A stretch of 64,000 bases of DNA from a virus: positions 1 through 64,000 of the IMG/VR virus record IMGVR_UViG_3300020599_000004; one strand, written 5' to 3'. Below the pieces are notes generated by a model, which saw only the letters and a list, made by a program, of their open reading frames with translations, was not told the origin of the DNA and did not search any database. This document shows positions 1 to 64,000 of the stretch, piece after piece. Positions within the stretch are counted from its first letter, which is position 1. Every line of letters begins with the position of its first letter. The translations under genes and the position numbers were made by a program.

Positions 1-117
1 CTGGTCTGCCGATCGATCCTCACCCGGTCAAACATGGCCGCACTACCTGGAACCGTATCGCACCCGGTCTGCATGGCGGGACGCTGGTTCTGCCACCGCG
101 TGATAAGGGAGCGAAAC

Positions 118-339
118 ATGTACCAGCCCAACCCACTGGAGGTCTTTAAGAAACGACGTAAGCAACGACAGAAGCAGGTTCTGTTCTACGTTCTAAACAT
201 CATCGTGCTGGTCGTGTGCATTAGCCATGCCATCGGTCAGTTCTATTTAGGGGTGAAAGCAAATGAAGAAAGAAGAATCCAAGAAGCCAGCCGCCAAGAA
301 ACCCTCCGCTACCAAGCCGGTGTCCAAACCCGTCGCTAA
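118..339 (+). CDS. small single-pass membrane protein
   Basis: ATG 118 preceded by AGGGAG; basic patch KKRRKQRQK followed by hydrophobic VLFYVLNIIVLVVCISHAI. Confidence 0.55.
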   Translation: MYQPNPLEVFKKRRKQRQKQVLFYVLNIIVLVVCISHAIGQFYLGVKANEERRIQEASRQETLRYQAGVQTRR

Positions 340-943
340 GCCGAAGAAGCCTGCGCTAAAGAGATGCCTGATCGTCCGTCAGCGTCCCAACCGTACCGTA
401 GGCGAAGCGGTCGAAGCAGGTCGCAAGAGACCATCCGATGCTCAGCCATCGGCGGTTGTCAAACAGACGGTGCGCGTACCACGGAAGAAGCCGGCAGCAC
501 CACAGCCGACCATCACACCCAAGGGCGAACGCAAGCGACGGCAGGCGCTGCGAGCAAAATTCCTCTCGGCAGTGACCGATCGGATCAACGAAAGCTTCCC
601 GGCATTCGGCGGAAGCCTGGAGCAACTGCGTCCTATCTTCATCGTGGATTGCAGCAATCCCGATGAGGTTCTGGTACAGATCTTTGCCAGTGGTCTGCTC
701 AGTGGTTTCACACCGAGTGTGCTTTCCAATAAACAGCTGTACGGCCAACGCAAATTCTGGGGATACCTGGAACACCACGCCAAGGGTGTTCGTGCCCTGG
801 TTTTCAAGCGAGAAACCAGGATCAAGGAATCTCGTTCGATCACCAGTCAGAATCTGGTGCTGGCTGTCAAGGTCGATACGCTGGGTCTGTTGCCACAACG
901 CGACTTGATCAACGTGATCTTCTCGGATTACGAAGGCAAGTAA
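263..943 (+). CDS. hypothetical protein with Lys/Pro/Ala-rich basic N-terminus
   Basis: 226-aa ORF; KKPAAKKPSATKPVSKPVAKPKKPA N-terminus followed by a globular-looking C-terminal half; start uncertain. Confidence 0.7.
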   Translation: MKKEESKKPAAKKPSATKPVSKPVAKPKKPALKRCLIVRQRPNRTVGEAVEAGRKRPSDAQPSAVVKQTVRVPRKKPAAPQPTITPKGERKRRQALRAKFLSAVTDRINESFPAFGGSLEQLRPIFIVDCSNPDEVLVQIFASGLLSGFTPSVLSNKQLYGQRKFWGYLEHHAKGVRALVFKRETRIKESRSITSQNLVLAVKVDTLGLLPQRDLINVIFSDYEGK

Positions 944-947
944 CGCC

Positions 948-1166
948 ATGCCCACGTCTGAGCAGTATGCAGACAGGGGCGATGTCTTTCACCTCGAGCT
1001 TAATGACACCACGTTCAGCTTCGAGGTGAAACGACACTTCAACCCAGAACAAGAACTGGCCGTTGTCAGGATGTCATTGAAGACCTCCGACGCACGGACC
1101 ATTATCCAACACTACATCGAGCATCTGGTCGAGACCGGTCTCGCCAGTCGTATAACGCTTCATTAA
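948..1166 (+). CDS. hypothetical protein
   Basis: 72-aa ORF starting 4 nt after the upstream stop. Confidence 0.65.
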   Translation: MPTSEQYADRGDVFHLELNDTTFSFEVKRHFNPEQELAVVRMSLKTSDARTIIQHYIEHLVETGLASRITLH

Positions 1167-1179
1167 GGGATAGGACACC

Positions 1180-1440
1180 ATGTCCAACACAGTCGTTGTG
1201 GTTGATAACACTAACATCACCATCAACATTCATCCGCTGGTCCTCTCGGGCCTGCGGCTTTCCCAACTGAGTCCCCTGCTAGGGGCTCGTTATGCCATCC
1301 ACCACTTACCGGAGGACGGCTTCGAGCCCAGCTACGCACTCACGGTCCATAATCGGGATCAGTGGGTCGAGGATTTGGTGAGGCGTTTGGAAGGATTCGT
1401 TGCTGGTGGTTTCATCGAACCCATCGAAAGAAAGCTGTAA
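1180..1440 (+). CDS. hypothetical protein
   Basis: 86-aa ORF with AGGA RBS; followed by a hairpin. Confidence 0.65.
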   Translation: MSNTVVVVDNTNITINIHPLVLSGLRLSQLSPLLGARYAIHHLPEDGFEPSYALTVHNRDQWVEDLVRRLEGFVAGGFIEPIERKL

Positions 1441-1452
1441 CCCATCCCACCC

Positions 1453-1492
1453 GGCAGAAAGCAGGCGAGCATCACGCTCGCCTGCCTATGCC
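1453..1492. terminator. hairpin element (GGCAGAAA-stem-CTATGCC)
   Basis: 10-bp stem GCAGGCGAGC/GCTCGCCTGC at 1461-1485. Confidence 0.65.
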
Positions 1493-1516
1493 CTCTCGTG
1501 AGTACAAAGGTGAACT

Positions 1517-2170
1517 ATGAAAACGCTATCCGTAATCGCAGCCCTCCTGATCAGCCTGTTTTCCGCCGGTGTTTATGCCGATGCGGTACCCTGTGCCAAA
1601 GCCGGTATAAACCTAAAAGACACCCGCTTCAGAGCTGAGTTTGCTCTTAGTGGTTCGTCGTTACGACTCTGTGCCCCGCTGGATGTGCCTTCCCATGGTA
1701 CGTACGTGATGGAAGACGGTACTACCCGCAACCTCCCTGGATGGATAAACGCCACCTGTGGCGCGAACAAAGTCTGCACTGCCCGTGGGCAATGGGCCGG
1801 CAATGCCCCTAAAGGCGATTATGTCATCGAAACAGGTTGGTACCTGGGGGTAGGTAGCCACGGGGACGTAGTCGCGTATGAAGGTGGCACTGGGCCAGCA
1901 TTTGGTGGTCATCGGTATGAGCCGGTTATCGCTCAGCTCCAGCCTGGCGAGAAGTTCCACGTGACGTGTCCTGTCAACGACAGTGCGTATTGTTCCCTTG
2001 CTGTAAACAGAGGGGTCTTTACGCTGACACTCGAAAAACTCCCCGAGGCTGGATTCCCCATGCTAAAACCCGAGGCTGTCGAGGCACAAGGCGGTAATTG
2101 TGACTCTGTGCCGATGTGCTACGACAGCAATGGCAACCAAATCGGCCTTAATGCCGAATACTTCAACTGA
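1517..2170 (+). CDS. exported Cys-rich protein (signal peptide)
   Basis: MKTLSVIAALLISLFSAGVYA signal peptide; 8 Cys in the mature part. Confidence 0.75.
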   Translation: MKTLSVIAALLISLFSAGVYADAVPCAKAGINLKDTRFRAEFALSGSSLRLCAPLDVPSHGTYVMEDGTTRNLPGWINATCGANKVCTARGQWAGNAPKGDYVIETGWYLGVGSHGDVVAYEGGTGPAFGGHRYEPVIAQLQPGEKFHVTCPVNDSAYCSLAVNRGVFTLTLEKLPEAGFPMLKPEAVEAQGGNCDSVPMCYDSNGNQIGLNAEYFN

Positions 2171-2184
2171 AGGAATGTGCACCG

Positions 2185-2409
2185 ATGAGACGCATCGTAC
2201 AGACTGCATTAGTGGTGGAGGTAGCAGTTGCATTAGCCATGGCCAGTCACCTTAGTAGCGCCGGTTCTCAACCGCCAGCGCAGCTAAAGGTGGCTCGAAC
2301 ACTGGTCTGCGCTGAAGCCACTTGCATAGACGATAAAGGCAACGAGGTCAAAACCGACCTGGGCGCTGGCCCCTGGACGCAATACGCGGTCGTGGTTCGC
2401 AGACAGTAG
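2185..2409 (+). CDS. small exported/membrane protein
   Basis: hydrophobic N-terminus; CAEATCIDDKGNEV motif. Confidence 0.55.
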   Translation: MRRIVQTALVVEVAVALAMASHLSSAGSQPPAQLKVARTLVCAEATCIDDKGNEVKTDLGAGPWTQYAVVVRRQ

Positions 2410-2484
2410 AGACATCGCTGAAAACACAGGAAGGGCGATGTACCCTTCTTATCTGCCAACTATACTGCAATGAAGGGGTTTCTA

Positions 2485-3012
2485 ATGTCTGTACACCTAC
2501 TGGCCACTGTTAATCAATGGAACCGAGTCCTGAACGACATCGACTTCGAGCAACTGCTTCGCTTAAGTAATGGCGAATGCATCATTGCCGAGGGAAAGAT
2601 GTTTGATTACTTAGGTTCCAGCCTACCGGATCGCTTCATGATCAGTGTAGGTGAGCCTGCAATGCCAATCGCGCCTGTTGCCGTCAGAAGCACAGTGGAG
2701 GACGCTTTGGCGCTGTTTGCAGGCAGTGGCTGTAAGGACGCGGTCGTACTCGGACAGTCGAAAGGGTTCTTGAGTGAAATCATCGAACACACGGATGTAG
2801 TTCACGTCACCATCTTGGATGGTAACCGGGACGATCGGATTGGTGACTTTATAGCGCTGCCGTCGGAGAAGTGGACCATCACTCATCACGACATGACCCG
2901 TGGCGATATCAACGGTCCATTTAAGCGGAAGATCCAACGGCGATATAGACGATCAACAGGGGATAACTTGGAATGGCACCCGAAACAAAGCTCACGTGGG
3001 CCTTCGGCCTGA
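2485..3012 (+). CDS. hypothetical protein
   Basis: ATG 2485 with GAAGGGG RBS; ~175 aa. Confidence 0.65.
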   Translation: MSVHLLATVNQWNRVLNDIDFEQLLRLSNGECIIAEGKMFDYLGSSLPDRFMISVGEPAMPIAPVAVRSTVEDALALFAGSGCKDAVVLGQSKGFLSEIIEHTDVVHVTILDGNRDDRIGDFIALPSEKWTITHHDMTRGDINGPFKRKIQRRYRRSTGDNLEWHPKQSSRGPSA

Positions 3013-3117
3013 TGCTGCTGTTTACGCTGGTGTACATGGGGTTCAGTGATGAGGCGCCTGGTCCTACAGCCGCTGAAGCTGGAGTCATCATGCCCACCCG
3101 CGACGCCATAAACGAGT

Positions 3118-3156
3118 GACATAATTCGGGGGTCCTCATGGGCCCCCGTTTATGCC
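3118..3156. terminator. GACATAA-hairpin-TTTATGCC element
   Basis: stem CGGGGGTCC/GGGCCCCCG flanked by GACATAA and TTTATGCC. Confidence 0.7.
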
Positions 3157-3267
3157 GCTTGTTTTTTGGATTCCAATTAATCTCAGTAATACATTGTTTT
3201 AGTGACCTTCCGGAACAGATAGTTCCTTCTTACCTTAACCTAGCTGATAAAGCTCAAGGAGTTTCAC

Positions 3268-3540
3268 ATGAACGTATTTGCTAAAGTTGCTCTGGTTGCT
3301 GGCGTTGCTGCTGTTGGCGCTGTGGTTACCAAAGTCGCCCTGGTTGTTCGCGCTGAACGCAAAGCGACTAAAGAGACCGTACAACACATACCGGGTAGTG
3401 TCATCGCCGGTATCCGTGATACTGCCATGGCTGCTGTACGTGCTTCGGAAGAAGCCGTCGGTCAGTGCAGTAAAGATAGCATCGCTGCCGATCAGAACCT
3501 GGCTAAGGCCATGGACAAACTGAACAACAGCAACATCTAA
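3268..3540 (+). CDS. small membrane-anchored protein
   Basis: AAGGAG RBS; hydrophobic N-terminus VALVAGVAAVGAVVTKVALVV. Confidence 0.75.
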   Translation: MNVFAKVALVAGVAAVGAVVTKVALVVRAERKATKETVQHIPGSVIAGIRDTAMAAVRASEEAVGQCSKDSIAADQNLAKAMDKLNNSNI

Positions 3541-3560
3541 ACGCTCACGAGGTACGCACC

Positions 3561-3710
3561 ATGAAAGAAGTCACCCTGCTGCTCGTCGGCATTGGTATCG
3601 GATTCATCCTGGCTAAGAAAGGTCAGGAGAACAAGGTCCTCAAAGCCAAGCTGGAAGCCTATCAATCGGCTGCTTGCAAATATAACCAGCAACAAGGAGC
3701 CACGCAATGA
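3561..3710 (+). CDS. 49-aa membrane-anchored protein (not in ORF track)
   Basis: GAGGT RBS; MKEVTLLLVGIGIGFILAKKGQENKVLKAKLEAYQSAACKYNQQQGATQ; ATGA overlap with the next gene. Confidence 0.7.
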   Translation: MKEVTLLLVGIGIGFILAKKGQENKVLKAKLEAYQSAACKYNQQQGATQ

Positions 3711-3889
3711 GTTACGGCAAAGCAATCGTCATCGGCGGTCTCCTGGCTGCTGGTGCCCTGTATGCCACCAAGAAGTTCCTCGACTGGGCTGAGGAACAAG
3801 TCACCAAGGATGAACTCAGCCAGCAGCAACTGGCTGAGCGTCTCGGTACTCCGCCATCGCCTGTTGATGAGGTAAAAGACAATGGGTAA
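3707..3889 (+). CDS. small membrane-anchored protein
   Basis: AAGGAG RBS, ATGA overlap; AIVIGGLLAAGALYA N-terminal TM. Confidence 0.7.
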   Translation: MSYGKAIVIGGLLAAGALYATKKFLDWAEEQVTKDELSQQQLAERLGTPPSPVDEVKDNG

Positions 3890-4076
3890 GTTCCTCGTCG
3901 GCCTTCTGGCCTTCTACACTGTCGGCTCCATCGGCGCCATGGCCATGAACCTGGGCGAACGACTGGAGGGACTTAGCGAGCGCGTGGATGCCAACGGCAA
4001 GCTCGAAGCGCGCAACCGTGCCCAGTCACTCGACTTGGCCAGCAACGCTCAGCGTCAAAAAGACGCTGAACAATAA
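3882..4076 (+). CDS. small membrane-anchored protein
   Basis: GAGGT RBS; FLVGLLAFYTVGSIGAMAM TM then coiled-coil-like segment. Confidence 0.7.
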   Translation: MGKFLVGLLAFYTVGSIGAMAMNLGERLEGLSERVDANGKLEARNRAQSLDLASNAQRQKDAEQ

Positions 4077-4078
4077 GC

Positions 4079-4128
4079 GGCATAAGCAGGGGACCTTCGG
4101 GTCCCCTGCGAACTGCCCTTTATTTTTT
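4079..4128. terminator. bidirectional intrinsic terminator with UUCG tetraloop
   Basis: GGCATAA + GCAGGGGACC-TTCG-GGTCCCCTGC between convergent genes; T-run downstream. Confidence 0.8.
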
Positions 4129-4132
4129 GCCT

Positions 4133-5674
4133 TTAGAAGTCCATGTCCATGAACTCTCCACCACCTGCACCATTGCGCCCACCGATCTGACGGTAGCTGG
4201 AGTCTTCTGCCAGGATGTCGTAAGCGATGCCGTACAGCGGCGGTTCCAAGAACTTCAGCACAAAGTACTTGTCTTTCTCCGGAGTAGCACCTACCTTGCG
4301 GTGCTTGCCCCAGAGTACTTCCAGCCAGGCACCGGCAGAGGTGATCTGCTTATTCAGGTAGCCCTCACCGTCCACTTCGTCATCCAGTTTCTTACAGCTC
4401 TGGTAGAAGCCCTTGCCAGGTAGCTTCATGAGGAAGTTCTTCTCATCCATCCGCTTCTCGTCCTTGGCTTGGGTCGAGAGCTGGTGTGCAGTATGGTGCA
4501 GGATACGATTCGCCGTGGTATATTCGCGTACCCGGCGGAACATGTCCTGGATGTCGTCACCTGTGGAAGCATTGTTACAGCCTTCCCGGTTGAACATCGC
4601 CAGGTAGTCGCAGACCACCATCGCGATTTCGTAACCGTCGGCCTTATAGTTCTCCAGGGTCTGGACGTACTTGAAGTACGTGAACATCGAGGGCCGTACC
4701 CGGTGAATGAACACGTCCCAGCCGCGGGCCGTGAGCTTCTCCATGACGTAACGGGTTGCTTCATCCTTGTCGATCTGTTTAACCTTGATCGGCATCCCTG
4801 TTTCGATCTGCTTCAGGATCACGTAGATCTTCTGAATGATGATCGGGGTGTCATCCTCAGTGGAGAACAGAATGATAGCCGGCTTCTTGGTCTTGTCAAA
4901 TGCAAACGGGTCGTTGAAGATGCAACCACCTACGAACAGGTCCATCAACCAACCGGACTTGTAGTTGTGGGGCAGGGCACACCAGTTCCAGAACTCACCT
5001 CGACGGAATGCACCCACTTCGCCGGTCATTCGGTTGGCAGCGTGCCAAGGTGCCTTGATAGTACCTTCATCAGACATCACGTCTTCGAGTTCGGTGAAGG
5101 CGTTACGAACCGAATCAGCCAGCTTGAAGTTCACTGTACTGACAAAAGCAGGGTCTTGCTTGACATCCCCACCCATGTCGATGGAACCCAACTCACCTAT
5201 GGTCAATTGCAGGAAGTGGTTCCAGTCCTGGATTTCTGATGCCTTAAAGGCAGCGCTGTGAGACGCTTTACGCAGCGTCTCCTTAACCTTTTCTTGGTTG
5301 ATGTACTTACGCAGGTCGGTCAGACCACGGTTTACTGAACGAACGAGGACGTCTCGGTTGGGGTAATCACAGATCGATTGCAGGAAAGCATCGTAGAGCT
5401 TGTCATCTTTCCCAGCGTTGATTCTCAAGCGCTGTAGGAGATCGTTCTTGTCATATGGTTGTGAATCAGTGTTCGACAGCATCCACAACAAGGTGGATCG
5501 CAGTTGCATGATGGTATTGCGTTCGATGCCTTCATCTGCCGCCGCTTCAGGCACCTTGATGTAATCCATCGCCTTGCGGATGATCGGCTTGGAGGTCGAT
5601 TCCCGTTTGTCATCAAGCAGGCTCTCTTGATACAGCAGTGTGATCGCCTTGACTGTAAACAGTTTGATATCCAT
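4133..5674 (-). CDS. DnaB-like replicative helicase (phiKZ gp118-like)
   Basis: RRGE..ALPHNYKSG Walker A-like, IILFSTED, MVVCDY Walker B, HTAHQLS motif; sits just before the capsid gene as in phiKZ-like phages. Confidence 0.85.
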   Translation of the reverse strand: MDIKLFTVKAITLLYQESLLDDKRESTSKPIIRKAMDYIKVPEAAADEGIERNTIMQLRSTLLWMLSNTDSQPYDKNDLLQRLRINAGKDDKLYDAFLQSICDYPNRDVLVRSVNRGLTDLRKYINQEKVKETLRKASHSAAFKASEIQDWNHFLQLTIGELGSIDMGGDVKQDPAFVSTVNFKLADSVRNAFTELEDVMSDEGTIKAPWHAANRMTGEVGAFRRGEFWNWCALPHNYKSGWLMDLFVGGCIFNDPFAFDKTKKPAIILFSTEDDTPIIIQKIYVILKQIETGMPIKVKQIDKDEATRYVMEKLTARGWDVFIHRVRPSMFTYFKYVQTLENYKADGYEIAMVVCDYLAMFNREGCNNASTGDDIQDMFRRVREYTTANRILHHTAHQLSTQAKDEKRMDEKNFLMKLPGKGFYQSCKKLDDEVDGEGYLNKQITSAGAWLEVLWGKHRKVGATPEKDKYFVLKFLEPPLYGIAYDILAEDSSYRQIGGRNGAGGGEFMDMDF

Positions 5675-5714
5675 CGTTACGCCTAATGGAAAATAGTAGA
5701 GGGGGAGTGTCTAA

Positions 5715-6254
5715 ATGACGCTTAAACTGATCTTCGTACCAACGTGGCTCGAGAAAATTCTGAAGGCGTCTAACGAGGGCCTGAACGCAATTCTCGAACC
5801 GGAAATTTTGGGTCGCATACTATCGACTAACGACTTAGATTTCTACAAGTCGACGCAGCAAAGTCTGGCACAGATTCTGCCAGAATGCGTCGTCCAGTCG
5901 TTTGATACCGGCAGAAACGCACTGCCCGGTGAAGAGGGCGCCCCCCGCTACACCGGTAGCATCGCGACCGTTGCTGATGAGGATGGTAGTCTTTCTCGGC
6001 AATATTTGTATGGGAATTTACCGGATCAGGATGACCTGCCGATCCGGCCCGCCTTCAAGGTAGCACGGGTCGGCTACGACCACGTCATCCTGACGGTAGA
6101 TCTCACCGAGGCTGCACAGGCAGACGCCCAAGGCAATCTTATGAAGGCCCTTCTGAAAGAACTGAGAGGGGCTCTACCGTTAGAAACAGTGTCCACGCTT
6201 CCGATCATGCAAAAGTGGTTGGAGTCGAGGACCGTTAACCAGCTCGCTTGCTAG
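5715..6254 (+). CDS. hypothetical (probable head-associated) protein
   Basis: 179-aa ORF with GGGGAG RBS between helicase and capsid genes; function inferred only from position. Confidence 0.7.
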   Translation: MTLKLIFVPTWLEKILKASNEGLNAILEPEILGRILSTNDLDFYKSTQQSLAQILPECVVQSFDTGRNALPGEEGAPRYTGSIATVADEDGSLSRQYLYGNLPDQDDLPIRPAFKVARVGYDHVILTVDLTEAAQADAQGNLMKALLKELRGALPLETVSTLPIMQKWLESRTVNQLAC

Positions 6255-6277
6255 GCGGTTAATCTTTAACCGAATAG

Positions 6278-6281
6278 TATG
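6278..6281 (+). promoter_or_regulatory. candidate late promoter TATG upstream of major capsid gene
   Basis: TATG in AT-rich gap 75 nt before the MCP start; TATG is the phiKZ late/nvRNAP promoter consensus. Confidence 0.35.
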
Positions 6282-6356
6282 CAAGTTTACGTATCGGTTA
6301 GAAATAACCGAGTTCCGTAAAACCAACGCAGCAACTCACAACGGGAAATCATCAAT

Positions 6357-8630
6357 ATGCCAGCAATCATCGCCGGCTCCAAGGCCAAGCAGCACGAGAA
6401 AAAGGGCCTGGGCAGCCTCGTACAGCACCTGACCGACGATCTCCGCAATCGCGGCGCGTCGTTCGCCAACCCGGACTTCGCCGGCTCCATGGCCTCCCTG
6501 GAGTCCATCCCGTCCGACGTTCGTGCCAGCGCCATCCATGGCCTGCAAGAACACGCCGTCGCCCTGGAACACCTGGCCAACGAGTACGGTCTGAAGGGCC
6601 TGACTCCCGCGCAGATCACCGCCGGTGCTGTGGTCGCTAACGTCGCCGGTCGTCCGATCGACTACATGCGTCCGGCTATGAGCCAGGTCGCCGTCTCCCA
6701 AGAAGGCATCCACATGGTGGGTGTGGACGAGGGCGGTTCGGCCGGCGGCTACGGCTACGCTGACATCCACCCGTCCCTGGAAGCGTTCGACAACTCCAAC
6801 CTGGTCGACTTCGTCGGTCTGTCGATCCTCTACAACATCCAGGCCGCGCGTCAGGACCAGTTCTCCGAAGCCTTCTTCCGTACCGTGGTGACCACCCCGG
6901 ACAACGGCGGCGTCGACCTGGCCATCCGCAACCAGCTGGTCTTCAACCACTACCTGCACGGTGTGGACGGCACCCCGACCAACTTCGCGCAGAAGCGTCT
7001 GCTCGACGCCGCTCTGGACTACGAGATCCTGAGCGACCACAGCACCACCCTGCTGCCGGAAGTGCTGGAAGACGATTCCAACGCCGACTTCTTCGTTCCG
7101 GCCGCCGCCGTTGCCCCGCGTTACATCGACCTGGGCAACCGCACCGTCCGTACCGCTCCGCTGAAGATCGGTAAGCAGGTCGACCTGATCGGCATCAGCC
7201 AGAACAACCTGATCAAGAAGAACGGTGTTGCCGACAACACCGACTCGCTGGATCGGATGACCGGCCTGAAGAACATCTACCTGCAAATCGCCGACGGCGA
7301 CGTGATCCGCTTCAACACCCTGTCCCTGCCGCGCTCCTTCTTCGTGAAGGGTCCGGAAGGTCGTGCTCGTCAGCAGATCCTGCACTTCTCCACCCGCAGC
7401 CTGCAACTGAACAAGCACACCGTGACCCAGGACGGCGGCGCTGTCACCAACGCCATCCTGAAGCAGATCGTGGACAACGACCTGGTGGTCAACCTGAAGC
7501 TGACCCTGACCGGCGAGCTGGACACCGAGTACGGCAACGTCTCCGTCAACGGCAGCCCGGTCGACGTGGTCGCCGTGTACAACGCCGCTCGCGAGAAGCT
7601 GGCGCTGGACGCCGGTGTCGGCAAGCAGATCGTGGACGGTCTGAAGCAACTGGCCATCATCGGCTGGGACCCGAACGCCCGTCTGAGCAACGCCAACCGC
7701 GCCGAGCGTGGCCTGCAACTGAACAACCAGGAGTACGTGGAGCGCTATCCGGTGCTGCTCGGCCCGCCGATGTCCATTCCGTCCCCGCTGATGGAAAACC
7801 GCGACGCCGGCGAGATGAACGCACTGATCGCCGCCACCCGCCTGCGCAACAGCAACAACGCGGTCACCAAGCTGCTGAACTACGCGGAAAACCTGGAAGC
7901 CTTCGTCACCATCACCGAAGAATCGATCGCCGAGGACATGACCCCGGAAATCGAGGGCATCGCGCGCTTCCTGGTTCGCCCGTGGCACCGCAAGCTGGAC
8001 CTGCACCTGCCGGACCACATCAACAGCATCAAGTCGCAAGACCGCATCGCCGACGTCCAGGCCGTCCTGGTCAACGCGATCCGCGACGGTGTCTACGATG
8101 CCTACCGTGAGTCCAACATCAAGACCGCCCTGGACGCCCTGACCGGCTACACCGGCGAGAAGGTGAAGGTGCTGATCGGTACCGACCCGGTTCTGAGCCG
8201 CTACATCGTGACCCCGGGCGACACCCGCACCCTGGGCGACGATCTCGAATTCGAGAAAGTCTCCACCATGGACCTGCGCGTCGTCGGCAAGATCTTCTAC
8301 ACCTTCATCCGTGAAGGTGACGGGATCGACCCGCTGAACTTCGGTTCGCACATCTGGATTCCGGAGCTCATCTCCAGCGTCCAAGTGAGCCGCAACAACC
8401 GTCAGTTCCGCGAAGCGATGGTTCAGAACCGCAGCCGTCACGTCGTTCACCTGCCGATCCTCGGCGTGATCAACGTCACCGGCCTGCACGAAGCTGTGGT
8501 CGATCAGACCCAGTTTCCCGTTGTCACCTCCGAAGCCGACGATTCCACTGGCGGCGGCACTGGCGGTAACGGCACTGGGGGCACTGGCGGCACCGGTGGT
8601 GACACCGGCACCGGTAGCGGCACCCCGTAA
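6357..8630 (+). CDS. major capsid protein (phiKZ gp120-like)
   Basis: 757 aa with very strong codon bias; SLE|AFDN propeptide-like site; QDxFSEAFFRTVV and HLPILGVINV segments resembling phiKZ-type MCPs; helicase-MCP-RNAP synteny. Confidence 0.88.
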   Translation: MPAIIAGSKAKQHEKKGLGSLVQHLTDDLRNRGASFANPDFAGSMASLESIPSDVRASAIHGLQEHAVALEHLANEYGLKGLTPAQITAGAVVANVAGRPIDYMRPAMSQVAVSQEGIHMVGVDEGGSAGGYGYADIHPSLEAFDNSNLVDFVGLSILYNIQAARQDQFSEAFFRTVVTTPDNGGVDLAIRNQLVFNHYLHGVDGTPTNFAQKRLLDAALDYEILSDHSTTLLPEVLEDDSNADFFVPAAAVAPRYIDLGNRTVRTAPLKIGKQVDLIGISQNNLIKKNGVADNTDSLDRMTGLKNIYLQIADGDVIRFNTLSLPRSFFVKGPEGRARQQILHFSTRSLQLNKHTVTQDGGAVTNAILKQIVDNDLVVNLKLTLTGELDTEYGNVSVNGSPVDVVAVYNAAREKLALDAGVGKQIVDGLKQLAIIGWDPNARLSNANRAERGLQLNNQEYVERYPVLLGPPMSIPSPLMENRDAGEMNALIAATRLRNSNNAVTKLLNYAENLEAFVTITEESIAEDMTPEIEGIARFLVRPWHRKLDLHLPDHINSIKSQDRIADVQAVLVNAIRDGVYDAYRESNIKTALDALTGYTGEKVKVLIGTDPVLSRYIVTPGDTRTLGDDLEFEKVSTMDLRVVGKIFYTFIREGDGIDPLNFGSHIWIPELISSVQVSRNNRQFREAMVQNRSRHVVHLPILGVINVTGLHEAVVDQTQFPVVTSEADDSTGGGTGGNGTGGTGGTGGDTGTGSGTP

Positions 8631-8665
8631 CCCGTAGTGGCGGTGTGAACTGCTGCGAGTAAGAC

Positions 8666-8699
8666 GCATAAAGCGGGGCCATCAGGCCCCGCTTTATGC
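8666..8699. terminator. GCATAAA-hairpin-TTTATGC terminator after MCP
   Basis: 15-bp perfect inverted repeat GCATAAAGCGGGGCC/GGCCCCGCTTTATGC. Confidence 0.8.
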
Positions 8700-8775
8700 C
8701 GTTATGATGAAAACTATTTGAGTCGTACATTATGGGAGTGAACTGAGATTCCGAAAGAAGGAATTTTTAGCCGCT

Positions 8776-9849
8776 ATGGCACACCAACCAGACCCATCCC
8801 GATCCTACATTGTGCAAGCCGCTCCAATTGTGCGCAATGTGGCGCACAATGGGCTTGGCGATCCGAATGATTTCCAGGTTACGTACCGGTATCAGAATCG
8901 GACTGATAAACTGGTGACCGTATCTCGCCGAGACGGGACACGGTTGACGATAAGACAAACAGACAGGGTACCGCCTAACGACGAATTCAGTATTTTGGTA
9001 ACGTATTTTGGACCCGTTGATGTAATTATTGAATGCCTTAACCTATTAGATGAGAGTCAAGAAGACAGCCCTGAGACTCGAAAGATTATGAGGGCGTTCC
9101 ATCGTGCAAGCGATCGACGTAGAGGTCGAGTGGTGACTGCGACGGTGGAGTATGTCATCAACGAGCAGCAGCTCGACGATGCAGGTGGTAGAGTTTACTT
9201 GACGGACCTTGATCTTATGCTCGAATGGAAAGGTCAAGGAAAACCCGTCAAGCACCCCTTCTCTTATGCCGAACGGGAGAAGAAGACGCTGGAGAGCATC
9301 TTGCCGTCTTACACCACTAGCTCGTATGCACTGATGATCAAGGCCGTGGACAACACGAATCGGGATCATTACTCTCATCGTTACATCAACATCGGTGGCG
9401 AGGTGTTCCAGATTCCAGTCGAGCGGGATATGGCCTACGTTACCGGCATACACGTGACCACCTGCCGGGCGGTCACGGACAGAGGGGTGCAAGATGAAAA
9501 AGGGTTGGAAACCAAGTACTACACCTACGAGGACGCAGATAAGAAGTTCAACCTGCATCGGACAGTAGAAGACGCCAAGTACGGCGGACCTATTGAGGAA
9601 GCATCCAAAGCCATCCTGAATGCTAGTGCAGCACGAATGCGACTGGAAGAACAGTCCATACGTTCGTGGCAAACTGAAGCAGAACGCGACATCATGGTGA
9701 TGAAGGTGCAAACTCAGAAGCAGAAAGCCGAGCAGGAACTGGAAGCGTCCGCACAGCGTAGTCTCATGGAATGGGCCAAGGTGGGTACGGCCGTTCTAGG
9801 GGCAGCCGTGTCGCTCCTAACCATTTGGCAAAAGATAGGCATCAAATAA
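8776..9849 (+). CDS. conserved phiKZ-like hypothetical protein (C-terminal coiled coil and hydrophobic tail)
   Basis: 357-aa ORF with AAGGA RBS between MCP and RNAP subunit. Confidence 0.75.
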   Translation: MAHQPDPSRSYIVQAAPIVRNVAHNGLGDPNDFQVTYRYQNRTDKLVTVSRRDGTRLTIRQTDRVPPNDEFSILVTYFGPVDVIIECLNLLDESQEDSPETRKIMRAFHRASDRRRGRVVTATVEYVINEQQLDDAGGRVYLTDLDLMLEWKGQGKPVKHPFSYAEREKKTLESILPSYTTSSYALMIKAVDNTNRDHYSHRYINIGGEVFQIPVERDMAYVTGIHVTTCRAVTDRGVQDEKGLETKYYTYEDADKKFNLHRTVEDAKYGGPIEEASKAILNASAARMRLEEQSIRSWQTEAERDIMVMKVQTQKQKAEQELEASAQRSLMEWAKVGTAVLGAAVSLLTIWQKIGIK

Positions 9850-9863
9850 CTAGGGCATCATCG

Positions 9864-11552
9864 ATGGATACCAGGCTCTTTGGAATGATCGAAGAGGACG
9901 ACTGTCCGAAGTTCAACATGGACGTGGTGAATGGGCTTGCTTGCAAGGACATCTACTCGTCGCAAAGTTATATCGAACGGATCATCCGCTGTGCTGAGCA
10001 GCAGTATCCCCCGGGGCTGGAGTTTGTTGGCTCCGTACGTTGCAGTCCTTACGAGGAGTACAACGAGATCACTCGGGTCCGGGGTGGACCGAACAGTTCC
10101 AAGCGGGTGTTCGACTTAGCTCAAAGCTACGTGTACCTCGTGAAGTTCAAGTTCCGCTGGGAAGGCAATGACCTGCATCCGAAATTCCTGTATTTGCCTT
10201 ATGTCCGGCAAGGCGGGCTCATCAAGATCATGGGTAAAACCTTCTCGATGAGTCCGGTACTGGCCGATCGGGTGTTCTCAGTGGGGCTGGACGATATCTT
10301 CATCCCGATGCCTCGGGGTAAGGTGACGTTCAACCGGGAGCTGCACTTCTACCGCCAGGGGGCGTATGACCCTAACGACCCCAGGGACGAGTTCACCGGT
10401 ACGCGGGTGTCCAAGTACGTCACGTGGTCTCCACTGCACAACAAGGGTGCCAAGAAGAACAAGAACAGCCGGAGTTCGATGATCCAGCTGGGTCGTGTTT
10501 ACAGCACCCTCATGCATTACCTGCTGTGCAAGTTCGGATTTGATGAAACCTTCAAACGCTACGGCCATGCTGATGTTCAGGTCGTAACGCAAGAAGAAGC
10601 CACGCTGGAGAACTACCCGGAAGATCAGTGGACGGTATTCCGTTCTGCGAAGATCAAACCCGGTGGTGTGCGCATGCGTGAACAGGCGTATGAGCAAGTG
10701 GCCAGCAAGCTGGCGTTGGTGGTGCCGAAATACCAGGTAACCCCGTTGCTGGAGTTCATGGTAGCTGGCTTCTTCTACGTGGTGGATCATTTCCCTGATC
10801 AGATGGAGGTGGAGTACGTCCACACCACCTGGCAGTGGCGCGTGCTGATGGGGTACATCCTCTTTGGTGACGAGCACAGCCAGGGTAAACTGGAAGAGGA
10901 TGTTGAGAGCCACCTGAAGTCGCTCGACGGGTATGTTGACTTCGAAGTCCGTGATAATCTACGGACTGCTAATATCGAATGTCAGCACATCTACGACTTG
11001 TTCGCCTTCATCATCGAGAACATGCCTCGCATGCTGATCGAGGAGTCCGGCAAAGTAAGCTCGATGTACGACAAACAGCTCATGATCCTGCGGTATGTGC
11101 TGTCTGACGTGAACAACATGATCTTTGAGTTCCTCTTCAAGATCACGAGCAACAACAAGAAGCAGATGACCAAGCAGGAACTGGAAAACATCATGAACGA
11201 GTACTTCAAGCCGAAGACCATCCTGCGCCTATCCGGTGGCAAAGGTCATGGCGAGATCAGCTCGGTCGCCAGTCCCAGTGACAACAAGTTCTTTAAGATT
11301 ACCTCGAACCTGGTCCAACAGAGCGACACTGCTGGTAAAGGTAAGGGGCGTGAGACGAAACCGATTGACCCAACGATGTATCTCGACGCGTCGATCGCCG
11401 AAGTAGGTGGGTATTGTGTTCTGCCTAAATCTTCGCCGATTGGCAAGAGTCGGATCAATCCGTGGGTAAAACTTGGTGATTTCAACCGAGTTGAACGCAA
11501 TCCTGAATTCAAGGATCTGTTGGACAGTGTTCAAGCAATGATTGAGCGCTGA
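9864..11552 (+). CDS. non-virion RNA polymerase beta subunit, N-terminal part (phiKZ gp123-like)
   Basis: LYLPYVRQGGLIKIMGK..SPVLAD segment resembling the RNAP beta N-terminal fork region; position after the MCP; ATG 9864 chosen to avoid overlap. Confidence 0.75.
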   Translation: MDTRLFGMIEEDDCPKFNMDVVNGLACKDIYSSQSYIERIIRCAEQQYPPGLEFVGSVRCSPYEEYNEITRVRGGPNSSKRVFDLAQSYVYLVKFKFRWEGNDLHPKFLYLPYVRQGGLIKIMGKTFSMSPVLADRVFSVGLDDIFIPMPRGKVTFNRELHFYRQGAYDPNDPRDEFTGTRVSKYVTWSPLHNKGAKKNKNSRSSMIQLGRVYSTLMHYLLCKFGFDETFKRYGHADVQVVTQEEATLENYPEDQWTVFRSAKIKPGGVRMREQAYEQVASKLALVVPKYQVTPLLEFMVAGFFYVVDHFPDQMEVEYVHTTWQWRVLMGYILFGDEHSQGKLEEDVESHLKSLDGYVDFEVRDNLRTANIECQHIYDLFAFIIENMPRMLIEESGKVSSMYDKQLMILRYVLSDVNNMIFEFLFKITSNNKKQMTKQELENIMNEYFKPKTILRLSGGKGHGEISSVASPSDNKFFKITSNLVQQSDTAGKGKGRETKPIDPTMYLDASIAEVGGYCVLPKSSPIGKSRINPWVKLGDFNRVERNPEFKDLLDSVQAMIER

Positions 11553-11571
11553 AATTTAAGGGGTGAGAACC

Positions 11572-13440
11572 ATGGCATTAGACCCTCGGGACTACTTTGA
11601 CCCGATGTTCCAGCTACTCGCCGACATCATCTTCCAGACTCGCTACGACAATCCTGTCCGCGAAGAATATTGGAAGATGATGTCGCAGCGCGAGTGGAAG
11701 AATCGTGAATTCGAAAACTTGGTCTGGGGAGCGTGTGACTTCCTGGTCGTGGCCATGCTTCGTGCGGATCGTCGTACGAACGAGAAGGAAGTGGCCGTCG
11801 ACGTGGCCCAGGAGTGGATCAAGTACGATCTGGCCAACCTCCTGGCGGAAGACCGCGAATGGGGTAGCATGGTCGATGACGACATGTACCACAAGGCCAA
11901 GCAGCTCAACCGCGACCGCGAAAGTCTGATCCGTGACATCAAGCGTACGCTGGACGAGGAAGAGCGTCGTAACGATCGTGGGGGGCGTGGTCGCGACTTC
12001 GATCGCTCTGTGCGGGAAGAGCGTAGCCGCGATGTAGGTCGTCGTGACAGTGGTCCTCGTCCGGGTGAGCGCTTCGCCAACAACCGGGGTAATGGTGGCA
12101 GTGCAACAACGCAGCGACGCTCGGGTCTGGCTGCCGTGGCTGAGACCCAAGCCAGCGCGCAACGTCGTGAGCCGGCTCGTGAGGAGCCGCGTGAACAACC
12201 GCGGGCACGCGACGAAGGACGTCGTTACCAAGACGAACCGGCACCGTCTCAGACACGTGCCGATCGTTACAACATGCCCAAGCTGGATGGTCCCGACTTC
12301 ACCCTCGCTCGTCCGTACGATGAATTCGTCCAGGATGGCGAGATTTGGGTTCCTGCGCACCTGTCTGGGTGGACGGTCACGTGGGACCAAGTACACCCAT
12401 TCGAAACAGCCTTCAACCCCGAAAAACAAATGCGGTTCCACGTTAAGGGAACCGACGGAACAGTAAGAGAGGAGTTCCTGGACATGACACGAGAGATGGA
12501 TTACCTGCGTCACGAAGTACGGGTGCCGAAAGGTGGTCAACCACCTCGTCAGCGTGATATCAGCAATTACGCCGGTGTCGACGAGGGCAATCCGCCTCCC
12601 GCCGAAATGCCGACTGAATCTGCCCGTGTCGTCGCAGCGTCTCGTCTCCCGATCCGGCAGATTTACGATGCCGTGAGCACCACGGAGTCGATCGAGTCCG
12701 CTGAAATCCATGCTCAGTTCAAGGGTTCCCTGCAAGGTCCTGGTGTCTACGTGCACAGCTACGCGCTGGTGCGCCCGATCCCGACCAACCTCAAGCGCTA
12801 CCCGGCCATCGAGAACCTCTCCAGTGCCACCAACCTCACTGACCTGGCTGAACGCATGCAGGCTGCCCATGAAGAAGCCGACGGCGCTATCTGGGACTTC
12901 CTGGACGAGCGTTTCCGCAGTGCGGTACAGAAAGTCGCTCGCAATGTCTTCGGCATCAAGGTCACCTTCGACAACTTCACCGGCAGCTACAAGCAGTTCA
13001 TCAACTGGCTGAAAGAGAAGAAGGGCGAAGCGTTCGCACGCGACTTCTCCAAGCGCACGGCAGAACTGGTACCGGTGCTGACCGAGCACATGGACGAGGA
13101 AACGGCGCGGTTCTACCTGACCGATGCACTGGACATTACCGACGAGGAGTTCAACCTCAATCGTCCGAACATCCTGTGCTTCCGCGACTACTACATCGTC
13201 GCTGTGGTGCCGTTCACCACCTACGACCTCGAAGTCAAGCTGACCGAAGACAGCCAGACGGTCAACAAGGAACGCCAGCCGCAGCTCCACAGCCTGCTCA
13301 CTCGTCTCTTCAATGAGAAAGTGCTCAAGGACTTCACCGGTCCGACTGTGTACCTGCTCACGACTGATCGCATCCGGGTCGAGGTCATCCGTGCACCGTA
13401 CGACGATGACCAGTTCCTGATTCGTAAACTGGGTGCCTGA
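11572..13440 (+). CDS. conserved phiKZ-like hypothetical protein with central Arg/Asp/Glu-rich disordered region
   Basis: ~622 aa; AAGGGG RBS; low-complexity RDERG-rich segment. Confidence 0.75.
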   Translation: MALDPRDYFDPMFQLLADIIFQTRYDNPVREEYWKMMSQREWKNREFENLVWGACDFLVVAMLRADRRTNEKEVAVDVAQEWIKYDLANLLAEDREWGSMVDDDMYHKAKQLNRDRESLIRDIKRTLDEEERRNDRGGRGRDFDRSVREERSRDVGRRDSGPRPGERFANNRGNGGSATTQRRSGLAAVAETQASAQRREPAREEPREQPRARDEGRRYQDEPAPSQTRADRYNMPKLDGPDFTLARPYDEFVQDGEIWVPAHLSGWTVTWDQVHPFETAFNPEKQMRFHVKGTDGTVREEFLDMTREMDYLRHEVRVPKGGQPPRQRDISNYAGVDEGNPPPAEMPTESARVVAASRLPIRQIYDAVSTTESIESAEIHAQFKGSLQGPGVYVHSYALVRPIPTNLKRYPAIENLSSATNLTDLAERMQAAHEEADGAIWDFLDERFRSAVQKVARNVFGIKVTFDNFTGSYKQFINWLKEKKGEAFARDFSKRTAELVPVLTEHMDEETARFYLTDALDITDEEFNLNRPNILCFRDYYIVAVVPFTTYDLEVKLTEDSQTVNKERQPQLHSLLTRLFNEKVLKDFTGPTVYLLTTDRIRVEVIRAPYDDDQFLIRKLGA

Positions 13441-13461
13441 GCACCTATAGTTTGACGAAAC

Positions 13462-13505
13462 CCACTGGAGCCTATTAGGCTCCAGTGGTACCCTTTCTTT
13501 TTTTG
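13462..13505 (+). terminator. intrinsic terminator
   Basis: CCACTGGAGCC/GGCTCCAGTGG stem followed by a T-rich tract. Confidence 0.75.
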
Positions 13506-13522
13506 TCTCAGGAACGAAAAAC

Positions 13523-14380
13523 ATGCGTAAGGACGACTTGGTTGACCTCGTGGCATTCTCGCCGTCGATGGAAGATGCCATGAATTCGATCCCTACGGAA
13601 GCGCCTACCGGCGAATCCAAGAAAGAGATCGAGTGGGAAATCTACGGCCGTATTAAAGACCTCGGCGATCTGAAGAAAGCTGAACGGTCTGAACTCCAGG
13701 AACAGTGGGGTATTCCGATCCATCAGTCAGAGAAGAACGTAGCCTCTGGTAATATCCGAGTGCGTTCCATCAACGACGAGAAGTACGTCCTTACCAGCAA
13801 GATCAAGGAAAAGGCCGGCAACGATGAGGTGGAAGAAGACACCACTGAAGCCCGCTTCATGCATTTCAAGAAGCTAGCTGATGCTGGGCTGCGTAAACAG
13901 CGGTTCTTCTTCCCCATCCCAGGGAGCGACTTCATCTGGGAAGTGGATGGCTTCTACAATGCCGTCGGTCAGCTGCAACCCTGGGTCAAGATCGACCTGG
14001 AAGTGGATCGCGACTTCGATCTGGACGAGTTGCCTGAACTACCCTTTGAGATGGAAGACGTTCGGGTTATCCGTCCGGGTAAGAAGAATGAAGAAGATCT
14101 GGCTTTCGTGCGCCAACTCTTCGATGAGTTCTTCAACCTGGACAACGTTCTTAAGGACAAGCACGCGCCTGAACAACCGTCAGTCGAATCAGACGAAGCA
14201 CCGACACCTGCACGACTGGAAGAACTCGTGGAACACAAGAAGTTCTTCCAAGACCTGTTGGATAGTATCTCGTCAGCCCGTAACTTGCTTTCCTTCAATG
14301 AGAGCAAGCCAGAAGGTGCGCTCAAACAGCTCCTGGAAGAGTGCAGCATGGCCATCACCAAGCTGCTCAATCAGAAGTAA
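13523..14380 (+). CDS. CYTH (triphosphate tunnel metalloenzyme)-like protein
   Basis: EIEWEI N-terminal ExE motif, IRVR, LTSK, RKQR, WEVD, IDLEV in CYTH order. Confidence 0.7.
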   Translation: MRKDDLVDLVAFSPSMEDAMNSIPTEAPTGESKKEIEWEIYGRIKDLGDLKKAERSELQEQWGIPIHQSEKNVASGNIRVRSINDEKYVLTSKIKEKAGNDEVEEDTTEARFMHFKKLADAGLRKQRFFFPIPGSDFIWEVDGFYNAVGQLQPWVKIDLEVDRDFDLDELPELPFEMEDVRVIRPGKKNEEDLAFVRQLFDEFFNLDNVLKDKHAPEQPSVESDEAPTPARLEELVEHKKFFQDLLDSISSARNLLSFNESKPEGALKQLLEECSMAITKLLNQK

Positions 14381-14436
14381 ACGACATAAACCCCCATCCC
14401 GGAGCATTGAAGCCCTGGGATGGGGGTTTATGTCGT
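14381..14436. terminator. bidirectional terminator, GACATAAA-type
   Basis: 20-bp perfect inverted repeat ACGACATAAACCCCCATCCC between convergent stops. Confidence 0.8.
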
Positions 14437-14897
14437 CATTGGGTCGGAGGCTGGACAAGAACCGCTTGTAGGAAGTCCAGGATGCTCTTAATGATCCCCG
14501 CGATGGTATCGCCATCCATCTTGCCACCATTACTGGGAATGGCAAGTGTCATGATGACAGCAACCACCAGAATCACCAGGCAGACACCCAAAGCAATCGA
14601 TCGTTTCTGCTGATCATCATCTTTGGGAGGTGCCACTGCCACAGGGGTCAGTATAGGCGTATCCGTTGGAGGGATGATCTTAGCTTTACGGTTGTCGATC
14701 CCAGCAGCCAACAGGAACGCTTGTTGCTCTGCTGGCATGGAATCGATGGCCGCTTGGAGATCGTCACCGGTGGACTGATCCGTCAGTTGTTTATCTTCAG
14801 CCAGGAAGCTATTGACCAGACGTACAACATCCATACCCCAAGGGAAGGAAGCCAACGTGTTGGCACCCACCACACGTACAGCGTCTGTGAGCTTCAT
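14436..14897 (-). CDS. membrane protein (possible holin-like)
   Basis: strong TM IALGVCLVILVVAVIMTLAI plus C-terminal amphipathic helix; the holin call is speculative. Confidence 0.6.
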   Translation of the reverse strand: MKLTDAVRVVGANTLASFPWGMDVVRLVNSFLAEDKQLTDQSTGDDLQAAIDSMPAEQQAFLLAAGIDNRKAKIIPPTDTPILTPVAVAPPKDDDQQKRSIALGVCLVILVVAVIMTLAIPSNGGKMDGDTIAGIIKSILDFLQAVLVQPPTQ

Positions 14898-14903
14898 GTC
14901 TGT

Positions 14904-15491
14904 TCACCTTCTTCGATGCACTTCTCTTAGCAGGTTAACGGCCTTGTAGTAGACAACAGCAATGGCGTCTATGCAGTGTTCATCCAATACTAGCGGATTG
15001 ACATCACGCGCGTAGGAGACTTCTGTTAGCGCGAGTATGGCTTCGCGCATGGGCTCCTTTCCGACGTAAGACGATGCCTTGACCGCTTTCTTAGCCGTCG
15101 TTGGCGGTACCATCTCCACTTCTAAGTTGGGACTGTAGATCCAGACCTCTTCTTCGATGGCCTCCGTGATGGTGACCCTTAGACGGAAATAGGTATCGAT
15201 GTTCAAGTGTGAGAAGGGACCCTCACTCAGTACAAACCCTGGGTTAAATTCCTCCAGCAACCACCGAATGAACTCCCTCAGGACAGGACGCCTGGAGTAG
15301 AGCGATCCTCGAACACTGCCTATCCCGTCGAAACGTCCCTCTGCACGGCTGGCTGTGCACGTTTCGGCAAACGCAATATGCAAGTGTCCAGTCCGCAGAT
15401 CAAGCTCACCAATCGCTGCACCCATGGTGTTGGTACCATTGTCGATACCCAGGATGGTGGCTATCCAACCGTTGTCTGGAATTTTGATCAT
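14904..15491 (-). CDS. RuvC-like Holliday junction resolvase
   Basis: ILGIDNGT, VLSEGPF, PTTAKKAV, DEHCIDAIAV acidic motifs of the RuvC fold. Confidence 0.8.
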   Translation of the reverse strand: MIKIPDNGWIATILGIDNGTNTMGAAIGELDLRTGHLHIAFAETCTASRAEGRFDGIGSVRGSLYSRRPVLREFIRWLLEEFNPGFVLSEGPFSHLNIDTYFRLRVTITEAIEEEVWIYSPNLEVEMVPPTTAKKAVKASSYVGKEPMREAILALTEVSYARDVNPLVLDEHCIDAIAVVYYKAVNLLREVHRRR

Positions 15492-15533
15492 GGTAAACCG
15501 ATGGGACTCCAGGGAGTCCCATCGTGCTCCTTA

Positions 15534-16400
15534 TTACTGGATAAGGGTAGCCGTGGTGATCTCCTCGGCCCCGAGCAGCGGCTCGTTGGCACCCAGTTCG
15601 ACCTTGAAGTCGAAGCCTTTGGAGTAGTACACCAGCTCGTAGTGGCCACCGACGAAGGTGGCGACTTGACAAGCAATCGCTTCCTTGAAGTTGGTATTGC
15701 CTGACGGTGTCGGCACCGAGACCGTGCGATCCACAGCAGTGCAGAACGCGAACTCGGAGATGACCGCATAGTTCTGGTCGTTGTACATGATCTTGGCGAC
15801 ATTGTAGAGTTCTTGGACATCGAACTCCGTGAAGTTCACCGAGACCACGGCGCTGGCCGACAGGTAGGCGCCACTGGTGCTCACTGCCCCGGTATTCGGG
15901 ATGTCAGGCCATTCCGGGTTCAGGTTGGCGGTGGTGGGGATGTAGTCGGTCGTAGTGGATTGACCGTCTTCGACCACCGTCTTCTGAAGCTTCGGCACGA
16001 CATCAGTCATGTCGATGCGTTTGCCGTAGTACGCGTAGTAGTTACGGTTGTTGATGTTGAGCGTCTTACGCAGGGCGTACTTCGGGCGCTGATCTGGGGT
16101 CAGGTCGTTGTTGGTGTCACGCAACACGAACGGGATCTGGCCGTACAGCGCTGCGTGATCGGCCTGGTGATCCACTGGAACGGTCAGCGGGAAGTTATCG
16201 GTGCCGGTAACGGCGCGGTGACCACGGTTGCCGATGCACAGGATCGCCAAACGAGGCATCTCACCTTGGTTCAGCGTGGCATTGGCCTGGATCTCCAGCT
16301 TCTCATTGAGCGTGGTGTGCTCTTTGATCGTGAACGGCAGGCCCAGGTGAGCGCAGGTCTGGAGAAATGTGGACCAGAGCGTAGTGCAGATGGATTGCAT
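15534..16400 (-). CDS. virion structural (baseplate-region) protein
   Basis: 288-aa ORF in co-oriented structural block; resembles phiKZ-type virion proteins (recalled, not searched). Confidence 0.65.
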   Translation of the reverse strand: MQSICTTLWSTFLQTCAHLGLPFTIKEHTTLNEKLEIQANATLNQGEMPRLAILCIGNRGHRAVTGTDNFPLTVPVDHQADHAALYGQIPFVLRDTNNDLTPDQRPKYALRKTLNINNRNYYAYYGKRIDMTDVVPKLQKTVVEDGQSTTTDYIPTTANLNPEWPDIPNTGAVSTSGAYLSASAVVSVNFTEFDVQELYNVAKIMYNDQNYAVISEFAFCTAVDRTVSVPTPSGNTNFKEAIACQVATFVGGHYELVYYSKGFDFKVELGANEPLLGAEEITTATLIQ

Positions 16401-16440
16401 GGATTAACCCTTTCCAGGTAAGTGAGTGTTGGCCTGTCGA

Positions 16441-17406
16441 TCACATGTCCAGAAGAGGACCGTTGTCGATGCGCAAGTTGGAGAGTGTGAATGCCTCCGG
16501 GTCATGGTAGTGGATCAGCCATGTACCGGAGAGATTGCCACAGTATTCCGACAGTTCCACTGCCAGAACGTGAGAGTAGCTTGCGAAGCCCGTGAAATAC
16601 TCACCTTGGTTAAACCCATTATAGAGTACCTTCGATTGGTAAACATTGAAGGGTCTTACCGAGGCATCACTGACCCAGGCATCCCCGGTCAGTTTACGAG
16701 CAACTTCCACGAAAGGCGTGAGCTGTGTCAGGACATCGCCTTTCTTGAGCTTCTTGATGGGGTACGAGACGCAAGTAGCGTCAATGGAGCGATCCACTGC
16801 CAGTTCGATGGGCACCTTAGGACCCCCGATCTGATCGAAGTAGTCCATCATCGCCAGACGCTGTTTGATAGTCCGTCCCAGCAGTTCCATCACGGGGCGA
16901 ACATGCACACGCGCACTGCCCAACCAGATCAGGTGATCAGGGCTAACAGTGATGATGAAGTCCTTGATGCCTTCGTCGAACGAGACCGTGGGGACTCCAT
17001 CCGGCACATCGGCATTGTCGAAGCCATTCATCTGGATAACCCTGACTGCCTGATCCAGTCGGCGCGGTGCAGGGGATATCTCGACCAGGTCAGCGTCCAG
17101 GTAAAGGCTATACTGCGCATTCAACGCAGCGAGGATGCCTTCCTTACTGATGTCGGAGGTGTCGATCATCGGGGAGAAACCCAGGGCAGTGCCCAGGTCC
17201 AAACGACGATACTTCACCACCGCAGCCCCTGTCCAACCCACCTTGTCCGTGGGCTTGATCTTGACGGCCGTCAACGACCCTTCAATCACTTCGGGTAAAC
17301 CGAATTCCAGCTGACTGCTTTCGTACGCAGCCAGGTTGGTGTGGTTGATGAGATCGAGGAACAGTTCTTGGGAAGGTTTGTCGTAACGATAAACCTGTTC
17401 GAACAT
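16441..17406 (-). CDS. virion structural protein, YxRL-repeat family
   Basis: WTGAAVVKYRRLDL motif shared with the two upstream ORFs. Confidence 0.7.
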   Translation of the reverse strand: MFEQVYRYDKPSQELFLDLINHTNLAAYESSQLEFGLPEVIEGSLTAVKIKPTDKVGWTGAAVVKYRRLDLGTALGFSPMIDTSDISKEGILAALNAQYSLYLDADLVEISPAPRRLDQAVRVIQMNGFDNADVPDGVPTVSFDEGIKDFIITVSPDHLIWLGSARVHVRPVMELLGRTIKQRLAMMDYFDQIGGPKVPIELAVDRSIDATCVSYPIKKLKKGDVLTQLTPFVEVARKLTGDAWVSDASVRPFNVYQSKVLYNGFNQGEYFTGFASYSHVLAVELSEYCGNLSGTWLIHYHDPEAFTLSNLRIDNGPLLDM

Positions 17407-17408
17407 TG

Positions 17409-17930
17409 TCAGACTCCTGAGGGGGCGTGGAGGCCATCGAGCACGGTGTTGGTAAGGATGTCACGCAGCGGGATGAGGGGGATCACCTCGGTGTTGAGGT
17501 TGAGTTCCACCTGTCCGACCCAGCGCAGCGACTCCGGTTTGGCTTTGAGCGTGTAAGGCGTGTTAGCGACGACTTCCAACTCGAAGTCATTTTCATCGAA
17601 CACGATCCCCACTGTCTCACTGATCACCGCCAGGATGTCTTGTGTGGTCGAAGGCACTGGGGTACGAATGGCGTACTCGAAACCCAGCACTTGACCGACA
17701 TCCAAGCGGTTGTACGTGAAATCAGCCTCACCTTTGTAGATCTGCTTGTCGAACTTATTCCGCGGCTTGAATGCCTCCAGTCGCACCTTGGTCGCACGAC
17801 CCCCTAGCGACGTGACCTGCTTGACCCGAATCTGGTTCGGATTGAGCATTGTGCCGCATGCTTCGTTGATGATGACCAGCAGTGCCGCCAATGGCGTCAT
17901 CCGCAATAGTCTTTCGGGGGTGAAGTTCAT
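17409..17930 (-). CDS. virion structural protein, YxRL-repeat family
   Basis: YKGEADFTYNRLDV and SLRWVGQV motifs. Confidence 0.7.
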   Translation of the reverse strand: MNFTPERLLRMTPLAALLVIINEACGTMLNPNQIRVKQVTSLGGRATKVRLEAFKPRNKFDKQIYKGEADFTYNRLDVGQVLGFEYAIRTPVPSTTQDILAVISETVGIVFDENDFELEVVANTPYTLKAKPESLRWVGQVELNLNTEVIPLIPLRDILTNTVLDGLHAPSGV

Positions 17931-17952
17931 AGAGGGTTCTCAGCAGCCAGGA

Positions 17953-18924
17953 TTAGGAAACCCGGTAGTCGATCGTCATCTCACCCACGTACATCATGGA
18001 CGTTGGCTTGATGTTCACGGTGATGGTGCGTACCTCACCTGCCGCCAAGGTCGGCAGAGGTTCAGACACCACATCGTTGGACTCGAGGTAGAAGCCCAGG
18101 CGTTGAGCCACAATGACCGCCAGGTCCACAGTGGTCTTCGCTGTAGCGCTGATCACCTCCACCACCTCAAAGTCCTGCATCCTCAGCATGTACCGACGAC
18201 GATAATGCAACTGAACAGAACCGGAGTAATGTTCACTGTTAGCAATGGACAGGGTGATTTCGGTGTTGTCGTACTCGTCCTCCGCGCTGGAGACCAATGG
18301 AGTAGACCAGGTCACTTCGCCAGCTGTGATGGGATACGACAAACGAGCGCTGTTCAATCGATTGATCGACTCGAGTAAACGAGGGATCGGAGGCAGGCTG
18401 TCCACTTCCCCATCGGCGGGGTAGTTCATGACATCCAGCTGACTTACCTGGATGACTTCGGACAGCGGTTTAACGCGTTCTTTGAGTTCCACCTGCACTT
18501 GTCCGACCCAGCGTAAAGATCCTGGGGCAGACTTAAGCGTGTAGAGCGAGGTACCGAGTGAGATGTTCTCCGAGACATAGTCCAGTGGATCGAAGACGAT
18601 GTCGAACCGGTCAGCGATCAACGCCACCAGGTTCGTCGCGGTCATTGGCAAGTCCACTGTGAAGGTCATGTTCTTGCCGGCGAAGTACTCACTCATTACC
18701 AGACGGTTGTACGTGAAATCCACGCTACCGTCGTACTTCCAGGATTCGATGGGAGCCAGGGTCTTGTCCACGGAGAGGTTTATCTTCGTGGCACGCAGAC
18801 CTGCGGAAACGGGCGCACCGATCCGCAGGTCATCTACATCAAACCCGTCCTTCATCTTTTCCTGGATGATGCTCTTCAAGGCGGCCTTTGGAGTCAGCTT
18901 GAGCAAATCCAGAGTGTCGGCCAT
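17953..18924 (-). CDS. virion structural protein, YxRL-repeat family (two copies)
   Basis: YDGSVDFTYNRL..SLRWVGQV and YSGSVQLHYRRR..SMMYVGEM. Confidence 0.7.
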   Translation of the reverse strand: MADTLDLLKLTPKAALKSIIQEKMKDGFDVDDLRIGAPVSAGLRATKINLSVDKTLAPIESWKYDGSVDFTYNRLVMSEYFAGKNMTFTVDLPMTATNLVALIADRFDIVFDPLDYVSENISLGTSLYTLKSAPGSLRWVGQVQVELKERVKPLSEVIQVSQLDVMNYPADGEVDSLPPIPRLLESINRLNSARLSYPITAGEVTWSTPLVSSAEDEYDNTEITLSIANSEHYSGSVQLHYRRRYMLRMQDFEVVEVISATAKTTVDLAVIVAQRLGFYLESNDVVSEPLPTLAAGEVRTITVNIKPTSMMYVGEMTIDYRVS

Positions 18925-18927
18925 GTA

Positions 18928-21255
18928 TTACGTCTCTTGTCCAGGATCAATGGTACGCACGGCATCATCCGTGGAGCGCGGTACGCTCATGTCGACTGTC
19001 CTTACATTGGTCAAATCGACCCCGTTCTCAGGCTCATAGGTGGAGCTCATGAGCGAGGTGAACAGGTTACTGATAGGTACCGTTTGGATGTAGCCAAACT
19101 CATGGGTCGAATTGGGCTGCAACGCATCGGCCAAATCGATCAGGTCCTCATCCGGTATCCAGGCATTCAACCCCAACCGAATGCCTCTGGCTGTGGAGAA
19201 GGACCGTCCCACCACTTTGTAGTTAACGCCGATATCCCACTGAGCGTTCAACTCGAAGTAGCTTTCTGCCGAGTTAATGAATGCCTTGGTCAGCGGGAAG
19301 AAGAAGCGTTCCTGACCATGGGCTTTCAGGCTACGTACCGTGGGGAAATGCTTACGGATACGCAGTAGGTGGTCACCCTTTACGCTCCGATCGCCCATCC
19401 GCAAGTACGGCCTGTCGACAATTTTAAGCGAACCACTGTTGATTTGCTGGATGAATTGGATGCTGTAGCTGCTCAGTTGCCCCATCAATTTCAAGTGGGC
19501 GGCATGCACCTCTGCCAGGCTCTTGGTGGTGGTGATATCCTGACCCGTCGCAGCGGTGTAGATATCAGCAGCCAGCAAGTCCAGTTCCAACTCCGACAGG
19601 TTCTCGATTTGCAAAGAGCGCTCTGCAAACCAGGACTCATAGTCCTGACCTTGCTCGATGTCAATCCCGTAGTTCATGTAGAACCGGTCAGTCATCTGTT
19701 TGACTTGACCGCGGGTGACCAGATGCTGTTGGTAGACGGCCAGGTCATTGTGCCGCAACATAGCGGTGTGGATGTCCTGGCAGATCTCCTTGAACGCATC
19801 AACCGAGATGTAGTTACGGATATCGGGTTGGTTGGCCAGCGCCGCCTGAATGAAATACTCAGGGACGTACGTCGAATCCACGATGCCTCGGAGTTCCGCG
19901 GCAGTGGGCATCGGTACCCTCCGCACGCGTTGCGCGTCCAAGTAGGGTACTTGCAGCAGTTCGATCCCCCTGGCCTTGTTGTACACGTACAGGTAGAGGG
20001 TGAATGCATCCTTCGCTGTGAGTCGCATCATCTCCCCGGTGCCGGGATTGTTGATGGACAGGACAGCGGTGTAACGGCCGACATTGGAGAAGTACAACCA
20101 ATGGCTCATGAGCACTTCAGAGAGGGTGAAGGGCTCAGCATCGGTTTTGTCGAGGACGTTACTTTCCAGTACCTTCGTTTGAAGGACAGAGGCACGCGAG
20201 TTACGCATGGCCAACGGAATGTTAATAGACGCCTCCGTCTCGACCTCCGCGTTGGCACGGGCGAGATCACTCTCCATCTCCAGAACATCGGGTACGCTAC
20301 GTACATCAGCACCCAATGCCGCACTGAGACCGTTGATGGAGGTCCGGCGCATTTCGATATCAGGGTAGATCTGATCCGGCTGCGGTGTGTTGTTGTGCCG
20401 AATGTCGTATTCGGCCAACGGGAACCGGCGATCGGTCAAGACCTTTTGCGTTAACCAGTCGAACGTATCAATCTTACCTGGGTTGAGATTGATGTACTTG
20501 ATGTTCCTGTAGAAGAACAGCTTCTGCTTCTGGTTCAGGTAGTCCAGATACGGATCAAGTCGTCCAAAAGAAGTCAAGTATTGTTTTATATGGAAACTGT
20601 GAGCGTAATCCGTCTTAGCGTTAGCCAGACGGATGTTGAGGATTGCCTTGGGCAGGTGGGCAAACAACACACCCCATTGTCCTGACACGAACAGACTGTC
20701 CGTCAGGCGGTAATCCTGTACGTTCCACGTTACGAAGAAAGCGTTGATCCACGCCTGCAACATGGGAATAAAAGTGATTTCATTGTCCTCTACCAACGTC
20801 TTATCGTAGTAGAGAATGGTATGGTCGTCGGCCTCTATTGCCTGATCAATGTCGATCGGGTTAAGGATGCCGAGTATGAGCCGTTCTTGATCGGGGTACC
20901 GGGAATACAGCTCTTCGTAGTAGCGACTGCGGTAGGTGAACTCGCGTTTGGTCGCCCGATGTTCCTTCAGGTTCTCGACGGTAAAGTCAATCGTTTCTTG
21001 GGTATCCAACGAAGTGATGGTCATCATGGCATCGGTCGGGTGGTATTGCCCGGCCAAGTTCATGTAATACTTCCACGTCCTCGGTTCTTTAGTATCGACC
21101 GCAAATTTCGCTGCTAACACAGGGTCGGCAATGAGTCGTTGCTGTGCCGACAACCACGCGTTGATCGCGTTGGCGGAGTCTTCACTTTTGATAACCAGTG
21201 TACTGGCAAGGTCGAAGACGCCCTTTAGGTAAATCTCGTAGTACGCACTGGACAT
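18928..21255 (-). CDS. large virion structural (baseplate wedge-like) protein (phiKZ gp128-like)
   Basis: ~775 aa divergent from the portal as in phiKZ-like phages; WKYYMNLAGQYHPTD motif. Confidence 0.7.
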   Translation of the reverse strand: MSSAYYEIYLKGVFDLASTLVIKSEDSANAINAWLSAQQRLIADPVLAAKFAVDTKEPRTWKYYMNLAGQYHPTDAMMTITSLDTQETIDFTVENLKEHRATKREFTYRSRYYEELYSRYPDQERLILGILNPIDIDQAIEADDHTILYYDKTLVEDNEITFIPMLQAWINAFFVTWNVQDYRLTDSLFVSGQWGVLFAHLPKAILNIRLANAKTDYAHSFHIKQYLTSFGRLDPYLDYLNQKQKLFFYRNIKYINLNPGKIDTFDWLTQKVLTDRRFPLAEYDIRHNNTPQPDQIYPDIEMRRTSINGLSAALGADVRSVPDVLEMESDLARANAEVETEASINIPLAMRNSRASVLQTKVLESNVLDKTDAEPFTLSEVLMSHWLYFSNVGRYTAVLSINNPGTGEMMRLTAKDAFTLYLYVYNKARGIELLQVPYLDAQRVRRVPMPTAAELRGIVDSTYVPEYFIQAALANQPDIRNYISVDAFKEICQDIHTAMLRHNDLAVYQQHLVTRGQVKQMTDRFYMNYGIDIEQGQDYESWFAERSLQIENLSELELDLLAADIYTAATGQDITTTKSLAEVHAAHLKLMGQLSSYSIQFIQQINSGSLKIVDRPYLRMGDRSVKGDHLLRIRKHFPTVRSLKAHGQERFFFPLTKAFINSAESYFELNAQWDIGVNYKVVGRSFSTARGIRLGLNAWIPDEDLIDLADALQPNSTHEFGYIQTVPISNLFTSLMSSTYEPENGVDLTNVRTVDMSVPRSTDDAVRTIDPGQET

Positions 21256-21290
21256 CAAGAGCGTCCTCTTAATTGTTAATGGAGCAACAG

Positions 21291-24200
21291 ATGAGCGAAC
21301 TGGCCAAGCACCCCAAGCTGTCGACGTTCAAGTCGATGGGGGATGACACTGAAGCCGTTACGTCGAAGTTGGTCAAATCCAACGTCGCTTCCAATGGTAG
21401 CAGCCGCGGTCCTGGAAAGAACCGTCCTATGACCATGCCGCAAATGAGTTTGCTCAGTAAACTCATCGGCAAGACTGCATCGAACATCAACGATGCGAAG
21501 AACCTTTTCCAGGTTCTGCCGGACATGGATTTGGCTCGCCAGATCCTGGTCTCCGCCATCCTTTCGCCTACCGACTTGGTGAGCACAACCCTCATTTATT
21601 CTCTGGCCGACAACGACCTGGATGACAACCTCACAGGCCCAATGTTGCGGGAGGTCAAGGAGTATTTTGAGAAGACCTATAGGATAAAGAAGCTTCTCCC
21701 TGAGATGCTCAGCGATGCGCTGTTCATGAAGGGCTCTTATCCGATGCTGGTGCTGCCAGAGTCCACGATCGACCAAGCGATCAACTCCACCGGGCGATTC
21801 TCCATGGAATCTCTGCGTGACGAGATCGACGAGAGCGGCCTGTATCGCCCGCTGGGTATCCTGGGTATCCCAGACCAGGAAGGTAACTATAGCGTCTCGC
21901 ACGAGTCGATGTTCAACCTGTTCAACTACGACAGTGGTAGGGTCAGCAAATTCACCCAAGAACAGTTCAAAGTCAAGGCTGACACCATCTCGTTCGAAAC
22001 CTATGCCACGGACGGTAGTCGACAGAAGAAACAGCTGAAGATCAAGGGTGGTATCACAGTCACGGACAACATCAACGTCCTGAAGAACCCCATGCTGCAA
22101 GACCGTGCGCGACAGCATCGAGTCAGCGAGATTTATGGCGCTCGATTCGGCGGTAAACGCCGCCGGACGACACCGCCGGGCGGTACTACAGTGTCCCATG
22201 AGGGCAGTCCTGTCCAGGGTGGCGTGGTGCAGCTTAACAATGCCCTACCTACGGCCAGTGTCAAAGCCCAGAAGCCGATGGGACTGGACCGTGTGGAGCA
22301 GACCTTTTACAAAAGTCGCAACTACGCTCAGGTACCGATCCAGCCCCTGCTGACGCCACGCCAACTGGATCGCGCCAGCGTAGGTCATCCGCTGGTGATG
22401 CACTTGCCACCTGAAGCAATCATCCCGGTACACGTGCCGGGTAACCCGCGCCAGCATGTGGGTTACTACGTTTTCCTGGATGTCAATGGTAATCCACTGA
22501 CCATCACCTACCGGGACGATTACTACGCAGACGTGCGTACGTCCATGTCGCAAGACCCAGACATGACCTCGCAGTTGTTGACCATGAACGTCCGTGGTCA
22601 GAATGGCCGGACAGACTGGAACAACAACGAGATCGATGAGCTGCAACGGGCGTATGTGGAGATCGTCGAGAACGATCTGCTCAACCGACTGCGCAGTGGC
22701 ATGATGACAGGCGAGTACGAACTGTCCCGTGTCGAGGAAGTCTATCGCCTCATGTTCTCCAGGGCCATGTCCCAGAAGAACACGATCTGCCTGTACGTTC
22801 CAGTCGAATTGATGGTCTACATCGCCTTCGACTACAACGACTTTGGCATCGGTAAATCGCTGCTGGAAGATGGCAAGATTCTGGGCTCCATCCGCGCCAC
22901 CATCCTGTTCGCCAACACCATGGCAGCCGTGAAGAACGCAGCGGGTACCCAGACGATCACCATCACAGTGCCTGAGGAAGACGAAGACCCGTATAGCACG
23001 GCTGAGTTCATGCTCGGCGAATACGCCAAGCTGAACCGCGATGCTTTCCCCATTGGTGAGACCCACCCGGTGGATATCATCACGCACATGCAAAATGCGG
23101 GTAAGAACATCGTCGTCCAAGGTAACAGTGCATTCCCGGAAGTCAAGTTCGACGTGGAAGCCCGTGAGGGTTCCCAGAAGATGATGGACAAGGATCTGGA
23201 TGATGAGCTGCGTCGTCGGCACATCCAGATGTTTGGCTTGACGCCGGAGACCATGGAAGCCTCCACTGGCGCTGACTTTGCCACCACAGTGGTGAACCAA
23301 CACCTGATGCTGCTCAAGCGAGTGATTCAGTACCAGGAAGACTTCCAGCCGTTCTTGGAAGACTTCCACCGTACCTACATCCTCAACTCCGGTGCTATCC
23401 TCGATAAGCTGCGTGAAATCGTCGAGGAGAACAAGAACTACTTGCCGGAGGAATACACCAAGAACGGCACCCAGGATGTCGAAGCATTCATTTATGACTT
23501 CGTCATGTCGATGGAAGTTACCCTACCACAACCTGAAACCAACCGTATCGAAGATCAGATGCATGGTTACGAAACGTACACCACCGCAGTGACCACGGCA
23601 GTGGATGCGTTTATCAACCAGGAAACCATCGAGACCTTCATGGGTCAAGGTCTGGAAGAGCACATCGACAGCATCAAGAAATCCATCATTGCGATGTATC
23701 AGCGCAAGTACCTGCGTGAGAAGAACATCCTGCCGGAATTGGATGTCTTCAATGCGCTCACTGAAGAGGATGGCCCTGCCTTTATTCTTCTCGACGAGCT
23801 GCGTGAGTACAATGATGGCGTGCTCAAGACCATCGAAGGGTACCTTCAAGTGTCCATCGATTCGGCAAAGAAACGCAAAGATGCTATCGAAGCCAATATT
23901 AAACAGGAGCTGGATGCCCTGGGTGGTGGAATGGGTGGCGATGGCGGCTTCGGGGACGATGGCATGGGAGGGGGTGATGACGGTATGGGTGGAGGCCTGG
24001 ACGATGGGTCAGGTGACCTGGGTGGTGGCGACGGTGGTCTGGACGACGCTCTTGGTGGTGGTGATGACACTGCTGCTCTTGGTGACGACATGGATGCACT
24101 GGGAGGTGAAGGAGACCTCACTGGGGCGGAGGGTGAAGGTGGTGATGCTGGACTAGACGCCGAAGGTGGAACCGAGGGAGGTGAAGCCGGTGCAGAAGGT

Positions 24201-24650
24201 GCTGAGGGCGGAGAGGCTTCCGCACGTGCGCTATCTGCCGATGCTGATCTGGACTTGGAGGTCGAAGCCCCGGCCGAAGGTGAAACAAGTGAGCCAACTG
24301 CCGAAGAACCCGCAGCCAATGAAACCACGGAACCGGAGGTGACCGAACCGTCCAGCGCAGAACCTTCGGGTGATGCTGATCTGGATAACCTCGATCTGGA
24401 ACTGCCCGAGGAAACTGGTACCTCTGAAGAACCTGCTACAACAGAAGAGGAACCAGAAACGCCTGAACCGGTAGTCGAAGAGCCTCAACCGGAAACGGAA
24501 GAGGAAGAAGCTGCGCCGGCTGAAGGTTCTGAAGAAGAACCTGAAGTGCAGGACGGCACTGATATCCCCGACCTCCCCGAGGTGCCCGAAGAGGAGCAAC
24601 CCGAGAAGGAAGAGGAAGAAGACGAGGATAAGGACAAGGATAAGTCCTAA
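21291..24650 (+). CDS. portal protein (phiKZ gp129-like) with long acidic C-terminal extension
   Basis: GGAG RBS; LPDMDLARQILVSAILSP, HLPPEAIIPVHVPGNP..HVGYY, GIGKSLLE motifs; Gly/Asp/Glu-rich tail. Confidence 0.8.
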   Translation: MSELAKHPKLSTFKSMGDDTEAVTSKLVKSNVASNGSSRGPGKNRPMTMPQMSLLSKLIGKTASNINDAKNLFQVLPDMDLARQILVSAILSPTDLVSTTLIYSLADNDLDDNLTGPMLREVKEYFEKTYRIKKLLPEMLSDALFMKGSYPMLVLPESTIDQAINSTGRFSMESLRDEIDESGLYRPLGILGIPDQEGNYSVSHESMFNLFNYDSGRVSKFTQEQFKVKADTISFETYATDGSRQKKQLKIKGGITVTDNINVLKNPMLQDRARQHRVSEIYGARFGGKRRRTTPPGGTTVSHEGSPVQGGVVQLNNALPTASVKAQKPMGLDRVEQTFYKSRNYAQVPIQPLLTPRQLDRASVGHPLVMHLPPEAIIPVHVPGNPRQHVGYYVFLDVNGNPLTITYRDDYYADVRTSMSQDPDMTSQLLTMNVRGQNGRTDWNNNEIDELQRAYVEIVENDLLNRLRSGMMTGEYELSRVEEVYRLMFSRAMSQKNTICLYVPVELMVYIAFDYNDFGIGKSLLEDGKILGSIRATILFANTMAAVKNAAGTQTITITVPEEDEDPYSTAEFMLGEYAKLNRDAFPIGETHPVDIITHMQNAGKNIVVQGNSAFPEVKFDVEAREGSQKMMDKDLDDELRRRHIQMFGLTPETMEASTGADFATTVVNQHLMLLKRVIQYQEDFQPFLEDFHRTYILNSGAILDKLREIVEENKNYLPEEYTKNGTQDVEAFIYDFVMSMEVTLPQPETNRIEDQMHGYETYTTAVTTAVDAFINQETIETFMGQGLEEHIDSIKKSIIAMYQRKYLREKNILPELDVFNALTEEDGPAFILLDELREYNDGVLKTIEGYLQVSIDSAKKRKDAIEANIKQELDALGGGMGGDGGFGDDGMGGGDDGMGGGLDDGSGDLGGGDGGLDDALGGGDDTAALGDDMDALGGEGDLTGAEGEGGDAGLDAEGGTEGGEAGAEGAEGGEASARALSADADLDLEVEAPAEGETSEPTAEEPAANETTEPEVTEPSSAEPSGDADLDNLDLELPEETGTSEEPATTEEEPETPEPVVEEPQPETEEEEAAPAEGSEEEPEVQDGTDIPDLPEVPEEEQPEKEEEEDEDKDKDKS

Positions 24651-24658
24651 CCTGAACG

Positions 24659-24695
24659 GCATAAATGGGGGAGCGCAGTGCTCCCCCATTTATGC
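24659..24695. terminator. bidirectional terminator, GCATAAA-type
   Basis: 16-bp perfect inverted repeat between portal and endolysin stops. Confidence 0.8.
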
Positions 24696-24697
24696 TC

Positions 24698-25381
24698 TTA
24701 TGCCAGAGTCCGACGGTTTTCAGGCTTCATGCCTTCATTCAGCATGGCCACCACTTTCGCAGCCGCTTCGGCTTTGGTGATCTTGCCGTCCTTGTTCAGG
24801 TCCAGGCCCTTGTTCTGAAGGTAAGCCTTGGTGCCCTCGGTAAAGAGGTTGTAGTCATCCGGTTTACCGACAGCAGCGGGCCAAAGTACTTTCATGTACA
24901 AGTCGCTGACGTTGGAGATCTTACCAGCCAGAGGCTTGAAGTACAGGTACACGTACTCCAATTGTTGCTCGGCGGTCATTTTCACAAGGGCGTCGATGGT
25001 GGTGCCGATGTCCTGAGCCGCTGCGGCACCGAACTGAATCAGGCCGTAATACGGAGCACCGGCGCCGTTCTTGATGGTGGGGGAGAAGGTACGACCGGTC
25101 TCAAAGGCCATGACGGACATCAGTTCCGACGCGGCGTTCGGGTAGGTCATCTTCAGGTCGGCTGCCATCTTTTTCACACGTGCCACGAAAGCAGGCGAAA
25201 CTTTGGCCGACCAGGCGATATCGAGATTATCCACGGAAGTGCTCCTGGATTGCTTGGCATCGGCCAGTGCAGCCTGCCAAGCGGAGTTGGACACATTGCC
25301 CCAGAGGCCATCTACGATGCCTTTATAGTAACCGGCATCCTTAAGGTCCTGTTGCAGTTTCATCAGGGTAGCGGTGCTCAT
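24698..25381 (-). CDS. modular endolysin (PG-binding domain + lysozyme/transglycosylase-like domain)
   Basis: LQQDLKDAGYYKGIVDGLWG PG_binding_1 motif; FETG..YGLIQF catalytic segment; DLNKDGKITKAE EF-hand-like motif. Confidence 0.85.
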   Translation of the reverse strand: MSTATLMKLQQDLKDAGYYKGIVDGLWGNVSNSAWQAALADAKQSRSTSVDNLDIAWSAKVSPAFVARVKKMAADLKMTYPNAASELMSVMAFETGRTFSPTIKNGAGAPYYGLIQFGAAAAQDIGTTIDALVKMTAEQQLEYVYLYFKPLAGKISNVSDLYMKVLWPAAVGKPDDYNLFTEGTKAYLQNKGLDLNKDGKITKAEAAAKVVAMLNEGMKPENRRTLA

Positions 25382-26115
25382 CAGCTGATCCCCAGTAGTT
25401 GTTTCGCCTCATCAATGCGATTAGCGAAGTCTTCCTTGGCTGCCATCACCATGCGCGTCCGATCAATGAAAGCCTGGTCGCTGTACAGGTACTGACCTTC
25501 GCTATACTTCCACTGAGAAAGGCGATTCTGGGAGGCATCCAGTTCGTAACCACGGTAGCGCAGTTGCTGAGAGACCAAGGCAGCTGGCTTACCGTCCGTG
25601 GAACGGAACAGGGTCAGATGACTCACATTATCCACGCCCAGCTGCCCCCCTGCACTGACCATCAGGGCGTCCTTGTAGGGCGAGAAGGCCGCGTACAGAT
25701 CTACCAGGGTATCGAGCTGGTTAGGGTCTTTCGACCTTACCTGGCCGATGAAGTTACTGATGCACAGCTGCTCCAGCATCCGCACGTTCATGCCTTCCGG
25801 CGTGGCCTGGAAGTAGTAGGTGGTAATCTTGGGTGCAACGGGGTTGACGTACTGGAAGTTGTCCTTGTAGTCGACCTCATTGACTGGCTGCTTACGGAAA
25901 GCCAGCACCTGATAACCGATAATGCAGTACTTGGAAACGCCCTGGAAGTTGTAAACCTCGATTCGGCTGATCCGACAGTAAACATCGTCGTCGACCAGAT
26001 CACCGAAGCCATCGGTGAACGTCAATCGGCGGGCGTAGAACAAACCCCGATCGAGGCCTTGGTAGTTCTCCGCAGCATCGGGCATGAAGGGTTTGCCCAC
26101 TTGTGGAAGTGACAT
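25381..26115 (-). CDS. hypothetical protein
   Basis: 244-aa ORF; its TGA overlaps the endolysin ATG (TGATG). Confidence 0.7.
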   Translation of the reverse strand: MSLPQVGKPFMPDAAENYQGLDRGLFYARRLTFTDGFGDLVDDDVYCRISRIEVYNFQGVSKYCIIGYQVLAFRKQPVNEVDYKDNFQYVNPVAPKITTYYFQATPEGMNVRMLEQLCISNFIGQVRSKDPNQLDTLVDLYAAFSPYKDALMVSAGGQLGVDNVSHLTLFRSTDGKPAALVSQQLRYRGYELDASQNRLSQWKYSEGQYLYSDQAFIDRTRMVMAAKEDFANRIDEAKQLLGIS

Positions 26116-26124
26116 GGTGACCCC

Positions 26125-26682
26125 TTATTTCTGGAGGATGTGGAAGTCGTTGATCAGGGACAGGCGCATCTCTTCCTTATCCGGCACCGTCTGCACGCTG
26201 TGCTGGATATAGGACGGGATGATCAGGACGTCACCGGCTCTGGGGCGGAAGTCGAAATTACCGAAGTACTCGTCGCGGATTTGCCGCGGGTAACCACGAC
26301 AGGCATTGCCACGCGGGTCGTAAGCAAGGAGCGTCGCGTTGGAGTCATGCGGGTAGAGGATGGTGGTGATAGACGAGTCGCCATGCCAATGGGCTCCGAG
26401 TTCTTGACCAGGTTTGAACCATTTGCCGAAGGTGTCGACCCGAAAGTCAGTCAACTCGAAACCCATGGCTGAAGCCATGAACTGTTTCACCAGGGGCGGC
26501 AGGATTTCATCACGCACTTGTTGCACGAGTGGCGTGGTGTCATCGACCTTGTGCGGTACACGGTCGTCATTGTGGGTAAGGCAGTGCAAAGCAATGACTT
26601 CAGAGGCCAGAGCCTCCAGATCGATCAGGTCCTTGACGTTAACCACTGCCAGGGAGGATTTCCACGGGGTGATGATTTGCAT
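26125..26682 (-). CDS. putative 2OG-Fe(II) oxygenase (PF13759/TIGR02466-like)
   Basis: AHWH..SITTILYP..DPR..PRAGDVLIIPSYIQHSV..R.SL pattern; start ATG 26682 or GTG 26694. Confidence 0.8.
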   Translation of the reverse strand: MQIITPWKSSLAVVNVKDLIDLEALASEVIALHCLTHNDDRVPHKVDDTTPLVQQVRDEILPPLVKQFMASAMGFELTDFRVDTFGKWFKPGQELGAHWHGDSSITTILYPHDSNATLLAYDPRGNACRGYPRQIRDEYFGNFDFRPRAGDVLIIPSYIQHSVQTVPDKEEMRLSLINDFHILQK

Positions 26683-26697
26683 GTTGAATCTCACTCA

Positions 26698-27261
26698 TTA
26701 AAGGTCGTGGCGCAGGTAGTACTCATGCAGCAGCGACAGCCGCACGTCTTCCTGCACGTAGGAAACGCTGTGTTGCAGATAGCTGGGGAAGATGTACAGC
26801 TCCCCTGCTTGAGGGGAGATGCTCACTGTTCCCATGAACTTGTTGCGAATCGGCTTCGGATAACCGCGCCCGGCATTGACCAGCGGACTGAAGAAGTTGA
26901 TCCCCGAGGGAGAGTCTCCCGGATAGAAAATCGCTGAGATACAGGAGCCGGGGTGATAGTGCGGGAACAGACCTTCGCCGGGCTGTATCCATTTGGCGTT
27001 GCACTCCACATCGATCTCAGGGATTTCATAACCCCACACGTCTTTGGCGTACTCCTGCACCGCCGGGGTGATGACGCTATTGCGCAGTCGCGTGATGGCA
27101 GGAACGAACTCTTCCCCTACGAACTGCTGGGCACCGTCTTCGTTGTTAGTCAACATGGACAGGTAGTGAATCTCTTCTGCGAGGTCGTGAAGACTGTACT
27201 CCCCACAATCTTGCACCTGTATTCGACCAATCTGTATCTTCCAGGGCTCGAGGTATTGCAC
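26698..27261 (-). CDS. putative 2OG-Fe(II) oxygenase (PF13759/TIGR02466-like)
   Basis: PHYH..CISAIFYP..PQAGELYIFPSYLQHSV..R.SL; paralogue of the adjacent gene. Confidence 0.8.
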   Translation of the reverse strand: MQYLEPWKIQIGRIQVQDCGEYSLHDLAEEIHYLSMLTNNEDGAQQFVGEEFVPAITRLRNSVITPAVQEYAKDVWGYEIPEIDVECNAKWIQPGEGLFPHYHPGSCISAIFYPGDSPSGINFFSPLVNAGRGYPKPIRNKFMGTVSISPQAGELYIFPSYLQHSVSYVQEDVRLSLLHEYYLRHDL

Positions 27262-27714
27262 TTAAGTGTTCTCCATCATCTTAAGAATGACATCTTGGAT
27301 ACCTTCTTCTGTGCACTCAAGGCGCCAGTACTCTGCTGTTTGAGGTGCCCACCCTTTATCGATCCAATCAGGGAGGTCGTCCAGCCGTTTCAGGATGGCG
27401 TTATAAGTGGCTGGATCAGCTTGGTAGGGCTTGAAGTACTGGTCATGTCCTAGAAACAAATCAGGATCACTTAGCGTTTCCAGAAGTGGAATGCCGTAAT
27501 GCTGTTCGTTTAAGGTGGCGTAGATAATGGCGACAGCGTAGCTCTTTGCCGGGTAGATCAACGGAAAGGTCGCTGCTTCGAAGTATTTCAGCGCATTCTC
27601 TACGAGCTCATCCTGGATAATGATCTCCATCTTGGAGAAATCATCGGGGTGATCCTGGACAAGGTCTTCGTAAAGACGCTGGTATTGCTTGTAGACAGGC
27701 TCACTCATCTTCAC
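27262..27714 (-). CDS. hypothetical protein in radical SAM cluster
   Basis: 150 aa; overlaps/abuts both neighbours; YPAKSYAVAIIYA segment. Confidence 0.7.
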   Translation of the reverse strand: MKMSEPVYKQYQRLYEDLVQDHPDDFSKMEIIIQDELVENALKYFEAATFPLIYPAKSYAVAIIYATLNEQHYGIPLLETLSDPDLFLGHDQYFKPYQADPATYNAILKRLDDLPDWIDKGWAPQTAEYWRLECTEEGIQDVILKMMENT

Positions 27715-28756
27715 GCACCGGATTTGTGATGGGAGTCAAGTCCCATCGGTTCTTCATGTCGAGCAGACACGTGTCCAGGCGGAGCGTGTCCATGATCAAC
27801 TGCGTATCGCCACGGGCGCAGTTGTCAAAGAAACAACATTCTCCACAATCGGGATGGTCAGCGTACACTTCCAAGTGTTTGTAGTACATCTGCTCCTTAA
27901 AGCTGATAAGCTCATCAGCATCCCAAGGGCGTGGGAACTTGAAAGGATCGATGAACATGGGAAACTTTTCCATGAGCACCGGGACGTAGTACAGTTCACC
28001 CTTGTGATAGGCGAACTCCAGGCTATCCGACACGGTAGGGATCAGGTAACGGTTGTACTGGGTGTCGTTACATTCTTTCATCCCGTCTGTGAATAGACGA
28101 AATTCCCGGAGGAACTTCTGTCGGATCATGATCTCTTCCAACCCAAGCCTGGAATGCGGGAAGTTGTACTCGACCAATTTAGGCACACCCAGGTCCAATT
28201 CATGGGCCAGGCGGTTGGTTTCCAGGTGGAAATCCTCCGCGGTGGCATTGGTCATGTTGATCCCCAAGTACAGAAGTTTGAACTCCGTCTCATGCAGATT
28301 GTCTCGGATGATTCCGATCCTTTCCCGCAGCATGTTGGTGAACTTCTCATTACGGATGTTCTTAAGTGTGGCTGGCACGATCAGGCGAAACTTCTTGCCT
28401 GCCATCAACTTGTCCACCTTCTGTGCAAAAGGCACTAAGTTGGTGTCGAACAACAGGGCGAGTGATACTGTCAGTGAATCATACCGAGCTGCCAACGCCT
28501 TGATCAGACTTCTATCCAGAATCCCCATCCCGGTCTTCGAGGAGATGATGTCTGTCGGACCGAGGGTGAACTCATGTAGGCGGAAACCGCGATCGCGCAT
28601 CGCATCCACCAACGCCAGGAGACGATCATCGTCTCCTGGGTGGATGAAGTCGCTGGTGAGGGTTTTGTCGATGGCGCAATCCTGACAACTGAACCCACAA
28701 CCTTTGAGAATCTCCAGCGTCAGGTTGAAGGCCTGATCCTTCTCATTCCCGAACAT
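27701..28756 (-). CDS. divergent radical SAM-like protein
   Basis: LEILKGCGFSCQDC (CxxxCxxC) near N-terminus; C-terminal CGECCFFDNC..C cluster. Confidence 0.7.
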   Translation of the reverse strand: MFGNEKDQAFNLTLEILKGCGFSCQDCAIDKTLTSDFIHPGDDDRLLALVDAMRDRGFRLHEFTLGPTDIISSKTGMGILDRSLIKALAARYDSLTVSLALLFDTNLVPFAQKVDKLMAGKKFRLIVPATLKNIRNEKFTNMLRERIGIIRDNLHETEFKLLYLGINMTNATAEDFHLETNRLAHELDLGVPKLVEYNFPHSRLGLEEIMIRQKFLREFRLFTDGMKECNDTQYNRYLIPTVSDSLEFAYHKGELYYVPVLMEKFPMFIDPFKFPRPWDADELISFKEQMYYKHLEVYADHPDCGECCFFDNCARGDTQLIMDTLRLDTCLLDMKNRWDLTPITNPVREDE

Positions 28757-29762
28757 GATCCAATCCCACCAAACAGTCGCGAATGCTCATCCGATGCATG
28801 ATACTGGTGATTCCTTTCTCACTGCAACTCCCCAGGTACGGACATTGCATGCACTGCGTATCCTTGAGGTAGTCCACAGAGCGCTCCAGAGCCTCGCTAC
28901 GCGCTTTTAGCAGCGATTGCATAGTCCAGGGGCGGGGAACAACGAAGTCGTCATCCAGGAAGGCGCAGTCGTCCTTAAGGAAGGGTACCCAGTAGAGGTT
29001 ACCGCCGGTGTACAGCAGGTTCATCATGGTTCCGGTGTCGTAATGCAGGTCAGGGTTCCTGCGACGCTCGTCATCGCCATCCAGATTCGAGTAGAACTGG
29101 GTGATGCGATGACTCATGCGTTTTATGCGCTCACCGAGCATGAGGTCCTTAACCGGAGCACGTCCATAGGGGATGTTCAGGATATCATCCTTGTCTACGG
29201 GGAACTCCACATCAAAGCCTTCACGCATCATGATGTCGAAATTCTCGTTTACCGTCTCATGTGTGCAGTTAACCACGAACCCTGCTTCGTTCAAGAAAGC
29301 GTCTTTCAAGTGCTCCTTCACGAAATTGAGCTTACGCACGATCATGTCAGAGAACTTGTGGTTCTTAAAGAAGTCAGGCGCTGCTGGCATAAGGAACCGG
29401 ATGGCTTTACCAGGTAGCGCGGCATCGATCTCTGCGCACATTTTGGCGTAGAGTGGCATCTTACGCTCCAGGAAGGCGGCATTGAACGTCACCTGATGGA
29501 AATGTTGCGCCATTTCCCGTACCACTGGGTTCTCCATCACCTCGGCGACATTGTCCGAGGACATGTAGTCAGTTGGGCCAATACCCAAGTCGAAGGCCAC
29601 ATAGCCTGCATCCATCATTTCTTGAATCAATGCGTAGAGCAGAGGGACGTCTTCGATCTCACCACCAAGCTCACGATCGATCATGCAGCCCGCACAGTGA
29701 TTTTTGCACCCTCTAAACAAATCGAGGGTTATCTCTAGCCGTTGACGATGACGAACTTTCAT
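28743..29762 (-). CDS. divergent radical SAM-like protein
   Basis: LDLFRGCKNHCAGC; C-terminal CMQCPYLGSC..C. Confidence 0.7.
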   Translation of the reverse strand: MKVRHRQRLEITLDLFRGCKNHCAGCMIDRELGGEIEDVPLLYALIQEMMDAGYVAFDLGIGPTDYMSSDNVAEVMENPVVREMAQHFHQVTFNAAFLERKMPLYAKMCAEIDAALPGKAIRFLMPAAPDFFKNHKFSDMIVRKLNFVKEHLKDAFLNEAGFVVNCTHETVNENFDIMMREGFDVEFPVDKDDILNIPYGRAPVKDLMLGERIKRMSHRITQFYSNLDGDDERRRNPDLHYDTGTMMNLLYTGGNLYWVPFLKDDCAFLDDDFVVPRPWTMQSLLKARSEALERSVDYLKDTQCMQCPYLGSCSEKGITSIMHRMSIRDCLVGLDHVRE

Positions 29763-30687
29763 CTTCGATCCACCTTACCAGCAGTCCATGGAAGCCGTTG
29801 CAGGAGTTCTCCAGGGATTTCACATCCCGAAGGTGCTCAGACAGGCAACGACCTTTGAATTCGCACGCACCGCAGAACGTGTTCGCCTCGACGCGCTGTC
29901 TTTCTTTTTCGCACCACGCCTCATAAGCCGCAACATTCTCCAAGGTCAGGAAGAATTCACGGTCATTAAGGTCAAATTCCAGTACAGCGAATTGACCTTG
30001 GGGGGTGATGTACAGATGATCATCGCTGTAGGCATTGCGCGTGCCTTCCACGGCTTTGATCACCTGAGATTCGTTCTCGAAATAGAACTTTCGTTCAGGG
30101 TGAGTGATCACTGCCCAGACGAAATCCTCGTATTCCTTAAACGTGACAGGCTGTTGGTTAGATTGGTTTTCCGAATAGGGCTTGATCTCCGCCGAATTCA
30201 GTTGACCTAGCATGTTCATCATGCTGACGTAGTCATCTGGCGTGACTTTGTCGAGGAATTCCCGACTGGCAAGAGTCAGGATGTTGTACCATCGAGGCAG
30301 AGTGAGCAGATTGTTGAAGACCAGCTCCCATTTCTCTCGTGCTGAGAAGTCAAACGACACCCCCAGTTCGAAATCCTCGTCGTCGGTGATCTCATTGGTG
30401 ACCGTGAGGTTGGTAATGAGCACCAAATCGGTAATCCCGTACTGGTGAAACATGGATTTCAGGGCCAGGAGGTACTTAGGGGGCAATAACAACACTTCCC
30501 CGCCGTAAATATCCACATGGGTGACGGTATAACCTGCGGCAATGACTTCCAATAACCTACGCTCAATCACTTCCAACGGCAATAGCTGTTTATCACTCAA
30601 TTGTTCGGGAGTGAGATAGCAAAAAGTGCATCTTAGGTTGCAATAGTACGTCGGGTTCAGACTAATGGTGAGCGGTTTCATACTCAA
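29713..30687 (-). CDS. radical SAM protein with partial SPASM-type Cys cluster
   Basis: LNPTYYCNLRCTFCY, IYGGEV; C-terminal CGACEFKGRC..C. Confidence 0.85.
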   Translation of the reverse strand: MSMKPLTISLNPTYYCNLRCTFCYLTPEQLSDKQLLPLEVIERRLLEVIAAGYTVTHVDIYGGEVLLLPPKYLLALKSMFHQYGITDLVLITNLTVTNEITDDEDFELGVSFDFSAREKWELVFNNLLTLPRWYNILTLASREFLDKVTPDDYVSMMNMLGQLNSAEIKPYSENQSNQQPVTFKEYEDFVWAVITHPERKFYFENESQVIKAVEGTRNAYSDDHLYITPQGQFAVLEFDLNDREFFLTLENVAAYEAWCEKERQRVEANTFCGACEFKGRCLSEHLRDVKSLENSCNGFHGLLVRWIEDESSSSSTARDNPRFV

Positions 30688-31778
30688 ACCCTAGCAATTA
30701 GCTGGACAGATTCATCCACATAGGGGGTAGGTTCGACCAAACCAGTCAAACCATTGATTTCGATGATGCGAGGAGCCAGGGATTTCATCTTCCGGCACTG
30801 ATGTTCGACCAATCCCATTTTTTTGGTGTCTGCAATGGTCTTCTTGCAGCCGTTGCAGATGGCAAACATCGGACATGTCCAGCACGCGTTCTTCATCGAC
30901 TGTAATTCGGGAGCGTTCTGCAATGGAGTGGCGATTTCGCCACGCATCTCCGCTTCGAAATCGATCCCGTACACCCGATCATCCCCGAATCCACCGCAGG
31001 AATAGTAACTCCCATCTGGTTGCAGGGTACGGATGTGACTATCGCAGTCACGGGAGAGTGGGCAGGTGGTATTGGCTTCCACCAAGCGACGCATCATCTG
31101 CTTGGTGTTGTATTCCCACTCGGCTAGCCCTGCATCGTAGATCTGGATGTAATGTTCGTAGATGTCGGCCTGGGTGAAGAATTTAGATTCAGCTCCCATT
31201 TCGACACCTCGCTTGACCACCGTGGGACCTGACGCCACCACGTGATTGATCTTTGCTTCCACACCCAGCCGTTTGGCTAATCTAACGGTGTCGAGGATGG
31301 TGTGTTCATTTTCCTTGTCGATAACAGCGATGAAGTCGGGTCTGTACCCTGCTACTTCATGGAGCAGTTCGGCACAGGCGAGGTAATCTTCCTCACTGAA
31401 GGGGGTTAGATCACCCTTAAGGCGTGCATTGCCGTACTGGAATGAAGTGGTAATGCCCACGCGGGGGTGTCTGAATAAATCCGCCCACATCTCGGGCTTC
31501 TTGTAGAAAGCCCAGAGATTTGTGGTGAAAGCCAGCGTAGCAGCGCAGTTGTGCTTCTCGAGGATGGCGATGATGTCCCAGTAATACTGGGGTGGCATCA
31601 TCAGTGGATCACCACCATTTAAGATAATGGTGCGGGTATCGGGGAAACGTTGGATGAAACGATCGACGTACTCCAGATCGAGTACGTCTTTAGGTTGCTC
31701 CGAAAGGACAGTACTGGAGCAGAACGTACAAGCAAACGAACACATGCTCGTGGGCTTCAGGATCAACGAATCAACCAT
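30684..31778 (-). CDS. radical SAM/SPASM protein
   Basis: ILKPTSMCSFACTFC, LNGGDPL; CPLSRDC..YSC..CWTCPMFAICNGC..C; GGAG RBS before ATG 31778. Confidence 0.88.
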   Translation of the reverse strand: MVDSLILKPTSMCSFACTFCSSTVLSEQPKDVLDLEYVDRFIQRFPDTRTIILNGGDPLMMPPQYYWDIIAILEKHNCAATLAFTTNLWAFYKKPEMWADLFRHPRVGITTSFQYGNARLKGDLTPFSEEDYLACAELLHEVAGYRPDFIAVIDKENEHTILDTVRLAKRLGVEAKINHVVASGPTVVKRGVEMGAESKFFTQADIYEHYIQIYDAGLAEWEYNTKQMMRRLVEANTTCPLSRDCDSHIRTLQPDGSYYSCGGFGDDRVYGIDFEAEMRGEIATPLQNAPELQSMKNACWTCPMFAICNGCKKTIADTKKMGLVEHQCRKMKSLAPRIIEINGLTGLVEPTPYVDESVQLIARV

Positions 31779-31857
31779 GGAAATAACTCCAGATAACACT
31801 GACCACGATCATCAGCCCAATGACTTTCCAATGTACTGTACGTTCTTTACTGCTCAT
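31771..31857 (-). CDS. 28-aa hydrophobic peptide (not in ORF track)
   Basis: GAGGAG RBS; MSSKERTVHWKVIGLMIVVSVIWSYFHG; stop overlaps the start of the next rSAM gene. Confidence 0.55.
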   Translation of the reverse strand: MSSKERTVHWKVIGLMIVVSVIWSYFHG

Positions 31858-31858
31858 G

Positions 31859-32029
31859 TCACTCTCCTCGCGGTCGATGCTCCCGTTTGAGTTGGTTGGC
31901 TAACTCAACGAGTACGTTACCATTGATGAATCTGGAAGCGGTTTCGGCTCTTTTCTGGTGGCCATTGTCTTCCAGCCATTTCTTAGCGGCAGCGTACCCA
32001 TCAGGGGTTAAAGGAAATACCTGATCCAT
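31859..32029 (-). CDS. small hypothetical protein
   Basis: MDQVFPLTPDGYAAAKKWLE..; 56 aa packed between neighbours. Confidence 0.5.
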   Translation of the reverse strand: MDQVFPLTPDGYAAAKKWLEDNGHQKRAETASRFINGNVLVELANQLKREHRPRGE

Positions 32030-32039
32030 GGCGAGCTTC

Positions 32040-32276
32040 CTAGACGTTATGGCCAAAGGGCCTCTGCCCCATGATTTCCAGAGGACTCGCCCAGAACGGG
32101 TAAGAGCCATCGGCCTTTGTTGAGAGCTTATACGCCTGTTCTTGCCCTGGCTTGTGTTCGATCACGTACAGCTTCTGACCGGGTCTTGCGTGCAGGAACG
32201 CCGGGTGGTCTCCTGTCGCTGCGGTGATCAATTCTTTCGTTGCCCAGACCTCTTGACCTATTTCGTAAAGAGCCAT
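32040..32276 (-). CDS. small hypothetical protein
   Basis: 78 aa; AAGGGGAG RBS. Confidence 0.65.
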   Translation of the reverse strand: MALYEIGQEVWATKELITAATGDHPAFLHARPGQKLYVIEHKPGQEQAYKLSTKADGSYPFWASPLEIMGQRPFGHNV

Positions 32277-32290
32277 GTTACTCCCCTTCT

Positions 32291-32332
32291 GACATAAAAG
32301 GTTGCCGGGGGTAAAGACCCCCGGCTTATGTC
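32291..32332. terminator. GACATAA-hairpin-TTATGTC element inside radical SAM cluster
   Basis: GCCGGGGGT/ACCCCCGGC stem flanked by GACATAA and TTATGTC. Confidence 0.7.
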
Positions 32333-32334
32333 CC

Positions 32335-33354
32335 CTAATCCTGCTTGACGATACGGTCGAACATCTCTTTTATCCGGCAGTCGCTGCTTAAACCATCGGC
32401 AATGAAGCTGTGATGGAGGAAGCAGCGCAGTCCGCACCGCCCGTAGTACTCACACGCTAGGCAGTTATATTTTTCAATGAATGCCATCTCTGCCTTAGCC
32501 TTGGCCGCCAACCCTTCTGCCTCATCAAGGATGGCGTTCTTCCCTGCCTCAGACCAACAGGTCGACACGATATTGTCCTTGTTGACAATCTTCGTGGAGC
32601 GACAGGTGGTCTCGTTGAACAGGTTTTCACGCCAATCCCTGACAGGCAGGGAGTTGGGGTATTTCTCATTCAGTAACAGGTAGAGGTCACTGATCATGTC
32701 CTCGTCCGGCTGAATGTACTCGTACATCGTGGAGGGGATGTAGTGGTCAAAGTACACAGTGAAGTTCTCGCACATCCACTGCATCTCTTTACCTTCCTTC
32801 CCCTCCAGGAAGGACTGGATGTTCTGCTTGGTGATCACGACGTTGACCGTGTCGATGTAGTTCTGCAACAGATGGAGATTGCGCAGGAACATCTGACGGT
32901 TGTTTTTATCGAATCGACCCGCAGGGTCGTACGAGGTAGCCAGATCAATGATACGGCCTGGGGCGTACTCTCGCAGCAATGCAATCAGACGCATAACCCG
33001 GTTGATGTTCTCGTACGCAAGGTTGGTACCCCACACGAGTTTGACCTCGGTGAAGTGATCCAACACACGTTTACCGGCTTCCAGGTAATGGTCGAACATC
33101 CCATCTGGGATATCGTCACTGAAGAGTTCACCGCCGGTGAAGTTCACTACGTACGGCAAGTCTCCTGGGGTTGAGTCCGTCAGTCGCTTTACCTTGAGCA
33201 GGATTTCCTCACCGGACATCCCCACACGGGAATCGTGGTCCTGATGACAGAACGAGCAGCTCATGTTACACTTCTCGAACAGGATCAGGTGGGCTTCCTT
33301 GTACTTGCCCTTCTTCTGGGCCAGGATATCTACCACGGGAATGAGATCTACCAC
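32335..33354 (-). CDS. radical SAM/SPASM-like protein
   Basis: LILFEKCNMSCSFCHQ, FTGGELF; C..C..CLACEYYGRCGLRC..C; GGAGGAG RBS before GTG. Confidence 0.85.
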   Translation of the reverse strand: MVDLIPVVDILAQKKGKYKEAHLILFEKCNMSCSFCHQDHDSRVGMSGEEILLKVKRLTDSTPGDLPYVVNFTGGELFSDDIPDGMFDHYLEAGKRVLDHFTEVKLVWGTNLAYENINRVMRLIALLREYAPGRIIDLATSYDPAGRFDKNNRQMFLRNLHLLQNYIDTVNVVITKQNIQSFLEGKEGKEMQWMCENFTVYFDHYIPSTMYEYIQPDEDMISDLYLLLNEKYPNSLPVRDWRENLFNETTCRSTKIVNKDNIVSTCWSEAGKNAILDEAEGLAAKAKAEMAFIEKYNCLACEYYGRCGLRCFLHHSFIADGLSSDCRIKEMFDRIVKQD

Positions 33355-34409
33355 GTCGACTCCTCCATCAGGTGCTTGAGTTCTTCTTCGTCTGCTCGCA
33401 AGGCGTAACGAATCAGGTTCTCGTCGTACTTGATGGCGTCCATGTGACCCAGCCGGAAACCGTCTTTGCCGTTATCGAAGATGAACCGCAGACGTTTCAG
33501 GCAGAGTTCAGGATCAGTCAAGTCGTCCGTGGATTCAAAGCAGGTCAACAGGTTACGGTTACGTTTCGCCGCGGGCTGATCCCCGCAGTCATCCAAAACC
33601 TTGATGATGCTCTTGACCAGATCGATCATCCACTCGTCTGGCATCTCATATTGGAGTACGTTGGGCAGACGCAACATGGGGTCCGTAAGGTGTCCCAGGT
33701 TCTGGCAGGCCTCAAAGGTGCTAGGCATGTCCAGCAGGGCGTCTAAATTGACGCCTGAGAGGTGCCAACGGGTATCGTCCATGATGACCCGCCCCCAATC
33801 GTCCATCGCGTCATGCGTGTTATTGAGGGCCGTACGGCGTTGCAGGTTCAGTAGGGTGTCAGGGATACTTCCCACAACGCCAAATGCCCGCAGTCGCATG
33901 ATCCGCCATTCCAGGGAAACCTCTTCAGGAGATTCCTCGTAGAGCTTGCGCAGAACAGGGATAATCGGCTCGTCAAAGGCATAAAGGCGCTCGACCACTT
34001 CACGCGTAATCGTCACATCGCGGGTATGGTCCGTGCGATTGTCATGAAGATTAATCGTGCTGGTGTCAAATGTCGCCTTGGCGCAAATGAAGAAGTACTT
34101 GAAATGCTCGTAGTCGATGCCAGGGAACAGGGCCTTTACCATGGCGGCAAAGAGCCGGGTGTAGGTGTCGTCATCAGCATAAATGAAAGTCTTCTGACCG
34201 AATGCAATGGCTCGGTCTATGGCATCACCAAATTCTTTCGGTGACATGGCATCCAGGCTGGTCGCATAACCCGCCTGGAAACCACGGACTCTCACCAGCG
34301 GGTGGTCCACATGTTGGAACCCGCTGTGCTTACTGATGTTGATCTGTGCAACTTCCACCTTGTTCCTGAACTCGGCTTCGACGTAGGTCTTACCGAAGAG
34401 ATGGAACAT
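33348..34409 (-). CDS. hypothetical protein in radical SAM cluster
   Basis: 353 aa; overlaps both neighbours. Confidence 0.75.
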   Translation of the reverse strand: MFHLFGKTYVEAEFRNKVEVAQINISKHSGFQHVDHPLVRVRGFQAGYATSLDAMSPKEFGDAIDRAIAFGQKTFIYADDDTYTRLFAAMVKALFPGIDYEHFKYFFICAKATFDTSTINLHDNRTDHTRDVTITREVVERLYAFDEPIIPVLRKLYEESPEEVSLEWRIMRLRAFGVVGSIPDTLLNLQRRTALNNTHDAMDDWGRVIMDDTRWHLSGVNLDALLDMPSTFEACQNLGHLTDPMLRLPNVLQYEMPDEWMIDLVKSIIKVLDDCGDQPAAKRNRNLLTCFESTDDLTDPELCLKRLRFIFDNGKDGFRLGHMDAIKYDENLIRYALRADEEELKHLMEESTW

Positions 34410-35133
34410 TCAGGCTCCCTGCGATCTGGTCGTATCGACTGTTGTCGGCAGCTGCCGCGGCCAGGAACTGCTGCATGGCTTCTTCCCCTTCCATGGCGAT
34501 GAGGCTACCGATGAACAGGGGATTCTCCTTGACAGCAAAGTAGTAGAACAGGTTCTTGCCCGCGAAGATGTACTTGTTGAAGAGCACCTCGTTGTACGAG
34601 TACTCCTCCGGTCGTACGTCTTCCACCAGCAACGCGAAGAACGGATGCTTGATCAGGTTGACGTAGTTCAGTCCTGCCACACTGATGTTCTCGTCCGCGG
34701 GCAGAGCCTGGACGACTTCATCGAATTCACCCGTGGCATACAGGGCAAATAACGGCAGGTTGCGGATACGCTTCATCCAGGTGTCGAGGATGTCACGGTT
34801 TTCTGCAATGAACTCCGTCGGATCGAACGACAGCAGGGAAGGCTTACCCTGCATGTGCAGCAGGATCTGGACCACCGCATCGTCCAGATCCGGTGCCGTA
34901 GCGATCTGGGGCAGGTGCAGGTAATCCTTTACCAACGGCAGAGCGTCTTCGATGCTCTCCAGGTGCAGGCGGCACTTGATGTCCAAATTGGTCAGGTAGA
35001 CCAGCAGGGACTTGTTACGGAACTTGCTGTTCTTGTAGTCGATGACGAACTGGATGTCTTCTTTCTGTTTACGCACCAGGTCTTGCAGCGGAATCGGCGT
35101 AGTGGTAAACAGTACGGTGGTTTCAGTGTTCAT
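34390..35133 (-). CDS. hypothetical protein in radical SAM cluster
   Basis: 247 aa; AAGGGG RBS, 10 nt after the Cys/His-tail gene. Confidence 0.75.
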   Translation of the reverse strand: MNTETTVLFTTTPIPLQDLVRKQKEDIQFVIDYKNSKFRNKSLLVYLTNLDIKCRLHLESIEDALPLVKDYLHLPQIATAPDLDDAVVQILLHMQGKPSLLSFDPTEFIAENRDILDTWMKRIRNLPLFALYATGEFDEVVQALPADENISVAGLNYVNLIKHPFFALLVEDVRPEEYSYNEVLFNKYIFAGKNLFYYFAVKENPLFIGSLIAMEGEEAMQQFLAAAAADNSRYDQIAGSLNVPSLR

Positions 35134-35143
35134 GGTACACCCC

Positions 35144-35716
35144 TTAGCGACGACCGCGGTTACCGTGGCAGTTGTTGTGGCAGCTGTAGTGGCACACGGT
35201 GTTGGTCAGTGTGCCCACCACTGGACCACCCGCCAGGCTCCACCAGCGGTTGTACATGTTGTTGCAGAGATTGGAGACGTCAGCCTGCTCGACCGAGGTA
35301 CCTGCTGGGATCGCGCCCACCAGGGTGCCTGTGCCACCCACACCCGAGGAGAAGTAACCGATGGCATTGCCGTCGTATTGCGTAGTCGTCCAGGGTGCGG
35401 TGTTGTTGACGTTCTGCACAGGTGGGTTGTAGCCGTTGCCGTTGAAGTAGATCACGATGCGTTTGCGGCACAATACGCCAGAAATCGAGGCCACATACGA
35501 GACCGTATCGTTCACGGCTTGGGCACGGATGCTACCATTGCACCAATCCTGACCGGTGTGGGCACGTCCCAGCGGATTCGGGACATTACCGCCGAACCAA
35601 CCCGGCAGAGACCCACTGGGGTAGTTGTTAGCCCCCCAGGCTACCTGCGCGTTGATCTTGTCAATCAGGAGGCCGTTGAGCAGGTTTACGGCATCCACTT
35701 TACTGATGTTGGCCAT
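35144..35716 (-). CDS. N/G/T-rich protein with C-terminal (CHxx)3-RGRR tail; candidate radical SAM substrate/virion protein
   Basis: ends TVCHYSCHNNCHGNRGRR; starts 3 nt after a rSAM/SPASM gene. Confidence 0.8.
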   Translation of the reverse strand: MANISKVDAVNLLNGLLIDKINAQVAWGANNYPSGSLPGWFGGNVPNPLGRAHTGQDWCNGSIRAQAVNDTVSYVASISGVLCRKRIVIYFNGNGYNPPVQNVNNTAPWTTTQYDGNAIGYFSSGVGGTGTLVGAIPAGTSVEQADVSNLCNNMYNRWWSLAGGPVVGTLTNTVCHYSCHNNCHGNRGRR

Positions 35717-35719
35717 ATG

Positions 35720-36754
35720 CTACACCTTGATAATCAAATTTGACTGGGCGCTGCGTCCCGAGAGATACCGAAGGGTATTCTTAAGTCCACCACACCGTCC
35801 GTTCTGCCAGGGTAACCGATGGCAGTCTCCACCACAAAGGTCAAAGACATCGCAATGTAAACAACCTGGCTTAAAGTTCAGCTCACAGGCGATCTCATTG
35901 ATGCGACCATCGGACGCCAGAAACTCCAGAGCCCCCTGGGACAAGTGGGCGTGCTTGTGTTCTGTCGCCATGTTAGGGCAACCACCTAACCAACCGTTGG
36001 AGTTGATCGTCACCAGGTTCTGCTCACAATTGCGGCAGTTGGTGTCGACTTTGACGATACCCAGTTCCAACTTCTGCTTGATGGTGTCTAACGTAGTGAT
36101 CTTGTAATTGGGCTGACGCTCGAAGTACCGCTTGTACAAGGCCAGATACCAGTCGTCTTGCTCTACGTTGTCCGGAAAGACGTCTGGGTTGCACTCGGCG
36201 TTGCCTCCTAAGGTAAGGCGCTCCAGCGCCACCTCATCGATCTCCAGTTGGTCCAGTTGGTCTAAGAACCAGTCTGGTGTGGAAGCCACTAGAGGTCGAG
36301 AAACAGATACCTTCAGGTGGATCGTAACCCCAGCACGTTTGAGCATGCCAAGGTTACGTTTCCACAGATCGACTTGTTTTTGGTTGGACCATCTGATCCA
36401 AGGGTCCCAACTGGTCCCGATGTGACCATCGAAATGAACCAGGATGGTGTCGATAATGGCATCAGTCAACTTGAATGTTAAGTTACTGTTGGCACACATG
36501 GAAACATTCGGGTTGCTCGCAAAGTGATCGATGAAGGCGTTGATCTTGGCGAGCGGTACCAGAAAAGGCTCACCCCCGTGAAACTCAATGTGGTATTGCT
36601 CATCTTCGGGGTATTGGGCCATAAAGTCTTTGACCCAGGAAGCCGTTGCCTCCGGGTCGAATTGGGTCTTATCCCCCTGCTTGCCATTGGTGAAGCAATG
36701 GTCACAGTTCAGGTTGCAAGTGCCCGTGGTCTTAACGTAGATCGTCTTCATCAA
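35720..36754 (-). CDS. radical SAM/SPASM maturase
   Basis: YVKTTGTCNLNCDHCF, FHGGEPFL; CRNC..GGCPN..CLHCDVFDLCGGDC..C full SPASM-like set. Confidence 0.9.
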   Translation of the reverse strand: MMKTIYVKTTGTCNLNCDHCFTNGKQGDKTQFDPEATASWVKDFMAQYPEDEQYHIEFHGGEPFLVPLAKINAFIDHFASNPNVSMCANSNLTFKLTDAIIDTILVHFDGHIGTSWDPWIRWSNQKQVDLWKRNLGMLKRAGVTIHLKVSVSRPLVASTPDWFLDQLDQLEIDEVALERLTLGGNAECNPDVFPDNVEQDDWYLALYKRYFERQPNYKITTLDTIKQKLELGIVKVDTNCRNCEQNLVTINSNGWLGGCPNMATEHKHAHLSQGALEFLASDGRINEIACELNFKPGCLHCDVFDLCGGDCHRLPWQNGRCGGLKNTLRYLSGRSAQSNLIIKV

Positions 36755-37275
36755 AGCTTGTCCACGATGAACTTCTCCAGACCGAAGGAGATCATCAGGG
36801 AATCCTCGTGGTTTATCGCCTGGTGCTTCGTGTTGGCCGGGATGAAGAGGGATTCGCCGGGCTTGAGGGTGTATTCACCGTCAAGGGTTCTGAAGGTCTT
36901 GTTGCCCTTCACCATCAAGACCAGGACATCGTCCGGGTCGGTGTGCATCGGGAAGGACAAGGATTCTGCGGGTGAGATGAACAGATGGGCGGTCACCGGA
37001 CCATCGTGTTCAAAGTAATGCTTCAGGAATTCGCAGCATGCGTACAATTCTGCGGAGAGTTTCTCGTAATGCTCGATCTTGATGGGGCAGTCGATGTGAG
37101 CAATCACATCGGAGCAGCTATGGGCTGTTTCACACCCTGCTTCTCCGAGGACGATCTTGACCATGCCTTCTTCGTAGGCATAGAGACTCTCCAGTACCTG
37201 ACGGTGGTGCATCTGCGCCTCAGTCAAGTGAAAGTTGGCAAAGTCTTGATGCTTTCTCACAGCACTGCGGTCCAT
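36751..37275 (-). CDS. JmjC/cupin_4-type Fe(II)/2OG oxygenase
   Basis: AHLFISP..SFPMHTDPDDVLVLMVKGNK..LKPGESLFIPANTKHQA (HxD..K..H); GGAG RBS before ATG 37275. Confidence 0.82.
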   Translation of the reverse strand: MDRSAVRKHQDFANFHLTEAQMHHRQVLESLYAYEEGMVKIVLGEAGCETAHSCSDVIAHIDCPIKIEHYEKLSAELYACCEFLKHYFEHDGPVTAHLFISPAESLSFPMHTDPDDVLVLMVKGNKTFRTLDGEYTLKPGESLFIPANTKHQAINHEDSLMISFGLEKFIVDKL

Positions 37276-37367
37276 TTCCTGTCTCCAAAAGTAGGGGTAG
37301 GCCACATCAATGACCTACCCCTTACTTTCTTACTGCCTATGCCCAGTTCCCTAGCAATAAAAAATTG

Positions 37368-38291
37368 TCAGATAAAGTCCTTAGCCCTACGGCGAGCCGT
37401 GGATGCACTGATACCCAATGCTTCAGCTGCTGCACTCGCATGACTGTACGTCACCCCATCGATCACCAGAGGTTTTCTACTCCTGGCTATCGCCGCATCG
37501 ATCTTACCTCGCACACTGGCCTTATAGTCAGGGTCTGCCCACTTAGCCCGCATGGCTGCCCCATGCCGTTCTCTAAACCCCTCTATCTCCCATGTGGCAG
37601 CACCAGATTTCTTCTGGTTGGCAGCATACTCAGGATCTTCCCAGAGCCTCTTGGTGGCGCTGGATAACTTCTTCAGATACTCAGGGTCAGCTGCCAAGCG
37701 TTTCCCAGTTTCGACCCGTCGGGCTTTCACCGCAGGATCGGCGTAGATGTCCTTGATTTTGGATCGGAAGTCAGGGTCCTGCCATTGCGCCTTAGCTGCA
37801 TCGCTCAGCTTCTTACGGGTGTCTTCGTGAGCAGGGCGATACTCCTCGACCATGTGCCGCTGATTTACGCAGTAGGGGTCATTAAACAGCAGATCAACCA
37901 ATCGCTGCTCGACGGTCCTGGCTTCGCCTTCAGTGTTAGTGAAGAGGTAGATCACATCCGGCAACGCCCGTCTGCGGTCATACTCGCACTGGAGTTTCTG
38001 GTTGTAATGCTTGTTGGCCTTTAAGAAGTAAAGGTGCGTACGAGATCGTACCTGTAGGTAATAAGTGCTGCCGATGTAGAACTTACCACTGTTCCTGAAA
38101 TAGAGCACGTAAACCCCACATCGATCACCGGAGTACCTAATTCCACTGAGAGCAGGTCCCACTCCAGCAAACGCCTCAGGGTAGTTACAGTACTCCTCGA
38201 TCTCGTCATCCACCCAGCACCACAGCAGCCGGTGGAACCCGGCTGCTGTCCATTGCTTCAGATTTTCACCGCAATGCATCAGTTCTAACAT
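37368..38291 (-). mobile_element. free-standing GIY-YIG homing endonuclease with NUMOD3-like repeats and C-terminal HTH
   Basis: GVYVLY..KFYIGST..R..H; repeated W.DP.[FY] helices; KPLVIDGVTY..A..ALGIS. Confidence 0.85.
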
Positions 38292-38362
38292 AGACAGTTC
38301 TCCATGGGGTTACTTTCGTTCACACCATGGAGATACTTGTAAATAAAAACTGTGCATAACCC

Positions 38363-39811
38363 TTACTGCCACTGTGGTGGCCAGAAAGCGCGCCAACCAC
38401 CAGATACTGCCACGTACGCCACTCCACCAGTCACGTAGACGGAACCATCCACGCCGACAGTGTTCTTCGGCGTATAGCGCGCATCGTGGTCACCGCTGTT
38501 GACGTGGTCGTACATGCCACCTGCCGTGAGCAGGATCGCGTCGCTGTTCTGGTTACGCAGTCGCGTGATGGCATTGGGGATGTTCCCCAAACCGACCTGA
38601 GCCTTAGTGACGTTGTGCGGGTTGTTGGTGTTGTTGATGTGACTCGTCAGGGAATTACCCACCAACTGAGCGATGGCTTGAGCCGTACGCAGCGGGGTCA
38701 TGAAGCGATCGTTCGCTGTACCGGCTTGGGCTTCGGCTTGTGTTGCGGTCAGGAAGTTATCGACATTCCCCAAACCGACCTGAGCCTTGGTCGTCTGGTG
38801 GGGGTTGTTCATGTCCTGCAAGTGAGCTGTCAGCTGGTTACCCACAAGCTGGGTAATGGCCGTTTTGGTCAGAGCAGGGGTCATGAACTTGTCGGTGGCA
38901 GTCCCAGCCTGTGCATCGGCGGTGGTGGCTGTGGCGAAGTTATCCACGTTACCCAGGTTGACTTGGGCTTTGGTTACCTTGTGCGGATTGTTAAAGTCCG
39001 ACAAGTGAGGTGACAAGACACTGTTGGCAATGGCCGTTGCTGTCAGACCCGTCAAGTACGGCGTCATGTACTTGTTGTTGACTGTGGCTGCCTGTGCTTC
39101 AGCGTTGGTGGCGATGCCGAAGTTCTGTACCAGACCCAGTCCCACCTGAGCAGCCGTCACCTGGTGAGGGTTGGAAGTGTCATTGACGTGCTGGTTCAGC
39201 TGGCTCTGGAAGCCATCGATCTGTGCCTGCACCTGATCGATCAGGTACTGGAACTGTTGGCGCAGCTCATCGTGCGATGCGGCATCGCCCTGGAGGATGG
39301 CAACACGGATGTACTCCAGCTGCTCACCGATGTACTCCCAGCCGTAGGTATCCCCCAGATCGTGCAGGTGAGGGGTCGGCGGATAGAGGGCAGGTTTGCC
39401 GATGATGTCGCCCCAGTGCACGGGACGTTCATCCAGGTCCAGAGCCTCGAGCATCTCTTGCAGAGCGTAGACCGACCAGGAGAACTCACCCCCCACCACC
39501 TGATAGGTGATCAGGACTTCGTCACCCACGGTCTGGTCGGTAACGTAGACCACCGAGCAGACGTCCAGACCGGTACGAATGGAAGCTTCTTGGTAGGGTT
39601 GCAGCAGCAGGTACTGATCAACAGGTCTGAGGACTTCCCCAGTGTCGGCACGAGTGACCACAACTGAGTCCGTGTAGAAGGGACCACAGTTGGGCACGAA
39701 TGCCCGCTCTTTCGTCGAACCGATCGTGTGGGGTTCGTTGATGACAAGGTTAGTCGGAGACTTTCCCGTCAGATCAAGCGGGTATTTGAAAAGAAGAGGC
39801 TTGGTACCCAT
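38363..39811 (-). CDS. tail fibre protein with four NPH repeats
   Basis: YPLDLTGKSPTNL N-terminus; 4x H..D/N.NPH.VT.AQV.LG ~61-aa repeats. Confidence 0.8.
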   Translation of the reverse strand: MGTKPLLFKYPLDLTGKSPTNLVINEPHTIGSTKERAFVPNCGPFYTDSVVVTRADTGEVLRPVDQYLLLQPYQEASIRTGLDVCSVVYVTDQTVGDEVLITYQVVGGEFSWSVYALQEMLEALDLDERPVHWGDIIGKPALYPPTPHLHDLGDTYGWEYIGEQLEYIRVAILQGDAASHDELRQQFQYLIDQVQAQIDGFQSQLNQHVNDTSNPHQVTAAQVGLGLVQNFGIATNAEAQAATVNNKYMTPYLTGLTATAIANSVLSPHLSDFNNPHKVTKAQVNLGNVDNFATATTADAQAGTATDKFMTPALTKTAITQLVGNQLTAHLQDMNNPHQTTKAQVGLGNVDNFLTATQAEAQAGTANDRFMTPLRTAQAIAQLVGNSLTSHINNTNNPHNVTKAQVGLGNIPNAITRLRNQNSDAILLTAGGMYDHVNSGDHDARYTPKNTVGVDGSVYVTGGVAYVAVSGGWRAFWPPQWQ

Positions 39812-39938
39812 CCTTAAGCTCCCGTGGGTTCTGAAACCCCAACTACGAAGGTAGAAGTGGGGTACTGTGTTTGGTAAAAATTTACCGTATGTTCAAAGGA
39901 TTTGAGGAAAACGCTTCCAAGAATCTCTGGTTAAAAAC

Positions 39939-40075
39939 AGAGTAAGGATAAGGGCTCTTTTGCCCTTATCCTTACTCTTCCTTATTCTTCTTTTCTCCTT
40001 AGGTAGGTTTATCTACCTAAGGGTACTGGGAATGATCGACACGGCTAGGTCCGCAGAGACCTAGCCGTTTATGCC
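39939..40075. terminator. cluster of three hairpins in intergenic region
   Basis: 17-bp IR 39939-39978; 8-bp IR 39999-40020; 11-bp IR 40041-40068 with TTATGCC. Confidence 0.6.
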
Positions 40076-40076
40076 G

Positions 40077-42968
40077 TCAGGACTTCCATCCAGGTGCCAG
40101 AGTTGCCGGTTGAGTCGGATTACCCGAAGTCGCCGGGATAGCCATCCCCACCGGAGTCTGGGAGATCCGGTAGTTACCCAACCTCGATACCTTGTCGATC
40201 TGCATGGTGCTAATCTGCGTAGCACCCGTGATGATCTTACCGATGTACATCCGGGTATCGGACTCAGCCTGCTCAGTCGTGGTAATCTGATAGGCAGGCG
40301 TGCTACCGGACCAGTTCACGTAGACGTAGAAGGTGGAGTTGGATGGATCAGCTTGAACTTCGGTAAGATCGAAGGAAGCAGGCGCCAATTGGTCGTACTT
40401 ACCTTTCATCACCACTGGCGTGGGGTCGGTAAAGTACACCATCCATCCTGCGGGGACTTGTTGGGACATCACCACGATCTTATCGGCACGTGTCTTAGCA
40501 GGCCAGGTGATAAAGCTGGCTTTATCGGTGGCATTGAGTTGGAATTCCAACTTGGTGTAGGCATCGGTGTCTTCGTCACCGTTACGCAGAGTACCGATGC
40601 CTACACCCGGCAGTGCGAAGTAGTGAGCAGGGGTGTTGTCGTAGTCATACTCCAGGTAGGCAAACCCTTCTATGGAGCCGTCGGTGTTTACGAAGAGCTT
40701 AAAGCTGTTGATCAGTAATCCCGAGCCTGGTCGGATGATGGCGCCCACACCGGTGAGGGTGATGGCGTAACCACCTGCCATTTTCGTGTAGATGCTGCCA
40801 GCGACCTGACTGGAGTTGGCCAACGTCATGGATGTATTGGTGGTAACCACACTGGAGTATTTACCTGCCAGAGTGACCAGACCGATGGAGTTGATCGTCC
40901 CTGTACGGGCATTGACTGAACAGGTGAAGACAGCCGCGCACTGCATCCCATCGGGCTGGATGGCCCAGAGGATGAAGATACAAGGTGCGGCAGCGTCGAC
41001 AGGGACGATCAGCTGACCTGCGGTGGCTTTAGGGGTACCCGTATAACCTGCCGCTGTGTACGCAGCTGCCTTCGCATTCGCAAAAGCCGTAGCATCCACG
41101 GTGACCATAGAGCCCACAACTTGGTTCTCATCGATGCTGCCGGGTCGTGACAGGTTACCGTCCCAGAAGATGGTGCACCGATTAGCCGTGATGTTACCCG
41201 ACTGGTCGATTTCGGTCAGGAATATCCCGTCATTTACATGACCTCCCACATCCGTGGACAGCTTACGATATGCCTTGGGTGAGTAACCAGGGATATCCGC
41301 ACCGCTGAGTGACTTGTACATGAACGTGGGAGATTCCCCGTTGTCCTTGTACTTGCCCACTGCACGTTTTAGGGTACCGGTGCCTTTGGAGATGGCGGTT
41401 AGATAGCCATTGGGCAGCAGACTGACTGCCTGGAACGCGCTCATAAAGGGACTCGGACCAATGGCTGCGGTGTCCTTGGTCTCTGTGGAGCTGACAAGCC
41501 CATTAGCTGGGGTGACGTCGAAGGGCTTGGTAAAGTTGGCCAGTTTGTATCGAACGATGGAATAAGTACCACCCGATAAGTTGGATGGGTAGACCATCAA
41601 CACGGTGCCATCTTCGGCTATCAGGTAGTTCTTGCCGCCGTAGTAATAGCTAGAGTTGCTGATCCAGCGGTTACTGTCGGAGTATGCCTGGTTGGAAAGG
41701 ATCATACTCGTCTTGCTGGCATTGTAGGTGATCTCACACCCGCCTTGGTACGCAGCATCCACCACCGCCGTCTTTGCCACTGGGTCGATGACCAGGCTTA
41801 GCATCATCTCGGTGTTAGCAAAGCTTGTAGCATCCGGGTAGATTCGGTACAGACCAAACAACGCCGTACGCAGCTTCCCGGTGGCAGCATCGACCTCGGT
41901 GTGGGTCATGAGACCGTTACGACTGCTGCTGAAGAAGTCCGTCTTATAAGGACTGGCAGGGTGGTGGAACACGGCGTCATCTGCGACGTTCTCGGACGAC
42001 AGCATATCGGCCAGACGGATGTTGGTCTGAGCGACCTTGTTCGACCGAACACCCGTGACATCCCATCCCGTGACAGGATTCGCCGCCGTGATGGTCCCTG
42101 CGATAATGTCCGACACCGCAATGTTGGCCACGACCTGTACTTCAAATGGCGTCGATCCAGGGTAATTGCCCTGGCGACCATCCAGTGCCAGCAGTACATA
42201 GACCCGATCGCCAACCAGTACAGGCTCTGCCAGTCGCCAACCACCCGAGACAGTGGGATTGATTTCCGACAATGGGATCAGTGCACCAATGTGCTTACTG
42301 TCATCCAGGGTGCCATTGCACAGCGCCACGAACATTTGTCGGTTCGTGTTGGCGCCTTCGTCAGAGATTTCCCCTAACAGCACACCCTTGTTACCTGCAT
42401 AGACCACCCGAACCTGTTTACCATCCGGGACGAAGGCAGGGTGGTAACGGCGGTTGGTGTAGATAGCGTTGAGTGGCGCAGTCAGCGCATTCTTCATGTA
42501 CGTATAGTACGCTCCAATCGACGCGCCATCGGTGGCATTACGCAGCCAGGTAAGTGTGCCGTCGCGCTCCAGTACCAGCGGCTGGGACATGTAACCGGTG
42601 CCGCCTAGCGTTGTACCCGACTCGTACGATCCTCCTACGCCAATGGGCAGGTAATCCAGCGTACCAAAGCGCGAGAACGGCAGAATGCCCGACGGCAGTT
42701 TCTGTGCAAACAGCGCATTGGATTCGGTCTTGTTGTAAGCACCGAGGGTGGCAGCGGTAACGTTGTGGGGATTGTTCTTGTTGGCGATATGGACATCGGC
42801 CAGGTTCTTGGCCGCTGCCGGGTAACTGGCCGCAGCAGCGCCACCCAGCGCCTGCGCATCGTCCGCTATGGACGAGGACGCAGGCTTCTTGGTCATGACA
42901 GTCTTCACCGCCGCGAAGAAGTCATCCATGGCATCCTTTACGGCCTGGTACTGATCCAAAACACTCAT
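40077..42968 (-). CDS. large tail fibre/tail-tip paralogue (phiKZ gp131-family-like)
   Basis: 963 aa; shares N-terminal LPSGILPFSRFG..LERDG and C-terminal GW.VYFT..YRIS..P with neighbours. Confidence 0.8.
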   Translation of the reverse strand: MSVLDQYQAVKDAMDDFFAAVKTVMTKKPASSSIADDAQALGGAAAASYPAAAKNLADVHIANKNNPHNVTAATLGAYNKTESNALFAQKLPSGILPFSRFGTLDYLPIGVGGSYESGTTLGGTGYMSQPLVLERDGTLTWLRNATDGASIGAYYTYMKNALTAPLNAIYTNRRYHPAFVPDGKQVRVVYAGNKGVLLGEISDEGANTNRQMFVALCNGTLDDSKHIGALIPLSEINPTVSGGWRLAEPVLVGDRVYVLLALDGRQGNYPGSTPFEVQVVANIAVSDIIAGTITAANPVTGWDVTGVRSNKVAQTNIRLADMLSSENVADDAVFHHPASPYKTDFFSSSRNGLMTHTEVDAATGKLRTALFGLYRIYPDATSFANTEMMLSLVIDPVAKTAVVDAAYQGGCEITYNASKTSMILSNQAYSDSNRWISNSSYYYGGKNYLIAEDGTVLMVYPSNLSGGTYSIVRYKLANFTKPFDVTPANGLVSSTETKDTAAIGPSPFMSAFQAVSLLPNGYLTAISKGTGTLKRAVGKYKDNGESPTFMYKSLSGADIPGYSPKAYRKLSTDVGGHVNDGIFLTEIDQSGNITANRCTIFWDGNLSRPGSIDENQVVGSMVTVDATAFANAKAAAYTAAGYTGTPKATAGQLIVPVDAAAPCIFILWAIQPDGMQCAAVFTCSVNARTGTINSIGLVTLAGKYSSVVTTNTSMTLANSSQVAGSIYTKMAGGYAITLTGVGAIIRPGSGLLINSFKLFVNTDGSIEGFAYLEYDYDNTPAHYFALPGVGIGTLRNGDEDTDAYTKLEFQLNATDKASFITWPAKTRADKIVVMSQQVPAGWMVYFTDPTPVVMKGKYDQLAPASFDLTEVQADPSNSTFYVYVNWSGSTPAYQITTTEQAESDTRMYIGKIITGATQISTMQIDKVSRLGNYRISQTPVGMAIPATSGNPTQPATLAPGWKS

Positions 42969-42989
42969 GCGTGTTCTCCATTAAAGTTA

Positions 42990-43018
42990 GCGGGGAGTTG
43001 TCTCCCCGCCTTTATGCC
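42990..43018 (-). terminator. GGCATAAA-hairpin element
   Basis: GCGGGGAG/CTCCCCGC stem directly after the stop of the 981-aa gene. Confidence 0.65.
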
Positions 43019-43019
43019 G

Positions 43020-45965
43020 TTATGGGAACCAAGCCGGGTTCAGGCTGCCAGACTCAGTCGGCAGACCTTCGCTGATCGGCACGGCAGACCCACAGGGCGT
43101 AGAGCTGATGCGGAAGTTGTCGAACTTGGTGACCTTCTCCACGTTCAGAGCAGTGATGCTGTTTACCCCCGTGACGATGGTACCGATGAACAGAGAACTG
43201 TTGTCCTCGTTCTCGTAACTGGTCGTGATCTCGTAGGAGGCCACCCCATCCACCAAGTTGACGTAGAGGTAGAAAGTCGAGTTCGAGGGGTCAGGTTTGA
43301 CCGTGGTGAGATCGATCGAGCCGATGGGCAGACTGTAGTACGCTCCACCCAGGATCACGGGAGTGACCTCGGTGAAGTAGACAATCCAACCCTGAGCGAC
43401 CTCTTGGGAAATCAGCACAGGAGACTGATCCTCAGTGGTCAGGTAAGTCCAGGTACTGAGTTGGGCTTTGGTCTTGGCAAACCCGCGGAAGATCAACTTA
43501 GTGTTCGAGTCGATCAGGTAGATATCTCCCACCCCGTATCCCGGCATGGCCGAATAACGAGCACCGGTGTTAGCAGCCGAGGATGCGGTGACTCCACCCG
43601 TGATCGCCGATCCATCGGACTTGTTAATACCGAAGCGGTACTTGGCCATTTGCGAGCCACCCGGGTAGGTATACTGCCCGGAGGCACCACCTGCAATCAG
43701 GTAAGCATCGCTCGTCTCATAAATCCCGATGTTGAGGTTGCGGTATGCGTTCATCGCATCGAAAACAACACCCGTAATGCCAGTGGCCGTTCCAACACTG
43801 CCACTGGCCACGAGGGTTCCGGGGACCATGGACGTGACAGCACCGGAGCGTGCGTTTACCGTCACCAGCGCCACCGCACAGCGACGTTCATTGGTGGGGC
43901 TCAGGGCGTACGACACCGAGGCAAATGCAGGGACATTGGCGTCCTGCGGAATGACCAGGTCGATGATCGAGGTACCGATGACATTACTTACGCTGTGCCC
44001 TGCCAAGACGATGATTTGATCACGCAATGTTTCCAAGGCTGCCTGCGTGGCAGATATCGTCCCACTGGTGGTCAGGTCGTCATTGATCGTTACCGGTCGC
44101 GACAACGCCGAGGCACTGTTCGATAGCACCGATCCGCTGACTGCCTTGAACCCTGTGTCATCGGCGTGGACAATGGTCCCCGTCAGCAAGGTGCGGGTGG
44201 CAGAGGCCTGGGTGATATCCACTCGATCCGTGGTGGGTGCGAACCCGGGAATGCTCGGGTACGTAATCGACTTGTACGTGTAGTTCGGTGTGAGGGGATC
44301 ACCTGGGTCTCTCAGACTGAACGATACCATGCCGTAGCTGTTACTGTTATTCCGGGTCATGGTCACTGCTTTGTTGTTGGGCAGGAATCGCAGTCCGTCG
44401 AATGCATCCCCAGCCGCCGAACCAAAACCCAGAACCACGTTCAGCGCTTCCCTGGTTTCCGGTGCTTTGTTGACGATGGGACCTTGGATAACATCGAATG
44501 CACTCGTGAACGTGTTCCACTTCCCGCGGTAGAGCGATTCGCTGCTGGCAGGGCCATAGGGCAGTCGACTGGTGAAAATCTGCCCATTGTTGGTGATGTA
44601 TGCCCGATACGAAATGTCCACCGAGGTGTAGTTTTCCAAGAACGAGCCGTTGCCTGCACCTACGATGCTGCCACCATAAACCAGTGTCCCGTCACCCGCT
44701 GGGCTCAGCGTTACCGGCGTCTGACCGGCGTCCAGGGTCACAGTCAGATCGCTCATGTTGACAGTAAAGCTGTAAGCGATCTTATTGGACTGTAAGCCCT
44801 TACCAGATCCACTGTACCGTGGATCTTGGTAGACCAGTACCCTCAGTTTGGATTGGTCAGCGTTGAAAATAGACAGGGTCATGACCCGACCCGATCCGCC
44901 GATATGGCGCTGACCGTCCCACCAACCACTTTGGTCACCGTTCACATGCTGGATAAGTGCAGGGGTGGTGGTGCCTTGAGCCTCGGAAACAGCTGCCAGA
45001 CGAATCTTACCCGTACTGTAAGTTGCCCCCAAGAAGCCCGTGCACTGACCTACTGCGCTCTGAGTCGGCGTGACTTTTGACCCACTGCCCAATGCAGAGA
45101 TCGGGATTTCATAGAGCGTGAAGTCCAGCGGTTCTGCGATGGTCGGACCACTCGGGCTGGCGTACTGGTTGTAGAGGATGTACACCTTCGAGTTTGCGAG
45201 GATAACTTCCGACTTGTTGAGGATGTCATCCCACGTGGGACCGTCCAGGAGGATACAGGTCGCATGCTTACTGTCGTCCAAAGTACCTTTGGTGGGGGTG
45301 ATAAAGATATCCCCCAGTGTCCCAGCCGCATTTTGGAAACGCCCTGCCAGGATACCTTGACCACCTTGGTACAGGTAAGCCACACTGGAGCCTGCCGGCA
45401 GGAAAGGTGGCAGATACCGGCGCGTCGTCATGACGATCTTCTTACCCGTCAATCCATTGACAGCGTCTGGCACGTAACCGTAGTACGCACTCTGACTGGA
45501 GCCATCCGTGCCATTACGCAGCAGGGCCAGGTTGCCGTTGGCTTCCAACTGCATGGAGAACATCTCCCGCAGGTTGACGCCATTAGGATTACCGGTAGCC
45601 CGTACGATTGACGCCCCTTCGAAGCTCCCGGCTACCCCTGCCGGCAGATAGTCCAGGCTACCGTAACGCGACAGCGGGATTACACCGGCCGGTACACAGG
45701 CCGCAGCAGAACTGTCGATTGCACTGATCGGGAATGCGTTGACTTGGTCGGGCGTCAAGTCATGGGGGTTGGCTTTGTTGTTGCTGTGCGTAGCCATATA
45801 CGCATCAGCCGTGGTCTTCATTTGGGTGGGCGTTTGACCGCCCAGCGTCGGTGCGCTATCAGCCAGCGCCACCGACGCGGGTTTCTTGGCCAGGATAGCT
45901 TTCACTTTCGCCGAGTAGTTGGCGAAGCTATCCATCAGATTCTGAAGTTCGGTTGCAATGCTCAT
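43020..45965 (-). CDS. large tail fibre/tail-tip paralogue (phiKZ gp131-family-like)
   Basis: 981 aa; paralogous N- and C-termini with the 963-aa neighbour. Confidence 0.8.
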   Translation of the reverse strand: MSIATELQNLMDSFANYSAKVKAILAKKPASVALADSAPTLGGQTPTQMKTTADAYMATHSNNKANPHDLTPDQVNAFPISAIDSSAAACVPAGVIPLSRYGSLDYLPAGVAGSFEGASIVRATGNPNGVNLREMFSMQLEANGNLALLRNGTDGSSQSAYYGYVPDAVNGLTGKKIVMTTRRYLPPFLPAGSSVAYLYQGGQGILAGRFQNAAGTLGDIFITPTKGTLDDSKHATCILLDGPTWDDILNKSEVILANSKVYILYNQYASPSGPTIAEPLDFTLYEIPISALGSGSKVTPTQSAVGQCTGFLGATYSTGKIRLAAVSEAQGTTTPALIQHVNGDQSGWWDGQRHIGGSGRVMTLSIFNADQSKLRVLVYQDPRYSGSGKGLQSNKIAYSFTVNMSDLTVTLDAGQTPVTLSPAGDGTLVYGGSIVGAGNGSFLENYTSVDISYRAYITNNGQIFTSRLPYGPASSESLYRGKWNTFTSAFDVIQGPIVNKAPETREALNVVLGFGSAAGDAFDGLRFLPNNKAVTMTRNNSNSYGMVSFSLRDPGDPLTPNYTYKSITYPSIPGFAPTTDRVDITQASATRTLLTGTIVHADDTGFKAVSGSVLSNSASALSRPVTINDDLTTSGTISATQAALETLRDQIIVLAGHSVSNVIGTSIIDLVIPQDANVPAFASVSYALSPTNERRCAVALVTVNARSGAVTSMVPGTLVASGSVGTATGITGVVFDAMNAYRNLNIGIYETSDAYLIAGGASGQYTYPGGSQMAKYRFGINKSDGSAITGGVTASSAANTGARYSAMPGYGVGDIYLIDSNTKLIFRGFAKTKAQLSTWTYLTTEDQSPVLISQEVAQGWIVYFTEVTPVILGGAYYSLPIGSIDLTTVKPDPSNSTFYLYVNLVDGVASYEITTSYENEDNSSLFIGTIVTGVNSITALNVEKVTKFDNFRISSTPCGSAVPISEGLPTESGSLNPAWFP

Positions 45966-46009
45966 GACGGTTTCCAGTCAGTTAGAGACAATCCTTCACA
46001 TCAACCGTG

Positions 46010-46708
46010 TCAGGTCCATGCCAAGGTACCCGACCCGGAGGGGTAGCCAGTGCTTACCGGGATCGAACTGCCTTTGGCAGTGGTGGACAGTCGGTAGTTG
46101 TCCAAACGGATTATCTCCGTTGGAACATCCTGGGTGAGAATGCCGCCGGACGAGCACTGGAACTGGCCAATGTACATGGTCACATCCGACTCTGCGATGG
46201 GTGATGTGGAGGGGATGGATACGTACGTGAACTCTCCATCTTTCAACTGGGCGTAAACGCAATAGGTTTTGCTGCCTGGTGAGGGGTCTCCCGCACTAAG
46301 GTCCAGAGCCGTTTGCGGGACAGCATAAACCTTTCCTGAGATGATGGCCGTGGTGGCGCCGAAAGTGATGACGAATGTCGAGGTGTTACCCGTTAGCGTA
46401 GTTCGTTTCCAGTAGGATACTGGCAGGATACCTGAGGGCACCAGATTCGCTAGGATGTTATCCATGGCTGCGCTGTCGTAGATACCCAGCAGCGCAGCCG
46501 TGTCATTGTGCGGGTTGGTCGCACCGACGTGGGCATCGTAGGAAGCCCTTAGGTTGGCAGTTAGTTGAGTGCGGGTTACCCCTGCTACCTGCGATGCGTC
46601 GTCCGCACTGAAGGCTCCAGAGCGTTTGCGCTGGAAAGCGCGTTTGATCTCAGCCGTGAAATTCTGGAGGCCCTGCGTGAATTGGGCAATCTCGTTGGAG
46701 AAATCCAT
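46010..46708 (-). CDS. short paralogue of the large tail fibre proteins (no central region)
   Basis: 232 aa; N-terminal NPH/PSGILPVS module joined directly to the C-terminal module. Confidence 0.75.
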   Translation of the reverse strand: MDFSNEIAQFTQGLQNFTAEIKRAFQRKRSGAFSADDASQVAGVTRTQLTANLRASYDAHVGATNPHNDTAALLGIYDSAAMDNILANLVPSGILPVSYWKRTTLTGNTSTFVITFGATTAIISGKVYAVPQTALDLSAGDPSPGSKTYCVYAQLKDGEFTYVSIPSTSPIAESDVTMYIGQFQCSSGGILTQDVPTEIIRLDNYRLSTTAKGSSIPVSTGYPSGSGTLAWT

Positions 46709-46742
46709 GTATAGCCCCTTTTAAGACAAAGACAAAATAGAT

Positions 46743-46792
46743 AGGCCACCGGCTGGACAGCGTCGCAGCCGGTGGCCTTCAGGGGGTTATGC
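46743..46792 (-). terminator. hairpin terminator; GCATAA overlaps the stop codon
   Basis: AGGCCACCGGCTG/CAGCCGGTGGCCT 13-bp stem. Confidence 0.7.
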
Positions 46793-48967
46793 AAGCGTTG
46801 CCAGATCGGCCGCTGCTGCGTTGAACGCATCCGCCATGCCGGTCAGAACCGTTGCTGTTTGCGCCTCAGAGGTAAACGCACCGCCCGAGGTGAACTGCTT
46901 CTTGGTGGTGTCCAATGCGCCGACATAGTCACCGACATCATGGATGGCTTCCACCGGTATCATGTTCATCCCACCACAGAGGTCAGTGATGGTGACCTTC
47001 TGACGGTTCGGCAGATCTTTGGTCCAGAACAGGATGGCCTGGTCGGTGCCACCAGGGACTGTCCCTACCGTTGCCCACAGCTCAGGGCCACCCGCACCGT
47101 ATTGCGTGACGCAGGCAAAGGTACTGTTGACCGCGTCGTAGTTACCCGACAGGTCCGTGACCAGTCGTGCGTAACCCAGCTGCGAGCAACCAACGGTGGT
47201 ATCGAGCAAGGCACCACCCGCTACGATGAAGGCCACATCCAGTCGGTTGTTACCGGCTTGCAGGACGAGGTCAGCCGTACGAACGTAGGCGAAGTTGGTG
47301 TAGGCCACACCCCCTGGCATGTCATCCGAGACATCCGGCAGTACGTTCTGCAAAGCCGTCTTACTGGTCGAACCGCTGGACGCGGCATCGATCACTTCCT
47401 GGAGCGTTCTACCTTCCAGCTTCAGGGAGTTGGCAGACGTACCGGCCTGTGCCTGTGCCACGACTTGAGCGACTGTGAGGTTGTCATGCAACACAGCGTT
47501 CGCCGCAGTACCCCCCAGGATGGTGGCTGACAGGGTGGAGAGGTCCATGCCGTAAACGTTCGTGGCGTTTACAGCCGTAGCACCAGAGTCCAGCTTACCT
47601 GCCATCATCTGATTCACGGTGGCCTTGTCATAGGCGCCGACTTGTTCAGCCGTGGTGTGGTGAGGGTTGTTGTAGTCTTGGGCGTGCGCACCCACTGATG
47701 CATCGGCCATCTTGGCGATGGCATAACGTGTCATCAACGGCGTCATGTAGACGTCGTTGCGCAGACCGTCTTCTGCGTCGGCTTGCAGTGCCAGTCCCAG
47801 GTTCTGTACCAGACCCAACCCTACTTGCGACTTGGTCACACCGTGAGGGTTCGAGGTGTTGTTGATGTGACTGGTGAGCGAGTTACCGACCTGCGCTGCG
47901 ATAGCCTGCTTGGTCAGCGTGGGTGTCATGTAGGCGGTGTTGGACGAGCCATCTTCAGCTTGGGCTTGAGTAGCCAATCCGAAGTTTTGCACGTTCCCCA
48001 GCCCCACCTGTCCTTGTGTAACCTGGTGAGGGTTGTCACGGCGTGCCACGAACGCAGCGAAGGCATCGCCCACTTGGTAGGCGATCGCTTCCTTGGTCCT
48101 TAGCGGCGTCATGAAGCGAGCGTTACTGGCACCTTGCTGAGCTTCAGACGTCGAAGCGGTGGCATTGTTGTCGACGTTACCCAGACCCACTTGCGCTTTG
48201 GTGGTGGCGTGAGGGTTATCTATGCGGTTGGCGTGCGCATTGATCAGAGGCACTGCGTAGAAGTCGATCAGGTTCTTCGACCGCAATGGCGACATGTAGA
48301 GCGTGTTGCTCGTACCGGCCTGCGCCTCGCCGATGGTAGCCATCGGGTAGTTGCCCACCAACCCCAGTCCCACCTGAGCAGCCGTCACCTGGTGCGGGTT
48401 GTTCTTGTTGTCGATGTGGTTTTGCAGTGCGTTACCGGAAGAGGCACCGATCGCTGCTGCGATGTCGGCCAGCTTGTCGACAATCTCACCTGCACCGTAC
48501 CAGTCGTCGATCGAGTATTCGTGCGCGATCGGCGGGAACTGGTAGGGCACATCAACCACCTGTTCCCAGGTGGTGATCCGGGGATCAAGCAGGGTATTGG
48601 CCAGGATCTCGGCGATCTTGGCTTCATCGATAGTCCAGTCACCACCTACCGTCTGGTATTCCAGCGAGACCGTACCGGTAAGGGTATGGTCGTAGAAGGT
48701 GATCGAGCCGTAGATACCCAGACCAATGGAATGAGTGGCTGCTTGGAACGAGTGCGAGCAGGTAAAGTCGACCCCGTCGATCAGCACGTTACCACTGGGA
48801 TAGTGCGTAACCTTCAGCGAGTTGCGGAAGTACGGACCGGCCTTTGGGATGATGAAATAGAAGTCCAACATCCCAGGTGGCGTGATGACCTGCCGCTCAC
48901 CCTGTACCAGGTTCGTCGATGCTTTCCCGGTAGGGTCAAACGGATAAAGGAGTGCGTCAGTGTTCAT
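46787..48967 (-). CDS. tail fibre protein with five NPH repeats
   Basis: MNTDALLYPFDPTGKASTNL start (AAGGG RBS); 5 NPH repeats; paralogue of 38363-39811. Confidence 0.8.
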   Translation of the reverse strand: MNTDALLYPFDPTGKASTNLVQGERQVITPPGMLDFYFIIPKAGPYFRNSLKVTHYPSGNVLIDGVDFTCSHSFQAATHSIGLGIYGSITFYDHTLTGTVSLEYQTVGGDWTIDEAKIAEILANTLLDPRITTWEQVVDVPYQFPPIAHEYSIDDWYGAGEIVDKLADIAAAIGASSGNALQNHIDNKNNPHQVTAAQVGLGLVGNYPMATIGEAQAGTSNTLYMSPLRSKNLIDFYAVPLINAHANRIDNPHATTKAQVGLGNVDNNATASTSEAQQGASNARFMTPLRTKEAIAYQVGDAFAAFVARRDNPHQVTQGQVGLGNVQNFGLATQAQAEDGSSNTAYMTPTLTKQAIAAQVGNSLTSHINNTSNPHGVTKSQVGLGLVQNLGLALQADAEDGLRNDVYMTPLMTRYAIAKMADASVGAHAQDYNNPHHTTAEQVGAYDKATVNQMMAGKLDSGATAVNATNVYGMDLSTLSATILGGTAANAVLHDNLTVAQVVAQAQAGTSANSLKLEGRTLQEVIDAASSGSTSKTALQNVLPDVSDDMPGGVAYTNFAYVRTADLVLQAGNNRLDVAFIVAGGALLDTTVGCSQLGYARLVTDLSGNYDAVNSTFACVTQYGAGGPELWATVGTVPGGTDQAILFWTKDLPNRQKVTITDLCGGMNMIPVEAIHDVGDYVGALDTTKKQFTSGGAFTSEAQTATVLTGMADAFNAAAADLATLA

Positions 48968-49069
48968 CGAGTTACCCTTATTGGGAAAGAAGACGGACAA
49001 TGGTCGAAAATGAATATGACGACATTGTTTAAATTTATGTTGCCATACAATTTGCTGGAGGGTTAAAGC

Positions 49070-50338
49070 GTGTACCAGTACGAAGGCGCAGTTGTGCAGA
49101 TGAAAGAATCCCGCGGCCGCTGGGTGAGCGCGGATCTCTCTCTGGCACCGGTAGCTACTCTGTTCGATACCTACATGGGAGTTTACCTGATCCTGTCGCA
49201 CTATTCGCTGGACCACAAAGTCTCCCTGGACTTGAGCGAAGTAGCGTCGGAGATCTCGGGTCTAGTGGATACGGCCACCGTCACGGATTGGCTAACGCTG
49301 CGGGGCGATAGGACGCTACCCACCAGTGACGTACTCCCCACCATCACCACCAAACAAGTCAAGTACAACGATGCTTGGCAAGCTGGCTATACCATGAACT
49401 TCGTCCACCCGTTCTACCATGTGGACACCCAGATCATGGAGACCGAAAAGACCGATGTACTCATGGTCCGAGAGGATACCGATTACGAGCAGTTCTACAA
49501 GAATTGCCTGGTCACGGTGAACGGGCTGATCCACCGTACGGACTTTGATGAATACGGCATCAGGATCAAGGACGCAGGCACGTCAGTACGACAGGCCAAT
49601 GAGAACCATATCGGTATCCTGAGCTTCCGGGAGATTGGTGAGATCGAGATCATTAACATCACCGAAGACATGATCTATAACCCCAACCCTGGGGCTAAGC
49701 TCAAGGAAGCAGCCTACCTGAAGGTGGAACAGTCCATGGAAGGTAAGGTCGTTATGCTCGTGCTCGGTGGTTACTTGCACGTGCTGGAGTCTTACTACTA
49801 CGCCATCGGTGACCATGCCATCAAGATCGACATGGCCAATTTCCCCTTCATCCAACGGTTCTATGCCTCGAAGAAGCTGCTCGACATGAGCAACGTCATG
49901 GCTGATTGGCAAAGTGATCCGAATAACGACGAACACTTCGCCATCTCGGATCTGTTCAGCGACACGACCATCAAGAAGTACCTGACCATGAGTCAGTCCT
50001 TCATCGTGCTGTTGGATGCTGACAACCTCTATGTCGAGAAACACAAGGTCGAGTACACCGGCCTGCCTGGGCGTTACTACGCTCACTCTCGTCCAGAGTT
50101 CCCACTGAGGACAGAACTGGGTCGTCTGCCCGAATACATCGCTATTCCTGAGACGGATATCTGGGTACTGGCTATCCAGGACAACTTCTCGACCAAGTAT
50201 CGCTTTGAAGCTACTAACTACCGCGATGAACCGGGCATCGATCCCCAGCGTGAAACCCTGAAGCCTGTTTACTATGCGCAGGGTCATCTGCTGGAAATCG
50301 GCAGCGACATCGCAGGTTTCACCCCTACCACGGCATAA
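49070..50338 (+). CDS. virion structural protein (baseplate region)
   Basis: 422 aa; GTG start with GGAGG RBS; position next to PAAR/spike genes. Confidence 0.7.
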   Translation: MYQYEGAVVQMKESRGRWVSADLSLAPVATLFDTYMGVYLILSHYSLDHKVSLDLSEVASEISGLVDTATVTDWLTLRGDRTLPTSDVLPTITTKQVKYNDAWQAGYTMNFVHPFYHVDTQIMETEKTDVLMVREDTDYEQFYKNCLVTVNGLIHRTDFDEYGIRIKDAGTSVRQANENHIGILSFREIGEIEIINITEDMIYNPNPGAKLKEAAYLKVEQSMEGKVVMLVLGGYLHVLESYYYAIGDHAIKIDMANFPFIQRFYASKKLLDMSNVMADWQSDPNNDEHFAISDLFSDTTIKKYLTMSQSFIVLLDADNLYVEKHKVEYTGLPGRYYAHSRPEFPLRTELGRLPEYIAIPETDIWVLAIQDNFSTKYRFEATNYRDEPGIDPQRETLKPVYYAQGHLLEIGSDIAGFTPTTA

Positions 50339-50367
50339 ACGGGAGGGCGCATGCCCTCCCCTATGCC
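50332..50367. terminator. bidirectional GGCATAAA-hairpin-CTATGCC element
   Basis: GGGAGGGC/GCCCTCCC stem between convergent stops; GCATAA contains the stop codon. Confidence 0.75.
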
Positions 50368-50370
50368 CGA

Positions 50371-50640
50371 TCAGTTAGAGACCGATACCCAGGGACTGCC
50401 TGGGGTAACCGCATGACCACAGGTGGCCAGTTTTCCAGCAAAGGTAATAGGGATGCCATTGATCGTCACAAAGGAAGAACCTTCCGCGATCTTAGGCGAC
50501 GCATGTGCACCATTTCCGTGACCTGCCACAGCATCCCCGACGCAAGAGACGGGTTTGCCATCGATGGTTACAAAGGACTGAACACCCCCTTGAATGATGC
50601 CACCTGCTTGATCTTGTCCTACCACGGCTACACCTGGCAT
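50371..50640 (-). CDS. PAAR-like spike-tip protein
   Basis: VTIDGKPVSCVGD..GHG..H..IAEGSSFVTINGIP..GK.ATCGH. Confidence 0.88.
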   Translation of the reverse strand: MPGVAVVGQDQAGGIIQGGVQSFVTIDGKPVSCVGDAVAGHGNGAHASPKIAEGSSFVTINGIPITFAGKLATCGHAVTPGSPWVSVSN

Positions 50641-50643
50641 GGT

Positions 50644-51462
50644 TTACCCCTGCGTCATGGCGATGGTACCGGCCTTCATCGACAAGGCAGCGGTAATAAG
50701 GGATAGTGCGCCCGGTGTCAGTTCGACGCTGGTACCACCGACTGTTAAGGTGATACGTGCCTCTGCTTTGACGTCGATGGTCTGAGGTGCCGTTAAACGA
50801 ATGGCTTGTTGGTCCATTTCCAGGACACAGCCTTGCTCATTCTGGATAGAAAGGTAAGAGCGAGTCGAGTCGATAAAGATCTTGTTGTCCTTATCATCTA
50901 CCAATGTGAAGGTGCCATTCTTGGTGTCAAAGCGCGTCTTGTACTGAGCCGCTTCCCCGTTGAGCATACTGGTCTGGAACGTGACCTGTCCAGTATGTGT
51001 CGACATCTCAATGAAGTAACAGTTCTCTGGCTTCAGGACGTAATCTGGCCCATCGGACTCCACATCGGGATCGGCGTTGATGCCAAACGTAATGGTTTCC
51101 AGACGGCGTTTAGCATCGTCCAGTCCCAGGTACTCCCAGTAATACTTATCCGTGGTGTCGTACCGCCAGATCATCACCCGTTCCCCCCGGCGGATGTCAG
51201 GAGGGGTGAGACGGTTGCTACCGCGGGGTAGCCATTCAGCGACGATATGGTTACCTGTGTTGATGGTGCCTTCGTAATTGGATTGGTCCGCAGCCACACC
51301 CTTATACCCGACGGCCTTGGTGTTGGTACCCAGTTCACCATCGAGCATGGGCAGTGATTCGATGGGTACCACCCGCAGTTGACGGGTGTTTTGTGACTTG
51401 TTCTCAGCGGCTACCCCTAGGGAGAACTGCTGCAACAGCGAGACTTGTTTGGGCTGTGGCAT
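50644..51462 (-). CDS. baseplate central spike protein (gp5/gpV-like)
   Basis: OB-fold-like WLP..PPDIRRGERV; beta-strand-rich C-terminus; immediately upstream of PAAR. Confidence 0.75.
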   Translation of the reverse strand: MPQPKQVSLLQQFSLGVAAENKSQNTRQLRVVPIESLPMLDGELGTNTKAVGYKGVAADQSNYEGTINTGNHIVAEWLPRGSNRLTPPDIRRGERVMIWRYDTTDKYYWEYLGLDDAKRRLETITFGINADPDVESDGPDYVLKPENCYFIEMSTHTGQVTFQTSMLNGEAAQYKTRFDTKNGTFTLVDDKDNKIFIDSTRSYLSIQNEQGCVLEMDQQAIRLTAPQTIDVKAEARITLTVGGTSVELTPGALSLITAALSMKAGTIAMTQG

Positions 51463-51537
51463 TTCGCACCTATGTCAAAATAATTAATAAATCCTAACCA
51501 AACCAATGATACAGAGACTGCAAGAAGGACGAAGTCC

Positions 51538-54000
51538 ATGTTTTTCACGTACTTGCGCCAATATCGTTGTCGGCGTTATAAACTGGCCACGTGGCAGGAG
51601 TTAGAGATCGTCCCAACTGCCAAGACTCAATTGGTCTTGGGGACCAATGGTTCGGGGAAAACGAGTTTGCTCAATGCTGGGTTCAGTGTGACACTGCCTA
51701 ACATGAAGCGGGATTACCACCCAGGTGGTTCCCGGACTATACGATTGAACCACAACGGCCATCATTACGAACTGCACTCCTGCCTCAATGGGAAATCCCC
51801 TGAGCATTCCTTCATCCGTGATGGGGAAGAGTTAAATGTCGGTAAAACTGGTGCCGTTTATGAGGCCTTGGTCAGAGAACATTTCGGAATAGACCAGGAT
51901 TTGGAAGATGTGCTGACCGGTGCGGTCAAGTTCACTGAGATGTCTCCCATTGAGCGTCGGAACTGGATTACCCGCCTGTCCACAGCCAATTTCGATTATG
52001 CCCTTGATCTCTATAACAAGACCAAGAAAGGGATCAAGTACGCCGAGAGCGTCGTCAAGCGCAATACCGAGCGTCTGGCTGAAGAAACTGGCAAACTGCT
52101 GAACCAGGAAGATGCCCAACACTTGCTGGATCGGTGCAATAAATTGCGGGATGAACTCAATATCCTCTTGCAAGAAAGTAACCAGGGTGTGTCAGCAGTC
52201 AATACCCTCACCGCTGACTTGAATCAACGCTGGGGACAGATTGTTGATCAGGTAGAGACTATCAGCAAGAACATCTTCTACCCGCCTGAAGGGTTTGGTT
52301 GGAGCAGTCCTGAGCAACTGTTGGCGGACATTCGACGCCGTAATGACGAATTGCGGAATCTGGAAGGTCAACTCAACACCCTGGGCGAAGAGTTTGGCTA
52401 CTTGGAAGCCAAGATGGAGCATCTGCGTGCCATCGAGGGGTTGGATGAAGCCTTCGTTCGGCAACGTATCTCTGAACTCACGGCACAGATCGAAGAATGC
52501 CTGCGGCGTCTGTGCACGGGGGTGAATGTTGACCACATCGCTCATGGTCCTGAAGACATTGAGGTGGTGCAGCAGTTCATGTCAGCGGTTCGTATCCTAG
52601 ATTTCGCTGACGACTACCCTAAGCACCTGGCCGATAAGGCGAATGAAACGGTTGCTACGCTGACCAACAACATCCAGAGTGCCTTCCGTACCATCAGCAA
52701 CATTGAAGGGCGTCTGGAACACATTGACAAGTGTCAGTCAGTGGGTTGTCCGAAGTGTGGTCACGAGTTCAAGCAGGGTGTGGATACCAATGAGCGAGAG
52801 AATCTGCTTGCTCAGCTGGAGAAGGGCCGTGGGCTGGTCAAAAGCTGGACTGAACAGTTGACGATCGCCACTGATTATGCTAACAAGGACCTTGACTACC
52901 GTGCCGCGGTGGATCGAGCTAAGCGTATTCAGTACGAACATCCTGAGCTGGGCAGCTTTTGGCAGCTCATTGCATCAGCAGGTGGCGTAGAAGCAGGTCC
53001 TGCGTTGGTGACCACCTGTCAGATGTACCTACGCGATGCACACGTAGCGGCTGAGATTGCTAAACTGGACTATGAACTGCGTCCTGTGAAGGAGGCCCTC
53101 GATACCATCGAGAAAACAGCTTCTGATGGCAACACCATTCGCGAACGTTATTACCTGCTCAAGTCCAGGATCGTCTCCATCACGGAGCAGATGAGTGCGG
53201 CGCGGCTAGAGCTGGCCATGATCGAGTCCTACAAGCAGCGTCTGGAGTCTTACGACGAGTCTGTAGTGGATTTGGAACAGCGCCTGACAGCCTGGCAGGA
53301 GGACGCCGAGTGCCTGGTGGAAGCCATCCGTCAGGATGAGATCAAACGACTCATCGCACAGCAGCAGAGCAGCCTGGCGGTAGCCTCAGAGGCTCTATCC
53401 GAGAGTGAGCTTATCCAAGGTGTGGTCAAAGATATCCAGAAGGAGATCAAGACCATGTCGTTGCAGGAGAAAGCGTACCGTCTGCTGGAGTCCTTACTCT
53501 CACCCAACGACGGCATCATTGCTGAACAGTTGAGTCTGTCGATCAATGTGCTACTCGATCGAATGAACGCAGTGATTGCGCGGGTCTGGGGATACAACAT
53601 GGCCATCATGCCATGCAGCCTTGAGGACGGTTCGCTCAATTATCGCTTCCCTTTGTATGCAGTGACGACAGACGACCCAGTGCCGGATATCAAGCTCGGT
53701 TCTGACTCGCAGAAGACCATCGTCAACCTGGCCTTCCGTCTAGTTGTGTACAAGTTCCTGAAGCTTCAGCATTATCCCTTGTACCTCGACGAGTTGGGTC
53801 GTGACTTTGACCCGGTGCACCGTCACAACCTGATCCCTGCGATCAAGGATCTGATTGACGATGATACCTACAGTCAAGTGTTCATGATTTCGCACTACGA
53901 GGATGGGCAATCGAGCTTCAAGAATTCCGAGATCGTGGTCCTCCATGACAGTCACCTGACTATCAAGGCGGATTACAACCAACACGTCAGGTTCGCCTGA
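51538..54000 (+). CDS. sbcC: SbcC/Rad50-like SMC ATPase (phiKZ gp165-like)
   Basis: Walker A GTNGSGKT, central CPKC zinc hook in coiled coil, LGSDSQ signature, LYLDE Walker B, ISH. Confidence 0.9.
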   Translation: MFFTYLRQYRCRRYKLATWQELEIVPTAKTQLVLGTNGSGKTSLLNAGFSVTLPNMKRDYHPGGSRTIRLNHNGHHYELHSCLNGKSPEHSFIRDGEELNVGKTGAVYEALVREHFGIDQDLEDVLTGAVKFTEMSPIERRNWITRLSTANFDYALDLYNKTKKGIKYAESVVKRNTERLAEETGKLLNQEDAQHLLDRCNKLRDELNILLQESNQGVSAVNTLTADLNQRWGQIVDQVETISKNIFYPPEGFGWSSPEQLLADIRRRNDELRNLEGQLNTLGEEFGYLEAKMEHLRAIEGLDEAFVRQRISELTAQIEECLRRLCTGVNVDHIAHGPEDIEVVQQFMSAVRILDFADDYPKHLADKANETVATLTNNIQSAFRTISNIEGRLEHIDKCQSVGCPKCGHEFKQGVDTNERENLLAQLEKGRGLVKSWTEQLTIATDYANKDLDYRAAVDRAKRIQYEHPELGSFWQLIASAGGVEAGPALVTTCQMYLRDAHVAAEIAKLDYELRPVKEALDTIEKTASDGNTIRERYYLLKSRIVSITEQMSAARLELAMIESYKQRLESYDESVVDLEQRLTAWQEDAECLVEAIRQDEIKRLIAQQQSSLAVASEALSESELIQGVVKDIQKEIKTMSLQEKAYRLLESLLSPNDGIIAEQLSLSINVLLDRMNAVIARVWGYNMAIMPCSLEDGSLNYRFPLYAVTTDDPVPDIKLGSDSQKTIVNLAFRLVVYKFLKLQHYPLYLDELGRDFDPVHRHNLIPAIKDLIDDDTYSQVFMISHYEDGQSSFKNSEIVVLHDSHLTIKADYNQHVRFA

Positions 54001-54016
54001 CGTGTGAGGAGGCGTA

Positions 54017-54484
54017 ATGGATAAAGCATACACCGAAATGCTCACGCGGTTGGTAATGAGCCTCAGCCATAAGCGGTCGGGTCGGTGGTTCTTCATGATG
54101 CCGGTTACGGACATCCATACTTCGACCGCTGTACCTTCGGTCTTAGCTACCAACTGTTCCATCCGAGCATTCTGTCCTGATCAAGGTTATTTCCGCAGTG
54201 ACATTCCCTTCGGCGAAAATGCTTGGAAGACCTATGGCATCCTGATCCTGATCAACCCTTACACTGGGGATAAGATGGCAGTGCCTATCTCCGAAGTGGA
54301 GCGAGTTAATCCGCTGTTTGACTGGCGCTGGGCACTCCAGCGTAGTCAGCGACGTGCTGATCTGGCTATGCAACTGGAGTACGAGTTGGGCATGGCTCAG
54401 CAGAAACAGGCGGTTGCTCATCGGGAACGTGTCATCAAAGACGTCCAGGCCGAGGTCATCAGTAAGAGTCCCACTTTTCACTAG
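54017..54484 (+). CDS. hypothetical protein
   Basis: 155 aa; GAGGAGG RBS. Confidence 0.75.
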   Translation: MDKAYTEMLTRLVMSLSHKRSGRWFFMMPVTDIHTSTAVPSVLATNCSIRAFCPDQGYFRSDIPFGENAWKTYGILILINPYTGDKMAVPISEVERVNPLFDWRWALQRSQRRADLAMQLEYELGMAQQKQAVAHRERVIKDVQAEVISKSPTFH

Positions 54485-54495
54485 GAGATAACTCC

Positions 54496-54861
54496 GTGGA
54501 TATTTATCAACAAATCGACAAGGTGATCGGCAATCCGGATCGCCAAGTGCTGCTCTCTGCCAGTCGCAATTACACTGACTTTGAAAGCGCGGCTAGGCTC
54601 ATCTTCATGAACTACCAGCGTGACAAGAGCAAGCCGCTCAAGGAGAACCTCTACTTGGCATTGATCAAGTCGGCTATCCAGTCGCAGAAGTACAATGCGG
54701 CCGAAGAAACCGGCAAATGCCAGGAACTGATCAAGCTGCTGAGCGTCAGCGCGGCCGATCGACAGTTCTTCTACGAATGTCTGTTCGATCAGGGAGGTTT
54801 GAGTGGTCCTGGTCTTCGGTTGTTCCAGCGCTATACAGTCGACGATCAGATGACCCAGTAA
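54496..54861 (+). CDS. hypothetical protein
   Basis: 121 aa; GTG with AGGAG RBS. Confidence 0.7.
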   Translation: MDIYQQIDKVIGNPDRQVLLSASRNYTDFESAARLIFMNYQRDKSKPLKENLYLALIKSAIQSQKYNAAEETGKCQELIKLLSVSAADRQFFYECLFDQGGLSGPGLRLFQRYTVDDQMTQ

Positions 54862-54865
54862 GCAC

Positions 54866-54906
54866 TCGGCATAAAGCGGGGGCTAGATGCCCCCGCTTTA
54901 TGCCGA
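54866..54906. terminator. bidirectional terminator, GGCATAAA-type
   Basis: 18-bp perfect inverted repeat between convergent stops. Confidence 0.8.
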
Positions 54907-54907
54907 C

Positions 54908-55540
54908 TCAGGTGGGTTGTGCTTGGCTCTCAGTGTAGCCCTTGATGATGTCTTCCAGCTGAGCGATGTATTCAGCTTGCGATTGGGTCAGGGCTTCCGC
55001 GCGCAGTGCACGCGCCAGGTAGGTATCGTTATTGGTGATTGCCGCTTGACGCGCAATGGTCAGCTGTACGTGCATGTCGTCGGTAATGGTGTCGGTATAG
55101 GTAGCGCGCCCGACATTCACCGTGATGTCCTGTACACCTGTGTGATCTGAGAGTTCTTGCTGGATGGTCTGGATCGCCACAGAGGGATCGTAGCTGTCCG
55201 GCAGAGGACCCAGGGAACAACTGAGCACCAGCCAGGAATACGGCACCACACCCATGTTAGGGTAGGACAGGATGTAGGTGTCCGGGACGTAGATCGGCTT
55301 TTCGGTCGAGGAGAGCAGGGCGATAATCTGCGCACCCGCGGCGATGTCCGCTTGGTATTCCGTCTCGCCTAACCCCACGGGTCGGTAGACCAAATCCAGC
55401 GGCTCTTCCTTGTCAGCGCGGATCTCTTCGAAGGTCCGGATCGCCGAGACCATGTAGGTGACGTCTTCCTTGGCCACAAAGGGCGCTGCGAGCAGGAAGA
55501 GTCCCTTCGCATTCATAGGAGGAGTGATTCTGGTTGCCAT
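54908..55540 (-). CDS. hypothetical (probable virion) protein
   Basis: 210 aa at the end of a minus-strand block. Confidence 0.7.
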   Translation of the reverse strand: MATRITPPMNAKGLFLLAAPFVAKEDVTYMVSAIRTFEEIRADKEEPLDLVYRPVGLGETEYQADIAAGAQIIALLSSTEKPIYVPDTYILSYPNMGVVPYSWLVLSCSLGPLPDSYDPSVAIQTIQQELSDHTGVQDITVNVGRATYTDTITDDMHVQLTIARQAAITNNDTYLARALRAEALTQSQAEYIAQLEDIIKGYTESQAQPT

Positions 55541-55542
55541 GA

Positions 55543-56175
55543 TCAGCCCTTGTGTTTGATGAGTCCCATTTGCCTTAGCGTCTCCACCGTGTCTCTGGGG
55601 TGGATCATCGTAGCGGGTACGTTTTGTGCTTGGTGATGGGAGTGTGGTTTTCGACGAAAGTGGTAACCGATTTTAAGCAGCTTTTTGACAGGGTGGTTCG
55701 CTGCGATGACCAAGCGTAGTGCCCAGTCAAAGTTATAGAAATTAGCGTCACCCAGGACATGAATATAACGCTTAAGCACCTCGGTCCTAAAGACACAGCA
55801 GTTATGCAGTTCTAACGGCGATTGGGTCAGTCGTCTGAAATCAAACTCACCGATGTGGTACATTGAGCGGAAACTGCCGTCGACATGGATAGCTCGCTCG
55901 TGACAGGCACAGATCGCGTAAGTCGGATTCTCTTCCAGGTACTGTAAACAACTCTGCACCACGCTAAGGTCGACCCTGTCATCGGGGTCGACCATCAGCA
56001 CGTATTCTGAGTGGATTTGAGAGTAAGCGGCCACACGGGCCGCTCCTACGTCGCCGGGGATACCGGCAAACTCTCTGACAGGATAGGAACCTGCACGCAG
56101 ATCGTGCAGTAATTCCTCCAACCACTCCCTACGGTCATTCGGGCAGAGCATGTAGGCAATGGTCAGTTTGTCCAT
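55543..56175 (-). CDS. GT-A fold glycosyltransferase (family 2-like)
   Basis: N-terminal beta strand TIAYM, G.GAAR, YVLMVDPDD (DxD), DW...LR, Y.FRR. Confidence 0.7.
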   Translation of the reverse strand: MDKLTIAYMLCPNDRREWLEELLHDLRAGSYPVREFAGIPGDVGAARVAAYSQIHSEYVLMVDPDDRVDLSVVQSCLQYLEENPTYAICACHERAIHVDGSFRSMYHIGEFDFRRLTQSPLELHNCCVFRTEVLKRYIHVLGDANFYNFDWALRLVIAANHPVKKLLKIGYHFRRKPHSHHQAQNVPATMIHPRDTVETLRQMGLIKHKG

Positions 56176-56190
56176 GTCATCTTACCTAGG

Positions 56191-58626
56191 TTAAATGTCC
56201 AGGGTCATGAGATCCCCATAACCCACCCAACGCTTGCTGTCCGACTGTGAAGTCAGGCATTTCATCGTGATCATCCCACGGGGTTTTACCACGACTGGAT
56301 TGCCGGATGCTTGGATACACCACTCAACTTCGCTGTAATAGCCAACATCGACGGACATGGGCAGGTCGGAGTTGTTCCAGAGTCGAAGCTCGGCCAACTC
56401 TTCGAACGAGCCGAATGCGTTAAAGATTACGCTCAGCTTGGTCACGTCTTCGTTGAGGGTATCACTGGCTTTGACCTCGGTCAGCATGTCTTTCAGCTGC
56501 TCGGGGTAGATGTAGAGTGATCCGTACGAATCCGTGGTGATGTTGCTGTACCCATCGTACTTGGATGCGGCCATCCCCGTGACGATATCACCACTGGCTA
56601 ACCACTGAGTACCCGTGGCTTCGTTGTTGGTATCACCATCCAGGTAACGCACATTGACCAAGCCACCGGCGGGCACGACAGGAAAGTCGACCGAGGGGGC
56701 GTAATCAAGGTACATATCCCCACCACGAAGGTTCAGGACAGCACCTGTGTTGTTACGGATGTAGAATCCCTCGCCCATGCCGTAACCATTCGGCCAACTG
56801 ATATTAACATCTATCTGGTCGGCGTAATAGCCACCCTGAATGTAGATCAGAGCGCTTTTTACATCATCCGGATAGATGTCAGCGTAATACGCAGTGCCTT
56901 CATCATCCGACTGAACATCCACCCTGACCACGCGGTCAAAGTCCATCTTACCCTGCGGGGTAACCCCCACACCGGTCCACAGGACATGTGCTGTTTCACC
57001 GCCACCCACTACCGTACCCAGCAGACAGGCCATGGGCGGGATGGTGTACGCATTGATGCCGATGGCAAATTCCGACCAGAGGTAACTCTGATGCATCTTG
57101 GCAGTCAGGTTGGTGTTGTTCCACACGTAGACCTGCTGACCGATCAGTCCCGGGTTACGGGCCTTGATGTTCAGGTCGAACTCATTGGTGCCCTCATCCC
57201 CATGACTGACCAGTTCGACCAGATTACCAACAGTGTCGTCGAGGTAGAACTCACACTCGGCGTAGTTGTTGTCATAGTCGACTTCCAGTTCGACCTGCAT
57301 GACGCCCAGACCCGCCGATCCAGATGCCGTGCCAGTGATCAATACCACACCTTGGCCGTCCATCTTGGCCACCAAGCGCCCTTGGATGGCGTTCAGATCG
57401 GCCAGCTGATTGGAAGCCCCATTCGGGGCGATCTGTGGGGTGAAGTACTCGTCATCGATCTCCAACACTTGGCCGGAAACGTTTAGTACACCGAAGACAG
57501 CACCCAGCCTGGCGTTCTGACCATTGATAACATCCAGGTAGAAGTTATCAATGGTATCGGTGTCCAAGTTATCCGGATTATTGATCAGGATGAACTTGTC
57601 TGCATGCTGAAGTAAATCGATCTCGGCAGATGCCCAGTCAGCATCGCCGCCTTTCGTCAGCGGCACAGTGACGATGTCTTGCCAATAGGCATCCGCGCTG
57701 CTGGTCCCGGCTTGACTGCTGAAGAGCAGAACCGTCGGGACTTCCTGATCCACGTCGATAACCCGACCTAGCACCTGATCGCCCCGGCTCAACTGCTTAG
57801 CCGTACCGTTGGGTAATGCCACCGGGGTCATCTGGCTCTCATCATAGGCCAGGTCGATTTCAGTGGCATTGTACAACCCGAACCGACCACCGGCCTTGGT
57901 CGCCGTCCCAGCATTGAGGATGAAGAGTTTCCCATTCCCTGCCAAGTTATCCGGATTGGTCAGGTAGATAAACTTACCCTGGTGGGTCTGCATGTCTACC
58001 GTGGCTTCAGGACCTGTCTCTCCATCGGTCAGAGAAAGCGTGACCACATCTTCCCAGGCATCACCGCCTTCGCCCTGGATACCTTCCAGTTGTCCAGAGA
58101 CCAGGTAGTACGGCAGCTCAGCATTGACCTTGATCAGTCGAATGTCAGCCACAGCCCCCGGTTTAAATTCCTGCTGGCTGTTGTTCAGCGCATAGGCCAC
58201 TTGGCAGTTGTACGTATCGATCACCGGAGATGCATCGGTGGAGTTGTACACCCCGATGGTTTGGCCCAGGTGTAACACGTTAGACGGAACGATCTCGATC
58301 TTGAACGCATCGTCCGTGTCTGCCGTGATGATAACGAACCGACCTGCATGCAATTCAGGGTCAAGTGTGGCGTAACGACCCCGGTTAACGATGTTCTTCA
58401 CCTTGACTTCGACGATAGGCGCGTTGTCGCTGCTCATCTCGTTGGCAAAGTTAGTCAGGGCTGTCTGCAAGACAGACTTGGTGATGAGCGGCGTTCCCCA
58501 GTCGTCGACGATGGAGGTGCCGCCTGCCATGTACACCTCTTTGGTATTGAGATCGACATAATGCGCATTGAGCTCCGGTGGAATGAAGTCCGGCGCACCT
58601 CGACCTTTGTACAGGTGTTGTTCCAT
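56191..58626 (-). CDS. acidic 811-aa protein with ~6 tandem beta-rich repeats (fibre/virion-appendage-like)
   Basis: N-terminal GRGAPDFIP..HYVD anchor-like motif; six ~120-aa repeats with G..[FIV].[LV].N.[TS] and W/Y-x-x-x-G ends. Confidence 0.7.
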   Translation of the reverse strand: MEQHLYKGRGAPDFIPPELNAHYVDLNTKEVYMAGGTSIVDDWGTPLITKSVLQTALTNFANEMSSDNAPIVEVKVKNIVNRGRYATLDPELHAGRFVIITADTDDAFKIEIVPSNVLHLGQTIGVYNSTDASPVIDTYNCQVAYALNNSQQEFKPGAVADIRLIKVNAELPYYLVSGQLEGIQGEGGDAWEDVVTLSLTDGETGPEATVDMQTHQGKFIYLTNPDNLAGNGKLFILNAGTATKAGGRFGLYNATEIDLAYDESQMTPVALPNGTAKQLSRGDQVLGRVIDVDQEVPTVLLFSSQAGTSSADAYWQDIVTVPLTKGGDADWASAEIDLLQHADKFILINNPDNLDTDTIDNFYLDVINGQNARLGAVFGVLNVSGQVLEIDDEYFTPQIAPNGASNQLADLNAIQGRLVAKMDGQGVVLITGTASGSAGLGVMQVELEVDYDNNYAECEFYLDDTVGNLVELVSHGDEGTNEFDLNIKARNPGLIGQQVYVWNNTNLTAKMHQSYLWSEFAIGINAYTIPPMACLLGTVVGGGETAHVLWTGVGVTPQGKMDFDRVVRVDVQSDDEGTAYYADIYPDDVKSALIYIQGGYYADQIDVNISWPNGYGMGEGFYIRNNTGAVLNLRGGDMYLDYAPSVDFPVVPAGGLVNVRYLDGDTNNEATGTQWLASGDIVTGMAASKYDGYSNITTDSYGSLYIYPEQLKDMLTEVKASDTLNEDVTKLSVIFNAFGSFEELAELRLWNNSDLPMSVDVGYYSEVEWCIQASGNPVVVKPRGMITMKCLTSQSDSKRWVGYGDLMTLDI

Positions 58627-58636
58627 CTCGTTGTCC

Positions 58637-60028
58637 TTAGTTGTTGACCAGGGTCTCGCCGCTATCGTTGCTCAGGTCGTCCCCATCGCTACCGGTCAGC
58701 ACGTTCGGGAAGATCGTCTGATCGTTCAGGGTGTACTTCAGTACGACCAGGTACTGCACTTTACCAAAGGAACGTACGATGTACCAGACGCCTTCACGCT
58801 GCATGCGGCTGTAGTTCAACGGCACCGAGGTATCGGGCGTCATCTCCTCGGCGTACCGGAGCTGTTCGATCAGCTGTACGGCGAACGCGCGGGTATCCGG
58901 CGACATGCGACCAAAGTCGGTGTGCGTACTGGGAACGGAGATGTAGTCCTTCCACTGGTCGTAGAACTTGTTGATGCCATCGCGGTTATTGGCACCGCCC
59001 ACTGCCAGCAGTTGCAAGCCTTTATAGGGACTGGAAACCACCGAAAGCACGCTCTTGACAAACTCCTCGGTATAACCCGTGCCCTTGGCAGTCACGATGG
59101 CCTTTTCGATCGCTTCCTCGGTTTGCACCGTGGAGGAGTAGACACCCGTCACCAGCACCTGGTTGGGGATGGCGTAGTTGTTCCACATTGGGGTGATGAT
59201 GAACTCAGTTGCCTGAAAGATGTCCGGAAAGATCACTGCCCATTCGTCGCGGGTGTGCGAGGAGTTGTCCAGGATGTAATCGACGATGGCGGTTTTGATG
59301 TTGTCGATGTTGTTACCGGCAGCGCCGTAGATAACCGTGGTCCAGTCGGTGCTGATGGTCTTGGTGCGATCATTCGGGTCGACCCAGTCAAAACTATCCG
59401 AACGGATCAGCGTCTCGGGGTAACCGTTCTTGGTTTCCTCGATGCGCGCGATCACTTCGGGCAGCTTGATGGCGGCGACCAGGGCTTTAACAGCGTTGTA
59501 GTCGCCGAAGAATTGGTCGATAGGCACCAGGGGCGGTACGACCAGGATCTCGAAGTCGTCGAACTGGTTCAGGAACGACTCACTGGCCATCCAGACTTTG
59601 ACACGGTTCTCACCGATGTTAGCATTGGTGAAACTGATGTCAAAGAACTCAGGACCCCAGATGTTGCCGTCCTTGATCATCACCCCGGAATTATGAAACT
59701 CGACCGTTTCACCCCAGCGGTTGATGAACAGTGCCTGGAAAGCCGCCGCATCTTGACTGAAGCTGCCGGCGTTAGCCTGTTGGTAGACCCAGGCGATGAT
59801 CGCCAAGACCCCGCTGACAAACGTCTCATCCGGGGTAACGTGCACATTGTCCTGGGTGCTGGTAAATGAGGAGAAACTGATACCTGGGTAATCGGCAGCT
59901 TGGTGATGGGTTTTCTCGCGAGCGTAAGTCCAACCAATCGGTGCAAGCTCACCCAGAGGGGCTACAACCTGCTTGGTGTTGTCGATAAGCGCACCGATAT
60001 TGGCGAAGCCCTTTAGGGTGTAGCTCAT
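58637..60028 (-). CDS. virion structural protein (phiKZ-like conserved)
   Basis: 463 aa; GGAGAG RBS; function inferred from context. Confidence 0.7.
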   Translation of the reverse strand: MSYTLKGFANIGALIDNTKQVVAPLGELAPIGWTYAREKTHHQAADYPGISFSSFTSTQDNVHVTPDETFVSGVLAIIAWVYQQANAGSFSQDAAAFQALFINRWGETVEFHNSGVMIKDGNIWGPEFFDISFTNANIGENRVKVWMASESFLNQFDDFEILVVPPLVPIDQFFGDYNAVKALVAAIKLPEVIARIEETKNGYPETLIRSDSFDWVDPNDRTKTISTDWTTVIYGAAGNNIDNIKTAIVDYILDNSSHTRDEWAVIFPDIFQATEFIITPMWNNYAIPNQVLVTGVYSSTVQTEEAIEKAIVTAKGTGYTEEFVKSVLSVVSSPYKGLQLLAVGGANNRDGINKFYDQWKDYISVPSTHTDFGRMSPDTRAFAVQLIEQLRYAEEMTPDTSVPLNYSRMQREGVWYIVRSFGKVQYLVVLKYTLNDQTIFPNVLTGSDGDDLSNDSGETLVNN

Positions 60029-60159
60029 GGAATCTCTCCAAAAGTATGAATGCCATTGACACTAGACAAAGATCACCCTAAGATACTCGATCCCTCGAAG
60101 CTATCTTAGAGGTCTGGTCAAACCATACTATTTTTGCCTGAGAGCCAGGATAACCTGAC

Positions 60160-60684
60160 ATGGAGAATACATCGGTGGGCCTTGGTCTAAAGATCCTATC
60201 CTACCTATTCCCATTCTTGAAAGAAATAGTGCTAGGGAATACACAAATCCGGGAAGTCATGGCTCGCAACAAGCTGGTCACTGCTTTCGTGACGGTGAAC
60301 CTCTTGCTGTTCGGCCTGTACATGTACGCATGGACAGAAGCCCGGAATAAAGACTACGCACTGATCGAGAATCTGGGGAAGGTCAGTCAACTCGAAGAGC
60401 GCCTCAGTACCGCAAAGGAACGGTACGAGGAAAAGGAGAAATCTTACAAGGACCGTATAGAAGCGCTGATGCGTGAGGGCGACGGGGACGACGCACGCAT
60501 CAAGACGCTGACGGAGGACAACGCTAAGTTGCGCGATCGGATCGCGGAAGTGCAGAAAGACAATGCCAACCTCCGAGAACAATTCAGACTGAAAGATCGT
60601 GCTGATAACGCCCGCACCGCCAGGCAGCGCAGCATGTACCTTGAACAGTTGGAGCGCCTGCGACGACAGGAAAGCGGCTCCTGA
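60160..60684 (+). CDS. i-spanin (Rz-like) candidate
   Basis: N-terminal TM LVTAFVTVNLLLFGLYMYAW followed by a long coiled coil. Confidence 0.65.
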   Translation: MENTSVGLGLKILSYLFPFLKEIVLGNTQIREVMARNKLVTAFVTVNLLLFGLYMYAWTEARNKDYALIENLGKVSQLEERLSTAKERYEEKEKSYKDRIEALMREGDGDDARIKTLTEDNAKLRDRIAEVQKDNANLREQFRLKDRADNARTARQRSMYLEQLERLRRQESGS

Positions 60685-60697
60685 CCAGGAAGATGCC

Positions 60698-61132
60698 ATG
60701 CGTAAACACATCCTGCTGATAACGGTGCTGTTATCAGGCTGTGCTGTGGTGGACCGGTTTCCGGTTACACACAGTTGGGATCGCACTATCGAAACTGACG
60801 GAGCGGTCACCAACGAACGGTATTCGTACATCACTTACGAGCGCAGCACAGCCACCTCCGATGACAGCGTAGCGGCTGAAACGGAAAAGGCACCCAACGA
60901 GACTAAGCCCACCGCCACGTGTGAGCCTTTCGTACCACCACCTGCTGAGCCGATGCCTTCGATCCCAGACATTTTGCCCAGCGACCGTAAGGACCCTGAG
61001 CGCGTGGGTACCATCCTGGTCGGCCACATTGCCCAGCTACGGGAATACATTCGTAAGCGGGACAAAGCAACTGACGATGCCTTCATTGAGTACCGCAAAA
61101 AGTGCAAGGCTTTTGGTACCCCTTCGCAATAA
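60698..61132 (+). CDS. o-spanin (Rz1-like) lipoprotein candidate
   Basis: MRKHILLITVLLSGC lipobox; Pro-rich CEPFVPPPAEPMP; ATG 60698 with AGGA RBS (track start 60599 is too long). Confidence 0.7.
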   Translation: MRKHILLITVLLSGCAVVDRFPVTHSWDRTIETDGAVTNERYSYITYERSTATSDDSVAAETEKAPNETKPTATCEPFVPPPAEPMPSIPDILPSDRKDPERVGTILVGHIAQLREYIRKRDKATDDAFIEYRKKCKAFGTPSQ

Positions 61133-61209
61133 CAGGGTCGTCGTGTTTTTTAGGACAAAGCCTGTCTATCATCTGAGAGACAGGCTATCCCTACTGCTAG
61201 AGAATCGAC

Positions 61210-62682
61210 ATGTCTGATACCCAGAAGAAAAAAGCCATCCTTTACACCGATGGCGGCTACCGCCAGCAGTACACATCCGGCGGCTGGGGCGTACACGGCT
61301 ACACGTACATCGACGCCGTGCCTGACAAGGGCACTGGTAATCCCAAGTGCCTCCCTACCGCCGGCGGCTATGTTCAAGACAAGAGCACTGCCACCCTGGT
61401 TACCATTGAACACTACATCGATGGCGTAGGTGGCGTACCTAACGCCATCAGCAACAACCATACCGAGCTACAAGCCACGGTAAAAGGCCTGGAGTGGATT
61501 GTCGAAAAGGGCATTCACCACACCAAGGTCTTCACAGATTCCCGTTATGTCGTTGACGGCCTGACTAAGTGGGTCGATAAGTGGCAACGTAACAACTGGA
61601 CAAACTCCCAAGGCAACCCCGTCAGTTCGAAGGACCTATGGCTCACTGCTGTGCAGCTGATGGAAAAGGCCACTGAACAGCGTCAGACCATCGACATCCA
61701 GTGGATCAAAGGCCATGACGGTCACTTCGGTAACGAAATGGCAGATCAATACGCCAGTCGAGGTAACGTCTTGGGTCGTAAGGGAATGGATTTCTCCTTT
61801 ATGCTCGAAACGCCTGCTCCTGGGTATTGGAATAAGAAAAACGAGTACAGCCGTCTGCTCTCCAGTGGTCGCTGGTATTTCCAGACCACGGATGAGGCAT
61901 ACACGACCGAAGATGGCAAGACCATCTACTACATCGGTGAACACGGCGAGGATGATGACGAAACCCACGGCAAACGTGTCTCCGACAATTCCAACACGGT
62001 CCTGTATCTGAACGAACCTGATCCGGTGCTGGAACAGATTCGTAAGCAGGCCATGGAGATGGATCGTCGCAAGTTTGGTTCAGTGATGATCGGTCGCCTG
62101 GATACCATCCTGTCCCCCACTGTTTACTCTGAGATTCTGGAGCATGGCACCAAGTTCATGGACTTTGGTGGGGAACGTAAAGACATGTCCACGGCTAAAC
62201 GCCGTCCGGTGGTGAAAGAACAGAATCCACCGGGACTGTCCTATATCGGCATCGACGTACTGAACAACCTGCAAGGGCTGTTGGACGACTACTTGGTGCG
62301 TAAGCCTGGGATTTGGATTACCGACATAACCGACCTAATATATGACGTCGAAGTGAAAAAGAATGGCGTCACAAGGAAGGTTAAGAAGGAACTTTCGCCG
62401 TCCACCAAGTACCTGGATGTCGCAGTTCGCTACAGCACCAAGAAAGTCTCAGAAGTTACCGGTGAAGACGATCCTTCAGTCAAGACGAAGAAGGTTCGGC
62501 TGATCTTTGGGATCGATCTGGCAAAACGGAACACGCTGTCGAATATCGCAGGTGACGACGTAAGAGTCAGCGTTATCACTTGGCGGGAATCCGATTCCGT
62601 GATCCGTTACGCCACGGTCATCGAGACAAGCGCAGGCACTGGGATTTGGGCTGGGACTGACTCGAACTACCTGATGGTTTGA
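61210..62682 (+). CDS. rnhA: ribonuclease HI with C-terminal extension (phiKZ gp155-like)
   Basis: YTDGG, SNNHTEL, FTDSRYV, WIKGHDGHFGNEMAD catalytic motifs. Confidence 0.92.
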   Translation: MSDTQKKKAILYTDGGYRQQYTSGGWGVHGYTYIDAVPDKGTGNPKCLPTAGGYVQDKSTATLVTIEHYIDGVGGVPNAISNNHTELQATVKGLEWIVEKGIHHTKVFTDSRYVVDGLTKWVDKWQRNNWTNSQGNPVSSKDLWLTAVQLMEKATEQRQTIDIQWIKGHDGHFGNEMADQYASRGNVLGRKGMDFSFMLETPAPGYWNKKNEYSRLLSSGRWYFQTTDEAYTTEDGKTIYYIGEHGEDDDETHGKRVSDNSNTVLYLNEPDPVLEQIRKQAMEMDRRKFGSVMIGRLDTILSPTVYSEILEHGTKFMDFGGERKDMSTAKRRPVVKEQNPPGLSYIGIDVLNNLQGLLDDYLVRKPGIWITDITDLIYDVEVKKNGVTRKVKKELSPSTKYLDVAVRYSTKKVSEVTGEDDPSVKTKKVRLIFGIDLAKRNTLSNIAGDDVRVSVITWRESDSVIRYATVIETSAGTGIWAGTDSNYLMV

Positions 62683-62758
62683 AGTCTGTCAGGTTTTACT
62701 TCAACCGTCCACCTCCCCACTTCGACGGGAGGGTGGCTTAAGCGCACCCAATAAACCT

Positions 62759-63181
62759 ATGGTTATCACAACTGCTTTGAGGAAAACCGGGGCCAAGATG
62801 CTCCCACGGCGCATGCTCGAGCGCGCCAAGCGGATCATCTTCGTGACGACCCTGTATCTGGAAATGGTACGGGAGAGCGAACCGTCAACCGACACCCTGG
62901 AGGAGCTGAATCGGTTGTTCAAGCTGGCAGGTGATTCCGACGCTCTGATGGTACCTGCATTACTGAAGGGCGTATTCTGGGGTAAGCGGTCCGAAGTGAT
63001 CCAGCAAGCCAGTGAAAAACTCAACGCTGGAGACATCAACCAAAGCTGCCAGCAGATCCTGTCGATTACACCGGCCTGGATGCGTTACGGTGAGGGCAGC
63101 ACCGAAATGCTGGCGGATACCAAGTCGGTATTACGGACGGCGTACAGTGTGCATGCCCAAGGCGGTCATGGCAGTCATTGA
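62759..63181 (+). CDS. hypothetical protein
   Basis: 140-aa ORF ending at a convergent terminator. Confidence 0.65.
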   Translation: MVITTALRKTGAKMLPRRMLERAKRIIFVTTLYLEMVRESEPSTDTLEELNRLFKLAGDSDALMVPALLKGVFWGKRSEVIQQASEKLNAGDINQSCQQILSITPAWMRYGEGSTEMLADTKSVLRTAYSVHAQGGHGSH

Positions 63182-63191
63182 CGCAGCCTAG

Positions 63192-63236
63192 ACGGCATAA
63201 ATGGAGGTGGGGTTGACCCCACCTCCACTATGTCCG
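63192..63236. terminator. bidirectional GGCATAAA-hairpin-CTATGTC element
   Basis: TGGAGGTGGGG/CCCCACCTCCA stem between convergent stops. Confidence 0.78.
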
Positions 63237-63239
63237 TTC

Positions 63240-64000
63240 TTACTTGGACAGGATGTTGGTCAGGTTCTTGTAGGAGTCATCCACCGAGGTGGTAAATGCC
63301 TGCAAGAAGTAACCCACTGTGCTGTAGAACTCGACTTCACGGGCCATGAAGTAGGTCAGGTCAGTCAGTTGTTTCAGCACAGGTCCGGAGACTTGGTAGG
63401 TTTCCGGGTCTTCCTTGATGTTGGTGATCAACTTGTCGAGCAGCACCGAGATGTCGGTGACTTGCTTGAGCAGTTCCTTACGGTTGATCGAGGCGTACTT
63501 GCCGTTCACATCGTTGAGGTTCCGTGTCACCATGGGCAGATCGCCATGACGCTTGATCACAGCGCCGTAGGTGGACTCGGTTTTTCCTGACTTGTCGAAG
63601 CTGTTTGCGAACGCTTGCTTCAGACCGTCCAGGTCGGGGGCCTTGTAGCGGGCCAGGTCTGGAGTGAAGGAAACCGCGCGCAGCGCATCAGGACGCATCA
63701 GTAGTGTCCCGATCCAGGTTTCGAAGGGTTTAAGCAGGCCTTTCTGGAGATCATCCAGAACCTTCTGTGCTTGCGCCAGAAGCTCGATGTACTGCAACCA
63801 GGTGGTGTTGAAGCCCACCGGTACGAAAACGCGCAGAGGAGCAGCAGAGACGTAATCCACGTCACGCATCAGGTGCTCCAGCTTCCGGCTGTCGACCAGC
63901 TGAGGCTTAGGAGACGCAGGACTCAGCACGCCAGCAATGAATTGCTTGGCTCCGTCCAGGAATTCCGGAAGACGACCCGTGAACGCATTGAGCGTTTGCG
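63240..64000 (-). CDS. hypothetical/virion protein, 5' end beyond the window
   Basis: frame stays open from 63929 to the window edge (QTLNAFTGRLPEF..). Confidence 0.7.
   Translation of the reverse strand, partial: QTLNAFTGRLPEFLDGAKQFIAGVLSPASPKPQLVDSRKLEHLMRDVDYVSAAPLRVFVPVGFNTTWLQYIELLAQAQKVLDDLQKGLLKPFETWIGTLLMRPDALRAVSFTPDLARYKAPDLDGLKQAFANSFDKSGKTESTYGAVIKRHGDLPMVTRNLNDVNGKYASINRKELLKQVTDISVLLDKLITNIKEDPETYQVSGPVLKQLTDLTYFMAREVEFYSTVGYFLQAFTTSVDDSYKNLTNILSK

Follow-up and report, generated by a model that had tools for sequence, protein, structure and literature searches.

Radical SAM enzyme cassettes of jumbo phages and predatory bacteria that probably modify the Cys/His tail of a companion protein

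The closest characterised analogue of the locus described here is the bacterial HXS defence system, which comprises the HxsA effector with its His-x-Ser repeats, the radical SAM enzymes (rSAMs) HxsB and HxsC that mature this repeat protein, and the small HxsD (Li et al., Nat Commun 2026; PMC13128918). Histidine-linking three-residue cyclophanes ('triceptides') are made by rSAM/SPASM maturases such as HtkB, which forms a His-C2 to Lys-Cβ link, and HaaB (PMC11499958). The anSME enzymes (PDB 4K36-4K39) act on Cys/Ser in a full-length protein, and the ranthipeptide, sactipeptide and CXXX-repeat systems (PapB, CteB, TIGR04114/04115) have substrates with Cys at every fourth residue. QhpD, an rSAM/SPASM enzyme of quinohemoprotein amine dehydrogenase maturation, installs several Cys-based crosslinks in the QhpC gamma subunit, which is small and part of a larger assembly.

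The window analysed here is a 64,000-nucleotide stretch of viral DNA (IMG/VR record IMGVR_UViG_3300020599_000004, positions 1 to 64,000). ORF calls gave a co-oriented chain of mostly overlapping or abutting minus-strand genes from 24698 to 37305 (Table 1), and the block at 25381-37305, in which an earlier note on this DNA had listed six CxxxCxxC proteins, a JmjC/cupin protein, two PF13759 oxygenases, several unknown proteins and a protein with a Cys/His tail (CH-tail protein), is real. We read the sequences as a RiPP-like system that matures a particle protein or "cell-attack" protein, the enzyme kit probably modifying the CH tail chemically. We think it reasonably likely that the block is a protein-maturation cassette whose rSAMs modify the CH-tail protein, and that the matured protein enters the particle and acts at the host envelope.

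Table 1. Features of the cassette and its flanks (positions in the window).
Feature	Position	Strand	Evidence
Upstream tail-fibre/virion structural genes (482 aa and 963 aa)	38363-39811, 40077-42968	-	PHROG
GIY-YIG homing endonuclease, between fibre gene and cupin	37368-38291		Family match
Cupin/JmjC-type Fe oxygenase, core gene 1	36751-37305	-	PF08007, PF07883
rSAM1, full SPASM Cys pattern, core	35720-36754	-	CxxxCxxC, Fer4_12
CH-tail protein, 190 aa, putative substrate	35144-35716	-	Conserved tail, virion homologue
247-aa core protein, fold without match	34390-35133	-	phrog_20767
353-aa accessory protein	33348-34409	-	ORF, clade distribution
rSAM2, divergent, SPASM-like C-terminus, core	32335-33354	-	CxxxCxxC, PF04055 below cut-off
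Two small overlapping ORFs (83 and 78 aa)	31859-32276	-	ORF calls
rSAM3, anSME-like radical SAM/SPASM, core	30684-31799	-	PF04055 53.0 bits
rSAM4, partial C-terminal Cys cluster, core	29713-30687	-	PF04055 41.3 bits
rSAM5, divergent fifth clade, accessory	28743-29762	-	CxxxCxxC motif only
rSAM6, rSAM5 paralogue, accessory	27701-28756	-	CxxxCxxC motif only
150-aa core protein	27262-27714	-	phrog_20737
PF13759 Fe oxygenase-like pair, tandem, accessory	26698-27261, 26125-26694	-	PF13759, HxH...H
244-aa protein, clade-specific	25381-26115	-	Relatives in DT01-type phages only
Peptidoglycan-hydrolase/baseplate-hub-like protein	24698-25381	-	phrog_4928, phrog_196 'baseplate hub'

All six proteins that had been counted as rSAMs carry an N-terminal CxxxCxxC motif (CNLNCDHC in rSAM1, CNMSCSFC in rSAM2, CSFACTFC in rSAM3, CNLRCTFC in rSAM4, CKNHCAGC in rSAM5 and CGFSCQDC in rSAM6), but only four match radical-SAM profiles, the rest being assigned at motif level. 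The PF04055 score exceeded the gathering score for rSAM3 and rSAM4 and fell below it for rSAM1 (25.8 bits, with Fer4_12 at 25.3 bits against a cut-off of 22) and rSAM2 (21.6 bits). The PF04055 search returned no match for rSAM5 or rSAM6, and rSAM5 by itself matched nothing in Pfam or PDB; in their clade, 9 of 30 members touched PF04055 weakly (best E 4.4e-5), and comparison of the clade with rSAM1 by hhalign was not significant. These comparisons do not demonstrate that rSAM5 and rSAM6 are radical SAM enzymes. rSAM6 is about 25% identical to rSAM5 orthologues, copy number in this clade varies, and C19, C23, C26, C303, C306, C312 and C329 are invariant.

The C-terminal Cys clusters that the earlier note had seen in all six proteins differ in extent. 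rSAM1 has the full SPASM spacing (C-x2-C-x15-C ... C-x2-C-x5-C-x3-C ... C), and these eight Cys are among eleven that are invariant in 32 orthologues; rSAM3 has a twin-cluster pattern (C-x5-C-x15-C ... C-x2-C-x5-C-x2-C ... C, invariant in 12) and rSAM2 a SPASM-like one, and rSAM4-6 have C-x2-C-x5-C ... C only. With TIGR04085, the SPASM model, the scores were 22.5 and 23.1 bits, short of the cut-off of 27. A tree resolved rSAM1-4 as four 1:1 orthogroups (SH-aLRT 100 for rSAM2 and 96 for rSAM4), rSAM3 being the most conserved gene of the cassette (>1390 homologues, 365 IMG/VR contigs). Of the proposed six-enzyme set, only rSAM1-4 belong to the core; rSAM5, rSAM6, the PF13759 pair and the 353-aa protein are accessories whose presence depends on the clade.

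The best family similarities of the rSAMs are to peptide/protein maturases (PapB, YhhB/FxsB/AmcB, DynA and anSME), and both these NCBIfam matches and the anSME alignment agree with the earlier suggestion that the enzymes resemble such maturases rather than nucleotide enzymes. The best NCBIfam matches of rSAM1 (PapB, YhhB, FxsB and anSME) are all far below the family cut-offs: PapB, the top match, aligned with residues 5-313 at 51 bits against 340, and QhpD (TIGR03906), among the weak matches, scored 25 bits against 453, with no dehydrogenase context in the cassette. The triceptide maturases YhhB, FxsB, AmcB and GrrM are among the best matches of rSAM1 and rSAM4, at scores 10-fold below cut-off. 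The rSAM3 profile aligned full-length to anSME 4K36 (E 8e-6) with the same twin auxiliary-cluster Cys layout, yet TIGR03942 gave 37 bits against 349. Earlier genome papers had pointed elsewhere, the pPa_SNUABM_DT01 paper proposing DNA repair or metabolic boosting, and thymidine hypermodification does involve rSAM enzymes in some phages (PMC8989533). We nevertheless consider a role in modifying phage nucleic acid, or in boosting DNA repair or the metabolism of the host, highly improbable: besides these similarities to maturases, the cassette contains no nucleotide-pathway partners, its linkage to structural genes and to the CH-tail protein is tight, and cassettes in bacterial chromosomes had no phage DNA-metabolism genes in the flanks examined.

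The JmjC/cupin oxygenase was confirmed by matches to JmjC_2 (PF08007, 40.3 bits) and Cupin_2 (PF07883, 38.5 bits) and has HTD...H metal-ligand motifs; orthologues occur in DT01, RSL2, Atu_ph07, Phosso and most IMG/VR loci, and the ATG at 37275 used in the earlier note is an alternative start. The two PF13759 proteins match their family (42.5 bits for the first of the pair and 31.7 bits for the second), but their motif is HxH...H rather than the classical HxD...H triad, and both are absent from Atu_ph07 and Phosso. The 247-aa core gene is kept across all lineages (Atu_ph07, Phosso and Bdellovibrionota among them), and its AF2 model (pLDDT 88), although confident, found no match in a PDB structure search; the 150-aa protein is kept in phiKZ-like phages and in the Atu_ph07, Phosso and Bdellovibrionota loci. 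The 353-aa protein, without a match in family and Atlas searches, occurs in the clade of the window and otherwise in a few loci only, and the 244-aa protein, without a match in family searches, has relatives at 27% identity.

The Cys/His repeat tail reported earlier was borne out: the 190-aa protein ends CHYSCHNNCHGNRGRR. In the AF2 model (pLDDT 77), residues 1-174 form an alpha/beta body and residues 175-190 (nt 35147-35194; pLDDT <50) a tail predicted to be disordered. Conservation peaks in the tail, the homologues being otherwise about 30% identical; T171-H176, C179, H180, C183, H184 and R187-R190 are invariant among 17 homologues, and the near-invariant tail reads (Cys-His-x-Ser)x3-Arg-Gly-Arg-Arg or, with its variable positions, [V/I]-(C-H-x-S/N)x3-R-G-R-R. 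The family forms 541 clusters at 50% identity, with a strict (CH..)3R.RR end in 139 of 162 examined; tails hold 2-4 CH units, a number that does not track rSAM gene count. Since Cys and His are classic metal ligands, tail conservation alone is no proof of modification. The tail could instead be a metal- or iron-sulfur-binding module that makes the protein a metalloprotein or a scaffold (a trimer whose axis is lined by Cys3/His3 sites, for instance), the enzymes acting on a fibre protein, glycan, lipid or small molecule; the i, i+4, i+8 spacing would place the ligands on one helix face, and profile searches detected no RiPP recognition element (RRE) in the cassette. We regard this as rather unlikely, because disorder is predicted for the tail, some tails are intact except for an H-to-Y or H-to-N replacement, and four conserved SPASM-type enzymes would be left unexplained with no other conserved candidate target.

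Modification of the tail, the reading we prefer, finds likenesses in the systems introduced above. As in HXS, a folded protein rather than a short peptide carries short, basic, His-containing repeats with His and Ser in the motif (SHRSS in HXS), more than one rSAM with small helper proteins is proposed to carry out maturation, and the product is proposed to act in the contest between phage and host, at the cell envelope. The CH-tail protein, however, does not match the HxsA model, HxsB and HxsC models reach at most 27 bits on the cassette against cut-offs of 370 and 268, and we detected neither a peptidoglycan-binding domain nor an obvious signal peptide; the repeat is C-terminal, has four residues with an invariant Cys and ends RGRR, the cassette has four to six rSAMs plus a cupin, and its carrier is the attacker (phage or predator) rather than the defender. 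Like triceptide substrates, the tail has an aromatic-x-x motif (His-x-Ser/Asn), and some tails have Tyr in place of His, as would suit an aromatic crosslink donor; the crosslink is a candidate one, the invariant Cys has no counterpart there, and the substrate is a 190-aa virion protein with no detectable leader or RRE. The last repeat, C-H-x-x-R, shares its Cys-to-Arg spacing with the sulfatase motif C-x-P-x-R, but there is no sulfatase and the CH motif lacks Pro. Cys at every fourth residue recalls the ranthipeptide group, from which the tail differs in having three Cys only, no Asp/Glu acceptor pattern and no RRE found.

The cassette is widespread, and a literature search found no paper describing it. 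A core order of cupin, rSAM1, CH-tail, 247-aa, rSAM2, rSAM3, rSAM4 and 150-aa genes is common to phiKZ-like phages (pPa_SNUABM_DT01, RSL2) and the unrelated 470-490 kb Atu_ph07 and Phosso. A same-strand ORF ending CH..CH..CH..R.RR was present in 62 of 80 IMG/VR loci fetched through rSAM3, and an ORF ending in the CH repeat in 63 of the 64 metagenomic loci that hold both rSAM1 and the 247-aa gene; in loci L038 and L087 the enzymes were present and the tail ORF was not found within the DNA fetched. rSAM homologues lacking the Cys/His-tail protein, which the earlier note had named as evidence against its proposal, are thus not the pattern; among the non-enzyme genes, the one that constantly accompanies the rSAM set encodes this protein. 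Genomes searched with a DNA pattern of the tail gave 34 matches against about 0.01 expected; every match is flanked by cassette genes, 23 are in Bdellovibrionota, whose chromosomes also carry the cassette, so the system is not confined to phages, and three sit between ordinary chromosomal genes. In phages and bacteria alike, where neighbouring fibre genes differ or are absent, no non-enzyme gene other than that of the tail protein has stayed with the enzymes, which also argues against a metal module.

The idea of a virion component gained support from Atu_ph07, whose CH-tail homologue gp170 (31.89 kDa) was found in virions by ESI-MS/MS (8 peptides, 35% coverage), whereas none of the enzymes was, gp165-169, gp171 and gp172 all going undetected (PMC6102473 Table S5). 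gp170 was most abundant in gel band 1, the top band, while the listed 29-34 kDa proteins peak in bands 7-8, with the exception of gp42 in band 11 (PMC6102473 Table S5). The loading buffer as described contained no reductant, so high-mass gp170 could be disulfide-linked; the SDS-stable species may equally be a disulfide- or metal-stabilised oligomer, as a metal module would allow. A released peptide, suggested earlier, we consider unlikely: its carrier would be a folded protein of 190 aa, and profile searches detected no protease in the cassette. The related idea that the tail is a sacrificial precursor, crosslinked and then cut out as a small cofactor or diffusible peptide in the manner of PQQ/PqqA or mycofactocin/MftA, with the 190-aa body as a large leader, would accommodate the many tailoring enzymes, oxygenases among them, the RGRR end as a possible processing site, and a core at the C-terminus, where that of MftA also lies. 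We judge it improbable: the cassette has no transporter either, the carrier is well folded with its homologue in virions, and tandem duplicated carriers retain whole bodies.

In the maturation that we propose, the substrate would be the 190-aa protein, with its folded body and flexible invariant tail. Four non-redundant SPASM or partial-SPASM enzymes (rSAM1-4) would act on the tail, the JmjC/cupin iron enzyme and two helper proteins (247 aa, 150 aa) working alongside them, and the window's clade would add two divergent rSAM-like proteins, two PF13759 iron enzymes and the 353-aa protein. Hydrogen-atom abstraction by the rSAMs would lead to covalent changes, for which His-to-Cβ (Ser/Asn) three-residue cyclophane links, Cys thioether links and anSME-type Cys/Ser oxidation are candidates, and oxygenase tailoring may follow. 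The enzymes would remain in the cell and the matured protein be incorporated close to the fibre or baseplate of the particle; at the host envelope its modified basic Cys/His end might bind, hold metal or crosslink covalently. Because phages and predatory Bdellovibrionota have the same kit, its general role may be to attack Gram-negative cells from outside.

The surroundings of the cassette agree with the fibre context noted earlier, the two upstream genes matching PHROG virion-structural and tail-fibre families. The 24698-25381 gene ends the chain in the window's clade, and its DT01 homologue is annotated as a transglycosylase. Relatives lack the GIY-YIG homing endonuclease. The rSAM1 stop lies 3 nt ahead of the CH-tail gene start. 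The two small ORFs, preceded by a hairpin at 32304-32325, are not kept with the cassette and have homologues in few loci only; the 78-aa one matches phrog_21763 (E 6.6e-5). A strong terminator-like hairpin of 17 bp lies at 39939-39978, between the two fibre/structural genes.

The cassette genes are arranged head to tail on the minus strand, from 37305 to 24698, and the gene order is identical in the nearest cultured relative, the 265-kb Pseudomonas jumbo phage pPa_SNUABM_DT01. The parent virus record comprises 127.8 kb, with an estimated completeness of 47%. The homing endonuclease gene is missing at the equivalent site in pPa_SNUABM_DT01 and in a metagenomic relative (L006). Between the 963-aa and 482-aa fibre genes, the minus strand carries a perfectly paired 17-bp hairpin with a T-run after it (39939-39978), likely a transcription terminator; the cassette may therefore form a separate unit together with the 482-aa gene. 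A second, GC-rich hairpin (32304-32325) follows the gene for rSAM2, one of the six CxxxCxxC proteins (rSAM1 to rSAM6).

Genes of the cassette and its surroundings, with the C-terminus of the putative substrate
Feature	Coordinates	Strand	Remark
Fibre/virion-structural gene	40077-42968	-	963 aa; upstream of cassette
Fibre/virion-structural gene	38363-39811	-	482 aa; upstream of cassette
GIY-YIG/I-TevI-like homing endonuclease	37368-38291	-	inserted between 482-aa fibre gene and cupin
Cupin/JmjC	36751-37305	-	
rSAM1	35720-36754	-	
CH-tail protein	35144-35716	-	190 aa; C-terminus CHYSCHNNCHGNRGRR
247-aa protein	34390-35133	-	no assigned function
353-aa protein	33348-34409	-	no assigned function
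rSAM2	32335-33354	-	
Two small ORFs	31859-32276	-	
rSAM3	30684-31799	-	
rSAM4	29713-30687	-	
rSAM5	28743-29762	-	
rSAM6	27701-28756	-	
150-aa protein	27262-27714	-	no assigned function
Two PF13759 proteins	26698-27261, 26125-26694	-	
244-aa protein	25381-26115	-	no assigned function
Peptidoglycan-hydrolase/baseplate-hub-like protein	24698-25381	-	

Positional equivalents of the CH-tail protein share no more than about 30% body identity with the window protein; their C-termini read ...CHTSCHTSCHSARGRR in pPa_SNUABM_DT01, ...CHSSCHTSCHGSRGRR in RSL2, and ...CHSSCHASCHNSRSRR in Atu_ph07. The sole long invariant stretch among 17 database homologues is T-N-T-V-C-H..C-H..C-H..R-G-R-R at the extreme C-terminus. 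An exhaustive profile search placed the family at 541 clusters (50% identity). A strict (CH..)3-R.RR ending was present in 139 of 162 sequences examined; the others had two or four units, a His-to-Tyr change in the last unit, or another terminus. The logo of 52 unique tails reads [V/I]-C-H-[A/S/T]-S-C-H-x-[S/N]-C-H-[G/S/N]-[S/A]-R-G-R-R. Some phage or metagenome-assembled loci encode two tandem CH-tail proteins (L074, L078, L090, L093, L101, L107, and L122), which are short forms of 125-140 aa in L078, L101, L107, and L122. The AlphaFold2 model displayed an alpha/beta body of moderate confidence (pLDDT 77) with a disordered tail. Its comparison with solved folds (Foldseek PDB, VIA wide) gave nothing above noise (best Z 4.7), and a search of BFVD returned its own family only, along with weak matches to 500-660-aa proteins of one uncultured myovirus. 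Prediction of an rSAM1/CH-tail complex with SAM and three 4Fe-4S clusters yielded a score of 0.01, which is no answer and counts neither way.

The most conserved cassette gene is that of rSAM3, with more than 1390 homologues located mostly on 200-380-kb contigs. When 80 loci were fetched around rSAM3, a strict-tail ORF was found on the same strand 3-8 kb upstream in 62, and most of the loci without one end too early upstream. The CH-repeat C-terminus was present in 63 of the 64 loci that possess both rSAM1 and the 247-aa gene. Radical-SAM homologues lacking the Cys/His-tail protein, which the earlier note had named as evidence against its proposal, were thus essentially not encountered. The core order of cupin, rSAM1, CH-tail, 247-aa, rSAM2, rSAM3, rSAM4, and 150-aa genes is common to phiKZ-like phages and the unrelated phages Atu_ph07 and Phosso, with rSAM5/6, both PF13759 proteins, and the 353-aa and 244-aa proteins as accessories of certain clades. 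Cultured phages with the cassette infect Pseudomonas, Ralstonia, Burkholderia, Agrobacterium, and Sinorhizobium. We consider it fairly probable that the cassette is a maturation pathway with the tail as its substrate and a structural or "attack" protein as its product. The tail might alternatively bind metal while the enzymes act elsewhere; set beside the repeated Cys-His units on the one hand and their co-occurrence with the enzymes on the other, we judge this unlikely. An assignment of one enzyme per residue (three Cys plus three His for six rSAMs) was rejected because four-rSAM phages keep three units and tails of two or four units accompany six rSAMs.

Support for maturation of a structural protein comes from the virion proteome of Atu_ph07, in which the CH-tail homologue gp170 (296 aa, 31.89 kDa) was detected with 8 unique peptides and 35% coverage (PMC6102473). 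This protein opens the "structural cluster CDS 170-215" of that study, and the virion list contains none of gp165-169, gp171, and gp172, the enzymes and helpers (PMC6102473). These data show that gp170 is a particle protein and that the cassette enzymes are outside the particle, in line with the earlier suggestion that a virion component is the target. The protein was spread over gel bands 1-9 with its peak in band 1, where the listed proteins are of 87-127 kDa; in that table, ten other proteins of 29-34 kDa have their maximum in bands 7-8 and gp42 has its maximum in band 11 (PMC6102473). This behavior is suggestive of gp170 in a high-mass form that is very stable or covalent, with disulfides staying a possible cause because the described loading buffer has no reductant.

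The N-terminal CxxxCxxC motif and C-terminal Cys clusters ascribed to six proteins in the earlier note were found in all six, and this [4Fe-4S]-binding motif is invariant across orthologue alignments A2, A3, and A5. Scores against PF04055 (gathering score 29.5 bits) were 53.0 for rSAM3 and 41.3 for rSAM4, and fell under the threshold for rSAM1 (25.8) and rSAM2 (21.6); rSAM1 also matched Fer4_12 at 25.3 bits, above its cut-off of 22. The same profile gave no match to rSAM5 or rSAM6 and weak matches in 9 of 30 members of their clade, and hhalign of this clade against rSAM1 returned a probability of 1.4%. Assignment of the clade to radical-SAM folds was supported neither by hhalign nor by PDB profile searches. 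Radical-SAM profile support is good for two proteins (rSAM3, rSAM4) and borderline for two (rSAM1, rSAM2), and rSAM5 and rSAM6 themselves have none. As the SPASM test we used the seven- or eight-Cys pattern for two auxiliary clusters, C..GxxxxC ... CxxCxxxxxCxxxC ... C. Spacing was canonical in rSAM1 and CxxCxxxxxCxxC in rSAM3, each invariant among its orthologues, and rSAM4, rSAM5, and rSAM6 possess a partial pattern only (CxxCxxxxxC...C). The TIGR04085 SPASM HMM scored rSAM3 at 22.5 bits and rSAM1 at 23.1 bits, under its cut-off of 27, with no match listed for the other four proteins (rSAM4 being judged on the best 25 of 49 families). The closest family matches of rSAM1 were PapB, YhhB, FxsB, anSME, AmcB, and DynA. 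The rSAM3 profile gave a distant end-to-end alignment with anSME 4K36 (E 8e-6), and on sequence grounds this protein resembles an enzyme whose reaction is the oxidation of Cys or Ser within a complete protein. All rSAM family scores lie far under the equivalog cut-offs and therefore indicate new families of the peptide- or protein-maturase kind. In a maximum-likelihood tree of 111 sequences, rSAM1-4 form four orthogroups that each occur once per locus, and a fifth, highly divergent clade has 0 to 4 copies per locus; together they are a source of new radical-SAM chemistry.

Cassette genes are presently annotated in phages as "DNA repair or metabolism." Among the cassette proteins we found no RRE, protease, transporter, or nucleotide-pathway genes, in agreement with the earlier view that partners for DNA modification are lacking here, and nucleic-acid or metabolic roles appear very improbable. 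One or two dihydrofolate reductase genes lie between rSAM2 and rSAM3 in the cassettes of Ralstonia and Burkholderia phages (L007 19042-19578 in RSL2; L009 19406-20583 in SURPRISE13), but not in the window. Of the three oxygenases that had been proposed, all were confirmed by profile: the cupin/JmjC protein matched PF08007 at 40.3 bits (cut-off 22) and contains HTD plus a distal KHQ His for the HxD...H triad, and the PF13759 proteins scored 31.7 and 42.5 bits (threshold 27). The classification of the latter pair as 2-oxoglutarate enzymes did not hold in full, as they possess HxH...H rather than HxD...H; the three His are conserved in the window (26125-27261) and in loci L011-L090. A PF13759 match with this motif does not imply 2-oxoglutarate dependence, and these proteins may use cofactors differently from classical 2OG oxygenases. 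The suspicion of a halogenase-like HxG site in one of them was dropped when the family motif proved to be HxH...H. For the 353-aa and 150-aa proteins, nothing useful emerged from ESM Atlas; one structural match, flavodoxin-like (TM 0.33), came from a poor model and is not evidence. Fold searches with the 247-aa model gave nothing above noise (best Z 4.5).

By analogy, the nearest characterised system in logic is the bacterial antiphage defence HXS. Its HxS-repeat protein is matured by two rSAM enzymes together with a small partner (+8 Da on SHRSS) and then acts in the periplasm, where it prevents phage DNA from entering (PMC13128918). The cassette nevertheless lacks every HXS feature tested (HxsA/B/C/D, TIGR03976-03979). 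The CH-tail protein had no NCBIfam match at E<=1 and no detectable HxsA-type peptidoglycan-binding domain, and its His-x-Ser occurs inside C-H-x-S units only, in contrast to the His-x-Ser repeats of HxsA. Cassette rSAMs scored 27.2 versus 370 bits for the HxsB equivalog and 13-21 versus 268 bits for HxsC. The aromatic-x-x core motif of triceptides is matched by the CH tail three times as H-x-S/N; position +2 of the triads is S or N in most of the 52 unique tails, and H-to-Y variants occur. As judged from these residues, the triads fit a three-residue cyclophane motif, and the Cys spacing is compatible with thioether systems; His-C2 to C-beta links are known (PMC11499958). The triceptide maturase families covered (YhhB, FxsB, GrrM, and AmcB) gave scores of 50.2 versus 445 for YhhB, 41 versus 370 for FxsB, and 37 versus 425 for AmcB. 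For anSME (TIGR03942), cassette scores were 37-40 bits against an equivalog cut-off of 349, and the window's cassette contains no gene for a sulfatase, the anSME substrate. RiPPs involve a short precursor with a leader, a PqqD-like RRE, and a leader protease, whereas the cassette carrier is a folded 190-aa protein and no cassette protein belongs to an RRE, PqqD, or protease family. Excision of a cofactor or peptide from the tail is in our estimate quite improbable.

Occurrence beyond phages was examined by searching one genome per prokaryotic species with a degenerate DNA pattern for (Cys-His-x-x)3-Arg-Gly-Arg-Arg-stop; an earlier protein pattern (TNTVCH...) had no match in bacterial genomes, being too narrow. 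There were 34 matches, compared to ~0.01 expected from base frequencies; all 34 are flanked by cassette genes, and 23 are in Bdellovibrionota assemblies. Mis-binning of phage DNA could account for many of these contigs, but not for three of them. The cassette of two Bacteriovoracaceae genomes (2.84- and 2.45-Mb contigs) is situated between syntenic bacterial genes encoding YebC, a DinG-like helicase, matrixin peptidases, and signal peptidase II, and the annotated flanks of the first also include transporters and lysyl-tRNA synthetase. In a Pseudobdellovibrio genome (G003), whose chromosomal placement was judged from flanking genes, the cassette is a few kb from PilQ/PilM of the type IV pilus, with CarB, LepA, and MurC/MurD on the other side. 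Adjoining it is a pilin-like protein (L135 12597-13643) with a type IV prepilin N-methylation motif and Peptidase_S74, an endosialidase/fibre chaperone domain. The first Bacteriovoracaceae genome (G001) encodes a protein with the same two features (L130 17468-18586) ~13 kb from its cassette. No obvious signal peptide was present in the bacterial CH-tail proteins. A 2355-aa Big_2 and RCC1-repeat protein inserted mid-cassette in G001 (L129 12866-19933) was rejected as a conserved partner because the sister genome, G002, has no such insertion at its syntenic locus.

As a tentative extension of the maturation pathway, radical-SAM enzymes common to jumbo phages and predatory Bdellovibrionota could equip a small structural protein with a covalently crosslinked, basic Cys/His "warhead." Its use would be attack on Gram-negative cells from outside: it might fix part of a fibre or baseplate in place covalently, carry a redox-active metal, or prevent closure of a DNA or entry channel in the periplasm, and it could be a mimic or an attacker-side counterpart of the bacterial effector with HxS repeats that stops phage DNA from entering. 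If so, no enzyme-installed radical crosslink would have been described in a virus particle before this one. To our knowledge, the substrates of RiPP-type radical enzymes have so far been small peptides and a few cellular proteins; virion proteins would join them if the tail is enzymatically crosslinked. The predatory carriers point to a step, as yet unexplored, that phages and predators have in common when they breach Gram-negative envelopes, and they are tractable laboratory systems. No function is assigned to the cassette in the searchable literature, where genome papers just list rSAM, cupin, and oxygenase genes. The cassette is common (365 IMG/VR contigs with rSAM3 and ~540 CH-tail clusters at 50% identity) and therefore represents a sizeable blind spot in phage annotation.

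The Ralstonia phages RP12 and RP31 (phiKZ-like) have a different rSAM set at the matching site behind fibre genes annotated YomR, comprising a 537-aa rSAM, an "arylsulfatase regulator," and MoaA-like and MgoB-like proteins (PMC5468394). This set had no match to the window's rSAM1 or rSAM3. The RP31 virion list includes none of ORF72, 73, 75, and 76, the four annotated enzymes (PMC5468394).

DNA of near-identical phages was found in soil and wastewater metagenomes of independent studies. Two soil metatranscriptome runs contain short contigs identical to cassette parts, including the CH-tail gene; DNA carry-over is possible, and these contigs are weak evidence for transcription and allow no expression ranking. 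A near-identical phage found in wastewater data of 2025 has about 1.56 kb of the 963-aa fibre gene (~40969-42529) swapped for diverged sequence of the same length, and this stretch looks like a hypervariable receptor-binding part; the cassette of this strain is kept, with few differing sites.

Follow-up and report, generated by a model that had tools for sequence, protein, structure and literature searches.

To our knowledge, maturation by radical SAM (rSAM) enzymes has so far been known from small peptides, from a few enzymes that are themselves matured and, since 2026, from one bacterial defence effector. This effector belongs to the HXS antiphage system (Li et al., Nat Commun 2026; PMC13128918), in which HxsA, a folded HxS-repeat protein, is matured by the rSAM enzymes HxsB and HxsC together with HxsD, with a mass change of +8 Da on one unit (PMC13128918). 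Triceptides contain Omega1-X2-X3 units in which an aromatic ring is linked to the C-beta of X3, and examples with His include HAA, HTK, and HNR (PMC11499958).

Here we describe a viral gene cassette that combines a protein ending in tandem Cys-His-x-Ser/Asn units with six rSAM genes. The analyzed window comprises 64,000 nt (positions 1 to 64,000) of IMG/VR record IMGVR_UViG_3300020599_000004. We regard it as fairly likely that this protein, hereafter called the tail protein, is a dedicated, protein-sized substrate of the multi-rSAM cassette, that its tail is modified, and that the product joins the particle near the fibres. In the literature, the cassette appears only in gene lists (annotated as cupin, Fe-S oxidoreductase, and radical SAM), and we found no paper describing it.

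A tail protein encoded within a radical SAM cassette

The features of the locus are collected in Table 1.

Table 1 Features of the cassette and its surroundings (positions refer to the window).
Feature	Position	Strand	Evidence or remark
Tail-protein gene (190 aa, stop codon included)	35144..35716	-	ORF and translation; 17 close homologues; 541 profile matches
16-residue tail CHYS-CHNN-CHGN-RGRR, candidate modification site	35147..35194	-	Invariant C/H/R; logo; AF2 disorder
Predicted folded alpha/beta body, residues 1-174, last strand closed by TNTV	35195..35716	-	AF2 and hhalign
rSAM1, radical SAM/SPASM, translationally coupled to the tail protein	35720..36754	-	CNLNCDHC at residue 13, GGEP, 8 C-terminal Cys
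Cupin/JmjC-type Fe(II) oxygenase, heads the cassette	36751..37305	-	Pfam JmjC_2 and Cupin_2 over cut-off
unkA, 247 aa	34390..35133	-	phrog_20767; follows the tail gene immediately in the long-form arrangement, which is dominant
unkB, 353 aa, in the jumbo-phage form of the cassette	33348..34409	-	Syntenic in DT01 and many loci
rSAM2	32335..33354	-	CNMSCSFC and C-terminal Cys cluster; phrog_1802; orthologues across loci
rSAM3, most conserved cassette enzyme	30684..31799	-	Pfam Radical_SAM, 53 bits
rSAM4	29713..30687	-	Pfam Radical_SAM, 41 bits; orthologues at E about 1e-75 to 1e-93
rSAM5 and rSAM6, divergent accessory paralogues	28743-29762 and 27701-28756	-	CKNHCAGC and CGFSCQDC; C-terminal Cys clusters
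Two 2OG-Fe(II) oxygenases, end of the cassette	26698-27261 and 26125-26694	-	PF13759, 42.5 and 31.7 bits (cut-off 27)
Two genes for tail-fibre-like virion proteins, immediately upstream	38363-39811 and 40077-42968	-	PHROG virion structural and tail fibre families

The original prediction of a 190-aa ORF that starts 3 nt after an rSAM/SPASM gene and ends in three Cys-His units plus RGRR was borne out by the ORF and its translation: nt 35147-35194 of ORF 35144-35716 encode the tail CHYSCHNNCHGNRGRR, followed by a TAA stop. The ATG lies 3 nt past the TAG of the rSAM1 gene (35720-36754) and is preceded by a Shine-Dalgarno-like AAGGTG site, and the gap from the tail-gene stop to the next gene start is 10 nt. 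The protein is rich in Asn (13.2%), Gly (13.2%), Val (9.5%), and Thr (6.3%), and its gene is single-copy in the 127.8-kb IMG/VR record, which is estimated to be 47% complete. Neither the tail protein nor unkA or unkB had a match in Pfam or NCBIfam, and PHROGs yielded an unnamed family only. An ESM Atlas search of the tail protein returned unnamed viral clusters only, plus one weak lead to PF27846; in this nearby cluster (score 0.79, below the reliable range), 19% of the members carry Pfam 38.1 PF27846 'tSAM_targ_Cxxx_rpt'.

All six rSAM proteins of the window contain an N-terminal CxxxCxxC motif and C-terminal Cys clusters. rSAM5 and rSAM6 had no Pfam match, and their counterparts in Pseudomonas phage pPa_SNUABM_DT01 (DT01) carry a radical SAM annotation. 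For rSAM1, an alignment of 45 sequences showed C13, C17, C20, and G60-G61-E62-P63 to be invariant, together with eight C-terminal Cys (240, 243, 259, 298, 301, 307, 311, and 321). The protein thus has what defines the radical SAM/SPASM superfamily, namely CxxxCxxC, GGE(P), and a seven/eight-Cys SPASM domain; it matched Pfam Fer4_12 with 25.3 bits (cut-off 22) and the SPASM model TIGR04085 with 23.1 bits, just below the cut-off of 27. Judged by its sequence, rSAM1 is a complete SPASM enzyme without an N-terminal recognition domain (RRE-less). Its top NCBIfam models, all far under cut-off, are PapB, YhhB, FxsB, anSME, AmcB, and DynA. The AF2 model of unkA reached a pLDDT of 87.2, and a search with this fold gave no Foldseek match in the PDB, the best Z being 4.6 for residues 3-59 only.

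A gene for a GIY-YIG/I-TevI-like homing endonuclease (window 37368-38291, minus strand) lies between the fibre gene and the cupin gene. In phage FLC6, the GIY-YIG nuclease gp69 is encoded just ahead of the cupin gp70, and a homologue was seen in the RSF1 locus L101.

The tail is almost invariant and widespread

Among 17 homologues with 29-66% identity, the residues T, N, T, V, C, H, C, H, C, H, R, G, R, and R are invariant, at a mean column identity of 49%. A profile built from these homologues gave 541 matches among the representatives of clusters at 50% identity (E<=0.001; 168 at E<=1e-10), and about 145 of the best 150 of these 541 matches bear the same C-terminal tail. We then derived a logo from 304 distinct proteins chosen solely by the positions of C, H, and R. 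Position 4 of the units is S90/N9, S72/N26, and S80/A12/N8 % for units 1, 2, and 3, and position 3 is free, with G42/S26/T10/N7/C5/A4 % in the last unit. V, I, or L precedes the first Cys in 80% of the proteins, and the tail ends in R-[G83/S11]-R-R. As expected in the original prediction, C, H, RGRR, and small residues at the third position are conserved, both in the homologue alignments and in the logo.

The number of repeats varies among representatives (2, 3, 4, or 2x3 units), and tail variants include a duplicated triple unit, four units, two units, and Cys-Tyr replacing Cys-His. Four CHxS units with GDGPGxGGGV replacing RGRR, or a doubled triple unit, occur in the variants P0059, P0070, P0123, and P0133 and in P0029 and L046. 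One of the tails with a duplicated triple unit comes from the assembly of the cultured Dysosmobacter segnis BX15, where its contig measures 4.3 kb.

At the DNA level, a degenerate pattern covering the tail and stop codon matched at least 120 IMG/VR viral contigs as well as 32 bacterial or archaeal contigs among GTDB species genomes, with 1 false match among ~180. A GTDB protein-pattern scan with TNTVCH..C found no relative, whereas this broader DNA pattern did. As a sequence pattern, the tail motif is far beyond chance. Cultured carriers are DT01, the Ralstonia/Burkholderia phages of the RSL2, RSF1, FLC, and S13 group, Agrobacterium phage Atu_ph07, and Sinorhizobium phage Phosso; searching cultured phages by tblastn with the 257-aa and 127-aa marine variants gave no match. 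By hhalign, homology to gp170 of Atu_ph07 covers the last 59 residues (97.4%) and homology to ORF068 of RSL2 the last 107 columns (98.1%). Since the homology extends into the body, the conserved module comprises a helix, a strand, and the tail rather than the tail alone.

CX3CH is a rare variant of the haem c motif, and the stretches CHYSCH and CHNNCH fit it, so that two overlapping C-x3-C-H stretches might bind haem c covalently. We consider this highly improbable: haem attachment is periplasmic and phage assembly cytoplasmic, no obvious N-terminal signal peptide was seen in the sequence, the two motifs share residues, and haem binding would not account for the invariant Ser/Asn and RGRR.

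The same enzymes accompany the tail across loci

To describe the gene neighbourhood, the window proteins were compared with the ORFs of loci fetched solely via the tail protein or the tail pattern. At least one rSAM gene was present in 150 of 157 loci, the exceptions being mostly short or cut loci; in locus L165, 8 kb upstream of the tail gene contain no rSAM gene. An rSAM1 orthologue lies directly upstream of the tail gene in 82 of the 122 loci with room for it, unkA directly downstream in 84 of 124, and the cupin directly upstream of rSAM1 in most loci. In cultured phages, the tail gene adjoins rSAM1 in all 15 records that contain rSAM1. The dominant order (cupin, rSAM1, tail protein, unkA, (unkB), rSAM2, rSAM3, rSAM4, (rSAM5, rSAM6)) is common to the window, DT01, RSL2, and Atu_ph07. 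rSAM3 orthologues in distant loci reach E-values of 1e-115 to 1e-139, and the copy number of rSAM5/6-like genes differs between phages. In 28 loci, the cassette has homologues of the 482-aa fibre-like protein at its flank. Pfam, NCBIfam, and PHROG searches identified no protease or transporter within the cassette.

In a second architecture, two tandem tail proteins of ~127 aa are followed by several rSAM5/6-like genes, and where these loci reach far enough, the cupin and rSAM1-4 orthologues follow too. Because both architectures carry these genes, we define the core as one cupin, four orthologous rSAMs, and the tail protein; unkA is also counted in this set. The tandem ~127-aa paralogues, ~380 bp apart, were seen in L061, L084, L093, L142, and about 25 other IMG/VR loci on mid-sized contigs, followed by up to six rSAM5/6-like genes.

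Since the tail is almost invariant and encoded with the same set of rSAMs, its modification is very probable, and we found no paper that describes the chemistry.

Another multi-rSAM block was observed behind fibre-like genes in phages RP31 and RP12. RP31 ORF070 (L181 24173-24550, 125 aa), which precedes the rSAM block, ends in HTHYSPDGSY and was rejected as a member of the tail-protein family; the RP12 copy of this type of protein resembles the tail protein of the window weakly in structure (BFVD rank 7, probability 0.20). Possibly, the RP31/RP12 block represents an analogous system whose tail differs.

The body is predicted to be folded and the tail disordered

An AF2 model of the tail protein, based on a 17-row alignment, shows a folded alpha/beta body (mean pLDDT 76.9, pTM 0.71) whose final strand ends in TNTV, followed by a disordered tail (pLDDT 42 in the last block). 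The suggestion of a folded, long N-terminal part in place of a short leader therefore agrees with the prediction (pLDDT ~77 for the body vs 42 for the tail). Searching with the body, Foldseek found nothing in the PDB at E<=0.001, a wide VIA-align search matched no solved fold (best Z 4.7), and BFVD returned family members only. For a complex of rSAM1 (alignment A3), three 4Fe-4S clusters, SAM, and the tail protein (A1), the prediction score was 0.02 (mark 0.32), which speaks neither for nor against such a complex.

AF2 cannot model metals, so a disordered tail is compatible with an unmodified metal or Fe-S site, in which the three Cys-His pairs, perhaps pooled in an oligomer, would bind Zn, Fe, or a cluster, comparable to the His ladders that hold iron in phage fibre tips. 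In that case, the rSAMs would act elsewhere, and the tail protein would serve as a structural or redox partner. The invariant residues are indeed classic metal ligands spaced i, i+4, and the genes adjoin fibre genes. Such a site leaves unexplained why position 4 is almost invariably Ser/Asn, why the tail ends in R-x-R-R, why the number of units varies, and why the tail travels with the same four rSAMs, and we consider it improbable.

Comparison with described maturation systems

We compared the locus with the systems to which the original prediction had linked it, and with two further groups of SPASM enzymes. The tail shares with CXXX-repeat systems a Cys at every fourth residue and a location beside a radical SAM gene. 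Membership was not supported: the target model TIGR04114 (18 positions, cut-off 20 bits) had no match in the record at E<=1 and none to the window tail protein and seven relatives at E<=10, and rSAM1 scored 17.6 bits against the maturase model TIGR04115 (cut-off 350), over model positions 2-65 only.

The likeness to HXS lies in a folded protein whose tandem His-x-Ser units are rich in basic residues and in co-encoded rSAMs with a small helper (PMC13128918); the tail protein likewise has three H-x-[S/N] units on a body predicted to be folded. By analogy, HxsA is its closest counterpart among the proteins compared. HXS differs, however, in being a bacterial defence system with two rSAMs and no oxygenases, and HxsA carries a signal sequence and a peptidoglycan-binding domain, lacks Cys, and has its five repeats away from the C-terminus. 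At the level of protein families, membership was not supported: TIGR03979 (HxsA; cut-off 121.65) did not match the tail gene, its only match in the record being 13.3 bits at 25280-25375, and HxsB (TIGR03978) and HxsC (TIGR03977) reached 27.2 bits on rSAM1 (vs 370) and 20.6 bits on rSAM3 (vs 267.9), respectively.

His triceptides (HaaB, HtkB, YhhB) resemble the tail in their repeated units with His as the aromatic residue, a free middle residue, and formation by rSAM/SPASM enzymes (PMC11499958). The His-x-Ser/Asn units with their variable middle residue fit the Omega1-X2-X3 definition, and YhhB is the second-best model for rSAM1, matching the N-terminus only. In contrast to the tail protein, these are short leader-core substrates with no invariant Cys before the His and no RGRR, and they depend on one maturase rather than four to six. 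Assignment to the triceptide maturases (3-CyFE) found no support in the bit scores for YhhB (50.2 vs 445), FxsB (41 vs 370), GrrM/OscB (23.9 vs 310), and AmcB (37.2 vs 425).

Like rSAM1, anSME is an RRE-less rSAM/SPASM enzyme, and it acts on a full-length protein (sulfatase); moreover, the last unit C-H-x-[S/N]-R has the Cys/Arg spacing of C-x-P/A-x-R. It differs in that the first two tail units lack the Arg and that the cassette has several enzymes instead of one. We rejected an anSME/sulfatase pair, as position 3 of the last unit is mostly G/S/T/N, with Ala in 4%, and TIGR03942 reached 39.6 bits vs 349. PapB (NF047865), which makes Cys thioethers on repeated short motifs, is the best curated model for rSAM1 over its full length (residues 5-313), but at 51 bits against a cut-off of 340; the C-x3-D acceptor motif is absent and the substrate here would be a folded protein.

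CXXX-repeat systems, HXS, and triceptides offer nothing comparable to the invariant Cys preceding each His, the RxRR end, the four-enzyme core, or the setting in phages and predators. Since no cassette enzyme reaches the cut-off of any characterised maturase family, their chemistry cannot be transferred to the tail. What stands of the original prediction is a tail protein that would serve as substrate of the adjacent rSAMs, a role favoured by co-occurrence, translational coupling, and the invariant tail; its assignment to CXXX-repeat, HXS, or triceptide families does not.

Detection of a distant homologue in a phage particle preparation

The homologue gp170 of Atu_ph07 (L004 10044-10934), with the tail CHSSCHASCHNSRSRR, has a computed mass of 31,894 Da. 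This fits the 31.89 kDa listed for gp170 in the published particle proteome and shows that the numbering agrees with the table, where the protein was identified with 8 unique peptides and 35.16% coverage (Supplementary Table S5, PMC6102473). The same table does not list the cupin gp172, the rSAMs gp171, gp168, and gp165, or the unkA protein gp169 of Atu_ph07 (PMC6102473). gp170 was present in gel slices 1-9 with peak abundance in slice 1, which also contains a 127-kDa protein, unlike other ~30-kDa proteins, which peak in slices 7-8 (PMC6102473). It therefore seems to run as a high-mass species, which hints at an SDS-stable form. Because the gel loading buffer lists no reductant (PMC6102473), both disulfides and other covalent links may account for it.

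We rate the virion evidence as moderate, because the particles were purified by PEG only, the table includes non-structural proteins (RecA-like, SSB, and ribonucleotide reductase; PMC6102473), and the similarity of gp170 is limited to the last ~60 residues. RSL2 ORF068 carries no virion-protein mark in RefSeq. For the tail protein of the window, virion membership would follow by homology, the particle data being those of the distant homologue gp170 only.

These data also bear on the unmodified metal or Fe-S site. The top-slice peak in a sample whose buffer has no listed reductant could reflect thiol-dependent oligomers, as such a site would allow; the presence of the protein in a particle list from which the enzymes are absent argues against a role as an enzyme cofactor.

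A further alternative is that the protein is a large leader or scaffold from which the modified tail is cut off as a small RiPP or cofactor of the PQQ, mycofactocin, or pearlin type, active during infection. The core would lie at the C-terminus, where mycofactocin and PQQ-type precursors have theirs; the cassette has many tailoring enzymes, and SPASM enzymes typically make such products. Against this stand the lack of a recognised protease or transporter in the cassette, the conserved body with its predicted fold, the detection of the gp170 body in particles, and the position of the cassette in the late structural module, and we judge this alternative to be unlikely, somewhat more so than the metal site.

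Proposed maturation of the tail protein

Returning to a tail protein that is modified by its own cassette, several observations speak for this reading. The tail is invariant across very divergent bodies; it combines Ser/Asn at position 4 with a free position 3, which is the Omega1-X2-X3 cross-link pattern (PMC11499958); and its repeat number varies, as in multi-core RiPP substrates. Loci found via the tail alone contained rSAM genes in 150 of 157 cases, the best models for rSAM1 are peptide or protein maturases, and AF2 predicts a folded body with a disordered tail. Finally, gp170 was identified in particles while the neighbouring cupin, rSAMs, and unkA are not listed, and HxsA sets a precedent of a folded HxS-repeat protein matured by two rSAMs (PMC13128918).

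The mechanism that we infer extends to the tail modification itself, the responsible enzymes, the chemistry (cyclophanes, thioethers, and hydroxylation), and the location of the protein. The folded body (residues 1-174) would dock or act as a scaffold and present a flexible (Cys-His-x-Ser/Asn)x3-Arg-Gly-Arg-Arg tail, on which rSAM1-4, and perhaps the oxygenases, would act after translation, with unkA as a putative helper. The most likely products would be intramolecular cross-links in the tail. Candidate links are a bond from His-C2 to the C-beta of the Ser/Asn two positions further along, of the type made in His triceptides (-2 Da per unit), and/or thioethers of Cys, and oxygenase steps on His or Arg may also occur. 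Once finished, the protein would be incorporated into the particle, its probable place being the fibre/adsorption apparatus or the vicinity of it.

If this reading is right, it would be the first instance in which a virus applies an rSAM pathway to a particle protein of its own, and it may explain the conserved, ignored 'Fe-S oxidoreductase' gene block in RSL2, FLC6, S13, DT01, and Atu_ph07. Hundreds of phage lineages and some predatory bacteria retain the cassette, at an expense of 8-12 kb of genome. As the 16-residue substrate is sharply defined and the candidate enzymes can be co-expressed, the chemistry is directly testable.

The cassette in predatory bacteria

About 20 of the 32 GTDB contigs with the tail pattern belong to Bdellovibrionota MAGs, and a tail match was found in 9 of 301 sampled Bdellovibrionota genomes. 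It is possible, if doubtful, that phages and predatory Bdellovibrionota share an rSAM pathway that turns the Cys-His tail of a small protein of the fibre module into a cross-linked, possibly metal-holding or covalently anchoring end-piece of a cell-attack apparatus. Were this true, it would define a new class of enzymatically matured virion proteins with chemistry not seen in known RiPPs, in which four rSAMs and Fe oxygenases would together modify Cys, His, Ser/Asn, and Arg.

On a 1.29-Mb Halobacteriovoraceae contig (L189, G001:C1:297500-317400), the cassette is complete, with rSAM4, rSAM3, rSAM2, the tail protein, unkA, a second rSAM2-like gene, rSAM1, and the cupin. It is flanked by housekeeping genes, for a serine dehydratase and an Mrp/NUBPL ATPase, and lies near a gene for a 413-aa protein with a Peptidase_S74 fibre-chaperone domain (L189 ORF 2265-3506, minus strand). 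This cassette looks chromosomal rather than prophage-borne and is again fibre-linked; the cassette is therefore not restricted to viruses. S74 proteins similar to the Halobacteriovoraceae one were also observed in loci L044 and L162.
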